From Gemmatimonadota bacterium (GTDB taxonomy: Bacteria; Gemmatimonadota; Gemmatimonadetes; Gemmatimonadales; GWC2-71-9), in assembly GCA_039584015.1 (NCBI GenBank), contig JBDGYO010000001.1, positions 1 to 39,576 on the forward strand: DNA of 39,576 nucleotides. The letters run 5' to 3'. Positions within the stretch are counted from its first letter, which is position 1. The number at the start of each line of letters is the position of its first letter. Positions 1-39,576 of the stretch are shown here, piece by piece. The notes beneath the pieces were generated by a model. The model saw only the letters and a program-made list of their open reading frames with translations. It had not been told where the DNA came from and ran no database searches. The translations under genes and the position numbers were made by a program.

Positions 1-24
1 TTCACCTTGACCTTCCGCCGCTAA
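1..24 (+). CDS. 3' end of an upstream gene (...FTLTFRR*), possibly the SusC/TonB-dependent receptor partner of the next gene
   Basis: Open frame 1 runs from the window edge to TAA at 22-24. It lies 24 nt upstream of a SusD-like gene, and SusD genes normally follow a SusC gene. Only 7 codons are visible. Confidence 0.25.
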   Translation, partial: FTLTFRR

Positions 25-48
25 GGCGCACACAGGAGGCTTACGATC

Positions 49-1515
49 ATGACAATTCTGAAATGGTCTGGCCGCGCCCTGTGCGTGGCCGTACTGGCGG
101 GCTCGCTGACGGCGAGTGATTTCATTCAGCCGATCACCGAGAACCCGAACGCCGTACCGGTGGCGACGCTGGACCAGTTGCTGGTCGGCGCGTCCGTCAA
201 TTTCATGCGGATGCAGGAAGGGCAGTCGAGCCGGCTGATCGCCATGTGGATGCAGCAGATGGCCGGTAACCAACGTCAGTTCTCCGACTTCGACACGTAT
301 CAGGTCGCGGAGGGGGACGACGGCGATTACATGAACTTCCTGTACGATGGCGGTGGACTGATCGCGATGCGGCAAGGCCAGAGGCAGGCCACCGAGGTCG
401 ATCGTATCGTCTACCGCGGCGTCCTCAAGGTGTACGAGGCGTTCGTGATGGGTGAGGCGGCGTCGCAGTACGGCGACCTGCCGTACTCCGAGGCGCTGAA
501 CCCCGAGATCACCCAGGCGGCGCTGGATGATCAGGCGGCGATTTACGGTGACGTCCTGGCGCTGCTGGACGATGCCATTACGGATCTGAACAGCGGCACG
601 GGCTCCGGACCGGCCGGCGCCGACTTCGTGTACGGCGGTGACGCCGCGCAGTGGGTGCGGGCAGCCCACAGTCTGAAGGCCAGGTTCAACCTGCACTGGG
701 TCGAGGTCGATGGGAACAGCCGCTACACGGCGGCTATCACCGAGGCCAACCAGGGCATCTTGAGCGCGGTCGACGACTGGACGGCGATACATACCACGGC
801 GGCAACCGAGACGTTCTTCTGGTTCCAGTTCCTGCGCGACCGGTCCGGCTACATCGTGGCCGGGGAGTACGGTGTCAATGCGCTGGCGAACCAGACTGAC
901 CCACGGCTGCCTCTGTACTACAGTGAAGGCACCGGTGCATATGCAGGCCAGATTATTGGCTCACCGCCGGGCAACCCGGCGGGGGATCCATCCGATAATG
1001 CGTCGGAGCTGACCTGCGGTCCCAACAAGTCCGCCGGGTGTACCGGCCTCGGGCTCGGGTCGCAGGAGTTCAACTTCCCGATCCTGACCTGCGCCGAGAC
1101 GAACTACATCCTCGCGGAAGCCACGCTGCAAACCGGCGGTGGCGACGCGGCGGCGCGTGGGTTCCTGGATGCCGCGCTCGATTGTGACGAAGATCGGTGG
1201 GCGGATTATGGCTTCACCATCGATCTCTCCGGCGTCCAGGCCCGCAACGACGCTCTCACGGGCAACGATCTGCTGTGGGAGATCATGCTGCAGAAGTACA
1301 TCTCCAAGCCGCTGGCGATCGAGCTGTGGAACGATTACAAGCGGACGTGCTGGGCCGACAACCTGGGCTTCGTACCGGCATCTACTGCTGCGGTCGTGCC
1401 GGGCCGTTTCTTTTACTCGCAGAACGAGCGGTCCACGAACGTGAACATACCGGATCCGGATCAACAGCCGTTGCGGAATGACAATGACCCGGCTGCCTGC
1501 GCTGCAGCTCCGTAG
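49..1515 (+). CDS. SusD/RagB-family nutrient-binding outer-membrane protein
   Basis: AGGAGG at 34-39, 9 nt before the ATG. N-terminal hydrophobic signal-like segment (ALCVAVLAGSL). SusD-like stretches 'SLKARFNLHW' and 'NYILAEATLQ', and a C-terminal 'GRFFYSQNERSTNVN' resembling the SusD tail motif. Confidence 0.7.
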   Translation: MTILKWSGRALCVAVLAGSLTASDFIQPITENPNAVPVATLDQLLVGASVNFMRMQEGQSSRLIAMWMQQMAGNQRQFSDFDTYQVAEGDDGDYMNFLYDGGGLIAMRQGQRQATEVDRIVYRGVLKVYEAFVMGEAASQYGDLPYSEALNPEITQAALDDQAAIYGDVLALLDDAITDLNSGTGSGPAGADFVYGGDAAQWVRAAHSLKARFNLHWVEVDGNSRYTAAITEANQGILSAVDDWTAIHTTAATETFFWFQFLRDRSGYIVAGEYGVNALANQTDPRLPLYYSEGTGAYAGQIIGSPPGNPAGDPSDNASELTCGPNKSAGCTGLGLGSQEFNFPILTCAETNYILAEATLQTGGGDAAARGFLDAALDCDEDRWADYGFTIDLSGVQARNDALTGNDLLWEIMLQKYISKPLAIELWNDYKRTCWADNLGFVPASTAAVVPGRFFYSQNERSTNVNIPDPDQQPLRNDNDPAACAAAP

Positions 1516-2088
1516 GCAAGATCGGAGAACGGGTTGACGAAGCAGTATGTGGGTGCTTGGCTGTCGGTCGCGCTGCTGTTGCAATAGCATGCGCGTCCGG
1601 CAGCCAAGAGCCGGACTCGAACAAGACGATCGGCGTAGGAACACGGTGAGTGCGCGGTGTGCTGGGCTACTTGCTGCCAAGTGAGTGACTTGCTTCGAGA
1701 GGGGAAGCGAGGCGGGTCGTTCTTCAGGCCTCCTTATGGACTCGCCCCAGTACACCGCGCCAACACCCTTGAGGGTTGAGGGGCCATGCGGCAGCGGCTG
1801 ACCAGCAGGTTCGTCCTCATTCCCGCAACGGAAGCCCTGCCCGCAGTGCTGCCTCTGGCGCGCGTCCACGAGAATATGGCACACTCCACGGTACTCGAGC
1901 TGGTCGCACAGTATGCCTGCGGTAGCCGCCTGCTCCTCCGCTACGCCCTCAAGATCGGCGGCCAGCCAAGTCCAAACTAGCTGGTGTTCAGGAGCCCATC
2001 CAGTTGGCCGCACCCTGCCGCAGACGATTGCAGTATCATCCTGTGCCACTCGACCCCATCCACCGTCGCCAAGTCAGAGGAGGTTGAC

Positions 2089-3957
2089 GTGACGAGGTCT
2101 AACCGAGCGTCACCGATCATGTCGCTTGTCGTACTGTTTGCGTGCTTGTCTTGTAGCGTCTCCCAAGCTCCCGAGTATCCGGCCTCAATGTTCCGGGGAA
2201 ATGCAGAACACACTGGCGTGTACGACACTCAGGGCGTCGAACGCTTGGGGGGCGTCCTTTGGCGCTTCACCACAGCGGGCCCTGTTCGGTCTACGCCCGT
2301 GGTTACGGGCGACATGGTCTACGTCGGTAGTACCGACGGCAATCTGTATGCGCTCGATCGCAGCACTGGCGCCGAGCGGTGGCACGCATCTGCTGGCAGC
2401 CCCGTGAGCTCGTCTCCAGCTGTGGTGCGCGGGCTCGTCATCTTCGGCAGCAGAGACGGAGTGTTCCGAGCCGTGGATGCCAGAACGGGTGAGCTGCGTT
2501 GGAGTGTCGAGACGGGGCCTTTGATCCCGTGGGAGTGGGGATTCGAGGGATGGGACGTCTATACGTCCTCGCCGGTTGTAGTTGACACGACGGTGGTCTT
2601 TGGAGCTGGAGACGGGCTTCTCTACGCACTGAACGTCGTAACGGGCCGCGAGCTGTGGCGCTTTCAGACGGAGGGGCGCATCCGGTCCACGCCTGCGATT
2701 ACTGACGCGGTCGTGTTCATCGGCAGTACCGACGGACGGATCTATGCCGTGGACTTGGACACTGGGGGTGAGCAGTGGCGCTATGAGACGGACGGAGCGG
2801 GAATGCGGTCGGCTGAGCTCTACGTGGACCGCAAGTCCATCATCTCCTCCCCAGCCGTCGTAGATGGCACCGTCTACGTTGGCTCGAGGGACGGCTACCT
2901 GTATGCCTTGGACCAGGCTACTGGTGAGCGCAGGTGGCGGATCGATCACGATGGTTCCTGGGCCATGTCGTCACCCGCCGTGATTGGAAACACCTTGTAC
3001 AGTGGCACGTCAGATGGACGCTTCGTGCACGCCGTGGACGTGGCAACGGGACAGGAACGCTGGAGATTCCATGGCGACGGCTACACATGGTCGTCTCCAT
3101 GCATCGTGGATGGCACAGTCTACGCGGGGGATGGAGCAGGCTATCTGCGGGCCATCGACCGTCACTCCGGTGTGGAGCGCTGGAACTACTGGGTGGGCGG
3201 CGGCGTGTACTCGAGTCCAGTCGTAGCCGATGGCGTGGTGATATTCGGAGACGAGAACGGAACCGTCTCCGCGCTGCACACGGCACTTCCGGGTCAAGCC
3301 CCGTTTCCCCTTCGCGCCGTCTTCTGGGACGAAGACCTCCGCGACCTGACGATCTTTCGATCGCACCTCGAGACGCGCATCTACTTCGAGCAGCAGGGAT
3401 ATAGGGTCCTCGACTCCGACGCGCTCGCGGACTTCATGCGGTCCCGCATCGATGATGGCACGCCTAGTGTCGTCGTATTCGCGATGGACCACGTGCCAAC
3501 GTCGGTCGCTGCCGAGCCCTCAGACACGGTGCTGTTCCGTCGTTACCTCGACGCCGGCGGCAAGGTCGTATGGCTGGGGCTTCCGCCGATGATGTTGGCC
3601 CGGAATCACGGGGGTGAGGTAGTCGCGGTAGACCGCGGCCGTCCAACGATGCTCCTCGGCGTCGATCATGCGAGCGTCAACTACGACTTCTACGGATCCG
3701 CTTCAACTGAGCTGGGGCACCGCTGGGGCCTCCTTCGCGGATGGGTGAGTTCGTATTCAGTAGAGGCATCCGATGGCATTGAGGTTCTCGGTATTGACGA
3801 GAACGGTCTGGCCGGAGCCTGGGTCAAGAACTTCGGTGGCACGGCCGGAACGGGGTTTGTCAGCATGGGTTCCAGCCGCATTTCGCTAGAGAACATGGCA
3901 GCCATTCGGTCGGTCGCAGAGTACGGAATCGTAGGTCATGCCAAGCTCACGAACTGA
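2089..3957 (+). CDS. Secreted 8-blade PQQ-like (BamB-type) beta-propeller protein with an unassigned ~214-aa C-terminal domain
   Basis: GTG at 2089 lies 5 nt after GAGGAGG (2077-2083). Signal/lipobox-like 'LVVLFACLSCS'. Eight repeats of the type 'G.VY.GS.DG.LYALD..TG...W'. The C-terminal domain occupies 3313-3954. I prefer this start to the ORF-track start at 1984 because of the RBS and signal peptide. Confidence 0.8.
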   Translation: MTRSNRASPIMSLVVLFACLSCSVSQAPEYPASMFRGNAEHTGVYDTQGVERLGGVLWRFTTAGPVRSTPVVTGDMVYVGSTDGNLYALDRSTGAERWHASAGSPVSSSPAVVRGLVIFGSRDGVFRAVDARTGELRWSVETGPLIPWEWGFEGWDVYTSSPVVVDTTVVFGAGDGLLYALNVVTGRELWRFQTEGRIRSTPAITDAVVFIGSTDGRIYAVDLDTGGEQWRYETDGAGMRSAELYVDRKSIISSPAVVDGTVYVGSRDGYLYALDQATGERRWRIDHDGSWAMSSPAVIGNTLYSGTSDGRFVHAVDVATGQERWRFHGDGYTWSSPCIVDGTVYAGDGAGYLRAIDRHSGVERWNYWVGGGVYSSPVVADGVVIFGDENGTVSALHTALPGQAPFPLRAVFWDEDLRDLTIFRSHLETRIYFEQQGYRVLDSDALADFMRSRIDDGTPSVVVFAMDHVPTSVAAEPSDTVLFRRYLDAGGKVVWLGLPPMMLARNHGGEVVAVDRGRPTMLLGVDHASVNYDFYGSASTELGHRWGLLRGWVSSYSVEASDGIEVLGIDENGLAGAWVKNFGGTAGTGFVSMGSSRISLENMAAIRSVAEYGIVGHAKLTN

Positions 3958-4211
3958 GCCGGCACACCGGTGTCTCCCACGCCCGGCCTCGGGGGAATGG
4001 GGCCGACACATTAGTCATGCCGGCAATTCTGGCTGGCGAAGGTCCTCGAGTACGGCGCCGACAACACCATGCAACAGCGTGGCACCGCCTTGAGCGGAAT
4101 AGCGTACTTCTACCTCATCGAGGACACCGACAGTCAGGTGCGTGCCGAGCAGACCTGCGCGGTGCTGGCGTTCCAACGCACCTGCCACAGCGCGGACGAG
4201 GAGAGGCGCGC

Positions 4212-5195
4212 ATGCAAATGAGACGGGTGGGTGTCGCACGGGCACGTCTGTCCCGACGTGACTTTCTCAGGAGTGGCCTGAGCGCGTTGGCCGCACCAGC
4301 GCTCCTGCGCTTCGGCTCTGCCCCGGAGTCAGGAGCGAACTCAATCCCAGGCGCGCGGCTTGCGGCCCGGCCAGGCTCGCCGACGGAGACGCCCATCTTG
4401 GGTCTCAGCAAGTTGGGGCTCGGGGGCAATCGGGACGGAATCCTGTACGTGCCGCAGACCTACTCTGCCAGTCGGGCGGCTCCGCTCTTCGTCGCCCTGC
4501 ACGGCGCCGGCGGAGACGGAGCGAGCTGGGCGAGCTACTTCGCGCGCGCGGAAGCGCGAGGCATGGTATTCCTGGCACCCGATTCCCGTTCCTCCACCTG
4601 GGATGCTGTTACGGGGAGCTTCGGATCGGACGTCGAGTTCCTGGATCGGACGCTGCAGCACACGTTCGCGCGGTGCCGTATCAACCCTGTGCAGGTCGCG
4701 CTGGCCGGATTCTCGGACGGTGCATCATACGCGCTCTCCCTCGGGATCTCCAACGGAGACCTGTTCACCCACCTGGTTGCCTACTCACCGGGATTCGTGG
4801 AATCGGCCGAGCGGTTCGGGAGGCCGTCGATCTACGTATCGCACGGCGCCGGCGACAGCGTCCTGCCCGTGACCCAGAGTCGGGACAACATCGTTCCGGG
4901 TTTGCGCCGCGCCGGCTATGAGGTGACCTACCTAGAGTTCGACGGGGGCCACGGGGTTCCAGCGGAGATCTCCGAAGGGGCGCTGGACTGGTTCCTCGGC
5001 GTCGGGGAGCAAGTTCAGGACAATCGTGTGCCGACCCGGCCATGGCGGCCGAGCAGTAGACGTCACCCTCTTCGACCAGGGCAACTCCTGCTGGGCCGCG
5101 CGACAGCGCCGAGTCCGAGCATCTCCGAGCACTTTCTCTCCACGAGAGCTTCCGCAGCGAACCGATCGCCCTATTATCGAGTATCAAGGCAGTGA
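4212..5195 (+). CDS. Tat-exported alpha/beta-hydrolase (phospholipase/carboxylesterase-type esterase)
   Basis: GAGGAGAGG lies just upstream of ATG 4212. Twin-arginine signal 'SRRDFLRSG'. Motifs 'LHGAGGDG', nucleophile elbow 'GFSDGA', 'SHGAGDSVLP' and 'GGHGVP'. The last ~70 codons are low-complexity with lower third-position GC by hand count. Confidence 0.75.
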   Translation: MQMRRVGVARARLSRRDFLRSGLSALAAPALLRFGSAPESGANSIPGARLAARPGSPTETPILGLSKLGLGGNRDGILYVPQTYSASRAAPLFVALHGAGGDGASWASYFARAEARGMVFLAPDSRSSTWDAVTGSFGSDVEFLDRTLQHTFARCRINPVQVALAGFSDGASYALSLGISNGDLFTHLVAYSPGFVESAERFGRPSIYVSHGAGDSVLPVTQSRDNIVPGLRRAGYEVTYLEFDGGHGVPAEISEGALDWFLGVGEQVQDNRVPTRPWRPSSRRHPLRPGQLLLGRATAPSPSISEHFLSTRASAANRSPYYRVSRQ

Positions 5196-5216
5196 GGACG
5201 GCGGGAGGAGCAAGAC

Positions 5217-8200
5217 GTGCGGGTTCGTCTGAAGCGGGAACAGCTGCTCGAGCTCATGGCCATGAGCTCTCTTTCCCAGAACCACTGGGCGATCAAGCTC
5301 GGCCTTTCCAGCGGTCACTGGTCCGATATCGTCAACGGGAGACACCCGTACCCCTCCGCGCGGACGCGGGATCGGATCCTCGAGATCTTCCAAGCGGCAT
5401 TCGACGAGTTGTTCGAGATCGAATCGGAAGCGCCGGCGTCGTCGGATCAGGACTTCAAGGCGGCCATATCCAATCGATACCTGATTGACAGCGAGGTCGG
5501 ACAGGGCGGGATGGGCACCGTGTACGTCGCGCGAGACGTACGCCTGGGCCGAATCGTGGCAATCAAGGTAGTCTCACCCGAGGCCGTGAGCGGAATCGGA
5601 ACCGAGCAGTTCCTGAAGGAGATCCGGTATTCAGCGAAGCTACAGCATCAGCACATCCTGCCCTTACACGACGCCGGCGAGGTTGCAGGCCAGCCGTACT
5701 ACGTCATGCCCTTCATCCGGGAGGGATCGCTGCGCGGACGGCTCGAGCGGAGCGGAAGGCTCTCACTAGACGAAACCTTATGCATGGTCCGCGGAGTCGC
5801 GGCTGCCCTCGCCTACGCCCACGAGAGCGGCGTGCTCCACTGCGATGTGAAACCCGCCAATATCCTACTGTCGGGCGACCACGCGTTCGTCGCGGACTTC
5901 GGGATCGCCCGAGCCATACATGCAGAGACGTTCGAGTGGGGTAAGCCCGCGCAGATCGACACGTCGGCTGGAACACCCGCGTACGTGAGCCCCGAACAGG
6001 CCAGTGGAGAGAGAGAGCTCGATCTGCGCTCTGATGTGTACAGCCTCGCGTGCATGACCTTCGAGATGCTCGCGGGCCGCCCACCATTCTCAGGCGACAC
6101 GACGATGGCAGTCGTGTCCCAGCGCTTCACTTCGCGGCCGCCAGATATAGGCGAGTTGGTGCCCGATCTTCCGTTGCGCGTGACCGACGCGATCCAGTGG
6201 GGAATGGCACTGGAAGTCGAGCGAAGACCGCAGAGTGCGACGGCATTCGTGGACAATCTCGAACGGGGAGCACGCCACCAGGTGTCACGTGCCAGAGCGC
6301 GGATTGGACTAGCCGCAGCTCGCCTCGGAATATCACTGCAGAAGGCCCTCGGCCGGGTGCCGGCTAGCGGCCCGTTCTCATCCTTCACACGACAACTACG
6401 GACCAAGATGAAGACCATCGTGCGCTCCATCCGGAGTGACATCGTCTACGCGTTCAGGACGTTCAGGCGTGCGCCGATGTTCGTGACCGGTGTCGTGCTG
6501 ACGCTCGGGCTCGGCATAGGCGCGAACATCTTCGTCTTCAGCCTCATGAACCCCTACTTCTTCCGCGCACTGCCATTCGGCGACGCAGACCGACTGGTGC
6601 AAGTCGGGTACATCGATCTTCGGCGGGATCGGGACCTGGCACGGCTCTCCCCTCCACAGTTCGAGGATCTTAGGCAGCAGAGCCGCGCGTTCGAGCACCT
6701 GGAGGCGTACTACTACGCCAACCGCAATGTCACTGGAAGCCAGGAGCCGGAGCGCATTCTGGTCTCGTACGTCACGCGCGGGATGTTCTCGATGCTCCAG
6801 ATCGAACCGGAGTTGGGGCGGACTTTCATCGCGCAAGATACAGCCAGCGGCAGCCAGAATGTCGCTGTGTTGGATCACGGACTGTGGCAACGGCGGTACG
6901 GAGGGGATCCAGGTATCCTCGGACGCTCGATAGGAATTGATGGACGCTCCCACACGATCATCGGCGTGATGCCTCGGCTGTTTGTGTTTCCGTTTAACGG
7001 CGTGGACGCATGGATCCCCATTTCAGGAGCAGTAGGAGACCCGACCTCGTATTCGCGCTCTCGTCGGGGGGCGGTTGTCACCGGTCGCCTCAATAGCGAC
7101 TGGACAATTGCGCGAGCGCGGGAGGAGTTGAACGCGATCCACCGCCGCCTCAGTGCGCTCTACCCTGAGGAGGACGGGCTCTTCGCCGGCGTGAACGTGA
7201 AGCCGATCCGCGAGTCACTGAACTTCGGGTGGTCTGTGCTCCGCCCAATGTTCGCACTCCTGCAAGCAGTGATGACATTCTGGCTCATCTTGGTTTGTGT
7301 GAACGTCGCTAGTCTCATGCTTGCACGAAGTACGGCCCGTGCCGGTGAGGTTGCAGTGCGCACCGCTCTCGGCTCCGGGCGCCGGCGCTTGATTCGGCAG
7401 TTTCTGACCGAGAGCCTCGTGCTGGCAGTAGCCGGTGGAGCACTCGGCATGCTACTGGCCCACTGGGGCAGTGGACTCGTCCAGCCCCTCATGCCGGAAC
7501 AGTGGTTCCGAGTGGGAGAGGCATCGATAGACGGGAATGTTGTGCTCTTCGCCCTGGGTGTGACTGTAGTGACGGCTGTGCTCTTCGGGCTTGCCCCGGC
7601 GCTGACGGCAATACGCACCGACCTGTCGGCAGCGCTCAAGGAGGGAGCCGGCGGCGCGCCGGGGATTCGATTGATCCGTGCGCGCCGGCTGATAGTGGTG
7701 TGCGAAGTGGCGATGGCGGTCGTGCTCATGAGCGGAGTGGGGCTAGCGGCCCGGAGTCTCATGGCCCTCCAGCGGCTCGACCTCGGCTTCGATCCCGTCC
7801 ACGTGCAGACCTTCCATGTGTACCCACCGACCTACTCCCATCCCGCAATGGAAGACGTCGAGTCTTACTACCGCCAGGTGCTCTCACGGATCAGGACCGT
7901 TCCGGGCGTCAGGGTGGCTGCCACTGCGAGCAGACTACCCTTGAACCATGAGATCCCCCTGGAAGCGTTCACGACTCCAGGCCGCGTCGCAGCATCAGTG
8001 GAGGACTGGCCGATCGGACTCGTCACGAGCGTCTCGCCGGGATACTTCGACGCAACTGAGACGCCGCTCGTAGCCGGCCGTGACTTCAGCGAGCTGGACG
8101 CACAAGATGCTCAGAGAGTTGCGATCGTTAGCGATGATCTCGCCGATCTCTTGTGGCCCGGTGAAGGCGCCGTCGGTCGCACGCTTCAAGTAGGTGACCC

Positions 8201-8852
8201 TCAGGACGATCCACGGGAAGTGACCATCGTGGGCGTCGTGGGGGACGTTCACTTCGAGGGGATCGCGAGCGCAGAACACCCACAGATCTACTTGTCGCTC
8301 TACCAGGAGCCGCGCCGGTCTCGCTTTATCGTGCTCGCAATTGACGGGCAGTGGCAGCAAATGGTCTCGACGCTGCGGCAAGCGATGCTGGACGTCGATA
8401 GCGATATACCCTTCAGGATGCGGTCGCTGAGCTCGATTGTCGATGAGAGTGTGATGCCTTTCAGACTCAGCACGGTGCTCCTCGTAACACTCGGAATCGC
8501 TGCCCTGCTGCTCGCGAGCCTCGGTATCTACGGAGTCATCGCGTACTCCGTAGCGCAGCGGGGACGGGAGATTGGGATCCGGATGGCGCTGGGCGCTACA
8601 GAGGCAAAGGTGCGGATGGCGTTCGTAGTCGAGGGCGTCAAACTGAGCATGCTCGGGATCCTCATTGGGTTGGTGGTTGCAGCCGCCGCCAATGGCCTCC
8701 TGAGGTCTCTACTGTTCGGCGTCGGCGGATTCGACGTGGTCACGTTTGGCGCTGTGCTCGTGGTGTTCGTAGGTGTTGCGGCTGTGGCAAGCCTGTTGCC
8801 GGCCGTTCGAGCAAGCCGGGTCAATCCTGCGGAGGCCCTGCGGTACGAGTGA
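5217..8852 (+). CDS. Fusion protein: Cro/C1-like HTH + Hanks-type Ser/Thr kinase + ADOP-type duplicated MacB_PCD/FtsX permease
   Basis: GTG start after GGGAGGAG. HTH-like 'LSQNHWAIKLGLSSGHWSDIVNGRHPYPS'. Kinase motifs 'GQGGMGTVY', 'VAIKV', 'HCDVKPANIL', 'DFG' and 'GTPAYVSPE'. From about aa 398 there is a typical ADOP N-terminus, 'IVYAFRTFRRAPMFVTGVVLTLGLGIGANIFVFSLMN'. Two periplasmic-domain/FtsX modules follow, and the protein ends '...RVNPAEALRYE'. Confidence 0.85.
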   Translation: MRVRLKREQLLELMAMSSLSQNHWAIKLGLSSGHWSDIVNGRHPYPSARTRDRILEIFQAAFDELFEIESEAPASSDQDFKAAISNRYLIDSEVGQGGMGTVYVARDVRLGRIVAIKVVSPEAVSGIGTEQFLKEIRYSAKLQHQHILPLHDAGEVAGQPYYVMPFIREGSLRGRLERSGRLSLDETLCMVRGVAAALAYAHESGVLHCDVKPANILLSGDHAFVADFGIARAIHAETFEWGKPAQIDTSAGTPAYVSPEQASGERELDLRSDVYSLACMTFEMLAGRPPFSGDTTMAVVSQRFTSRPPDIGELVPDLPLRVTDAIQWGMALEVERRPQSATAFVDNLERGARHQVSRARARIGLAAARLGISLQKALGRVPASGPFSSFTRQLRTKMKTIVRSIRSDIVYAFRTFRRAPMFVTGVVLTLGLGIGANIFVFSLMNPYFFRALPFGDADRLVQVGYIDLRRDRDLARLSPPQFEDLRQQSRAFEHLEAYYYANRNVTGSQEPERILVSYVTRGMFSMLQIEPELGRTFIAQDTASGSQNVAVLDHGLWQRRYGGDPGILGRSIGIDGRSHTIIGVMPRLFVFPFNGVDAWIPISGAVGDPTSYSRSRRGAVVTGRLNSDWTIARAREELNAIHRRLSALYPEEDGLFAGVNVKPIRESLNFGWSVLRPMFALLQAVMTFWLILVCVNVASLMLARSTARAGEVAVRTALGSGRRRLIRQFLTESLVLAVAGGALGMLLAHWGSGLVQPLMPEQWFRVGEASIDGNVVLFALGVTVVTAVLFGLAPALTAIRTDLSAALKEGAGGAPGIRLIRARRLIVVCEVAMAVVLMSGVGLAARSLMALQRLDLGFDPVHVQTFHVYPPTYSHPAMEDVESYYRQVLSRIRTVPGVRVAATASRLPLNHEIPLEAFTTPGRVAASVEDWPIGLVTSVSPGYFDATETPLVAGRDFSELDAQDAQRVAIVSDDLADLLWPGEGAVGRTLQVGDPQDDPREVTIVGVVGDVHFEGIASAEHPQIYLSLYQEPRRSRFIVLAIDGQWQQMVSTLRQAMLDVDSDIPFRMRSLSSIVDESVMPFRLSTVLLVTLGIAALLLASLGIYGVIAYSVAQRGREIGIRMALGATEAKVRMAFVVEGVKLSMLGILIGLVVAAAANGLLRSLLFGVGGFDVVTFGAVLVVFVGVAAVASLLPAVRASRVNPAEALRYE

Positions 8853-8904
8853 ACACAGGTGGTCGGCTGCCACCGTGGCCGTGTGATCGGCCAGAGGGAA
8901 GTCC

Positions 8905-10158
8905 GTGGACATAGTAAGAGAACCAACGCGCAAGGGGAAGAAGTACGTGGTGTCCGGCGCCGTGGTTGCCGCCCTGCTGGTCGTTACGATCGGTCTCTCC
9001 AGACTCCAGCCTGCGGCGCCGTCCGTTGATGCGGCCACGATCTGGACCGATACGGTCGAGCGCGGGACGCTGCTCATCCAAGTCAGCGGCGCCGGCACAC
9101 TGGTGCCTGAGCGCGTCCGCTGGGTCCCGGCCGAGATACCGGGCCGCGTGGAACGCAAGCTGGTTCAGCCGGGGACTGCGGTGACCCCTAACACGGTTCT
9201 GCTCGAATTGAGCAATCCTGACGTCCGGCTCGAACTACTGGAGGCCGAGCGCGAGTTGTCAACTGCCCGCCAGCAGTTGGTCGGGCTCCAGACCACGCTT
9301 CAGACGATGCAGATCGATCAACTGGGCCTCTTAGCGCAGATTCGCGCGCGGTGTCTCCAAGCAGAACGGAACAGGGAGGTGCTCGAGGAACTAGCGAGGC
9401 GGGGCGATGGCTTCGTCTCAGAGGTCGAGCTTGCGACTGCGCGTGAGAGCGCCGACGAATTGCATACTCGTCTCGACCTTGAGACGCGCCGCCTCGCCAT
9501 AGTCCGTGAATCGGAGGAACCGCAACTCCAAGTCCAACGGGACCAGATCGAGCGTCTCACTGAGATTGTTGCATTCCAACGCCGGCGCATCGCTTCGATG
9601 CAAGTGCGGGCGGGGATCGATGGCGTGCTGCAAGAGATGAACCTCGAGGAAGGTCAATGGGTGCTGAACGGCCAAGTGCTTGCCCGAGTTGTCGTGCCGG
9701 AGCGGCTGAAGGCCGAGCTGAGGGTTCCACAGCTGCAAGCGCGTGACGTGGCACTGGGTCAGATAGCGCTTGTTGACCTCAGGAGTGATTCGGTAACTGG
9801 ACGAGTTGTGCGTATCGACCCCGCTGCGCAGGACGGTTTCGTCGCCGTGGACGTGGAGTTGCCGGACGAACTGCCACGCTCGGCCCGCCCCGGATTGCGA
9901 GTGGAGGGAATAGTCGAGATCGAGCGGCTCGACGGAGTGCTCTTCGTAAGCAGGCCCGCCTTCGGCCAAGCCCACAGTACAGTGGGGTTGTTCCGTCTAG
10001 TCGATGGCGGCAAGGCTGCAGAGAGGGTGACAGTGCGCTTGGGGCGTGCTTCGGTCACGGTTATCCAAGTCGTGGACGGCCTTCAGCCCGGTGAGGTGGT
10101 GATCCTCAGAGACATGTCGCAGTGGGATGAGTATGACCGTGTCCGCATCAAGGGGTAG
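8905..10158 (+). CDS. HlyD/MacA-type periplasmic adaptor (membrane fusion protein)
   Basis: GTG start 52 nt after the permease stop. N-terminal TM 'VVSGAVVAALLVVTIGL', a long coiled-coil segment (LELLEAERELSTARQQL...) and a beta-rich C-terminus typical of efflux adaptors. Confidence 0.8.
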   Translation: MDIVREPTRKGKKYVVSGAVVAALLVVTIGLSRLQPAAPSVDAATIWTDTVERGTLLIQVSGAGTLVPERVRWVPAEIPGRVERKLVQPGTAVTPNTVLLELSNPDVRLELLEAERELSTARQQLVGLQTTLQTMQIDQLGLLAQIRARCLQAERNREVLEELARRGDGFVSEVELATARESADELHTRLDLETRRLAIVRESEEPQLQVQRDQIERLTEIVAFQRRRIASMQVRAGIDGVLQEMNLEEGQWVLNGQVLARVVVPERLKAELRVPQLQARDVALGQIALVDLRSDSVTGRVVRIDPAAQDGFVAVDVELPDELPRSARPGLRVEGIVEIERLDGVLFVSRPAFGQAHSTVGLFRLVDGGKAAERVTVRLGRASVTVIQVVDGLQPGEVVILRDMSQWDEYDRVRIKG

Positions 10159-10165
10159 GCTGACA

Positions 10166-10912
10166 ATGCCAGTCGAAAGGGAGACGACAGGTATGGAACG
10201 CGCCAACGGACCGCTGATAAGGCTCGAGGGTGTAACCAAGGTATTCCAGACCGAAACGGTCGAGACGCATGCCCTCTCAAACGTTGATCTCGACATCTAC
10301 CAGAGGGAGTATGTGGCCGTAGCGGGCCCCTCGGGGTGCGGGAAGACGACGCTGTTGTCAATCCTCGGGTTGCTGGACGTGCCGACTCAAGGCTCGTACT
10401 CTCTGGCCGGCACAGCCGTCTCCGACATTCCCTCGTCTCAACGTGCACGAATCAGAAACCAACGGATCGGGTTCGTGTTTCAGGCGTTCAACCTGATCGG
10501 TGACCTTACGGTCTATGAGAACGTCGAGCTCCCCCTCACCTATCGCGACATGCCCGTTGGCCAGCGCAAGAAGCGGGTGACCGAAGCACTGGAGAGGGTC
10601 GGCATGTCACATCGTACAAGGCACTTCCCGGCGCAGCTCTCCGGTGGCCAACAGCAACGAGTAGCAATCGCGCGCTCGGTAGCCGGCGATCCGGCGATCC
10701 TCCTGGCAGACGAGCCGACCGGGAACCTCGACTCCGTGAACGGGGAGGCGGTCATGGCACTGCTGAGAGAACTCCATCAAGACGGCGCCACGGTATGCGC
10801 CGTGACCCACGACCCGCGATACGCGGACCACGCTCAACGAACGGTCCGATTGTTCGATGGCAAGGTAGTGGATGGCTTGAAGGATGCGGCTACGGCACGA
10901 CCCAATAGCTGA
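10166..10912 (+). CDS. ABC transporter ATP-binding protein (MacB/LolD/FtsE-type)
   Basis: Walker A 'GPSGCGKTT', signature 'LSGGQQQRV', Walker B '[12 protein letters not shown]', H-loop 'VTHD'. The start is uncertain: ATG 10166 lies 7 nt after the adaptor stop, ATG 10193 is an alternative, and the ORF-track start 10127 overlaps the adaptor gene. Confidence 0.85.
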
Positions 10913-10990
10913 TCTTCACCATCAAGATGCTGTTCCCGGGCGGCTCGAACAGGGCCCGCCCCGTGTTTGGGAACGGCCAGACTGAGGGGT

Positions 10991-11770
10991 CTAGGTGAGC
11001 TCGAAGAACTCTGCTATCTCTCTGCTGAACCGTCTGCTGGAATCCAGTTGCATGCCGTCAACCATGGTCAGCCTGAGCCGGCCGCTCGGGAGTGTGTGCA
11101 GTTCCTTGACCTTCTCCGCGCACACCGCGCGCGATCGGCTGATACGCAGGAATCCAGACACCCCAAGCCTGGACATCATCTCCGACAGCGTTGCACGCAC
11201 CAGATAGCTTGCCGACCCAACGTGCAGGCGGACGTAGTTGCCGCGAACCTCGATCCACTCGATCTCGCTGTGCGGCACGAACGTAACCCGTCCGCGATCC
11301 TTGATCAGCACGCGGTCTGTGTGCCACCTGGGTCGCGTGACTCTCTCCGTTGCAGCAAGGTGCTCCAGGAGGGACAGCATTTCCGCACTCATGTCGGTGA
11401 CACGGTTCTGCCGCACGCGGCTCTTCGCGCGGAACAGCGCCTGGACAAACCGCTCCCGGTCAAACGGCTTCACAAGGTAGTCAACGGCATTTACCTCGAA
11501 GGCACGGAGTGCGTACGAGTCATAGGCGGTGACGAAGACAATCGTGGGCATCTCCTCAGGCGTGAGTGACGCAAGCACGCCAAAGCCGTCGAGATCCGGC
11601 ATCTGCACGTCAAGGAACACGAGGTCGGGACGCTCGGTGCGAATGGACTCGACTGCGGCCAGGCCGTTGCTGCATTCGCCAACGATCACTAGCTCCGCGT
11701 CGCCGGCAAGTAGTGTCCGGATACCGCTGCGCGCGATGGGTTCGTCGTCGACGATGAGTGTCCGGATCAT
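10991..11770 (-). CDS. LytTR-family response regulator
   Basis: Receiver domain 'MIRTLIVDDEP...FLDVQMPDLDG' plus a C-terminal LytTR-type DNA-binding domain. The start ATG (11770-11768) overlaps the kinase stop in an ATGA junction, so the ORF-track start at 11863 is rejected. Confidence 0.85.
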   Translation of the reverse strand: MIRTLIVDDEPIARSGIRTLLAGDAELVIVGECSNGLAAVESIRTERPDLVFLDVQMPDLDGFGVLASLTPEEMPTIVFVTAYDSYALRAFEVNAVDYLVKPFDRERFVQALFRAKSRVRQNRVTDMSAEMLSLLEHLAATERVTRPRWHTDRVLIKDRGRVTFVPHSEIEWIEVRGNYVRLHVGSASYLVRATLSEMMSRLGVSGFLRISRSRAVCAEKVKELHTLPSGRLRLTMVDGMQLDSSRRFSREIAEFFELT

Positions 11771-12891
11771 TGGCTCGGCACGCCATTGGTGCCCACTGCC
11801 GGCGCGCGTCGCAGTGGAATCGTCATTCGGATGGTGCATCCCCCAGTAGGGGGCGTGCTGCATTCGAAACGGTGCTCCGTTCCGTACAAGTGCCGGAGCC
11901 TTGCGCGCGTGTTGCTGAGGCCCATCCCTTCGTCGCGGTCGATGTCAAATCCCGGAGCAAGGCCCGGACCGTCGTCTGTGACTTCGAGCACCAGTTTCTC
12001 TCCCGCCGCGCAGGCACTGATGATGAGCCGGCCAGCAGTCGAAGACTGTGCGATCCCGTGTTGCACCGCGTTCTCGACGAGCGGTTGCAGTATCAGATTG
12101 GGCACCTGCGCGTCGTAGACACCCTCGTCGACCCGCAGGTCGACCCGCAGCCGGTCGGCGAACCGTACGGTCTCGATCTCCAGATAACGCTCGACAAACT
12201 CTACCTCCGACAGGAGATCTACGTACTGACGCTCAGTGTTGTCCAGTGTGAGACGCAGGAGTTCGCCGAGCATCGTCAAGACGCGGTTCGCTTCCTCCGT
12301 ATCGGTGAGGTTGAGCATCGAGACCGAGTGTAGGGTGTTGAAAAGAAAATGTGGCTGGAGCTGCATCTTCAACGTAAGTAGCCGCGACGTGGCAAGGCGT
12401 GCTTCGAGCTGCGACGCACGTAGTTGCCGCTCTCGGTACCGCCGATAGTAGTCAAAGGCATAGTACAGACCAATAATGACCCAGTAGCGCCAAACGCCGG
12501 TAATCAGCAAGAGGGGAAAGGTCGCCCCGATATTGGCAAGAGCCCAGTCAACAAACGCCCGATCAGAGATCGGAACAGTAGTGACCAAGACGTACTTCAG
12601 CGCGGAGAACATGCTCACCTGAACTAGTGCGAAGGTCACGCCGCCGAGCGCCTGCAGGACAAGGTGCCGCCCCCACACCCCTGGTTCGAGGCGAAACCGG
12701 CGCGCCATGAACAGGAGTGCCGGCGTCAAGAGAGCATATGGCGTCCAATACAGGAGCTCGAAGCCGACCTGCTGCAGCCAGTTGGGCGCGTCCAGTTCAT
12801 AGCCTAGGGTGACAACACCTACGATGTTGTGGCCGATGAAGAAGAGCGCCACCAGCGCCCACACACCTACCACAAGCGCTGCACGTTTCAT
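11767..12891 (-). CDS. LytS/YehU-type membrane sensor histidine kinase
   Basis: Multi-TM N-terminus. H-box 'LQPHFLFNTLHSV' typical of the LytS-type His_kinase family. N-box 'QPLVENAVQHG', plus 'DDGPG' and 'GMGLSNTRARL'. Confidence 0.85.
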   Translation of the reverse strand: MKRAALVVGVWALVALFFIGHNIVGVVTLGYELDAPNWLQQVGFELLYWTPYALLTPALLFMARRFRLEPGVWGRHLVLQALGGVTFALVQVSMFSALKYVLVTTVPISDRAFVDWALANIGATFPLLLITGVWRYWVIIGLYYAFDYYRRYRERQLRASQLEARLATSRLLTLKMQLQPHFLFNTLHSVSMLNLTDTEEANRVLTMLGELLRLTLDNTERQYVDLLSEVEFVERYLEIETVRFADRLRVDLRVDEGVYDAQVPNLILQPLVENAVQHGIAQSSTAGRLIISACAAGEKLVLEVTDDGPGLAPGFDIDRDEGMGLSNTRARLRHLYGTEHRFECSTPPTGGCTIRMTIPLRRAPAVGTNGVPSQ

Positions 12892-12982
12892 TCTATCCGT
12901 ACTGCCGGTTGAGGAGGTCGTATCTCAGCGTACCATGTCGCCCTGCAGTCACACAGCCCGATGCAGGGCCACTTCTAGATGT

Positions 12983-13052
12983 GGACCGTTCCGCACTGCA
13001 GCAACCAAGCAGGGGACGAACGGTCCCGAGCGCGTGATCACCGGGCGTTCGT
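12983..13052. promoter_or_regulatory. Cluster of CGTTC-core motifs and a 9-bp inverted repeat upstream of the LytS/LytTR operon (candidate LytTR autoregulatory site)
   Basis: GGACCGTTC (12983-12991) and its exact reverse complement GAACGGTCC (13018-13026). GACGAACGG (13015-13023) is the reverse complement of CCGTTCGTC. Near-copies are CCGTTCCGC (12986-12994) and GCGTTCGTA (13044-13052). The cluster lies 92-160 bp upstream of the kinase start. Confidence 0.35.
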
Positions 13053-13336
13053 ACGGGATAGGCGGGTTTCGGTAGATACCGTCTGATTTCCATCGCCAAT
13101 GGTCAGCCCGCTCAGCCGATCACACCTCAAGGTACTGACCTCTGACAATCTACCGTAGCCCCGCACTGGTGGAAGACTCGGCGGCCTCAAGGCCGGTGAA
13201 TCCCTCGTCCCCGCCTCGGGACCGGAACGGAACGATCTCTCGCTTGCCGACCCGCTCCTCCCGCTGGGCACTAGACTCCGATCCCCACGCCCCAACCACC
13301 TGGCCCTGAGAAACGCCCGCTGGCCACAAACTCCGT

Positions 13337-13385
13337 TGCTCACTCAAGTAATGAGCACAGACTCGTGAAGCAAGGAGCACAGACT
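13337..13385. promoter_or_regulatory. Composite repeat: TGCTCA-N9-TGAGCA inverted repeat overlapping two 11-bp direct repeats GAGCACAGACT with a 22-bp period
   Basis: TGCTCA at 13337-13342 and TGAGCA at 13352-13357. GAGCACAGACT at 13353-13363 and again at 13375-13385. The element ends 33 nt before the ATG of the DUF5916-like gene. Confidence 0.4.
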
Positions 13386-13417
13386 GGGCCCGAGGTGACA
13401 AGAAGGGAGCGCTGACG

Positions 13418-16096
13418 ATGCTGTTAGAAGCCTTGACGCTCACGCTGCAGGCAGTCACTGCCGTGCAGGGTCAGGTGATATCAGACACGGCCAACGCGCA
13501 GCTTCGCCACCCCGAACGGATTCCGCCGACCATCACTGCAGTCCGCGTCCAAAGGAGCCCCCAGCTAGATGCTCGGCTCGACGACCCCGCGTGGGCGGAC
13601 GCTCACTTCGTGGGCGGCTTCACGCAAGCCCAGCCATTGGATGGTGCACAGCCCACGCAACACACAGAAGTCGGTGTCGTATATGACGGTGGGTCGCTGT
13701 ACATAGGCGCACGGCTCGTTGACTCCGATCCTGGGAGCATCGCTCGCCGCCTCGGACGCCGGGATGCACAGACTTCCAGCGACCAGTTCTGGGTGACCAT
13801 CGACTCCTACCACGATCATCGCACGGCGTCTCACTTCGGGGTGAATCCGGCAGGCGTGAAGATCGACGGTACGTCAGCCAATGACGACAACACGCGCGAT
13901 GACTCATGGGACCCCGTCTGGTCAGTGGCGACAAGTGTGGACTCGATCGGTTGGGTCGTGGAGATGAAGATCCGGTTCTCCCAGCTTCGCTTTTCAGGTG
14001 CCGATGAGCAGATCTGGGGGATCAACTTCTTTCGTCTCATCTTCCGCGAAAACGAGTGGCTCGCCTGGAGTTGGGTGCCAAATGAGGAGCAAGGCTTCGC
14101 GTCGCACTTCGGTCATCTGGTAGGCATTGACGGCGTTTCAGCTCCTCGTGGTCTGGAGCTCCTGCCGTACACGGTGGCCAAGGGTCTCTACACTGAAGGC
14201 GCCGATTCGCTGAACCCCTTCAATGATGGGAGCACATATGACGTTGCGCCAGGACTGGACCTGAAGTACGGGGTGACCAGCGAGCTCACACTCGATGCCA
14301 CTGTCAACCCGGACTTCGGTCAAGTGGAGGCAGACCCTGCAGTCGTCAACCTGTCCGCCTTTGAGACATTCTTCCCTGAACGCCGGCCGTTCTTCGTGGA
14401 AGGAGCCAATATCTTCCAGTTCGGGGCGGGCACTGGCGGGGTGGTCTTCGGTGCTCCACAGCTGTTCTACTCACGGCGGATCGGAGGGAGGCCGTCCGTT
14501 CCCGTCATCGATCGCGACGCCCACTACGTTGACTACCCGATCAACACGCGCATCCTCGCAGCCGCGAAGCTCTCCGGCAAGACACGAGGATGGTCGCTTG
14601 GAGTGATGGATGCGTTGACGGCACGGGAGCACGCCTCGATCCACCGCCAAGACGGCACGCGGGTGAACCAACCAGTAGAGCCGCTTGCCAACTACACGGT
14701 GGTAAGCGTACGACGAGATCTTCGGCAGGGAGCAACCGGCCTTGGGTTCCTCGGCACGAGTGTGCTGCGGGATATCTCCGATTCAGTCTTCCAGGCGATG
14801 CGGTCCTCTGCATGGACCGGTGGAGTGGACTTGTTCCACCGATTTGGCGGCCACCAGTTCGCCATTAATGGGTCCTTTGCTGTCTCCCATATCCGCGGTA
14901 ATCCGATGGCCATGACCGTCGCACAGCGCTCATCGGCTCGCTACTACCAGCGTCCGGACCAGGCCTACGTCTCCGTGGATACTGCAGCAACGAGTCTCAC
15001 CGGATACGGCGGGTCACTCGAAATCGCCAAGACTGCCGGCAACTGGCTGTATGGCGTCAACTCATTCGTCAACTCGCCCGGCTTCGAACTGAACGACGCG
15101 GGGTTTCACCCGATGGTCGACCGGGTGTTCATGGGCGCAAGGCTCCAACGCAGATGGCTAGATCCTGGCAGAGTATTCCGCAACTTCAGTGTCAGCACCA
15201 CGTTCCTTCACCAGTGGAACTTCGGCGGCACACTACTCAGCCGTGGCCCCGAACTGATCTTGAACGGCCAGTTCCACAACTACTGGCAGTTCATGATCGG
15301 GGGCACCTTTCAATTCAAAGCGCAAAGTGACCGGGACACCCGCGGTGGTCCTCTCATGGAGAGTCCACAACTGTGGACGGTGTATGGTTTCGCCAATACC
15401 GACATGCGAAAGCGGTTGGCCATCAGCTTGTTCGGATCCTCTGTAACGAATGTCTACGGTGGTTGGCAGCGCAGCGCCAGCCTCGGAGTGTTTGCTCAAG
15501 CAGGTGACGCAGTATCGTTCTCCGTTCAGCCAGGCTACACGCAGTCGCGTTCCGTCGCGTTCTATGTGACACAGCGTTCTGATGAGAGGGCGGCTGCCAC
15601 GTATGGAGGACGCTATGTCTTCGGTGCGTTGAAACAGCGGATTCTCAACGTCACGATGCGCGCGAACCTCTCCATTACACCGAACCTCTCATTCCAGCTC
15701 TGGGCCCAACCGTTCGTGGCCGTAGGCGACTATGACCAGTTCAAGGAACTGGCCGCTCCTGGCACTTTCGCCTTCCTCCACTATGGCTTGGACGGCGGCT
15801 CTACGATTGCCTTCGACCCGAACACCGACACGTATACTGTGGACCCTGACGGAAGCGGACCCGCCGAGGCGTTTACATTCCACAACCCAGACTTTTGCGT
15901 GCGATCGCTTCGCGCCAACCTCGTGCTACGATGGGAATACCGCCCCGGGTCAGTCCTCTTCCTCGTGTGGAATCATGCCCGATCGGGTTTCTCGAGTGAC
16001 CCGCTCGTGAACGTGTTCGACGAACTCGGTGGATTGTGGCACGACAACCAGCAGAACACGTTCCTGGTGAAGATCAGCTACTGGATCAGTCTGTGA
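13418..16096 (+). CDS. CBM9-like / DUF5916-family secreted or outer-membrane protein
   Basis: AAGGGAG lies 8 nt upstream of the ATG. The N-terminal region 'VQRSPQLDARLDDPAWADA...' resembles carbohydrate-binding family 9-like domains. It is followed by a long beta-rich region typical of DUF5916 proteins. No upstream ATG/GTG exists in frame (TGA at 13352). Confidence 0.65.
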   Translation: MLLEALTLTLQAVTAVQGQVISDTANAQLRHPERIPPTITAVRVQRSPQLDARLDDPAWADAHFVGGFTQAQPLDGAQPTQHTEVGVVYDGGSLYIGARLVDSDPGSIARRLGRRDAQTSSDQFWVTIDSYHDHRTASHFGVNPAGVKIDGTSANDDNTRDDSWDPVWSVATSVDSIGWVVEMKIRFSQLRFSGADEQIWGINFFRLIFRENEWLAWSWVPNEEQGFASHFGHLVGIDGVSAPRGLELLPYTVAKGLYTEGADSLNPFNDGSTYDVAPGLDLKYGVTSELTLDATVNPDFGQVEADPAVVNLSAFETFFPERRPFFVEGANIFQFGAGTGGVVFGAPQLFYSRRIGGRPSVPVIDRDAHYVDYPINTRILAAAKLSGKTRGWSLGVMDALTAREHASIHRQDGTRVNQPVEPLANYTVVSVRRDLRQGATGLGFLGTSVLRDISDSVFQAMRSSAWTGGVDLFHRFGGHQFAINGSFAVSHIRGNPMAMTVAQRSSARYYQRPDQAYVSVDTAATSLTGYGGSLEIAKTAGNWLYGVNSFVNSPGFELNDAGFHPMVDRVFMGARLQRRWLDPGRVFRNFSVSTTFLHQWNFGGTLLSRGPELILNGQFHNYWQFMIGGTFQFKAQSDRDTRGGPLMESPQLWTVYGFANTDMRKRLAISLFGSSVTNVYGGWQRSASLGVFAQAGDAVSFSVQPGYTQSRSVAFYVTQRSDERAAATYGGRYVFGALKQRILNVTMRANLSITPNLSFQLWAQPFVAVGDYDQFKELAAPGTFAFLHYGLDGGSTIAFDPNTDTYTVDPDGSGPAEAFTFHNPDFCVRSLRANLVLRWEYRPGSVLFLVWNHARSGFSSDPLVNVFDELGGLWHDNQQNTFLVKISYWISL

Positions 16097-16196
16097 TGGT
16101 CGGACGCCAGACCGTGTTCCACTAGCAGGGTGTATCCTGCCCCGTGAGCGCAGCCCGACGCGCTCCACCGCCCACCCCTCTGAACCCAGAACTCAG

Positions 16197-16352
16197 GCAC
16201 TATATTTGGACACGGCCGTACCCAAGTACAATCAGGCGTTCTGGGAGCGCCTGGGATACCGCTTTGCTGAAGTGAGCGCATGTGAATATCCTACGGGCGA
16301 GATTCCGTCGGTGCGACTCGAAAAGGGGATGAATAGGCGGGGCATCGACTGA
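16197..16352 (+). pseudogene. C-terminal relic of a GNAT-family N-acetyltransferase
   Basis: Frame translation '...LYLDTAVPKYNQAFWERLGYRFAEVSACEYPTGEIPSVRLEKGMNRRGID*' matches the GNAT C-terminal 'N..A...YE.LGF' region. The upstream part of the frame shows no acetyl-CoA-binding motif and there is no start codon. Confidence 0.4.
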
Positions 16353-16400
16353 GGGCCGCCTGACAAGCCGCTGCAGCCGACGCCCCGCACCCGCAGCCGT

Positions 16401-16420
16401 CCCCCCTTCCCGCCCCGCCC
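16401..16420 (-). other. G-quadruplex-forming motif (GGG C GGGG C GGG AA GGGGGG on the - strand)
   Basis: The + strand reads CCCCCCTTCCCGCCCCGCCC. That gives four G-tracts of at least 3 with loops of 1, 1 and 2 nt on the - strand, 12 nt downstream of the stop of the membrane-protein gene. Confidence 0.5.
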
Positions 16421-16431
16421 AACTCCTCCAG

Positions 16432-17058
16432 CTACGCTTCCGCGTCCCTCCACAGCGTCTCGCCCTTGACGAACCACGAGATGCCGAAGGCCCACAGCGC
16501 CAACGACTCCAGCCAGAACACCGGCTTGATCGCAGCAATGGCAGTGTCCTTCAGCAGCAAGTAGTACACTGCGATCAGCGCGATGCATGCCAGCATCACC
16601 CACCCGCACGTAACGTAGATTCTGTTGCGGACCTTCTTTTCGGGGGTCGGTGAGTCGCCGGACTTGGTGAAGAGCGCCAAGGAGAAGTACGACAGCACGA
16701 GGAAGAACGCGGCCGCGGATGAGAAGTGTATGACCTTCTCCCAGTTGCTGCCACTGTTCGGGAACAGCGCCACGCCCAGCGCAAAGAGGCAGGCCAGATC
16801 ACCGGCCAGATCGTCCTTCCGCTCGTAGCCCCGGTACGCGAACAGGAACCAGGCCACGACGAATAGCACGCCAACGAATGCGTCCCGCGTTCTCAGGCTG
16901 TAGTAGTCGCTGATGGAATCGAGGAGCCCCATACACTGGCACAGCGCGAAGCCCCAGAGCATCAACAGAACGGGGAGCGAAATACCCAAGACGCCCACTG
17001 CGCGTCGAAGCGTCAAGTGGGACACGACCACTCGCCCATCGCCACCTATCGTATTCAT
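16432..17058 (-). CDS. Polytopic integral membrane protein of unknown function
   Basis: GGGAGGAAGG lies 8 nt upstream of ATG 17058. About six hydrophobic helices, and a conserved-looking 'SISDYYSLRTRDAFVGVLFVVAWFLFAYRGY' segment. No family is assigned with confidence. Confidence 0.65.
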   Translation of the reverse strand: MNTIGGDGRVVVSHLTLRRAVGVLGISLPVLLMLWGFALCQCMGLLDSISDYYSLRTRDAFVGVLFVVAWFLFAYRGYERKDDLAGDLACLFALGVALFPNSGSNWEKVIHFSSAAAFFLVLSYFSLALFTKSGDSPTPEKKVRNRIYVTCGWVMLACIALIAVYYLLLKDTAIAAIKPVFWLESLALWAFGISWFVKGETLWRDAEA

Positions 17059-17153
17059 AGCGTCACCTTCCTCCCAAGCGGTCCTCGATTACCCGCTCGA
17101 ACGGGTGCTGCGTCAATTGAAGAGTCTTCAGGCGAGCTGCAAAGACCCTTTTT

Positions 17154-17177
17154 GGGGCGGGAGGGGGCCTTCTTGGG
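17154..17177 (+). other. G-quadruplex-forming motif (GGGG C GGG A GGGGG CCTTCTT GGG)
   Basis: Four G-tracts read directly from the + strand. The motif lies about 96 nt upstream of the divergent membrane-protein start and about 58 nt before the AAA+ relic frame opens. Confidence 0.45.
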
Positions 17178-17234
17178 ACATTTGCGAACGGCTCGCCGGG
17201 CCCAGAGCAGCGGGCGGGGTGTCAACGACTTTGA

Positions 17235-17819
<585 letters not shown>

Positions 17820-17824
17820 ACCCT

Positions 17825-18955
17825 CTACGCCACCGGCGCCGCTCGTCTCACCGCCTTCCGGATCGCGCTGCTGACGGGAGTGAACCTCCGCATCACGTCA
17901 CCCAAACCTCTGTTGCCGTTGGTGACCATGGCGATCGCGGCTCCGCTGCGGCGATCGCCGAACGCTACAACACAATACCCCCCACCGTGGCCCACGCACG
18001 CACGTGTGTCCCACCATCCGTACGGGTGAGGACCCAGCCACCCAAGGAGGAAGCCTCGTCCCAGCACCAGAAACGAACGCAGCGTTCGATCGAACCCAGT
18101 GACATTCGGCCTGAGATAGCGTTCCAGCGTCTCCGACCTGAGGAGACGAGTGCCATCAGCCAGCACTCCTCCCGCCAAAATCACTTCGTAGAACTCTGCC
18201 AAGACTGATGCCGTGGTGGTCATGGACGCACCCGGTACCAGGCTCGTGAGGGTGGAGGTTGCGTTCATACGTTGCTCGAAACCTGCAGCCACGTTCTGAC
18301 CCCCGAGCTGGTAGCGTTTCGGCCCGAGCCAGTAGGTGCGCGCTACAACCGCTGCGCCCTCCTGAGTCGTGCTTAGCCGAAGCGCTCTCAACCGCTTCGG
18401 GAGGATCTCGTCCAGAAAGTCCTGGAGAGATTGCCCCGTCACCCGACGTACCACCTCGCCCAGTATCCACCCGAACTCCCACGGGTGATACGCCAGCGTA
18501 CCTCTGCGGTAACGCGGTCGCGTGCTCCAAATCCGCTCCTGCACGCAATCCCAATCCGGCCAGACCTCTGGAGCATCCCAGAGCTGCGGCACCAACACAC
18601 CGCTGCGGTGGGTCAGGACGTCGAGAACCGTGATTTCTTCCTTGCCCTCGCGTCCAAACTGCGGGACATAATGCGAGACCGGCCGCCCGACGTCCAACAA
18701 CCCGCGATCCTCCAGAACCGCGACGGAGAGCGCCACGACGGGTTTCGAGGCCGACATGACCTGGAAAGGAGTCTCTGGTGTGACGGGTACCGGTTCGCCC
18801 TCCCCGGACCGCAATCCACGCGCGATCCCGACCGAGAGGTTCAGCAGCTCCCGGCCCTGCGCTCGGACAACCATCTGTCCGCCGGGGAACACGCCTCGCG
18901 CTTGCTGCTGCCGGAAGAGTCCCTGTGCCTTTTCGAGCGGAGAAATGCCAGGCAC
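17825..18955 (-). CDS. Beta-lactamase-family serine hydrolase (esterase/PBP-like)
   Basis: GTG start at 18955. S-x-x-K motif 'SASKPV', an overall class-C/EstB-like layout, and a C-terminal 'GHGGGY' region. No signal peptide is evident. Confidence 0.75.
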   Translation of the reverse strand: MPGISPLEKAQGLFRQQQARGVFPGGQMVVRAQGRELLNLSVGIARGLRSGEGEPVPVTPETPFQVMSASKPVVALSVAVLEDRGLLDVGRPVSHYVPQFGREGKEEITVLDVLTHRSGVLVPQLWDAPEVWPDWDCVQERIWSTRPRYRRGTLAYHPWEFGWILGEVVRRVTGQSLQDFLDEILPKRLRALRLSTTQEGAAVVARTYWLGPKRYQLGGQNVAAGFEQRMNATSTLTSLVPGASMTTTASVLAEFYEVILAGGVLADGTRLLRSETLERYLRPNVTGFDRTLRSFLVLGRGFLLGWLGPHPYGWWDTRACVGHGGGYCVVAFGDRRSGAAIAMVTNGNRGLGDVMRRFTPVSSAIRKAVRRAAPVA

Positions 18956-19457
18956 GTGATCCTAGCGATCTGTCATTGTGTGCAACTCCACTGACGCCAC
19001 CCTCGTCGTTCTCGCTAAGGACCCCTGAGGAACGCGTGCCAACGTTGAGAGTTTCGACGTGGATGGCCTCGTGCCCCTGGTCGTCGCTGGTACTACGCGC
19101 CACGCCCCAGCACGGTTCCCCGGGCCCACACTCCCGTTGGCGCTGCAGCGTGCGGTTATCACGTCCACGGTGCAACCGCCTACTCGTTGCCCTGCTCTGA
19201 GGCCCGTTCACCGCACAACGGTACCGCTCACCGAAGGACAGCGATGGTTGTGAAACCTCCATCTCATCGCGGTCGTCGTGCTAGGTGTGGATCATCCTTC
19301 ACTTGATACGCCCGAGGCAACCGAGTGTGGCTTGAGCCAACAGCAGACGTCTGTGCCCACCTCCACGTACGTCGCTGCGTCCACACTCACGGGCATCCAT
19401 CGGAAGCCGGACTGTCTGGTTGGATTATGGCACATTGGATGTGCAGCAGGAGGTCTT

Positions 19458-20894
19458 ATGGACAAGAGAGTATTCCCCGTGCTGCTGCTTATTGCGGCAG
19501 TGTTGCTACCGGACGCCCTTGCGCAGAGTGCAGAAGGAACCATCGCCCGGTCTATCGAGGCCCGTGGCGGCCTGGCAGCTCTCCAGGCACGGCAATTCGC
19601 AACGGAACTGAGGGTCACTGCCACTCCATCCGTAGCTCTCTTCGGAGAGCCCTTTTCCTGGAACGTCGCGGGCCTTCAACCCGGAGAAAGAGTGACGCTG
19701 AAAGCTCTTTCCACGGACGCGCGCGGGATTCTTTGGGCCTCAGAAGCCGTCTTCCAAGCCGACTCCGCCGGAGCGGTCGACGTGGGCCGCCAAGCGCCTA
19801 TCTCAGGCGGCTATGCGGAGGCGGATATCTTCGGGCTTCTCTGGTCCATGAAAGCCACCAACTCCGACCACGACCAACCCGTTGCCTACCGCCATAACTG
19901 GGTAACCGGCTGGATGGTGGAGCTGACAGCTACGAATTCCATTGGGACCACGGCCACGACCAGGTTTCGTTGCGTCTTTCAAAGGCCGGGCGAAGCCTTG
20001 GTCCGCGTCCCTCTTGAACAAGACGGCCTAAGAGGTCTTCTATACCATCCGGTGGAAGGTGGTCCGTTCCCTGGAGTCATCATCCTCGGGGGATCCGAGG
20101 GTGGGCTGTTAGAAGGATTGGCCCAGGCCTTCGCAGCCAACGGCTTTGCGGCTTTGACATTGGCCTGGTTCCGGTATCAAGGCCTGCCCCGGGAGCTTGT
20201 TGAGATTCCCCTCGAGTACTTCGACCGGGCTGCCGCCTGGATGGAGGCTCAACCCGAGGTAAGAGCAGGAGGGCTCGGATTGATAGGGGGATCCAAGGGA
20301 GGCGAAGCGGCCCTGATCGCGGCCTCCCGGAATAGCGCTTTTCGGGCCGTCGTCGCCATGACCCCGGCGGCCCACATGTGGGAAGGGCACACCCTGAGGT
20401 TCTTTTCGCCGGAATACATACCGGTGTCTTCGTGGAGTCTCGGAGGACGACCGCTCGCCTTCATCTCCTTCAAGGTTTCTCCCCAGGATAAGGAGAGGGA
20501 AATGAGGGGCGAACTCTCCTCCTTCGTCAGTTTCTTCCGTGATGCCCTGACCGAGGCCGATCCGGCCACAATCACGAGGGCGGTGATTCCCGTCGAGAAT
20601 ATCGCCGGTTCAATCCTGCTCATATCGGGGACCGACGACCAGATCTGGCCGTCAGGAGAGTTTTGCGCCGCCATCGTGAACAGGCTAGAGCAGGCCAGGT
20701 TCCCCTACGATGTCGAGCATCTCAGCATCGAGAACGGCGGCCACGTGTCCGTCCTCCCCTTCCTGATCACGGCCAATCGCGGCCTGCTCATCGACGGCGA
20801 ACCCAGCGGCGGGTCGCCACAGGCAGATGCCCGGGGAGGCTACCGGTCGTGGGCGGAAACCATCGCCTTCTTCCACCGCCACTTGGACCGATGA
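19458..20894 (+). CDS. Secreted acyl-CoA thioesterase/BAAT-family hydrolase
   Basis: AGGAGG lies 4-5 nt upstream of ATG 19458. Signal peptide 'MDKRVFPVLLLIAAVLLPDALAQ'. An N-terminal beta-sandwich region is followed by a C-terminal alpha/beta-hydrolase with 'GGSKGGE' (GxSxG), 'GTDDQIWP' and 'NGGH'. The ORF-track start 19278 is rejected. Confidence 0.7.
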   Translation: MDKRVFPVLLLIAAVLLPDALAQSAEGTIARSIEARGGLAALQARQFATELRVTATPSVALFGEPFSWNVAGLQPGERVTLKALSTDARGILWASEAVFQADSAGAVDVGRQAPISGGYAEADIFGLLWSMKATNSDHDQPVAYRHNWVTGWMVELTATNSIGTTATTRFRCVFQRPGEALVRVPLEQDGLRGLLYHPVEGGPFPGVIILGGSEGGLLEGLAQAFAANGFAALTLAWFRYQGLPRELVEIPLEYFDRAAAWMEAQPEVRAGGLGLIGGSKGGEAALIAASRNSAFRAVVAMTPAAHMWEGHTLRFFSPEYIPVSSWSLGGRPLAFISFKVSPQDKEREMRGELSSFVSFFRDALTEADPATITRAVIPVENIAGSILLISGTDDQIWPSGEFCAAIVNRLEQARFPYDVEHLSIENGGHVSVLPFLITANRGLLIDGEPSGGSPQADARGGYRSWAETIAFFHRHLDR

Positions 20895-21116
20895 TGGCGA
20901 GACTTCATCAAATCCCCGACACTCCGAAATCTCCGATTGAGTGGCGACGGTCTGGCATTCGTGCTCCTCCCGGCCATGGAGCTCTCGGCCAGCTTCGGCG
21001 GGAAGGTCCTGTCGAACCTGACCACGATCGATGTGGGTGAAGGAATCCACTATCTGCAGGAGGACCACCCGCACGAGATCGGGGAAGGAATCGCGAAGTG
21101 GTATCGGGGGCTGTAG
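20895..21116 (+). pseudogene. C-terminal relic of a haloalkane-dehalogenase-type alpha/beta-hydrolase
   Basis: The translation '...TTIDVGEGIHYLQEDHPHEIGEGIAKWYRGL*' closely parallels dehalogenase C-termini ('[26 protein letters not shown]'), including the catalytic His. The nucleophile-bearing N-terminal two-thirds is absent. Confidence 0.55.
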
Positions 21117-21276
21117 CCGTCCTCGCATGACGGATGGTGGGGTGTTTTCTCTCAGGATTTGAATGACCGGCTGGCGGCTCCCCGCACCAGCGTGCAGTGT
21201 AGCAGCACGCCGGAGATCGAGAGCAGAGCTGCTCCGGGCGAGGCTCGACACGTGGAGGTCTGAGGGAGGACACGAT

Positions 21277-23553
21277 ATGCCGCGCTCACGCTGCACTGCG
21301 CCACGACCGCGCGGTGTTGTCACACTTCTGGCGATGCTGGCGGCGTCGGGTGTGCGCCCGCTCGCCGCACAGGAAACGCAGCTTCCAGAGATCGAGTTGC
21401 GACCAGGCCTCGTGATCACCACGTCAGTACGTGTCACGCCCGCGACCTACCGGCTTGGGGCACCCGCCTCACCGGACTCGGCGCTCATCGTTGTGCTGGG
21501 CGACAACATCACCGTGGACTTCGCTGGGGCACGGCTCGAGGGAACGCCCGCGGGTGCCCCACCGGACAGCGCCAGCGGGGTGGCCGTCCGCATTGACGGC
21601 GGGCGCAACATCCGCATCGAGAACGCACACATTCACGGATACCGGTTTGCGATCCTGGCACGCGGGACACGCGGACTGACGCTCGTGAACAACGACGTGA
21701 GCTATACCTGGAAGCCCCGCCTGTTCAGCCTCGTGGAGCACGAAAGCCTGTTAGACTGGCTCTCCTACCATCACAACGACGAGGGCGAGTGGCTCCGGTT
21801 CGGAGCTGGCCTCTACCTCGACGGCGTCCGGGGCGGAGAGATCTCGGGCAACCGCGCCGTACAAGGGATGAACGGTCTGCTCGCGACAGGCAGCGACTCG
21901 CTGCGTATCCACGGCAACGAGTTCGCATTCAACTCGGGCCTCGGGATCGGCCTGTACCGGTCGAGCCGCAATGTCGTCATGCACAACCGGCTCGACTACA
22001 ATGTCCGCGGCTACAGCCATGGGTTCTATCAGCGCGGCCAAGACTCGGCGGGACTGCTCCTCTATGAACAGAGCCAGCACAACGTCATCGCCTACAACTC
22101 GGCCACGCACAGTGGCGACGGACTGTTCATGTGGGCCGGCCAGACGACGATGGACTCCGGCACCGGCGGCGTGAACGACAATCTGGTATACGGCAACGAC
22201 TTCAGCTTCGCGCCCACGAACGGCATGGAAGCCACGTTCAGCCGCAACACGCTCGTCGCCAACCGCTCGGTCGGCAGCACATACGGCCTGTGGGGCGGCT
22301 ACAGCTTTGGCTCGCGCATCGTCGGCAACTGCTTCGGCGGAAACCGGTACGGGATCGCCATCGAGCACGGCCAGGAGAATCTCATCGCCTACAACCGGTT
22401 CGACGCCGACTCCGTCGCCGTGCGGCTGTGGTCCAACCCCAGCGAGCCGGCCGATTGGGGATATCCGAAGTACCGCGACACACGAAGCCGCGCACATCGG
22501 GTGGAGAGCAACGTGTTCAGCGGCAACCGCGTCGGGGTTCGCGGAACGCGTACCGAGAACCTTCGGGTCGTGGCCAACACGTTCGCGAGCGTCGACTCCG
22601 TCGCGGTGCTGCGCGACACCACCGGGTATACGGCCGCAGACAACGTGGTCAGACAGACAGCCGTCGATCCGCCAGAAGACATCCAACAGTGCCGGCTGAA
22701 CGTGCCGAGCGACGTTAGCGACCTCGCTCCGCCGCCGCTCAGGAGCAGTTCAGAGGTGCCGCGTTCTCCCCTTTCCCGGCGGGACCGATCCTCCATCATC
22801 GTGGACACGTGGGGCCCGTACGATTGGCGATCACCCAAGCTCTGGCCGGTCGACAGCACTCGCGCCGTGCCGCTCCGTCTCGCCGTGCTGGGCCCGGCGG
22901 GCAGTTGGCGAGTCGTCGATCGGCTAGGAATCCTGAGCGTCTCCCCCGCCGTCGGCGCGACCGGCGACACGATCATGGTGACGCCCGCACCGACAGCGAC
23001 GACCGACTGGAGTCTCACGCTCGAGTACCGGGGTGAAGCGACCATCTCGCCGCGGGGCCACCAGCGTCCCACCGGGGAACCGTACCGCTTCCGCTATGCC
23101 CGGTACGAGCCGGCTCAGGCCTGGGCGGTACGCTTCCACATCTGGAGTGACAGTACCCACCCGGTGGATCACCCGGAGGCGTTCGCGCACCTGCTCGAGT
23201 CCGATCCGCACCTCACTCGTGCGCTCCCACGGCTCGACTTCCAATGGTACCGGCCGACGATCATGGACGTGCCGCGCGAACGATGGGCCCTGCAGGCCAC
23301 CAGCGAGATGGACCTCCGCCCAGGGACGTACACACTCCGCACGATCAGTGACGACGCCGTCCGAGTGTGGGTCGACGACTCGCTCGTGATTGACCATTGG
23401 GAGCCACACGGGTCCGCCCTCGCGTTCGCTTCCCTCGAGGGTGGCCGCCATGTGCTGCGGGTGCAGTACTACCAGAACCGCGGGTGGACCGAACTGCGGC
23501 TAGAGATCCTGCGTGGAGTCACGCGGTCGCAGGGCTCGCCCGGTCCGCACTGA
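21277..23553 (+). CDS. Secreted right-handed parallel beta-helix protein with C-terminal PA14 domain
   Basis: GAGGGAGGA lies upstream of ATG 21277. Signal 'VVTLLAMLAASGVRPLAAQ'. Repeated 'N...N.I.GN' beta-helix turns. C-terminal 'PGTYTLRTISDDAVRVWVDDSLVIDHW...VLRVQYYQNRGWTELRLE' is typical of PA14. Confidence 0.75.
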   Translation: MPRSRCTAPRPRGVVTLLAMLAASGVRPLAAQETQLPEIELRPGLVITTSVRVTPATYRLGAPASPDSALIVVLGDNITVDFAGARLEGTPAGAPPDSASGVAVRIDGGRNIRIENAHIHGYRFAILARGTRGLTLVNNDVSYTWKPRLFSLVEHESLLDWLSYHHNDEGEWLRFGAGLYLDGVRGGEISGNRAVQGMNGLLATGSDSLRIHGNEFAFNSGLGIGLYRSSRNVVMHNRLDYNVRGYSHGFYQRGQDSAGLLLYEQSQHNVIAYNSATHSGDGLFMWAGQTTMDSGTGGVNDNLVYGNDFSFAPTNGMEATFSRNTLVANRSVGSTYGLWGGYSFGSRIVGNCFGGNRYGIAIEHGQENLIAYNRFDADSVAVRLWSNPSEPADWGYPKYRDTRSRAHRVESNVFSGNRVGVRGTRTENLRVVANTFASVDSVAVLRDTTGYTAADNVVRQTAVDPPEDIQQCRLNVPSDVSDLAPPPLRSSSEVPRSPLSRRDRSSIIVDTWGPYDWRSPKLWPVDSTRAVPLRLAVLGPAGSWRVVDRLGILSVSPAVGATGDTIMVTPAPTATTDWSLTLEYRGEATISPRGHQRPTGEPYRFRYARYEPAQAWAVRFHIWSDSTHPVDHPEAFAHLLESDPHLTRALPRLDFQWYRPTIMDVPRERWALQATSEMDLRPGTYTLRTISDDAVRVWVDDSLVIDHWEPHGSALAFASLEGGRHVLRVQYYQNRGWTELRLEILRGVTRSQGSPGPH

Positions 23554-23584
23554 CGGCACCCATGGCGACGGGGCCCGGGTGCCG
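23554..23584 (+). terminator. GC-rich stem-loop immediately after the beta-helix gene stop
   Basis: CGGCACCC (23554-23561) pairs with GGGTGCCG (23577-23584) around a 15-nt loop. No U-tract follows. Confidence 0.3.
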
Positions 23585-23627
23585 CAGTATGCCCCTCCAA
23601 CCGGACAGCCTCCAGGCAGCCCTCCGC

Positions 23628-23658
23628 TTGACGTAAGGTGCTGCTGCGTGCTTAGAAT
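23628..23658 (+). promoter_or_regulatory. Sigma-70-like promoter candidate for the methyltransferase/kinase genes
   Basis: TTGACG (23628-23633), an 18-19 nt spacer, then TTAGAAT (23652-23658) preceded by TG. It lies about 36 nt upstream of ATG 23694. Confidence 0.4.
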
Positions 23659-23693
23659 TCAGTAGCGAGCCCGCGGCGCCGGTATGAGCCACC

Positions 23694-24539
23694 ATGCCGG
23701 GCCGAGACGGTCGATGGTTGGGGAGGCGTACGGTGCCCGTCAGGCATCCATCGATGAGGCAGCATTTCGCGGCGCTCGCGCCGCAGTATCGCGACCTACG
23801 TGACCTGGACATGCGAGCGGTTCGTCGTGTGGCCGGCCTCCTACGGGGTATCGTCGCATCTCAATCCAGCCTCAGCCTGCTCGACGTCGGAACGGGTACC
23901 GGCCGCTACACCCAAGCGGTGCTCCATCAGCTAGCCCGGGACGGCGCCTGGCGTTCACGCGTCGTTGCCGTCGACGCCACACGCGAGATGCTCGGCGCCT
24001 TGGGCGCGCACCTCCCGTTCGAGGTCGTGTCGGTGCAGCGGGTGATCGCCCTCGCGGAAGGCCTCCCGCTCGCGGTCGGCGCGTTTGACGCGCTCCTGTC
24101 GTTCAATGCCGTGCACCACTTCGACCTGCCCGCGTTCCTGCACGAGGCAGCACGCGTCGTGCGCCGGTCGGGCAGGCTGCTCCTCTACACGCGCACCCCG
24201 GAGCAGAATCGCCGCACGGTGTGGGGACGGTTCTTTCCGGACTTCGCCGCACGGGAGACGCGGCTCCATTCCGAAGCGACGCTCCGGGCGGCCGTAGCGG
24301 CCACAGGGTGCTTCCGACCCATCCAGCTCCTCCCGCTGCGGTGGGTGGTCCGGACGAGCCTGGCGCGGCTGCTCGACCAGGCCCGCCTGCGGTTCTATTC
24401 GACGTTTGAGCTCTACACGCCGCGGGAGTTGGCGGCAGCACTCGGTGCGTTCGAGCGCCGCGTACGGGCGCACTACCAAGACCCTGCGGCCATCACCGCC
24501 CGGCACGACCACCTGCTCGTGCACGCGACCCGCCGCTGA
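23694..24539 (+). CDS. Class I SAM-dependent methyltransferase
   Basis: Motif I 'LLDVGTGTGRYT', post-I 'VVAVDATREML', and 'FDALLSFNAVHHF'. The start is uncertain; ATG 23754 is an alternative. Confidence 0.75.
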   Translation: MPGRDGRWLGRRTVPVRHPSMRQHFAALAPQYRDLRDLDMRAVRRVAGLLRGIVASQSSLSLLDVGTGTGRYTQAVLHQLARDGAWRSRVVAVDATREMLGALGAHLPFEVVSVQRVIALAEGLPLAVGAFDALLSFNAVHHFDLPAFLHEAARVVRRSGRLLLYTRTPEQNRRTVWGRFFPDFAARETRLHSEATLRAAVAATGCFRPIQLLPLRWVVRTSLARLLDQARLRFYSTFELYTPRELAAALGAFERRVRAHYQDPAAITARHDHLLVHATRR

Positions 24540-24647
24540 CATTCACCGACCGCCCGGAGGCGCCCTCGCACCACCCACCCCTCCTCTAGCGGCCCCCTCC
24601 ACGGCGCCGTACCATAAGGATTCGCCACCCGGGGGGACGGTGGTGGC

Positions 24648-27479
24648 ATGGACATCACAGCAGGGCTGAGCGTGCTACTCGCCGGGCGGTACGAGCTTGA
24701 GCGGGTACTCGGACACGGCGCGATGGCGGTGGTCTACCTCGCCCGTGACCTGAAGCACGAGCGCCTGGTCGCCATCAAGGTGCTGCGCCCCGAGCTCGCG
24801 GCCTCCCTGGGAGGCGAGCGCTTTCTGCGCGAGATCCAAATTGCCGCCCCGCTGCAACACCCCCACATCCTGCCGCTGTACGACTCCGGCGCCGGCGACG
24901 GCCTGATGTACTACGTCATGCCGTACGTCGAGGGCGAGAGCCTGCGCGACCGGCTGAACCGGGAGGGGCAACTCCCCCTGCCCGACGCGCTGCGCATCTC
25001 GCGTGAGGTGGCGGAGGCCCTCAGCTACGCCCACAGCCACGACGTGATCCACCGCGACATCAAGCCCGAGAACGTGATGATCACGGGCGAGCACGCGGTG
25101 GTGGCCGACTTCGGCATCGCCCGGGCGGTGACGGCAGCCGCGCACCAACCGCTCACCGAGACGGGGCTGGCCATCGGCACGCCGGCGTACATGAGCCCGG
25201 AGCAGGCCACCGGCGCGACCAAGCTGGACGGGCGCTCCGACGTGTACGCCCTGGGCTGTGTGCTGTACGAGATGCTCGTAGGTGAGCCCCCGTTCACCGG
25301 GCCGACGGCGCAGGCGGTCATCGCGCGGCACGTGAGCGAGCACGCCCCCTCGGTGCGGGTGGTGCGGGAGGCGGTGCCGGAGGAGCTGGAGGAGGTGATC
25401 GACAAGACACTCGCCAAGACACCGGCCGACCGCTTTACCAGCGCCACGCAACTCGCCCAGACCATCGGGGCGCTGGAGACAGGCGAGTACAAGCGTGTGC
25501 CCGCCCGCATCAGGCAGCGCCGCCGGGTGGGCATCGTCGGGGTAGCGCTCATCGTAGCCTCAATCGTTGCGCTGCGACTGATCTTCCCTCCCGAGCCGAC
25601 ACTCGAGCGCAACCGCATCGTGGTGTACCCGCTGGTCGTGAGCGGCGAGTACCAGGGAGACCGGGGAGGCGGCGAGCGCGTGGCGCTGGCCGTGGGCTAC
25701 GCCCTGGAGAGTACCGGTCTGTTTCGCTGGACCGACGGATGGAGCCTGCTCGGCGTCGACGCACGGGAGGACGTGCGGACCCTCTCCGAGGACGACGCGC
25801 GCGACCTCGCCCGGGAGCAGGCGGCCGGCTACTTCATCGACGGCCGCGTGGTGCCGCGCGGGGACTCGGTCGACATCATGCTGGCGCTGCACGACGTCGC
25901 CGCCGATTCCGTCGTCCTGTGGAGCAGCGCGGCTGGGGTGCCGGGTGAAGACTGGCACCTCGGCCTTCTCGCGCTCAACGAGCTGCTTCCGGAGATCACG
26001 GGAGAGCGCGTCGGGGTCGGCTGGCTGACTGACCACGCGACCACCGCGGTGGCGCACTTCCTCCAGGGGGAGCAGGAGTACCGCCGCTCGCACTTCGGCC
26101 TCGCACTGGACCACTACGACCGCGCGGTGGCCATCGACTCGACACTCGCGATCGCCGCCCTGCGTGGCGCGCAGGCGGCGAGCTGGATACGCGAGCCCGA
26201 CCGGGCGGAGGCGCTCGTGGCGGTCACGCTGGCCCGAGAGCCAATGCTCCCTGCAGAGCAGATCCTGTTTGCGCGCGGCCTCGAGTCCTACTTCACCGGC
26301 GCAGCCGATACCGCGGTGTGGTACCTGAGGGAGGCGCTGGCCCACGACCCGGAGTGGCGTGACGTGTGGATGGCGCTGGGCGAGGTCTACCACCACTTCT
26401 TGCCCAACGAGTCCCCACTCGATTCCCTCGCCGAAGCTGCGTTCGCAACGGCGCGCCAGCTCGATACCGCGTTTACGCCGCCGCTGTATCACCTGACGGA
26501 GTTCGCCATTCTTGGGGGGGACCTCGAGGCAGCTCGCGACATGCTGGACCGGTTCAGCCGGGAGTCGCCCGATACGTCGCTCACCCAGCAGCTGTTCCTC
26601 ATGTACGACTGCGTGGCCCGCGGGGACGAGGTGGTGGACTGGCAACGCGCCACGCGGGAGACACCGCTCGCTGTGCTGCGAGCGGCCGACGCGCTCGTGG
26701 CTGCGGGCGCGCAGCCCGCCTGTGGGGAGCGCGCCTTCGAGGCGGTGCTGCGGCACGACGGGCCCGACGCGGGGGGCCGACGCTGGGGCGCCATGTACGG
26801 GCTGCAGAGCCTCCTGGTCGCGCAGGGCCGCTACGACGAGGCCGGTCGGCTGCTCGACTCGGCCGCGGCGACCGGCGACGGCACGGTTCCCCCGCTGTAT
26901 GTGCTGGACGCGGCCGCGGGTGCGCCGCTCGAGGCGCAGGCGACGGCATACATCGCCGAGCGGTATGGCCGCCCCGGCGAGATCGCGAGCCCCAACCTCT
27001 GGGTACTGGGGATCTGGCACGCGCACCTCGGGAACGCCGCGGAGCTCGAGGCGGTCGCCGACACCCTTGCCGGGCGCGCGGCCACCACGGACGCTCGCAT
27101 GGATCGGCTCCTGGCCGAGGCCACGGCGGCGCTAGCGGCACTGGCCCGCGCCGATACGGCGGAGGCGCTCGACCGCCTCAAGGCCCTGCGGCCGAGCGCG
27201 CGGAGTGGGCCGCTCGCAGGATTCCCGTGGGAGTCGCTCGGGCCGGAACGAATGGCATTGGCGGAGCTGCTGTTCGCCCGCGGGGAACTCGAACAGGCGG
27301 CGACCGTGGCGGCGAGCTTCGACTCCCCCGCCCCGGTGTCGTATCTGCTGTACCTGCCGGCCAGTCTATCACTGCGACTGCGCGTCGCCGAGGCGCGGGG
27401 CGACGCCGCGGGCGTGGAGGAGTATAGGAAGAGGCTAGTTGCACTAGGGCGGTACGACCTCGCTGGCCTCGTGCCGTGA
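24648..27479 (+). CDS. Membrane Ser/Thr protein kinase with a large extracytoplasmic sensor and TPR-like helical-repeat region
   Basis: Kinase motifs 'GHGAMAVVYLA', 'VAIKVL', 'HRDIKPENV', 'DFG' and 'GTPAYMSPE'. Single TM 'VGIVGVALIVASIVALRLIF'. It is followed by about 630 aa with an alpha/beta N-terminal part and Ala/Leu-rich helical repeats. Confidence 0.85.
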   Translation: MDITAGLSVLLAGRYELERVLGHGAMAVVYLARDLKHERLVAIKVLRPELAASLGGERFLREIQIAAPLQHPHILPLYDSGAGDGLMYYVMPYVEGESLRDRLNREGQLPLPDALRISREVAEALSYAHSHDVIHRDIKPENVMITGEHAVVADFGIARAVTAAAHQPLTETGLAIGTPAYMSPEQATGATKLDGRSDVYALGCVLYEMLVGEPPFTGPTAQAVIARHVSEHAPSVRVVREAVPEELEEVIDKTLAKTPADRFTSATQLAQTIGALETGEYKRVPARIRQRRRVGIVGVALIVASIVALRLIFPPEPTLERNRIVVYPLVVSGEYQGDRGGGERVALAVGYALESTGLFRWTDGWSLLGVDAREDVRTLSEDDARDLAREQAAGYFIDGRVVPRGDSVDIMLALHDVAADSVVLWSSAAGVPGEDWHLGLLALNELLPEITGERVGVGWLTDHATTAVAHFLQGEQEYRRSHFGLALDHYDRAVAIDSTLAIAALRGAQAASWIREPDRAEALVAVTLAREPMLPAEQILFARGLESYFTGAADTAVWYLREALAHDPEWRDVWMALGEVYHHFLPNESPLDSLAEAAFATARQLDTAFTPPLYHLTEFAILGGDLEAARDMLDRFSRESPDTSLTQQLFLMYDCVARGDEVVDWQRATRETPLAVLRAADALVAAGAQPACGERAFEAVLRHDGPDAGGRRWGAMYGLQSLLVAQGRYDEAGRLLDSAAATGDGTVPPLYVLDAAAGAPLEAQATAYIAERYGRPGEIASPNLWVLGIWHAHLGNAAELEAVADTLAGRAATTDARMDRLLAEATAALAALARADTAEALDRLKALRPSARSGPLAGFPWESLGPERMALAELLFARGELEQAATVAASFDSPAPVSYLLYLPASLSLRLRVAEARGDAAGVEEYRKRLVALGRYDLAGLVP

Positions 27480-27507
27480 TGCAGGTTCTCATGCGTGGAG
27501 GTGTGCC

Positions 27508-27756
27508 ATGTCAGTCGCAACCGCTGGGAAGTACAGGCTGAAGAACAGGCAGGCAAAGGTGAACCTCACCGGGAAGCCCTCGGCCCCGGTGACGCTGACC
27601 GAAGAGATGGTGGCACCACTCATCGAGTGGGCGGAGAAGATGGTCGACTGGGGTAAGGGCGTGCGGGCGGACATCATTCGGCTCGAAGGAAGCGCTGGAT
27701 TCGCGTTTGGCGATCCAGAGGACCCGCCCACGCCGCCGCCGTGGGGAGGGAAGTAA
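27508..27756 (+). CDS. Small hypothetical protein (82 aa) with Pro-rich tail
   Basis: GGAGG lies 7 nt upstream of the ATG. Third-position GC is mostly high. The gene starts 28 nt after the preceding kinase gene. The tail reads 'GDPEDPPTPPPWGGK'. No family was recognised. Confidence 0.5.
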   Translation: MSVATAGKYRLKNRQAKVNLTGKPSAPVTLTEEMVAPLIEWAEKMVDWGKGVRADIIRLEGSAGFAFGDPEDPPTPPPWGGK

Positions 27757-27867
27757 TCGGTCGGTGATACAGGTGCGGTGCTAGTGACGTTGCCGTAGCG
27801 CGCCGCCGCTTGACGATGGCTTGACGCCCTCCCGGCATCGTGCACCCGTCCAAATGGGGAGCGCACG

Positions 27868-28956
27868 ATGCCGAGGGCCTGGTGGCAGAGCCGAGCCAAA
27901 CGACGCGGGTCGCGCCCTCCAAGGCTCTCGCGCCCCAGTCTCGGGGTGAGCGCCGGGCAGCTGCGGTCGGCCGCACTGCGGCGGCACCGGCTGATGGAGG
28001 GGGCCGACGTCGGCGCCTATCGCCTGGGGCCACTCATCGGTTGCGGCGGGATGGGGGAGGTCTATCACGCGACCCACCGCCTGCTGGGTCGTTCGGCGGC
28101 CGTCAAGCTCATCCGGCCCGAGGTGCTGATCGAGGCCGACGACGACGACGTGTTCCTGACCTTGCGCCGCTTCCGTCGCGAGGCCAGGTCCGGCGCGACC
28201 CTGCGCTCACCCCACGCCGTCAGCCTGTTCGATTTCGGCGTGACCGACCGCGGCACGTTCTACATCGTGATGGAGCTGCTCGAGGGTCTGAACCTCGCGC
28301 AGCTGGTCACACGGTTCGGGCCCGTCCCCGCGGAGCGCACCGTCCACATCCTGTACCAGGTGAGTGCCGCGCTCGGCGAGATGCACGCGCACGGCCTGGT
28401 GCACCGCGACGTCAAGCCCGAGAACGTGCATCTCATCCCTCGGGACCAGCACCATGACTTCGTGAAGCTGACGGACCTCGGACTGGTGAAGCCCGAGCGC
28501 GGAACCACGACCGAGCACCGGCTGGTTCGGGCACGGGGCTGCATCCTCGGGACACCGGCCTTCATGGCGCCCGAGACGGCCAGGGGTGACCCGGGCGACG
28601 AACGCACCGACATCTACGCCCTGGGGTGCGTGGCCTACTGGCTCCTCACCGGCTGCACGGTGTTCGACGCCGACGATGTGCAGGGCCTGATGCGCAGCCA
28701 CATCGACATGGATCCAACGCCGCCCTCGCAGCGCACCGAGCTCGAGCTGCCTGCATCACTGGAGCGCCTCATCCTCTGGTGCCTGTCCAAGCACCCCGAG
28801 ATGCGACCGCAGAGCGCCAAAGAGTTTTCCACCCGCCTGGCTGCCTGCAAGCTGACGCGGACCTGGACCGCAGAGCAGGCCGAACGGTGGTGGGACGCGC
28901 ACCTCCCCACGGGAGAGGTGGCGATGGTGGCGGGGTCGGGGCCGAGGTCGGCGTAG
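27868..28956 (+). CDS. Soluble Ser/Thr protein kinase (kinase domain plus short tails)
   Basis: GGGAG lies 7 nt upstream of ATG 27868. The Arg-rich 42-aa leader has high third-position GC by hand count. Motifs are 'GCGGMGEVYHA', 'AAVKLI', 'HRDVKPENV', 'DLG' in place of DFG, and 'GTPAFMAPE'. No TM segment. ATG 27994 is an alternative start. Confidence 0.8.
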   Translation: MPRAWWQSRAKRRGSRPPRLSRPSLGVSAGQLRSAALRRHRLMEGADVGAYRLGPLIGCGGMGEVYHATHRLLGRSAAVKLIRPEVLIEADDDDVFLTLRRFRREARSGATLRSPHAVSLFDFGVTDRGTFYIVMELLEGLNLAQLVTRFGPVPAERTVHILYQVSAALGEMHAHGLVHRDVKPENVHLIPRDQHHDFVKLTDLGLVKPERGTTTEHRLVRARGCILGTPAFMAPETARGDPGDERTDIYALGCVAYWLLTGCTVFDADDVQGLMRSHIDMDPTPPSQRTELELPASLERLILWCLSKHPEMRPQSAKEFSTRLAACKLTRTWTAEQAERWWDAHLPTGEVAMVAGSGPRSA

Positions 28957-29120
28957 GGGAAGGACGACTCGCCACTCGGATGTGTAATCCGCAGGTCCAG
29001 TCGCCTACCTATTCTCCTAGTGATCAGTTGGGATCCCGTGCGATGCCGACGATGGGACGCACCCCAGCTAGCCGATACTGCCTTGCGCACCCCGCAAGCA
29101 GAGGACCACAGGATCCGCAG

Positions 29121-30185
29121 CTACCTTTCCCTTCGTCTGACTACTCGAGGCCTCTCATTACTGAGCCCGAGTTCATCGATCTTCGTCTGCAAGGCAAGGG
29201 CTTCGTTGTGGTTCAGGTTCGTTCCGAACACGACCACGTATCGCACGCGTGCCGGCGTCGCCGGATCAGGTACCTCATACACCCTCGCTGCAGCCGGATC
29301 GTTGAGCGCCACGATATACTCATGAGCCTTACGAGCCGCGTCCTCTGCGTTCCCGTACTCCTCCCCAGCGACGTACCACGCGCGGGGATCCGAGCGTCCC
29401 AGGAACCCTCGAAAGAACTGCTGAACCCTCGACTCCGGCGGCGGTTCCGTCTCTTCGACACTCCCACTGACGATGATCTGCTCCACGCTAAGCGCGGCCT
29501 GCTCCAAGGGTACCCGTACCTCTGCCGTCCGACCCGCAGCAACCTCAACCGCGACCTCTCCGTATGAGAAGCCCAGCAGCGAAACCAGCAGCGTGTGCCC
29601 TCCCGCTGGCAGATTGAGCTCAAACGCGCCGTTCTCCGCGGTTAGGGTGCCGATGTCCGTTCCGCTCACACGGACGTGAGCGCCGACGAGCGGCTCGCCC
29701 GTCTCACCGTCCACGACCTGGCCTCGTACCGAGCCCACAGCCACTTGCTGCCGTACGGCCTCCGGCACTGGTTGTGCATGTGCCTCGCTCATCACGATCT
29801 CAGCCATAGATTCCAGCCCAGCGATCGGTCCGCCCCCGGGCCCTCCAACTTTCAGTCCGTTCGATACGCTGAGGATCATGGCCGGGGCCACAATACCCAA
29901 TTCAAAGACCCGCAACCGTTGGCTTTCCTGCTTGTGCAGCCACGCCCAGAGGCCCCCAATGGCGAACAGCAATACCACTTTGACGACCAGCCCGAGGGCG
30001 GCGAACAGCGTCATGTGCGCGAGGACCGGCTCAAGATCTACGACGATGAGGCTGAGCGCCGTCGGGACGACGGCCCCAATACCACCCAGAGCGAACTTCG
30101 GCAGCCCTGGCATCGCTGCCGCGCTCGGCTGCGCCTGACCCTGCTGCTGCACCTCGCGCTCCTGCGGTTGTGTCGGTCCGTTCAT
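29121..30185 (-). CDS. Membrane protein with CarboxypepD_reg-like domain and a SPOR-like C-terminal domain
   Basis: GGGAG lies 6 nt upstream of the ATG. About three N-terminal TM helices. 'GQVVDGETGEPLVGAHVRVSGTDIGTLTAENGAFELNLPAGGHTLLVSLLGFS' matches the carboxypeptidase-regulatory-like fold. The C-terminal 'RVRYVVVFGTNLNHNEALALQTKIDELGL' is SPOR-like (tentative). Confidence 0.65.
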   Translation of the reverse strand: MNGPTQPQEREVQQQGQAQPSAAAMPGLPKFALGGIGAVVPTALSLIVVDLEPVLAHMTLFAALGLVVKVVLLFAIGGLWAWLHKQESQRLRVFELGIVAPAMILSVSNGLKVGGPGGGPIAGLESMAEIVMSEAHAQPVPEAVRQQVAVGSVRGQVVDGETGEPLVGAHVRVSGTDIGTLTAENGAFELNLPAGGHTLLVSLLGFSYGEVAVEVAAGRTAEVRVPLEQAALSVEQIIVSGSVEETEPPPESRVQQFFRGFLGRSDPRAWYVAGEEYGNAEDAARKAHEYIVALNDPAAARVYEVPDPATPARVRYVVVFGTNLNHNEALALQTKIDELGLSNERPRVVRRRER

Positions 30186-30252
30186 GGCTTACTCCCTGTA
30201 ATGCCTACTTGGCACACTGAGTTCGGGCTGGCGCGCCGCCGCCACCTCGCGG

Positions 30253-32406
30253 CTAGTCGCATCTAATCCGCACTCTGGGTGGCCCCTCCCAACGGAGCAG
30301 CGTCAAGCTGAACTGATCCCCAGGCTTGATACCGTCAGGCGGGGTCCACCGCGCTTCCCAGAGATAGCCTTTCCTTCGCATACCGCGTCCACGTACCTCG
30401 GTATCGATGTCACCGTCGTCTGCACGCACTCCATCACGCTCTCGTGCGAACTCCAGGACCGGTCCACTCGCGGGGACCATGCTGCCGGCCGGTGCATCAA
30501 ACCAGCGGACGATCACAGTATCCCCACGACAGATGGGCCGACCGTCGATCCGGAGGCGGTCGGGTCGCGGTCCCGAGTCGGGCCAGTGCGACTCCGGGTC
30601 GCCGGGCCGAACGAGGATGCTGTCCACCTGGGCCCGCGATCCAGAGTCACTGGTGTCCGACGACAGGCTCGCCGTGAGCGCTCGCAAGCGCTCGGCGATC
30701 ACCACGGCGGTCTGGGGGCCGTAGAGATTGGAGCCACCTTCATACAGTTGAGCTCCGTATTCTTCCGGTGTGGTGATGTATCGGAGGTCGCCGTTGGCGA
30801 GGCCGAGGATCGTGAGATTCTCGGCGGGGACGCCGTCGGGGCGCTCGGCCTGCATCACGGCCAGCATGCGCAGCCCAGCCTCAGTCGTGACTTCACCGGG
30901 CACGGTTCCGATCAATACGTCTCCTACCCGCACCACGGCAAACTGGGCGTACTCCGAGAAGGCAAAACTGCCGAACATGCGCGACTGCGGCAGGAATGTG
31001 CTGCGCTTCGGCCCCTGGCAGTCGGTACGCGAGGAATCAATGCCGGAGCCGCCAGGGTCGAGCCCGAGGGGGATCAGCCCGAACAGCTTGAATCCGGCAA
31101 AGCGCGTCAGACCATCCGGCCCACCCGCTACCGCAGCGGTTCCGGTCTCGCCGCTCTCGCACAGTCCAGCCTCGCGCGCCTCGTCGGTGGTGAGATCAAC
31201 CGTCTCGTATGCCCGCGCGATGGAGACGTCGGGCGCCAGTTCGGACTCGAGGTTCTCGTAGATCTGCCCCGCTCTGCCGGCCAGCGCTGCACCCACGTCC
31301 TCCACATAGGCCTTCGCTGCCGAGACGCACGCCGCCAGGTGCTCCGGCGCATCGTGCCAGTCGTCTTTGGGTGCTGGCGTGCGCGGCCCGCCGGGCCGCC
31401 GCGTCGGCCGGATTGTCGGCGGGTCACAGCGCGTCTCGAAAGGCCAATTGGGCGAGACATCCCCCTGGGTGCCGTTGGCGAAGAGGTGGATGCCACCGAG
31501 ACGACTCTCGAGCGTGCGGGCCACGACCCCGTGGATGTCCGCATCGTACACGTTGCTTCCCGACGGGAAGCCGGTTCCGTGGATCGCGAAGATGCTGAGC
31601 GTTCCAGCTGGACGGAAGGCACCTGCAGAGTCCCGGACGTCCACACGGAGCATCGCCCAGCGTGGGTTCACCTTGCAGAGCGAGTCATTTCCTGAGAAGG
31701 GACACGGCGGAAGCGGGAAGGCGGGAACGCCGCCGTTCAGGGCGTACGCCTGCAGGCTCCGGTTTCTGGTGTGTCCCCACACCGTGTCGATGGCCCAGGC
31801 CGCCTTGGCAGGACGGCGCCCGTTGTACGCGGTGATCACGGCGTCCGCGATTCCATCGGTCAGCCAATCCACGAACTCTGGGTCGTAGCCCGCCACGCCG
31901 GAACCGAAATCATTGAGCGTCCAGGCAGACAGGTAATGTCCCGGTCCCGAGTGCGTGTGCGTCGCCGACAGGATGAGCCGGTCCGCGCCAATCGCCGAGT
32001 CCGTGGCCTCAAACACCTGCTGGGCGACCCGGCGGTGTACGAGCGTGGACATGACGCCCAAATCCACCACGGCGAAGGCGATCCGCTGGCCGTCCCCATC
32101 CTCCAGGACCAGCGCCCTCACCTGGAGGCGGGTCCGGTATCCAACCGCCCGCTTGCCCTCGGGACCGTACCCGAAGAGACCGAACCCGGGGGGCGGCGTG
32201 ATGTCGACGAGGTCGAACCCGGCCAGCAGCACTCCCTCGCCCTCCGTGGCGGGCTCCGATGCCGGCGTGGGCAACTCGAACTTCTCTGGGAGGGTGCACG
32301 CGGGGACCGCCAGAAGGCTCGCGAGCAGCACAGCGCATATCCAGGACGCCGCCCTGTCGCGCCGTGTCCGAAACATGTGCTCAGTAGTGCGCCACATGGT
32401 ATCCAT
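30253..32406 (-). CDS. Neutral/alkaline ceramidase-family lipoprotein
   Basis: Hallmark 'LSATHTHSGPGHY' and 'NGTQGDVSPNW' motifs of neutral ceramidases. Signal with lipobox-like 'LLAVPAC'. The start could also be ATG 32397 or 32376. Confidence 0.8.
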   Translation of the reverse strand: MDTMWRTTEHMFRTRRDRAASWICAVLLASLLAVPACTLPEKFELPTPASEPATEGEGVLLAGFDLVDITPPPGFGLFGYGPEGKRAVGYRTRLQVRALVLEDGDGQRIAFAVVDLGVMSTLVHRRVAQQVFEATDSAIGADRLILSATHTHSGPGHYLSAWTLNDFGSGVAGYDPEFVDWLTDGIADAVITAYNGRRPAKAAWAIDTVWGHTRNRSLQAYALNGGVPAFPLPPCPFSGNDSLCKVNPRWAMLRVDVRDSAGAFRPAGTLSIFAIHGTGFPSGSNVYDADIHGVVARTLESRLGGIHLFANGTQGDVSPNWPFETRCDPPTIRPTRRPGGPRTPAPKDDWHDAPEHLAACVSAAKAYVEDVGAALAGRAGQIYENLESELAPDVSIARAYETVDLTTDEAREAGLCESGETGTAAVAGGPDGLTRFAGFKLFGLIPLGLDPGGSGIDSSRTDCQGPKRSTFLPQSRMFGSFAFSEYAQFAVVRVGDVLIGTVPGEVTTEAGLRMLAVMQAERPDGVPAENLTILGLANGDLRYITTPEEYGAQLYEGGSNLYGPQTAVVIAERLRALTASLSSDTSDSGSRAQVDSILVRPGDPESHWPDSGPRPDRLRIDGRPICRGDTVIVRWFDAPAGSMVPASGPVLEFARERDGVRADDGDIDTEVRGRGMRRKGYLWEARWTPPDGIKPGDQFSLTLLRWEGPPRVRIRCD

Positions 32407-32415
32407 CCGGCCGAA

Positions 32416-33255
32416 TCACCAGAACCAGCTCAGAGCGATGTTAAACAGCAGCCACTTCGTCCCCCGATCCTGATCCTCGAGCGCGCGGCTCGTTCGTTTC
32501 GTGGCCTCGTCGACGTTGATCAGTAGGTGCACGTCGGGCGTGATATAGAGATCGCGCACTGGCCCGATGGGCGCATAGACTTGCGTCCTTGCGAAGATGT
32601 CCACGTGCGTCACACCGTCCTCCGCGAAATAGCCCCCCTCTTCGGGGTCCGCAGTATTCACTGCCTGGCCGGCGCTGACCCCCGCGAGTGCCCCGAGGTA
32701 CAGGGACGGTACGGCAAGAGGCAGAACCGGGATCCGGTAAGTCGCGCTCAGCTCGAAGTAGGCGCCCTTCACCTCTTCCAGATCGAGCCAGACGGCGACC
32801 CTCGGCGTGAATCCTCCGATGCGCACCTGACCATTGGCGTAGAACTCACCAGTGTTGAAGACGGTGCTGCCCACGGCCGCTGCGGCTGCCTCGTCGAAGA
32901 AGTAGCGAGTGTAGCCGAGCGAGAGATCGAACGGGCCCGCCCACGTGGCGAACTCGGCCCAGAGATCCCACTGGCCGAAGTGCTGGCCGAGTCCGATATC
33001 GGTTGACGCTGGATCGGCCACGGAGAACTCGAAGTTGGTCCAGCCACCGACCGTGAGGAAGCTGCCTGAGAACCGAGCCCCGGTCACGAGATCTGCCTGG
33101 AGCACCCAGTCGTTTCGGCGGGTGATGCCGCGCCAGTAGTACCTCGAAGCGACGGTAGCGTCGGCGGCACCGGTCCAGCGCGCTTGGCCGGCGAGCGGGG
33201 GCGATACCCCGAACCCAAGCAGCGTGGCGAGGACTAGCAGGGCGAAGCAGCGCAT
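32416..33255 (-). CDS. TorF/Gcw_chp-family putative outer-membrane porin
   Basis: Signal 'MRCFALLVLATLLGFGV'. 'ASRYYWRGITRRNDWVLQADL' resembles the family hallmark Y.(F/W)RG...Q. Alternating beta-strand pattern ending '...NIALSWFW'. Start 33255 was chosen because it lies after the upstream stop at 33270. Confidence 0.55.
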   Translation of the reverse strand: MRCFALLVLATLLGFGVSPPLAGQARWTGAADATVASRYYWRGITRRNDWVLQADLVTGARFSGSFLTVGGWTNFEFSVADPASTDIGLGQHFGQWDLWAEFATWAGPFDLSLGYTRYFFDEAAAAAVGSTVFNTGEFYANGQVRIGGFTPRVAVWLDLEEVKGAYFELSATYRIPVLPLAVPSLYLGALAGVSAGQAVNTADPEEGGYFAEDGVTHVDIFARTQVYAPIGPVRDLYITPDVHLLINVDEATKRTSRALEDQDRGTKWLLFNIALSWFW

Positions 33256-33269
33256 CAATCGGATTGCCT

Positions 33270-34343
33270 CTACGCCCCGTGCTCGCGCCACCCCAACTGG
33301 TAGATGCGCAGATCATCCCCTACCACCACCGCGAGGTGTGCGTTCTCAAGCCACGGATCCGACTTGCCCAAGCGGCAGTGCCCGATCCATGCTCCGGCGT
33401 CCAGCAGCGTGAAGGGAACGCCGTCCTCGTGTTTCCCCGCCACGATACGCGGCCAATGCGTGTGTCCGATCACCACCAACCTGATGTCGTAGCCGCCGTG
33501 GTCGCGTAGCGCGTACGCAATCTCGCGCGCCTCCCTGAAGAACCGCTTGTTATTCGCCTTCGGCGACCCTTGGTGCGCATCGATGACATTCACGTTGTCC
33601 GGCCCACCTGGCGAGCCGCCCGCCACTGCAAGCTCAGCCTGTCCGACGCCAATGGGCTGGTCACCATCCGGTATGGCACGGTTCGCCGACGCTACAGTGG
33701 CATCATCGTTGTACAGCTCATGGCCGCCGGAGCTATGCCAAGTTGCGAACCGCACCGCTGCAGCCTGGAGTGCATCCGGGAGTAGCCGCTCTAGCCGGCT
33801 GAACAGATCTCCGTGCAGCACGAGCACATCACCGCCCGCCGAGCCCTGGTTCTCGATGATCCGAAACCGGGCGGCGCGCCATCCCGACATGCGGAACAGG
33901 CCGTAATCGTGATTGCCCGCGATGATTCTCGCCTTGACGCCACCCGGCACGCCGTAGGTCAGCAACTCCAGAATGTCCGCATGGTCGGCCGCGATCCTCC
34001 GAAGCTCTGCTTGCTCATCTTGCCCGCCCCGAGCTCTCCAGAGGTCGAACAGATCACCAAGCTGCCACACTCTCAGCTGTCTGCGGTGGTTCTTCTTGAG
34101 CTCCCTCAGGGACTCCAGACACAGCAAGAGATCGTCGTCCTGGACGAAGCCCCACTTCGGATACGCCGGCGCGTCCCGCCGGCTCAACAGGTGACAATCC
34201 GGAATGAACAGGTGAACCCGTCCTCCGGGGAGTTGCAGTCCCGCTTCGTCGTACCGTGCCACCAACGACACGGGCTCCTTGCCGGGGTATCGCTCGCCAA
34301 ACGCGTCGCCCAGATACGACACTATCGTGTCATGGTCCAGCAT
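33270..34343 (-). CDS. Calcineurin-like metallophosphoesterase with LpxH-like motif order
   Basis: All metal-binding motifs are present: 'IPDCH', 'LGDLFDLW', 'AGNHDY', 'LHGD' and 'IGHTHWP'. They are followed by 'LLDAGAWIG', which parallels LpxH 'VLGAW'. No signal peptide. Confidence 0.8.
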   Translation of the reverse strand: MLDHDTIVSYLGDAFGERYPGKEPVSLVARYDEAGLQLPGGRVHLFIPDCHLLSRRDAPAYPKWGFVQDDDLLLCLESLRELKKNHRRQLRVWQLGDLFDLWRARGGQDEQAELRRIAADHADILELLTYGVPGGVKARIIAGNHDYGLFRMSGWRAARFRIIENQGSAGGDVLVLHGDLFSRLERLLPDALQAAAVRFATWHSSGGHELYNDDATVASANRAIPDGDQPIGVGQAELAVAGGSPGGPDNVNVIDAHQGSPKANNKRFFREAREIAYALRDHGGYDIRLVVIGHTHWPRIVAGKHEDGVPFTLLDAGAWIGHCRLGKSDPWLENAHLAVVVGDDLRIYQLGWREHGA

Positions 34344-34363
34344 GGTCGGACTCCTCGACGTTG

Positions 34364-34927
34364 TCAGTTCGGCTCCGGGTCACATATCGAGTCGGCCTTG
34401 AACACGTCCAGACGATCGATTGGACCACCTTCCGCGGGCGCGTGGAGCAGGACCCAGGCTCGGTCGATCCGCACTGCGACACACGCACCATCCTCGCTCC
34501 TCCATTGTCGGCAGCCGAACGTGCGGCGCGCATCGTCCACTTCGAGCGTCCACACGGTCAGGGGTAGCACCGTCCGCATCAACGAATCGACCGTGAAGGG
34601 AGAAGCAAGCTCCACATCGCTCATCGCGGCGTAGGCCGGCGCGACGGCGTCTCGGATCTCGGTCTCCGTGCGCGCAGAGCAGATTGTGGGCTCCCCGTCC
34701 AGATCGGCGCACTCGTCCGGCTCGTCTGATCGCAAGAGACAGACGGTTCCCTCAAGCGCAGCTTGCCAGTCAGCCGACCGATCCTCACCTAGCCCAAGCG
34801 GGAACTCCAGACGCCTTGTCGCCTCGGGCACTGGAGCACTCGCCACAGGCTGCTCCCGGACGCACGCAATGCCCAAGACTCCCAACGTGAGTGCTGCGGC
34901 AGCACTCAAGATCCTGATGGCTTGCAT
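34364..34927 (-). CDS. Cys-rich lipoprotein, unknown function
   Basis: GAGGAGG lies upstream of ATG 34927. Lipobox 'LGIAC'. Six further Cys residues. No family was recognised. Confidence 0.55.
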   Translation of the reverse strand: MQAIRILSAAAALTLGVLGIACVREQPVASAPVPEATRRLEFPLGLGEDRSADWQAALEGTVCLLRSDEPDECADLDGEPTICSARTETEIRDAVAPAYAAMSDVELASPFTVDSLMRTVLPLTVWTLEVDDARRTFGCRQWRSEDGACVAVRIDRAWVLLHAPAEGGPIDRLDVFKADSICDPEPN

Positions 34928-34956
34928 TCTGACCTCCTCGACCGAGCTGTGACGCG

Positions 34957-35484
34957 TCACCGGCTTCGTCCGTCCACGTTCTTGAACGAGTACACCGCGG
35001 TCACCTGGAGTTGAGTCCTGCTCCTAATGGCGACGAATCCCTCGAGTAGTGAATCGCGCAAGGACTGGGGGTCGCGCGTCAGGTGCCGGAAGATCTCCGC
35101 GCAGGCTACGTAGAATCCCTGGTACGCGTGCAGGGTGTCGTCGACGAACTCGCCGCGTGCCCCTCGCCGAGCGAACTGGCTCCTGATGGGCACGGCGCCC
35201 TTTTCGAACACCACCGTCATGGGTTCCGGGTTGTAGACGTTGATGGATGTGAGGTAGGTCCCGGGCACGAGCACTGCGTTCGTGTCGCGTGACGCATCGG
35301 GGAACTCCGGCGATCCAGGCTCCGCTGCGATCGTACCGCACAGGAACTTGGCCGAATACGAATACGCCTCGCCATCGTGGATCGGCACCGCCGGCACCGT
35401 CTCCACATCGACACTGCCCCCCACGCCCAAGCCCTCGCAGGCCGCCAGCGCGACCAGCGGCAACACCCCGAGTAGCGGTCTCAT
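34957..35484 (-). CDS. Lipoprotein, unknown function
   Basis: GGAGG lies upstream of ATG 35484. Lipobox 'LAAC'. Conserved-looking 'YSAKFLCGT...VPGTYLTSINVYNP' core. First gene of the - strand operon. Confidence 0.55.
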   Translation of the reverse strand: MRPLLGVLPLVALAACEGLGVGGSVDVETVPAVPIHDGEAYSYSAKFLCGTIAAEPGSPEFPDASRDTNAVLVPGTYLTSINVYNPEPMTVVFEKGAVPIRSQFARRGARGEFVDDTLHAYQGFYVACAEIFRHLTRDPQSLRDSLLEGFVAIRSRTQLQVTAVYSFKNVDGRSR

Positions 35485-35843
35485 TGTCTGCCTCCATGTG
35501 CGATGGGCGCAGGAAGTGGCGCATGACCTGACTGGCGGGCAATCCGGGTAGCGGCGGTGGTGGTCGTCGGGTAGGCGTCCGTGGAGGGCGTCGGTACGGC
35601 GGCACAACCACCTGGCCGGAACTCTGTCTGGGCCTGGCAGTCGGGTTTCCTCGAGGCTCCAAGCTGTGACTCAGCCCGCCACTTGACTAGGCCAGTATTG
35701 GGGCACGACATGCCGAATGTGGGACATCCGCCGTCACGTGCTCAACGAACGGCCGATCAGATCAATCTCAGGCCTAATCCCGACAGATTCGTTCCACGCT
35801 CGCCCCGTATGCCGGCGCTTTGGCCCGCCAATGTCGCAGATGC

Positions 35844-35856
35844 GGCATGTCATGCC
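35844..35856. promoter_or_regulatory. Perfect 13-bp palindrome GGCATG-T-CATGCC in a 628-bp divergent intergenic region
   Basis: Read directly. Related half-sites are GACATGCC (35707-35714) and TATGCCGG (35808-35815). Confidence 0.3.
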
Positions 35857-36112
35857 CCAAAAGAGGCCTAGTTCCAGCAAGTCACCGCGCCAATAATGGA
35901 GCCCTCGCGCCAGACTTGGTGGTTACGCCCGGAAAAGGGCGCCCCGCGCCCGACGCCTCGTACAGCCTCCGTCCGCCAGGCCGACGCCCAGGAGCCGATT
36001 CGTCCGCACCAGGGGTGCCACGAGCGTCGTATCGCTCTGGCAGTCCTCGGCATTCCTGCGGGTTCCGACAACCGACTACCACGTGCGTCACACCGTTGCA
36101 AGGAGGTGTTTC

Positions 36113-37576
36113 ATGAAACGGAGAGTGAGAAAGGCGGGGCTACTGCCCGGCCCGCTGAAGGAGCCCACTACGCCAGACTACGTAGTGGTCGAACTACGGC
36201 ACGACAGTCAGATCGCCTATTCGGAACAAGGTTTCGCGGCACCCGCAGCATTGGAGCCGGAAGTCAGCGGACTCAATCGCGTCCTCGAGGGCTACCGCAC
36301 CAAAGCGGTGAGCTCGCACTTCGGCGTCCCCGCGCGTCAGGTCCGGCGGCGCGTGGCCGACGCCCCCTCATCGTTGAGGGTCCCGGTTGACGGGGACTTC
36401 GCCCACGCGGGATTCGTCCAAGTGGTACCGCGGGACCCCGGGGACGCCGCCGCCCTCGCACGCCGTCTGAACCGCAATCCGCGGGTATGGAAGGCGTTCG
36501 TCGCACCCCGCCCGGTTCCAGCCGGCCTAGCCTTCGGCACCAGGGTGGGAAGTCGGAGCTTCGAAGCGACTCAGGGCTACCTTGCGTCTCCACCGAACGG
36601 TATCGGTGCCATGCAGGTTTGGTCCCAGCGGGGCGCCCGCGGCGAACGGGTACGAATCTGCGACATCGAGGGCAACTGGAATCTGCGGCACGAGGACCTG
36701 CCGCGTGGCCTCCGGCGCCTGGGTGGCACCCCGATCAACGACCTCGGCTGGCGCAACCACGGGACGGCAGTTCTCGGCGAGATGATCAGTCGTCCCGGTG
36801 ACGTGGGTACCGTAGGCATCTCGCATCGCGCCCAGGGGAACGTGCACTCTGCGATCATTGGCGGTGTATGGAACACCGGAGGTGCGATACGGAACGCGGC
36901 TCGCCAACTCCGAAGCGGCGACGTCATCCTCATCGAGCTACAGGGAACCGGACCTAGGGGACGTTACGTCGCGATGCAGTACTGGGATGACGTGTTCTCC
37001 GCAATTCGGTACGCCACCGCAAAGGGAGTGACCGTGGTGGAAGCTGCGGGCAACGGTAACGAGAACTTCGACCTGAGAACCTACCAGGGAACGGGCCTAC
37101 AGAAAGATTCGGGTGCAATCGTCGTCGGCGCCGGAGTGCCCCCGACCAACTGGCACGACTACCAGGGGCGGAACCCCTTTGGAGGCGGCGATCCCGCCAC
37201 TCGCTACAAACACATTGGAGTACCACGGTCGCGCATCTGGTTCTCCAACTACGGGCGAATCGTCAACGTGCAAGCGTGGGGTTGGCACGTGACGACCCTG
37301 GGCTACGGTGACGCGCAGGGAGGTAGAAGCGAGAACCGGTGGTACACTTTGCACTTCTCCGGTACCTCCAGTGCTTCACCGATCGTGACGGGGGCGGTAG
37401 CTTGCATTCAGGGGCGGGCGAAGGCCGTGAGGGGCCGTCCACTGGAGCCCAAACAGGTTCGGCGCCTCCTCATGCGCACCGGGACGCCCCAGGAACCGGG
37501 ACCTAGGGTCCCACTGAGGCAGCGAATCGGTCCTCAGCCCAACCTGCCGCGCGCGATGCGCGGAATCAGGAGATAG
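36113..37576 (+). CDS. S8-family (subtilisin-like) serine peptidase with N-terminal pro-region and no signal peptide
   Basis: AGGAGG (36101-36106) lies 6 nt upstream of ATG 36113. Catalytic motifs are 'CDIEGNW' (Asp), 'NHGTAVLGEM' (His), 'EAAGNGNE' (oxyanion Asn) and 'FSGTSSASPIVTG' (Ser). Confidence 0.85.
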   Translation: MKRRVRKAGLLPGPLKEPTTPDYVVVELRHDSQIAYSEQGFAAPAALEPEVSGLNRVLEGYRTKAVSSHFGVPARQVRRRVADAPSSLRVPVDGDFAHAGFVQVVPRDPGDAAALARRLNRNPRVWKAFVAPRPVPAGLAFGTRVGSRSFEATQGYLASPPNGIGAMQVWSQRGARGERVRICDIEGNWNLRHEDLPRGLRRLGGTPINDLGWRNHGTAVLGEMISRPGDVGTVGISHRAQGNVHSAIIGGVWNTGGAIRNAARQLRSGDVILIELQGTGPRGRYVAMQYWDDVFSAIRYATAKGVTVVEAAGNGNENFDLRTYQGTGLQKDSGAIVVGAGVPPTNWHDYQGRNPFGGGDPATRYKHIGVPRSRIWFSNYGRIVNVQAWGWHVTTLGYGDAQGGRSENRWYTLHFSGTSSASPIVTGAVACIQGRAKAVRGRPLEPKQVRRLLMRTGTPQEPGPRVPLRQRIGPQPNLPRAMRGIRR

Positions 37577-37583
37577 CTCCAGA

Positions 37584-37940
37584 ATGATGGCGCGTGGGGG
37601 TGACCAATTCGACTTCGGGACCGCGCCGGCCGGTCCGCACCTGGTAGTGCGGCTCAAGGCCAGGTGGCGCTACGACTCACGGCATCGCCGTTTCGTCAGT
37701 GCCACCGGGAACGAGTTTTCCCTGAGGGGACAGCTACCCAAGCGAACCCGGATCACCCCCACCGCGCCAGATCTTGCGCGCAGGGCGCCTGAGCGCCTCT
37801 CCCCAGAGGAGCGCGACCTGGCCCGCTACGTGCAGCTCGTACCGCCGAAACCCTCGAACGCGAAGGACTTGCTGGCCCAAGTCAGGAGATGGCCCTGCGT
37901 CGAGAGCGCACAGCTGTCGCCGACAATCAGCCTTCCATAG
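37584..37940 (+). CDS. Small protein paralogous to the S8 protease pro-region (candidate trans-acting pro-domain/inhibitor)
   Basis: Starts 7 nt after the protease stop. 'HLVVRLKARWRYDSRHRRF' aligns with protease 'YVVVELRHDSQIAYSEQGF'. 'YVQLVPPKPSNAKDLLAQVRRWPCVESAQLSP' aligns with 'FVQVVPRDPGDAAALARRLNRNPRVWKAFVAP'. Confidence 0.55.
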   Translation: MMARGGDQFDFGTAPAGPHLVVRLKARWRYDSRHRRFVSATGNEFSLRGQLPKRTRITPTAPDLARRAPERLSPEERDLARYVQLVPPKPSNAKDLLAQVRRWPCVESAQLSPTISLP

Positions 37941-37946
37941 CCCCGG

Positions 37947-38378
37947 TCAGCCATCGGCTCTCGGTGCAACCGATATCGGCTTTCGCGTCTCCGGCGATGC
38001 AGCCGGATCTCCACCAAGCCTGACGCCCCTGTGCACCCACCAAGCGCGGATCTTCCACATACCATCCTCTAGGCAAAACCGCTTGAGCTCACGATCCGCT
38101 TCGGCTCTCCATTGATCCTTGGATAGCCTCTCCATGCGCATCAGTTGGTATAAGGCGTCGTGAATCAGGGATCCGCGCATGAAGTTCGACGTGTCGAATG
38201 TAGGGCCCGAGGGTCCATCCCATGCGTACCCCTTCTTGATCACCAGTATCCCATCGGCCCCCAGATCGACGAAGTCGGTCACAATGCTCTGGTCCGGGAT
38301 CACACTTACCGTGACCGAATACTCCTCTGCCAGCTGGTACTTGTAGCCACTACGATAATGGATTTGGGTACCAGGCAT
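37947..38378 (-). CDS. DUF1353-family protein
   Basis: GGAGG lies 7 nt upstream of the ATG. 'GYAWDGPSGP...RGSLIHDALYQL' matches the DUF1353 hallmark (DG.S.P ... HD.LY). Confidence 0.6.
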   Translation of the reverse strand: MPGTQIHYRSGYKYQLAEEYSVTVSVIPDQSIVTDFVDLGADGILVIKKGYAWDGPSGPTFDTSNFMRGSLIHDALYQLMRMERLSKDQWRAEADRELKRFCLEDGMWKIRAWWVHRGVRLGGDPAASPETRKPISVAPRADG

Positions 38379-38470
38379 TCGATTACCTCCGCTTGAGAAG
38401 ACCCGGTGACCATGCTGTCCATACCCGACCAGAGTGTGCCGCCTCGAGGCGCAAGGTCAGTGCCATTCCC

Positions 38471-39307
38471 TTACCTACAGAAGTCCTCCGTAGGAATGAT
38501 CGAGTCGAAGACCACCCTTGCACCTTTGTGGGCCACGAACTCGCTCGGCCCCACCGGGGTCGTCGAGACCGGGTTCCAATCGTAGGTATAGCCTAGCGCC
38601 GTCCAGGGATACTGCTCCATCGAATCTCTGGGGCCATAGCGATTCATCCACGTGTCACAGAGCCACTGCTGGTGGCGAGCATCCGCTGGGCCCTCGTGGC
38701 TGCCCGGACATTGCCACTCGACCTGGTTGTCATCCGTGACCTCTAGGGGTGAGGCAATCGGACAGGTTGTGCCGACGACACTCGGGTCCGCGCACGGACG
38801 CACCAGATCTTGCGGATCGATCCACACCTGTAGGAAGGCGTCATATCCACTTTCAGGCGGTAGACCGAGAAGTTGCTCGAGGCGTAGGTCGAGCGCTCGG
38901 CCCTGCAGCTCGCCCTTCCGACACGCCTCCTGTACTTGGGTGCCGGCAGTGAACCACGTCTCGCCTCGCAGGCAGAATGAATACCCAGCCTGGTACTTGG
39001 GTTCGCTGTAGTACTGCGCGTGGGTCCACTTCGTAACGAGCACCTGCGAAGCCTCGTTCCAACTCAGACCAGGGGTGCCGGGTCGAATGCTCAGGAGATC
39101 ATGGACCACTTCAGAGGGGAGCGGATAACGCGCGTCCGCCACTGCCTCCTCGTAGGCCGTACGCTGACTGTCGGCAGCAAGCTCCTGGGAACCACCGGGC
39201 TGCGCAGGTGGTGTGTGAGCGCAGCCGGCTGCCAACAACACCGTCACGATCGCGTGTGCGGCGCGGTTCAGAAGACTGGTATGTCTTGCTCGCCTGGATG
39301 AGCACAT
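38471..39307 (-). CDS. Cys-rich lipoprotein, unknown function
   Basis: Start ATG 39307 gives the signal 'AIVTVLLAAGC'. Seven further Cys residues. The C-terminus reads '...YPWTALGYTYDWNP...'. The ORF-track start 39406 is less likely. Confidence 0.55.
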   Translation of the reverse strand: MCSSRRARHTSLLNRAAHAIVTVLLAAGCAHTPPAQPGGSQELAADSQRTAYEEAVADARYPLPSEVVHDLLSIRPGTPGLSWNEASQVLVTKWTHAQYYSEPKYQAGYSFCLRGETWFTAGTQVQEACRKGELQGRALDLRLEQLLGLPPESGYDAFLQVWIDPQDLVRPCADPSVVGTTCPIASPLEVTDDNQVEWQCPGSHEGPADARHQQWLCDTWMNRYGPRDSMEQYPWTALGYTYDWNPVSTTPVGPSEFVAHKGARVVFDSIIPTEDFCR

Positions 39308-39353
39308 CGATTGTCCCCCCGACCGGCGCAACAATAGGCGGTGCGCTAAGCGC

Positions 39354-39576
39354 TCACTCACGGAAGACGGGCACATCGCTAGGGTCGCCGACCACATCGA
39401 CGTCATCCGCTTTCAGGACCCACGGCGTGTAGCCGCTGTGCGATGCCTGCGCGCGCTCCATGACGCTCGCATGGACCTTCGGTGCTAAATCAAACGGCCA
39501 CGACCGCTCTCTTCTTCGGTAGAGCCCCTGCAGGCCGTCGCGCGAGTCGTGCATCACGCCACCGGGATTGGGATCA
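39354..39576 (-). CDS. 3' part of a gene continuing beyond the window edge, unknown function
   Basis: The frame is open from the window end (DPNPGGVMHDSRDGLQGLY...) to the stop at 39354-39356. It lies 46 nt upstream of the lipoprotein gene on the same strand. Confidence 0.35.
   Translation of the reverse strand, partial: DPNPGGVMHDSRDGLQGLYRRRERSWPFDLAPKVHASVMERAQASHSGYTPWVLKADDVDVVGDPSDVPVFRE

Follow-up and report, generated by a model that had tools for sequence, protein, structure and literature searches.

A putative membrane-tethered sensor-regulator fusing an HTH domain, a Hanks-type kinase and an ADOP permease in Gemmatimonadota

A 39,576-nt contig stretch from a Gemmatimonadota bacterium (hereafter, the window) carries a gene (positions 5217..8852, forward strand, as are all features below) that joins a helix-turn-helix (HTH) domain, a protein kinase and a duplicated FtsX-type (ADOP) permease in one polypeptide, followed by genes for a membrane-fusion protein (MFP) and an ABC ATPase. 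The locus raises the question of whether this fusion is genuine, what its HTH domain recognizes, and whether the adjoining transporter genes belong to it.

Architecture of the fusion protein and its family

The fusion gene is a single stop-free frame of 1211 codons containing all three modules, as originally predicted. Its GTG start at 5217 lies 6 nt downstream of a Shine-Dalgarno sequence read from the DNA (GGGAGGAG, 5203..5210), and the comparison of start sites revealed an N-terminus, MRVRL, that is shared with homologues. The Pfam scan recovered the Pkinase domain (residues 90-302, E 3e-43) and two copies each of MacB_PCD and FtsX, and the NCBIfam ADOP model TIGR03434 spans residues 406-1211 with 817 bits against a cutoff of 622; the HTH match of the window's own sequence stayed below threshold (HTH_31, E 1.3e-4, 22.7 bits, GA 27). 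The Cro/C1-like HTH itself (residues 1-70, 5217..5426) is nevertheless well founded, as all 29 examined family N-termini match HTH_31 (best E 1.2e-8) and its AlphaFold2 (AF2) model (pLDDT 87-96) superposes on VanU, SinR, CylR2, DdrO and lambda cI at 1.3-2.9 Å. Two short strands flank its helices, which span residues 7-15, 21-28, 32-39 (the recognition helix), 48-58 and 62-65.

The Hanks-type Ser/Thr kinase domain (residues 87-345, 5475..6251) is complete, and each of its motifs is invariant in 116 homologs, namely the G-loop glycines G95, G97 and G100, K117, E135, the catalytic loop H208-C-D210..N215, D227FG and TPAYVSPE. The catalytic loop reads H208-C209-D210, which makes it a non-RD kinase, and Foldseek aligns this part with the PknB and PknA kinase domains at TM-scores of 0.75-0.85. 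A juxtamembrane linker (residues 346-404, 6252..6428; pLDDT 54 at residues 381-390) connects the kinase to the ADOP module (residues 405-1211, 6429..8852), in which hydropathy analysis places eight TM helices (426-444, 684-702, 729-752, 775-793, 825-843, 1086-1104, 1136-1154 and 1179-1197) around two periplasmic domains (residues 445-683, 6549-7265, and residues 844-1085, 7746-8471). The FtsX coupling-helix motifs (E711, R715, G719, E732, R1122 and G1126) are invariant in the family, and the Foldseek search ranks E. coli YbbP first for the permease (9ge6_A, E 3e-20), followed by MacB. The AF2 model of the entire protein has a mean pLDDT of 89.8 and a pTM of 0.70, with the placement of the kinase and HTH relative to the permease not being reliable.

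The locus belongs to a large paralogous family. The best 120 database clusters, drawn from NCBI, JGI, ENA and Logan assemblies, all combine Pkinase, MacB_PCD and FtsX at 38-70% identity, and nearly all of them are 1128-1237 aa long, with one truncated to 962 aa; the named clusters sharing the fusion all belong to Gemmatimonadota. We collected 48 distinct full-length family loci; a single genome carries at least 2-3 paralogs of the family. The only hint of a missed stop, frameshift or chimeric assembly joining separate genes comes from frameshifts in the fusion copy of a long-read MAG (L023), and the probability of such an origin is practically negligible: because at least 120 clusters share the same-length continuous architecture, a chance or assembly artefact, including an artefactual fusion of separate kinase and permease genes, is excluded. 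The HTH profile search matched 178 representatives at E<=1e-10, among them a kinase-less HTH-ADOP class of roughly 900 aa, and the kinase therefore appears dispensable for the core design. In the same genomes, pairs of PadR and perm_prefix-ADOP genes adjoin family members. Column conservation is highest in the HTH (0.76), followed by the kinase (0.71), the periplasmic domains (0.42-0.45) and the linker (0.29). This profile is receptor-like, with a constant cytoplasmic module and diverging periplasmic domains, the pattern of a sensor family.

Upstream tandem repeat and its association with the HTH domain

A tandem direct repeat with a 10-bp period, CGAGC-ATCTC-CGAGCACTT (5116..5134), lies within the 3'-terminal part of the preceding esterase ORF, 83 nt upstream of the fusion start codon. 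It is the window's form (CGAGC-N5-CGAGCACTT) of a family repeat, CGAAC-N5-CGAACACTTT, which is found upstream of every sampled HTH-bearing gene. When both strands of 1.70 Mb were scanned, all 94 matches of the positional weight matrix (PWM) and all 73 regular-expression matches fell directly upstream of HTH genes, on the coding strand, and neither method gave a match elsewhere; kinase-only, plain-ADOP and orphan MFP-ATPase genes had no repeat nearby in the PWM scan. Likewise, AGTGTTCG is present in 38 of 43 upstream regions and in 1 of 43 in-gene controls. Across 78 distinct site/HTH pairs, the fourth base of the two repeats changes in step with HTH residue 32, which opens the recognition helix, and there is no exception: A at both positions is paired with Arg (61) or Lys (12), and G at both positions with Ser (4). 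The Ser/G combination occurs in the window and again in the distantly related L013/L101/L103 clade, and the covariation derives from only two independent lineages. Restriction of the putative operator to HTH genes, together with this covariation, suggests that the HTH most likely binds its own promoter. The original suggestion of a membrane-tethered DNA-binding domain, offered with a "perhaps", thereby gains support from comparative sequence evidence.

The site could instead serve another common factor. A head-to-tail tandem site is unusual for XRE-type HTH domains, which as a rule recognize inverted repeats as dimers, and direct repeats in tandem are more often the sites of response regulators. 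Moreover, an ECF-sigma-like promoter candidate (CGAACC at 5158-5163, a 16-nt spacer and AGTATC at 5180-5185) follows the repeat; it aligns with TGAAAC-N16/17-CGTATC of clade relatives, and an alignment of 10 upstream regions contains three conserved blocks, at pattern level only. The sigma-70 scan gave no match at this candidate. Residues of the recognition helix do not vary among paralogs, an observation that a single protein partner could explain just as well. A repeat recognized by some other shared regulator or sigma factor, with the HTH acting in protein-protein interactions as in RodZ, is nonetheless very unlikely, given the exclusive occurrence of the repeat with HTH-bearing genes in the 1.70 Mb scanned and the concerted shift of base 4 with residue 32.

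The adjoining MFP-ATPase pair

The MFP gene (8905..10158; 417 aa) begins 52 nt after the fusion stop codon, in agreement with the original reading. The MFP matches HlyD_3 and HlyD_D23, is anchored by an N-terminal TM segment, contains a long coiled coil, scores 85 bits against RND_mfp (below the cutoff of 94.9), and has at least 120 ortholog clusters at 58-71% identity. The next gene encodes ATP1, an ATPase resembling MacB, LolD, FtsE and DarD, with intact Walker motifs, signature LSGGQQQR, Walker B ILLADEPT and H-loop. The predicted MacB/LolD-type assignment and the end at 10912 are retained; the gap of 7 nt is not, since the N-termini of the orthologs (MEQQNGGLIKLEGV / MERNNGALIELSG) place the start better at ATG 10193 (10193..10912), 34 nt after the MFP stop, and an equal 34-nt gap occurs in L165. 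All three genes are thus tightly spaced on one strand.

The locus had been credited with its own adaptor and ATPase, a description to be amended in light of the gene neighbourhoods. Both proteins are orthologous to a conserved Gemmatimonadota MFP-ATP1 pair (60-71% identity for the MFP, 72-82% for the ATPase) that has a fixed synteny and no adjoining permease in five of six sampled contexts (L165-L169). The common synteny includes a multi-TM RDD/SpoIIM gene just upstream of the MFP gene, whose product may be an alternative membrane partner of the MFP. Conversely, MFP and ATPase genes adjoin the fusion in no more than 5 of the 41 informative family loci, namely in 4 of the 10 informative loci of the clade to which the window belongs and in one independent case, L023. 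The general view of ADOP permeases as orphans holds, with 36 of 41 informative loci having no ATPase nearby.

These distributions bear on the possibility that the protein is an ATP-independent receptor kinase, with the ADOP module as a ligand-binding scaffold and an unrelated MFP-ATPase pair placed beside it by rearrangement. In its favour, those 36 loci lack an MFP as well, the close orthologs of the fusion in L084, L171 and L001 (58-60% identity) are unlinked to MFP/ATPase genes, and the PWM scan found no operator repeat at orphan MFP-ATP1 pairs. One permease-less pair shares its genome with an unlinked close ortholog of the kinase-permease, and in genome CP070666.1 the distance between pair and ortholog is 2.8 Mb. 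However, about a dozen sampled contexts include three ADOP juxtapositions, K-MFP-ATP (the window, L083 and L096; K, kinase-permease), MFP-ATP-K (L023) and MFP-ATP1-ATP2-ADOP-ADOP (L170), in addition to K-ATP in L081/L086. The gaps between the genes are operon-like, the sole repeat copy in L023 lies upstream of the first gene of its MFP-ATPase-fusion operon, that is, 5' of the MFP gene, outside these cases the pair lacks an FtsX-type permease altogether, and the coupling-helix motifs are invariant across the family. We regard a receptor independent of ATP as unlikely; the different gene orders, with kinase-permeases or with plain ADOPs, suggest that the MFP-ATP1 pair powers ADOP permeases.

Another possibility is a MacAB-like efflux or export operon, in which the kinase gates the pump by autophosphorylation or by phosphorylating the ATPase or adaptor and the HTH only sets expression. 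The full set of MFP, nucleotide-binding domain (NBD) and MacB-type permease within one operon, the MacA-like TM anchor and long coiled coil of the MFP, and a catalytically complete kinase are consistent with this scheme, which is compatible with a sensor-regulator role. As the principal function it seems quite unlikely, because pump parts are absent beside most family members, a constant cytoplasmic module is combined with diverging periplasmic domains, a kinase-less HTH-ADOP class exists, and no TolC-like gene was found in the window.

The gene upstream of the fusion (4017..5195, ending 21 nt before it) encodes an exported esterase/PHB-depolymerase-like hydrolase, a possible periplasmic partner that is probably transcribed separately. 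Serine-hydrolase genes lie within 1 kb in 9 of 48 family loci, compared with 2 matches in 281 kb of farther flank, in a test that is biased, and orthologs of the fusion do not retain the esterase neighbour. Neither a phosphatase nor an FHA partner was found near the fusion gene.

Proposed mechanism and related systems

We propose, with a probability of roughly 0.6, that the fusion is a membrane-tethered, autoregulated sensor-regulator and signal transducer in one polypeptide. The sensor would be the ADOP module, a duplicated mechanotransmission permease of eight TM helices whose two periplasmic domains vary, and the conserved cytoplasmic N-terminus with its non-RD kinase and XRE-type HTH, the latter about 340 residues away from the membrane anchor, would be the output. 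The HTH would bind the tandem repeat about 80 nt upstream of its gene, so that the fusion protein would regulate its own operon, which in the window includes the MFP and ATPase genes. The MFP-ATP1 pair most likely energizes ADOP-type permeases generally, acting in cis in the window and in trans in the majority of genomes. Substrate engagement or an ATP-driven permease cycle may be relayed via TM1 and the juxtamembrane helix to alter the kinase state and/or dimerization, and thereby target phosphorylation and occupancy of the tandem operator. Such logic would be akin to BceAB-BceRS flux sensing with all parts fused into one chain.

The literature searched contained no paper describing an HTH-kinase-ADOP fusion or family, in line with the earlier statement that no experimentally characterized system of this architecture was known. 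In BceAB-BceRS of Bacillus subtilis and other Firmicutes, a type VII (MacB-superfamily) ABC permease with a separate ATPase is likewise the sensor, and transport state is passed to a kinase controlling the transporter's own operon, as proposed for the fusion from its sequence. However, BceB differs in its 10 TM helices and single extracellular domain (eight and two in the fusion), a separate histidine kinase and response regulator replace the Hanks kinase and XRE HTH at the permease N-terminus, and the window locus differs in phylum and in having an MFP adaptor. A computationally predicted precedent for signalling from an ADOP sensor to a transcription factor is provided by HAAS-PadR dyads fused to FtsX/MacB_PCD proteins (PMC11237479), where an N-terminal cytoplasmic module also addresses the transcription factor; the PadR and perm_prefix-ADOP pairs beside family members are of this kind. 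There, a separate PadR winged helix is held by the HAAS helical domain without a kinase, whereas the present family has its XRE HTH in the permease chain itself, usually separated from the permease by a Hanks kinase. The best structural match of the fusion model, E. coli YbbAP-TesA (PDB 9ge6/9ge7; PMC12646458), likewise combines a separate ATPase with a single-chain duplicated MacB-type permease that has two periplasmic domains, and it has a periplasmic esterase as partner, comparable to the esterase gene in the window; YbbP, however, has 10 TM helices and neither cytoplasmic signalling domains nor an adaptor.

MacAB-TolC resembles the window locus in its permease fold, MacB/LolD-like ATPase and membrane-anchored coiled-coil-hairpin adaptor, whereas MacB is a dimerizing 4-TM half-transporter with its NBD at the N-terminus, the position of HTH and kinase in the fusion, which has both halves in one chain, a separate NBD and no TolC gene nearby. 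The membrane-bound one-component regulators ToxR and CadC similarly combine an inner-membrane-tethered DNA-binding domain and a periplasmic sensor in one polypeptide, but they cross the membrane once, use OmpR-type winged helices and lack any kinase or transporter module. The PASTA kinases PknB/Stk1, the closest kinase structures, share the cytoplasmic Hanks kinase, juxtamembrane linker and extracytoplasmic sensor; PknB is of the RD type and has a single TM helix plus PASTA repeats, in contrast to the non-RD (HCD) kinase with an N-terminal HTH and an 8-TM permease anchor. Thus, the fusion would represent a new form of transporter-coupled signalling and, if the proposed mechanism is correct, its family would constitute a new route from cell-envelope events to gene regulation in bacteria.

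Domain architecture and classes of the kinase-permease family

The kinase-permease gene (5217..8852, + strand) comprises 1211 codons in a single frame without interruption, and the Shine-Dalgarno sequence GGGAGGAG is read on the + strand 6 bases upstream of its GTG start. Homologs from many assemblies begin with the same MRVRL, thus the N-terminal extension of the fusion protein is genuine. Pfam assigns Pkinase (residues 90-302, E 3e-43) and two copies each of MacB_PCD and FtsX, and the ADOP model TIGR03434 aligns end to end (residues 406-1211 to model positions 2-803) with 817.2 bits against a 622.3-bit cutoff. The original prediction of three modules in one uninterrupted ORF is upheld by the Pfam and TIGR03434 matches, a structural model of the helix-turn-helix (HTH) domain, and the conserved starts of the homologs. 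Among the profile matches it anticipated, those to Pkinase, MacB_PCD (twice), FtsX (twice) and the ADOP model were all obtained, whereas HTH_31 on the window protein alone stays below threshold (E 1.3e-4, 22.7 bits vs GA 27). HTH_31 is matched by 29 of 29 family N-termini (best 1.2e-8), and a PDB profile search with the HTH returns XRE-family proteins (E 1e-3). The AF2 model of residues 1-86, with pLDDT 94-96 across residues 1-70, has a five-helix fold with a helix 2-turn-helix 3 arrangement and superposes on VanU, DR_2454, CylR2, SinR, C.AhdI, DdrO, and lambda cI at 1.3-2.9 Å; nearly all of its top 50 Foldseek matches are XRE-type regulators, with TM up to 0.85.

By sequence, the kinase is of the Hanks type, with a PF00069 match (E 3e-43) and all motifs present (G-loop, VAIK Lys, alpha-C Glu, HxD..N, DFG, and APE-like). 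These catalytic motifs are invariant or nearly so in alignments of 40 and 116 full-length homologs: G95xG97xxG100, K117, E135, H208-C-D210-x-K-P-x-N215, D227FG, T253PAYVSPE, D273, and R337. The RD subtype is absent; since the invariant Cys209 precedes the catalytic Asp (H208-C209-D210), the kinase is of the non-RD type, and the fold of its model matches PknB/PknA. The permease has eight TM helices (4+4) and two periplasmic domains of ~240 residues each according to hydropathy, in agreement with the AF2 secondary structure, and its FtsX coupling-helix motifs (E711, R715, G719, E732, R1122, and G1126) are invariant family-wide. A model of residues 1-1200 reached a mean pLDDT of 89.8 and a pTM of 0.70; confidence drops only in the juxtamembrane linker (residues 381-390), the activation loop, and the hinge between HTH and kinase. 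Among PDB structures, the model resembles E. coli YbbP of YbbAP most (9ge6_A, E 3e-20), followed by PknB/PknA kinase domains and MacB.

An assembly artefact wrongly joining a kinase and a permease is excluded by the same architecture in the best 120 database clusters, all of which combine Pkinase, MacB_PCD, and FtsX at 38-70% identity and are nearly all 1128-1237 aa long, with one truncated at 962 aa. The named members among these clusters belong to the Gemmatimonadota and are annotated only generically, as 'ADOP family duplicated permease', 'protein kinase' or 'ABC transporter permease', and genomes with the family carry several paralogs each. Judged from these homologs, the fusion protein is one of a family and not a lone curiosity. 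By column, the HTH (0.76) and kinase (0.71) are the best conserved parts and the periplasmic domains (0.42-0.45) and juxtamembrane linker (0.29) the least, which is the pattern of receptors whose output stays constant while their sensors diversify.

Among 1.84 billion proteins, a profile of the N-terminal HTH retrieved 178 representatives at E<=1e-10. The full-length HTH-bearing proteins fall into two classes, HTH-kinase-ADOP proteins of ~1200 aa and HTH-ADOP proteins of ~900 aa, in which the same family-specific XRE HTH continues straight into the ADOP with no intervening kinase; the latter comprise P0284, P0291, P0305, P0334, and ~40 more representatives of 880-960 aa. In a neighbor-joining tree of the ADOP permease parts, the HTH-only, kinase-bearing, and plain ADOPs interleave, and a PadR-associated plain ADOP (L015 11112-13802) nests among the kinase-bearing members (L097 and relatives); the tree is poorly resolved and too star-like to tell the three types apart as clades. 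This poorly resolved topology suggests a possible swapping of N-terminal heads between paralogs.

Several further loci bear on the family. A reading frame at L115 51-698, considered as an HTH joined to another domain, proved to be a truncated pseudogene of the family with the HTH and the kinase N-lobe followed by a stop and with unrelated neighbors. An Acidobacteriaceae MAG (L022 7770-13304) encodes an 884-aa ADOP and, 165 nt further on the same strand, a 904-aa Ser/Thr kinase; in this other phylum, the two may correspond to the fusion in split form. In five Gemmatimonadaceae loci (L035, L039, L047, L050, and L051), three to five kinase genes follow one another in tandem at ~2.2 kb spacing, each 43-48% identical to the kinase domain of the fusion; none has the operator described below. 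The window itself has two more Hanks kinase genes, 24648..27479 (kinase and TPR, 44% identical to the kinase of the fusion) and 27868..28956, both of the RD type; the G+C content is 70-71% at 24001-28000 vs ~62% around the kinase-permease gene.

Membrane-fusion protein and ATPase genes

The membrane-fusion protein (MFP) gene (8905..10158, +; HlyD_3 and HlyD_D23) lies 52 nt after the stop codon of the fusion gene, as originally described. The ATPase is MacB/LolD/FtsE/DarD-like, with intact Walker A, signature, Walker B, and H-loop. Its gene had been placed 7 nt after the MFP gene; ortholog N-termini (MEQQNGGLIKLEGV and MERNNGALIELSG) favor a start at ATG 10193 and thus a gap of 34 nt, which is also the gap at L165, a locus with an orthologous pair. 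The window encodes together a MacB-type permease, a MacB/LolD-family NBD (termed ATP1), and a membrane-fusion adaptor. Since the NCBIfam equivalog scores of all three proteins are below cutoff, none is an ortholog of a named system.

The neighborhood sample, searched with the window MFP and ATPase, consisted of 80 reference-genome loci, 80 metagenome loci, and targeted contexts, and contained 48 distinct full-length family loci, of which 41 were informative (at least 1.5 kb of flank on one side). An ATPase or MFP gene is nearby in only five of the 41. The linked arrangements are kinase-permease-MFP-ATPase in the window and L083, kinase-permease-MFP before a contig end in L096, kinase-permease-ATPase without MFP in the L081/L085/L086 group, and MFP-ATPase-kinase-permease in L023, which contains a different paralog. 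Within the window clade (at least 52% identity), four of 10 informative members are linked, and the close orthologs L084, L171, and L001 are unlinked. The view of ADOPs as usually orphan permeases thus holds for 36 of 41 informative family loci but not for the window, where the operon includes an ATPase gene 1.3 kb downstream of the fusion gene.

The adaptor and ATPase had been regarded as the fusion gene's own; instead, they represent a conserved and normally permease-less MFP-ATPase pair of the lineage. Orthologs of the MFP form more than 120 clusters (58-71% identity), and in five of the six long contexts examined (L165-L169) the pair occupies a fixed synteny in the order DUF58, MoxR, DUF4350, DUF4129, an unnamed gene without a Pfam match, RDD/SpoIIM, and MFP-ATP1 (e.g., L165 8001-10038 and 12042-16559). 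No FtsX-type permease was found within 6-8 kb of the pair in these five contexts, one of which shares a 5.5-Mb genome with the unlinked ortholog P0005. The ATPases of the examined contexts are 72-82% identical to that of the window, as close as or closer than the family-linked ATPases. Existence of an orthologous permease-less pair in conserved synteny argues that the pair is not a private accessory of the fusion gene. The sixth context, L170, has the order MFP-ATP1-ATP2-ADOP-ADOP.

A few kb downstream of MFP-ATP1, L165-L169 encode a 330-aa stand-alone Hanks kinase (without HTH; HCD or HRD), then a second conserved orphan ATPase, ATP2; next in line are genes for a sigma-54 response regulator and for a histidine kinase. 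Orthologs of ATP2 share 71-85% identity with one another, compared with 40-45% between ATP2 and ATP1. In L170 (6001-13245), two tandem plain ADOP genes (809 and 827 aa) follow MFP-ATP1-ATP2, and the ATP1-ATP2 adjacency hints at a heterodimeric NBD pair for asymmetric duplicated permeases.

Gene order points to the MFP-ATP1 pair as the best candidate for powering 'orphan' ADOP permeases, which it would do in trans in most genomes, because it has no permease of its own, because on at least three separate occasions it came to lie beside ADOP-type permeases, with differing gene orders, and because the coupling helices are invariant. The multi-TM RDD/SpoIIM product encoded upstream of the orphan pairs is a possible alternative membrane partner.

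Clustering of ORFs within 4 kb of 54 family loci identified no universal neighbor of the family gene; the only recurrent neighbors are other kinases, other ADOPs, and beta-lactamase-family genes. Exported serine hydrolases (alpha/beta-hydrolase esterases or beta-lactamase family, some with DUF3471) are encoded within 1 kb of the kinase-permease gene in nine of 48 distinct loci, on the same strand in eight: window 4017-5195, L085 7933-9618, L172 7498-9369, L173 8794-9966, L012, L015, L103, L128, and L009. Only two matches occur in 281 kb of farther flank, a comparison that is biased since the queries were partly taken from adjacent genes. The adjacency recalls the YbbAP-TesA and FtsEX-hydrolase partnerships.

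The putative upstream operator and its covariation with the HTH

Comparison of 210 nt before 43 family genes with in-gene controls revealed the word AGTGTTCG in 38 of 43 upstream regions vs one of 43 controls. It belongs to a tandem direct repeat with a 10-bp period and the consensus (a/t)(c/t)CGAAC-nnttc-CGAACACTTTnT. A regular expression for this element gave 73 matches in 1.70 Mb on both strands, and a 40-nt weight matrix gave 94 matches above 14 bits. All are on the coding strand. With one formal exception (L023), each precedes a gene whose product begins with the family HTH, at a distance of a few tens to ~175 nt; no match was found near kinase-only genes, plain ADOP/PadR pairs, orphan MFP-ATPase pairs or elsewhere in the 1.70 Mb searched on both strands. 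In the window, the putative operator CGAGCATCTCCGAGCACTT (5116-5134, +) is located 83 nt ahead of the fusion start codon, within the 3'-terminal part of the preceding esterase ORF. The element in the window clade is followed by TGAAAC-N16/17-CGTATC, an ECF-sigma-like pattern, thus the fusion operon probably has its own promoter; the window counterpart is the candidate CGAACC-N16-AGTATC (5158-5185, +). Sigma-70 promoters and terminators in 3900-13500 do not exceed the shuffled expectation.

The exceptional L023 copy, the only one at that locus, sits 149 nt ahead of the MFP gene with which an MFP-ATPase-fusion operon begins. Both this position and the repeated juxtapositions of MFP-ATPase pairs with ADOPs speak against an ATP-independent receptor whose ATPase and MFP neighbors are coincidental, an explanation that we consider improbable. 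L023 (422-6076) comes from a long-read MAG and has frameshifts in the MFP, ATPase, and fusion genes, which may reflect sequencing errors or decay.

The window operator deviates from the consensus by G instead of A at base 4 of both repeats, and the window HTH has Ser instead of the consensus Arg at residue 32. Across 78 distinct site/HTH pairs, A at base 4 of both repeats accompanies Arg32 (61 pairs) or Lys32 (12 pairs), G in both accompanies Ser32 (four pairs), and the remaining pair combines T, A with Arg32; the rule of A with Arg/Lys and G with Ser has zero exceptions. The G/Ser cases are the window and L013/L101/L103, a distant clade with ~40% identity, and the nearest relatives of the window have Arg and CGAAC, thus the joint change happened at least two times. 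In the models, residue 32 is the first residue of helix 3 (32-39), which is the classical base-contacting position of Cro/cI-type domains. The helix 2/helix 3 surface is near-invariant among paralogs (Q21 N22 H23 W24 A25 ... G33 H34 W35 S36).

Given this covariation and the near-invariant surface, the most economical reading is that the fused HTH would bind its own upstream repeat directly. The alternative, in which the repeat serves another regulator and the HTH is a protein binder, is weakened by the covariation of base 4 with residue 32. Since the helix and operator are common to all paralogs, direct binding by the HTH leads us to expect cross-regulation among them. At four Lys32 loci (L118 8227, L120 3541, L132 959, and L133 9913), CGAACGCTTT replaces CGAACACTTT in the second repeat, and eight other Lys32 loci retain CGAACACTTT; the difference may represent a second, partial covariation.

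A proposed ABC-powered receptor network

Transporters of the BceAB-BceRS type report their own activity and thereby induce themselves. We infer that the fusion system may follow the same logic, with a single chain that unites a Hanks kinase and a membrane-tethered XRE domain. Probably driven through its cycle by ATP1 together with the MFP, the ADOP module would detect a periplasmic or outer-leaflet signal, and TM1 and the juxtamembrane helix would pass the module's conformational state on to the HTH and the non-RD kinase. The HTH on the tandem site would then control its own operon, here including the adaptor and ATPase; as such a site needs two HTH copies, probably two fusion-protein molecules would occupy it. 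Gating of the pump by the kinase is compatible with this sensor model and not exclusive of it, but as an explanation in its own right it leaves the kinase-less class and the sensor-like conservation unaccounted for. The convergent LytS/LytTR two-component system (10991..12891) was rejected as the output pathway of the sensor, being missing from the sampled ortholog loci L081, L083, and L084. Its LytS-type histidine kinase and LytTR response regulator are encoded on the - strand by ORFs that overlap by 97 nt; similar histidine kinases occur within 4 kb of a family gene in three other loci (L106 5415-6485, L144 16828-17955, and L156 1324-2676).

By its predicted components, the fusion system is not a Bce module: BceB-type permeases have 10 TM helices and a single extracellular domain, whereas the window permease has eight and two periplasmic domains, and the locus lacks both a BceS histidine kinase and an OmpR-type regulator, the neighboring system being of the LytS/LytTR type. 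The permease is not a MacB ortholog either, since the equivalog scores are far below cutoff and no OEP/TolC-family domain was found in the large ORFs scanned in the 39.6-kb window; such a gene could be elsewhere. In a computational prediction, ADOPs act as sensors feeding transcription factors in a HAAS-PadR arrangement (PMC11237479), in which a HAAS ('permease prefix') domain forms the N-terminus of the ADOP and a padR gene lies next to the ADOP gene. This arrangement is also seen for plain ADOPs near family members, with the NCBIfam 'permease prefix domain 1' at the N-terminus and a PadR gene immediately upstream (L007 7481-10546; L012 1714-4700; L015 11112-14146; L160 3681-6769 and 6816-9850); the PadR proteins have 111-139 aa, and the four scanned match PF03551 at E 1e-20 to 1e-22. 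Both the published prediction and these matching pairs support a sensor role of ADOPs upstream of transcription factors. The window protein itself starts with the HTH and kinase instead, and no PadR gene was found in the window; in terms of domain and gene content, the fusion system is therefore not a HAAS-PadR dyad. The literature searched, including a MacB-superfamily review and ADOP and Gemmatimonas kinase topics, yielded no account of a permease fused to a kinase; a HMMER-web paper that names Pkinase, FtsX, and MacB together has no bearing on it. The fusion would represent a kind of transporter-coupled signaling with a membrane-tethered regulator, in sequences that are public and generically annotated.

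We tentatively propose, with a probability of roughly 0.3, an 'ABC-powered receptor' network in Gemmatimonadota, in which the permease-less MFP-ATP1 pair, perhaps with ATP2, would serve dozens of ADOP sensors. Swappable heads (XRE HTH, XRE HTH with Hanks kinase, or HAAS with PadR) would turn mechanotransmission cycles into transcription and phosphorylation, and the HTH-bearing members would share one operator, so that many sensors feed one regulon.

Few paralogous families of soil Acidobacteriota and Gemmatimonadota are larger than the ADOP permeases. To our knowledge, these permeases have had neither a known function nor an energy source since their naming, and the family as first described in TIGRFAMs was, as far as we know, 'orphan', without an adjacent ABC ATPase gene. 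Three questions become testable now: the ATPase and adaptor of ADOPs, for which the conserved permease-less MFP-ATP1 pair is the candidate; their purpose, as they look like sensors with transcription-factor and kinase outputs; and the output target, for which we offer a candidate 20-bp operator with a predicted single-residue switch (R/K32 for CGAAC vs S32 for CGAGC). This operator/HTH pair could be reused in synthetic biology as a compact orthogonal part. The fusion would be the first case in which a type VII ABC mechanotransmission module is coupled to a eukaryote-like kinase, and the first in which a Hanks kinase lies between a DNA-binding domain and a transporter. If true, the 'ABC-powered receptor' network would constitute a signaling class apart from two-component systems and classical receptor kinases and would answer what powers the 'orphan' ADOP permeases.

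Follow-up and report, generated by a model that had tools for sequence, protein, structure and literature searches.

A Gemmatimonadota gene cluster with a ceramidase-family amidase and an LpxH-like phosphoesterase suggests a composite envelope lipid-hydrolysis module

Six collinear genes on the minus strand of a Gemmatimonadota contig (positions 29121-35484 of the 39,576-nt stretch analyzed here, termed the window) encode, in order, lipo1, lipo2, mpe, barrel, ceramidase and cpd. We give somewhat better than even chances to the reading of this cluster as a composite trans-envelope lipid-hydrolysis module, in which two conserved pairs, barrel-ceramidase and lipo2-mpe, act on a shared substrate class and travel with two passenger genes. 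The occurrence of the two pairs side by side in several phyla points to an undescribed module for envelope lipid breakdown. The features are listed below, with gene coordinates based on the most plausible start codons.

34957..35484, minus strand: lipo1, a 175-aa predicted lipoprotein with signal MRPLLGVLPLVALAAC (open reading frame and lipobox)
34364..34927, minus strand: lipo2, a 187-aa lipoprotein with lipobox LGIAC, conserved upstream partner of mpe
33270..34343, minus strand: mpe, a 357-aa leaderless LpxH-superfamily metallophosphoesterase (Pfam Metallophos, AF2/Foldseek, profile versus PDB)
32416..33255, minus strand: barrel, an outer-membrane beta-barrel of 279 aa bearing a Sec signal peptide (AF2 model, synteny)
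30253..32406, minus strand: cer, a 717-aa neutral/alkaline ceramidase-family Zn-amidase, predicted lipoprotein (C37; PF04734)
29121..30185, minus strand: cpd, a membrane protein of 354 aa whose N-terminus holds three hydrophobic helices (CarboxypepD_reg domain)
35485..36082, no strand: divergent intergenic region of 598 nt, ORF-free (sequence)

Re-examination of the open reading frames reproduced exactly the six same-strand genes and the five intergenic gaps (29, 20, 14, 9 and 67 nt) given in a preliminary description of this DNA, with cpd lying beyond the 67-nt gap from the ceramidase. A Shine-Dalgarno-like motif had been assigned to every gene; a GGAGG- or GAGG-like sequence does precede lipo1, lipo2, mpe, barrel and cpd, but the motif ahead of the ceramidase ATG is weak. 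Export signals, previously counted in four products, are found in five of the six, leaving mpe as the sole leaderless product, and lipobox cysteines are present in lipo1 (LAAC), lipo2 (GIAC) and the ceramidase (C37). A search of the coding strand within the cluster turned up no terminator-like site, and the genes are probably co-transcribed. The region 35485-36082, shared with a divergent subtilase gene (36083-37576), is the likely promoter region of the cluster, where searches for a sigma-70 consensus and for Rfam families returned no match. A convergent Ser/Thr kinase gene forms the other boundary.

The identification of cer as a neutral ceramidase homologue is borne out by its match to Ceramidase_alk (PF04734, 179.5 bits, residues 62-567) and by the retention of all catalytic residues in an alignment to human nCDase (4WGK) and the Pseudomonas aeruginosa enzyme (2ZWS), with which it shares HTHSGP, NRS, H276, GDVSPN, E505, Y543 and Y555. 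PF04734 is the only domain carried by the cer subfamily. The C-terminal ~150 residues of cer differ from the canonical PF17048 domain, and the NCBIfam ceramidase equivalog scores 112 bits against a cut-off of 1200. Given this missing C-terminal domain and a score so far below the cut-off, the substrate of cer may not be ceramide. The lipobox cysteine C37 is kept in at least 90% of 33 cer homologues and also in distant ceramidase members.

The AF2 model of the barrel (pLDDT 87.9, pTM 0.81) has about 12-13 strands, and Foldseek retrieved only generic outer-membrane barrels (OmpG, FapF and LpxR, TM about 0.5). Of the profile matches that had been anticipated for the cluster, Ceramidase_alk and Metallophos were recovered, but the window barrel has no Pfam match at E<=1, PF09694 included, and Gcw_chp (PF09694) is reached by 3 of 17 family members (best E 8e-7). 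The earlier designation as a TorF-type porin therefore stands as a distant kinship and a strict synteny with the ceramidase, though not as a Pfam match of the protein itself; judged by sequence, the barrel is a remote Gcw_chp/TorF relative. It resembles that family in its signal peptide and a beta-barrel of about 250-280 aa, and differs in its clade-specific set of invariant polar residues and its strict linkage to a ceramidase gene. Many of the 37 invariant columns in the barrel family are polar, a possible sign of a role different from passive transport.

The barrel gene lies directly upstream of the ceramidase in 22/22 informative genome loci and in L085-L093 (Gemmatimonadota), and is thus an obligate upstream partner of the ceramidase in this phylum. 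Patatin and LCAT-type lipases recur near the pair. Furthermore, a GpdQ/Rv0805-like metallophosphoesterase lipoprotein of 523-526 aa flanks it in L084-86 and L090-91, the last two being the closest barrel-ceramidase relatives and carrying a different metallophosphoesterase in place of mpe, and two further non-orthologous metallophosphoesterases stand beside it in L001. At most barrel-ceramidase loci of Gemmatimonadota, no metallophosphoesterase was detected next to the pair.

The second pair is built around mpe, which matches Pfam Metallophos (34.9 bits), possesses all five metal and catalytic blocks and has D49, H51, D97, N144, H145, D146, H177, H294 and H296 as invariant residues. A Foldseek search with its AF2 model (pLDDT 87.5, pTM 0.90) placed LpxH on top, and LpxH is the sole significant relative in a profile-versus-PDB search, in agreement with the LpxH-like phosphoesterase of the preliminary description. 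Acid sphingomyelinase and SMPDL3A/B form a second tier of structural matches (E 5e-5 to 3e-4); in contrast to these enzymes, mpe is unexported, lacks the saposin and C-terminal subdomains and gives no sequence-profile match to them. The closest structural relatives of mpe are the lipid-handling LpxH and, after it, acid-sphingomyelinase-like enzymes, which we count in favour of the module. With LpxH/LpxH2 (COG2908), mpe shares a calcineurin-like fold with five blocks, GDLFxxW and GHTHxP...GAW signatures, a helical insertion between blocks IV and V and the lack of a signal peptide, but it is about 110 residues longer, reads GNHD rather than GNRD in block 3 and has different genomic partners.

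The missing leader of mpe is no artefact of start choice, as just 12 in-frame codons precede the ATG and the N-terminus is conserved from residue 1, and a signal peptide is missing throughout the family. Its partner lipo2 belongs to a family with six conserved cysteines and an invariant DARR motif; L092 and at least 14 metagenome loci have a lipo2 homologue as the next gene upstream of mpe, always with the lipobox cysteine. At more distant mpe loci, the same position is held by a second sequence type of small lipoprotein. The lipo2-mpe pair is widespread, and the caveat raised earlier, that phosphoesterase and ceramidase may not share a compartment, applies family-wide. Since mpe has no leader but ceramidase, barrel and lipo2 are exported, the enzymes are unlikely to act directly one after the other in a single compartment. 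Other mpe subgroups have a GMC oxidoreductase directly upstream (16 loci) or an LCAT-type lipase, so that the family consistently keeps the company of lipid enzymes.

The linkage of ceramidase and phosphoesterase extends well beyond this locus, to several phyla and many gene orders. Of 80 metagenome loci seeded with mpe, 13 have a ceramidase-family gene within 1 kb of it, as do 4 of the 13 loci with at least 2.5 kb on both sides; among informative mpe loci, no more than about a quarter to a third have a ceramidase. These neighbourhoods comprise at least six gene orders or orientations, a Planctomycetota genome (L029) adds a further case, and the orthologous L092 repeats the tight spacing (gaps of 11, -1 and 8 nt). 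Conservation of the six genes as one unit did not hold up, but the two pairs are conserved: homologues of lipo1 and cpd are absent across about 170 related loci, no cpd orthologue accompanies any related ceramidase or mpe, and both genes are lineage-specific passengers outside the conserved module. Both pairs are maintained side by side by selection across several phyla, so a common substrate class is probable. We consider it unlikely that these are neighbouring envelope genes of no shared pathway, brought together by common descent or by a general tendency of genes for exported proteins to cluster. The unconserved lipo1 and cpd would fit such an explanation, as would the phylogenetic non-independence of the loci and the lack of mpe at most barrel-ceramidase loci and of a ceramidase at most mpe loci. 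However, the adjacency spans mpe identities of 30-65% and ceramidase identities of 25-68%, persists through the rearrangements and the planctomycete genome noted above, and is echoed by non-orthologous metallophosphoesterases substituting at the same place, while the chance of two low-copy families falling within 1 kb is, to an order of magnitude, 0.1% per genome.

In the proposed module, the amidase would work at the periplasmic or outer-membrane face, hydrolysing a ceramide-like amphiphile at its N-acyl amide bond; the barrel may let the hydrophobic substrate or its products through or serve as their docking partner, and lipo2 and mpe would deal, at the inner-membrane side, with a lipid or head-group intermediate linked through phosphate or pyrophosphate. 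The cellular locations, the role of the barrel and the order of reactions are those that we infer. We favour a sphingolipid-type lipid, exogenous or endogenous, as the probable substrate, although a search for evidence of sphingolipid production by Gemmatimonadota found none and the substrate may instead be a lipid-A-like or other aminolipid.

That alternative, remodelling or recycling of lipid-A-like or other aminolipids instead of sphingolipid breakdown, is about as improbable as the absence of a shared pathway. Here the substrates would be outer-membrane lipids of the cell itself, built on glucosamine or amino acids: the amidase would strip their amide-linked acyl chains, the barrel would present or deacylate the lipid, and the LpxH-like enzyme would act at the cytoplasmic face on the nucleotide- or pyrophosphate-linked intermediate that results. 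It draws on the kinship and common signatures of mpe and LpxH, the cytoplasmic-face location of LpxH that a leaderless mpe would fit, the lipid A deacylase LpxR, which ties for best structural match to the barrel, the barrel's invariant polar residues, and the absence from the window of genes for sphingolipid biosynthesis or sphingosine catabolism. Set against this, cer has the catalytic pocket residues of true ceramidases, OmpG and FapF match the barrel at least as well as LpxR does, and no lpx genes occur in the window or neighbouring loci. To our knowledge, no bacterial ceramidase-family enzyme acts on lipid A.

Less probable still is that mpe, as a divergent housekeeping enzyme of LpxH/LpxG type that happens to lie beside the ceramidase, is the organism's functional UDP-2,3-diacylglucosamine hydrolase, a possibility that the preliminary description had itself set against its reading. 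JGI annotates the family as LpxH, its closest solved relative is LpxH, and chlamydial LpxG, a GNHD-type metallophosphoesterase of about 37 kDa, provides a precedent for this reaction (PMC4807358). Nonetheless, mpe scores 20.8 bits against the NCBIfam LpxH cut-off of 190.35, its GNHD block departs from the LpxH-specific GNRD motif (PMC3087551), and it lacks the N-terminal transmembrane helix of LpxG. Its conserved partner genes, be they for a lipoprotein, ceramidase, GMC oxidoreductase or lipase, never include lpx genes, and it is missing from the neighbourhood in most relatives. Least probable of all is an effector-immunity type pair unrelated to the ceramidase, with mpe as a toxin delivered into competitors and lipo2 as immunity protein. 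Periplasm-acting effectors and their immunity proteins are typically arranged in this way, a leaderless hydrolase tightly coupled to an exported lipoprotein that is small and rich in disulfides, and lipo2 with the signal-less mpe family conforms, but secretion-system, VgrG, PAAR and Rhs genes are absent from the window and the annotated loci, the pair is kept as a single copy over deep divergence, and the recurrent company of ceramidase, GMC oxidoreductase and lipases would go unexplained.

Among described systems, sphingolipid utilisation in P. aeruginosa offers the nearest parallel to the proposed module. There, the sphingomyelinase PlcH acts before the neutral ceramidase CerN, and the SphR regulon includes SphBCD and a predicted porin, SphA, co-regulated with CerN (PMC3900636). 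Both systems unite a neutral-ceramidase-family enzyme having the same catalytic residues, a phosphodiester-cleaving enzyme and a dedicated outer-membrane barrel. In contrast to CerN, cer is a predicted lipoprotein and lacks the canonical C-terminal domain; the barrel, unlike SphA, is Gcw_chp-like and encoded in the same putative operon as the ceramidase; and PlcH is secreted and of phospholipase C type, whereas mpe is a leaderless LpxH-type metallophosphoesterase. SphR and SphBCD homologues are absent here, and the host is an environmental Gemmatimonadota bacterium rather than an animal pathogen. The alternative 523-526-aa metallophosphoesterase lipoprotein (L084-86) gives weak matches to acid sphingomyelinase and GpdQ. 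The host is of a soil type.

As for the passengers, residues 153-239 of cpd match CarbopepD_reg_2 in Pfam (68.3 bits), and its C-terminal domain has no assigned type. lipo1 has no match in Pfam or NCBIfam and represents an unnamed extracytoplasmic domain family of 362 clusters in a search of representatives; larger proteins fuse this domain to SpaA, CARDB, DUF11 or NHL surface domains.

The six minus-strand genes lie 29, 20, 14, 9 and 67 nt apart, exactly the spacing given in the preliminary description. From their earliest plausible ATG codons they are placed, in transcription order, as follows.

34957-35484, minus strand, lipo1, 175-aa predicted lipoprotein
34364-34927, minus strand, lipo2, 187-aa lipoprotein
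33270-34343, minus strand, mpe, 357-aa LpxH-superfamily metallophosphoesterase
32416-33255, minus strand, barrel, 279-aa outer-membrane beta-barrel
30253-32406, minus strand, cer, 717-aa neutral/alkaline ceramidase-family homologue
29121-30185, minus strand, cpd, 354-aa protein with a CarbopepD_reg_2 domain

The Shine-Dalgarno-like motif originally described for every gene is present at five of the six starts (GGAGG- or GAGG-like), and that of the ceramidase is weak. The coding strand contains no terminator-like hairpin inside the cluster and gave no match to promoter or terminator consensus sequences, and no Rfam family was found in the window. A 598-nt stretch free of open reading frames precedes the cluster and is shared with a divergent subtilase gene, while the 3′ neighbour is a convergent Ser/Thr kinase gene. 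This layout is that of a single transcription unit, with co-transcription of the six genes putative.

To place the cluster in context, we compared 80 loci from genomes, retrieved with the ceramidase as seed, ten contigs carrying closer homologues, and 80 loci from metagenomes, for which mpe was the seed. A reference-genome scan with a single ceramidase sequence gave no match, and the results reported here come from an alignment query; similarly, a metallophosphoesterase motif expression proved over-strict, missing Pfam-positive neighbours, and HMM and jackhmmer searches took its place. The six genes did not emerge as a conserved unit. Instead, four of them form two pairs, and no homologues of lipo1 or cpd occur in related loci. 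The barrel gene lies directly 5′ of the ceramidase gene in all 22 Gemmatimonadota genome loci with upstream DNA and in the related loci L085-L093, marking these two genes as the core pair; no barrel was found beside ceramidases of other phyla. The second conserved pair joins a lipoprotein to mpe: L092 and no fewer than 14 metagenome loci have lipo2 directly 5′ of mpe, and more distant mpe genes have a second type of small lipoprotein (165-200 aa) upstream. The complete lipo2-mpe-barrel-ceramidase block is intact in L092 and L093, at 64-68% identity and with gaps of 11, -1 and 8 nt.

Linkage between the pairs recurs in varied forms. Of the 80 mpe-seeded loci, 13 have a ceramidase-family gene less than 1 kb from mpe; among loci that offer 2.5 kb or more to each side, the figure is 4 of 13. 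At least six arrangements occur: upstream, downstream, convergent, divergent, or with a lipoprotein gene in between. The adjacency extends to a Planctomycetota genome (L029), and the ceramidases adjoining mpe are all predicted lipoproteins. Loci lacking mpe often carry other metallophosphoesterases instead. A 523-526-aa metallophosphoesterase lipoprotein, always trailed by a conserved ~90-aa protein, is found 3′ of the ceramidase in L084-L086 and 5′ of the barrel in L090 and L091, and its PDB matches are weak (GpdQ, Rv0805 and acid sphingomyelinase).

Positions of the 523-526-aa metallophosphoesterase and ~90-aa protein genes, by locus
L084, 2475-4327
L085, 12336-13916
L086, 5813-7674
L090, 4-1139
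L091, 1-716

In L040, a Verrucomicrobia genome, 3 kb separate a homologue of this enzyme from a ceramidase. Two further metallophosphoesterase types occur in L001, and patatin-like phospholipases in L001, L092 and L168. Just 3′ of the barrel-ceramidase pair, L087-L089 encode a patatin-Omp85 fusion (a PlpD-like outer-membrane phospholipase), an LCAT/PGAP1-type lipase and a metallo-beta-lactamase-fold protein.

Position of the patatin-Omp85, metallo-beta-lactamase-fold and LCAT/PGAP1-type lipase cluster
L087, 13480-20253

In other mpe subgroups, a GMC oxidoreductase directly precedes mpe in 16 loci, an arrangement suggestive of another uncharacterised, lipid-related module centred on this phosphoesterase family. 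An mpe subgroup of ~380 aa follows the oxidoreductase, often at a 4-nt gap, in L116, L118, L119, L122, L123, L131, L132, L163 and others, and L165 and L172 have the order GMC oxidoreductase, LCAT-type lipase, mpe.

The ceramidase homologue matched Ceramidase_alk (PF04734) over residues 62-567 at 179.5 bits, against a Pfam gathering threshold of 32.1. Alignment with the human (4WGK) and Pseudomonas aeruginosa (2ZWS) enzymes showed that HTHSGP, NRS, the second His, GDVSPN, the Glu of PGExTT and two Tyr residues are retained, with H150, H152, R216, H276, G315-D316-V-S-P-N, E505, Y543 and Y555 at equivalent positions. Across 33 homologues, conservation at these zinc-ligand and catalytic positions is complete or no lower than 90%. 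The canonical C-terminal domain (PF17048) gave no match in cer at E≤0.1; its subfamily, ~700-730 residues long and found Gemmatimonadota-wide, has PF04734 alone, whereas the canonical, more distant enzymes carry both domains. The score against the NCBIfam equivalog NF041649 was 112.1 bits and did not reach the cut-off of 1200. A cysteine at the end of the signal peptide (position 37) is kept in at least 90% of members, and more distant family members have textbook lipoboxes (LAGC, WGC or MGC), from which the members of the subfamily are predicted to be lipoproteins.

The barrel carries a Sec signal peptide, and its AF2 model, built from a 17-sequence alignment, is a confident beta-barrel of ~12-13 strands (pLDDT 87.9, pTM 0.81). 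Foldseek returned 282 matches at E≤1e-3, of which the 50 listed are almost all outer-membrane barrels; among these, OmpG, FapF and LpxR are generic matches at TM ~0.5. A profile search of the PDB gave no match. Because the fold matches are generic and the PDB profile search is empty, no specific functional analogue such as LpxR, PagL, FadL or Slam is assigned. The 'TorF-type' assignment survives as a remote relationship, not as membership, because Gcw_chp (PF09694) is matched by three of the 17 barrel homologues (best E 8.2e-7) and not by the window protein at E≤1, which matches no other Pfam family either. Of the three Pfam models expected from the preliminary description, those for the two enzymes were recovered and Gcw_chp was missed by the window barrel. 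In the alignment, 37 columns are invariant and many of these hold polar residues (D32, R42, R46, Q53, E76, E137, D158, E168, H217, H243, N247, D249 and R254), which is more than we would expect of a non-specific pore.

The phosphoesterase matched Metallophos at 34.9 bits. All five metallophosphoesterase blocks are invariant (D49, H51, D97, N144, H177, H294/H296), with block 3 reading G143-N144-H145-D146 throughout 38 family members. The confident AF2 model (pLDDT 87.5, pTM 0.90) found LpxH in all nine best Foldseek matches, followed by the acid-sphingomyelinase-like SMPDL3A/B, Lmo2642 and Rv0805, and LpxH was the sole PDB match of the family profile (E 2.9e-4), with GDLFxxW and GHTHxP...GAW in common. 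The LpxH-like fold originally noted is confirmed, but the enzyme is not the housekeeping LpxH: it scored 20.8 and 20.2 bits against the equivalogs TIGR01854 and NF003743 (cut-offs 190.35 and 134), and it has GNHD in place of GNRD, the His-to-Arg change in block 3 being specific to LpxH (PMC3087551). The 'LpxH' label that JGI gives to the family is, by these measures, an over-annotation. No lpx domains occur among the scanned window ORFs or annotated neighbourhoods. A housekeeping LpxG-like enzyme is a less likely identity for this LpxH-fold protein. Likeness to acid-sphingomyelinase-like enzymes is second-tier and structural, with no profile match, and mpe differs from them in having no signal peptide. 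It is leaderless: its ATG is preceded by just 12 in-frame codons, and conservation of the N-terminus begins at residue 1.

Lipobox cysteines are present in lipo1 (LAAC) and lipo2 (GIAC), neither of which belongs to a Pfam family. All lipo2 homologues have a lipobox, together with six conserved cysteines and a DARR motif, and the disulfide pattern places this lipoprotein outside the cytoplasm. The small lipoproteins of L137, L143 and L029 occupy lipo2's position and are missed by the lipo2 HMM; we regard them as positional analogues, their putative homology resting solely on a common D(A/S)R motif. A 187-aa lipoprotein between mpe and ceramidase in L108 was considered as a barrel homologue and rejected (hhalign probability 0.8%). 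lipo1 represents an unnamed ~150-aa domain without a Pfam model (362 representative clusters), which occurs alone or as a C-terminal or internal part of large surface proteins containing SpaA, CARDB, DUF11 or NHL domains; the domain-family search showed no lipid connection. In cpd, CarbopepD_reg_2 (68.3 bits) accompanies N-terminal hydrophobic helices and a C-terminal domain without assignment, which has no Pfam match at E≤0.1. By eye, its final ~100 aa (window 29121-29430) appear SPOR-like, with a beta-alpha-beta-beta-alpha-beta pattern (...RYVVVFGTNLNHNEALALQTKIDELGL...).

Comparative genomics argues that the two conserved pairs have repeatedly been brought together by selection, and that the mpe family consistently sits beside lipid-active enzymes. 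Given this recurrent pairing and the lipid-enzyme company of mpe, we read the locus as a putative module for lipid hydrolysis in the envelope. Its amidase, lipid-anchored and using ceramidase chemistry, would work with a dedicated outer-membrane barrel, and mpe, with its periplasmic lipoprotein partner, would have as its substrate a phosphorylated or pyrophosphate-linked intermediate at the inner-membrane side. The compartment mismatch flagged in the preliminary description, between a leaderless phosphoesterase and an exported ceramidase, is real and family-wide, with mpe leaderless and its lipoprotein partner outside the cytoplasm. The amidase most simply points to a sphingolipid as the putative substrate; a lipid-A-like or other aminolipid is a further candidate because of the specific LpxH affinity of mpe, its predicted cytoplasmic location and the polar conservation of the barrel. 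We give little credence to a more far-reaching proposal, taken as a whole, in which cer would be not a ceramidase but an amidase associated with the outer membrane, removing amide-linked acyl chains from lipid A or another aminolipid of the cell itself, the dedicated barrel would present the substrate to the amidase or work with it, and mpe and the periplasmic lipoprotein would salvage the phosphorylated amino-sugar or lipid intermediate, recycling it across the inner membrane. If true, this would constitute a previously unknown trans-envelope pathway for N-deacylation and salvage of lipid A or aminolipids. That lipo2 and mpe, recurrently adjacent and set beside lipid-active enzymes, instead form an effector-immunity pair is less likely than the lipid-hydrolysis module.

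What is known of bacterial neutral ceramidases concerns mainly enzymes that pathogens secrete and that attack host sphingolipids. The present comparison defines a large environmental ceramidase subfamily in Gemmatimonadota, Acidobacteriota-like lineages and Planctomycetota that is predicted to be lipid-anchored and lacks the canonical C-terminal domain, each Gemmatimonadota member being tied to a dedicated outer-membrane barrel. It also provides a first contextual clue for the widespread mpe family mis-annotated as 'LpxH', in the form of a small lipoprotein and lipid-enzyme neighbours (ceramidase, GMC oxidoreductase, and LCAT-type or patatin lipases). If the four genes act jointly, they would represent a new turnover route for amide-linked membrane lipids in soil bacteria and a concrete handle on Gcw_chp/TorF barrels and LpxH2-like phosphoesterases.

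The closest functional precedent is in P. aeruginosa, where PlcH, a sphingomyelinase, works together with the ceramidase CerN and with SphA, a predicted porin, and cerN and sphA belong to a common SphR regulon (PMC3900636). The window proteins belong to other families or subfamilies, and the operon layout differs. For the SphBCD enzymes and the AraC-type SphR regulator of that module, the window ORFs scanned offered no counterpart, as none encodes an AraC regulator, a cytochrome c or an aldolase-type protein. With regard to SphA-family porins, the barrel's sole Pfam link is the remote one to Gcw_chp. Each enzyme class is already known. The lipoprotein ceramidase subfamily and its obligate barrel partner appear not to have been described before, nor do the pairing of mpe with a lipoprotein and the repeated linkage of these elements; our literature search yielded no account of this gene combination or of any ceramidase-metallophosphoesterase operon, and no report of sphingolipids in Gemmatimonadota.

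Other features of the window deserve mention. Just 3′ of the cluster and convergent with it are two Ser/Thr kinase genes (24648-28956, plus strand), in a region (24000-29000) with a G+C content of 0.69-0.72, compared with 0.59-0.66 in most of the remaining window. Four other Gemmatimonadota loci (L004, L008, L009 and L026) likewise have a kinase gene right next to the ceramidase and convergent with it, which could reflect conserved synteny or kinase paralogy, and the signal is ambiguous because of the latter. At 5217-10912 on the plus strand lies the gene for an unusual 1211-aa fusion protein, in which a Ser/Thr protein kinase domain at the N-terminus is joined to a MacB-type permease (MacB_PCD and FtsX, twice); HlyD-family and ABC ATPase genes lie downstream. 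Finally, regions 1-3957 and 13418-16096 encode a SusD-like lipoprotein, a PQQ/BamB-like beta-propeller protein and a DUF5916 protein, genes typical of FCB-group envelope nutrient-acquisition loci.
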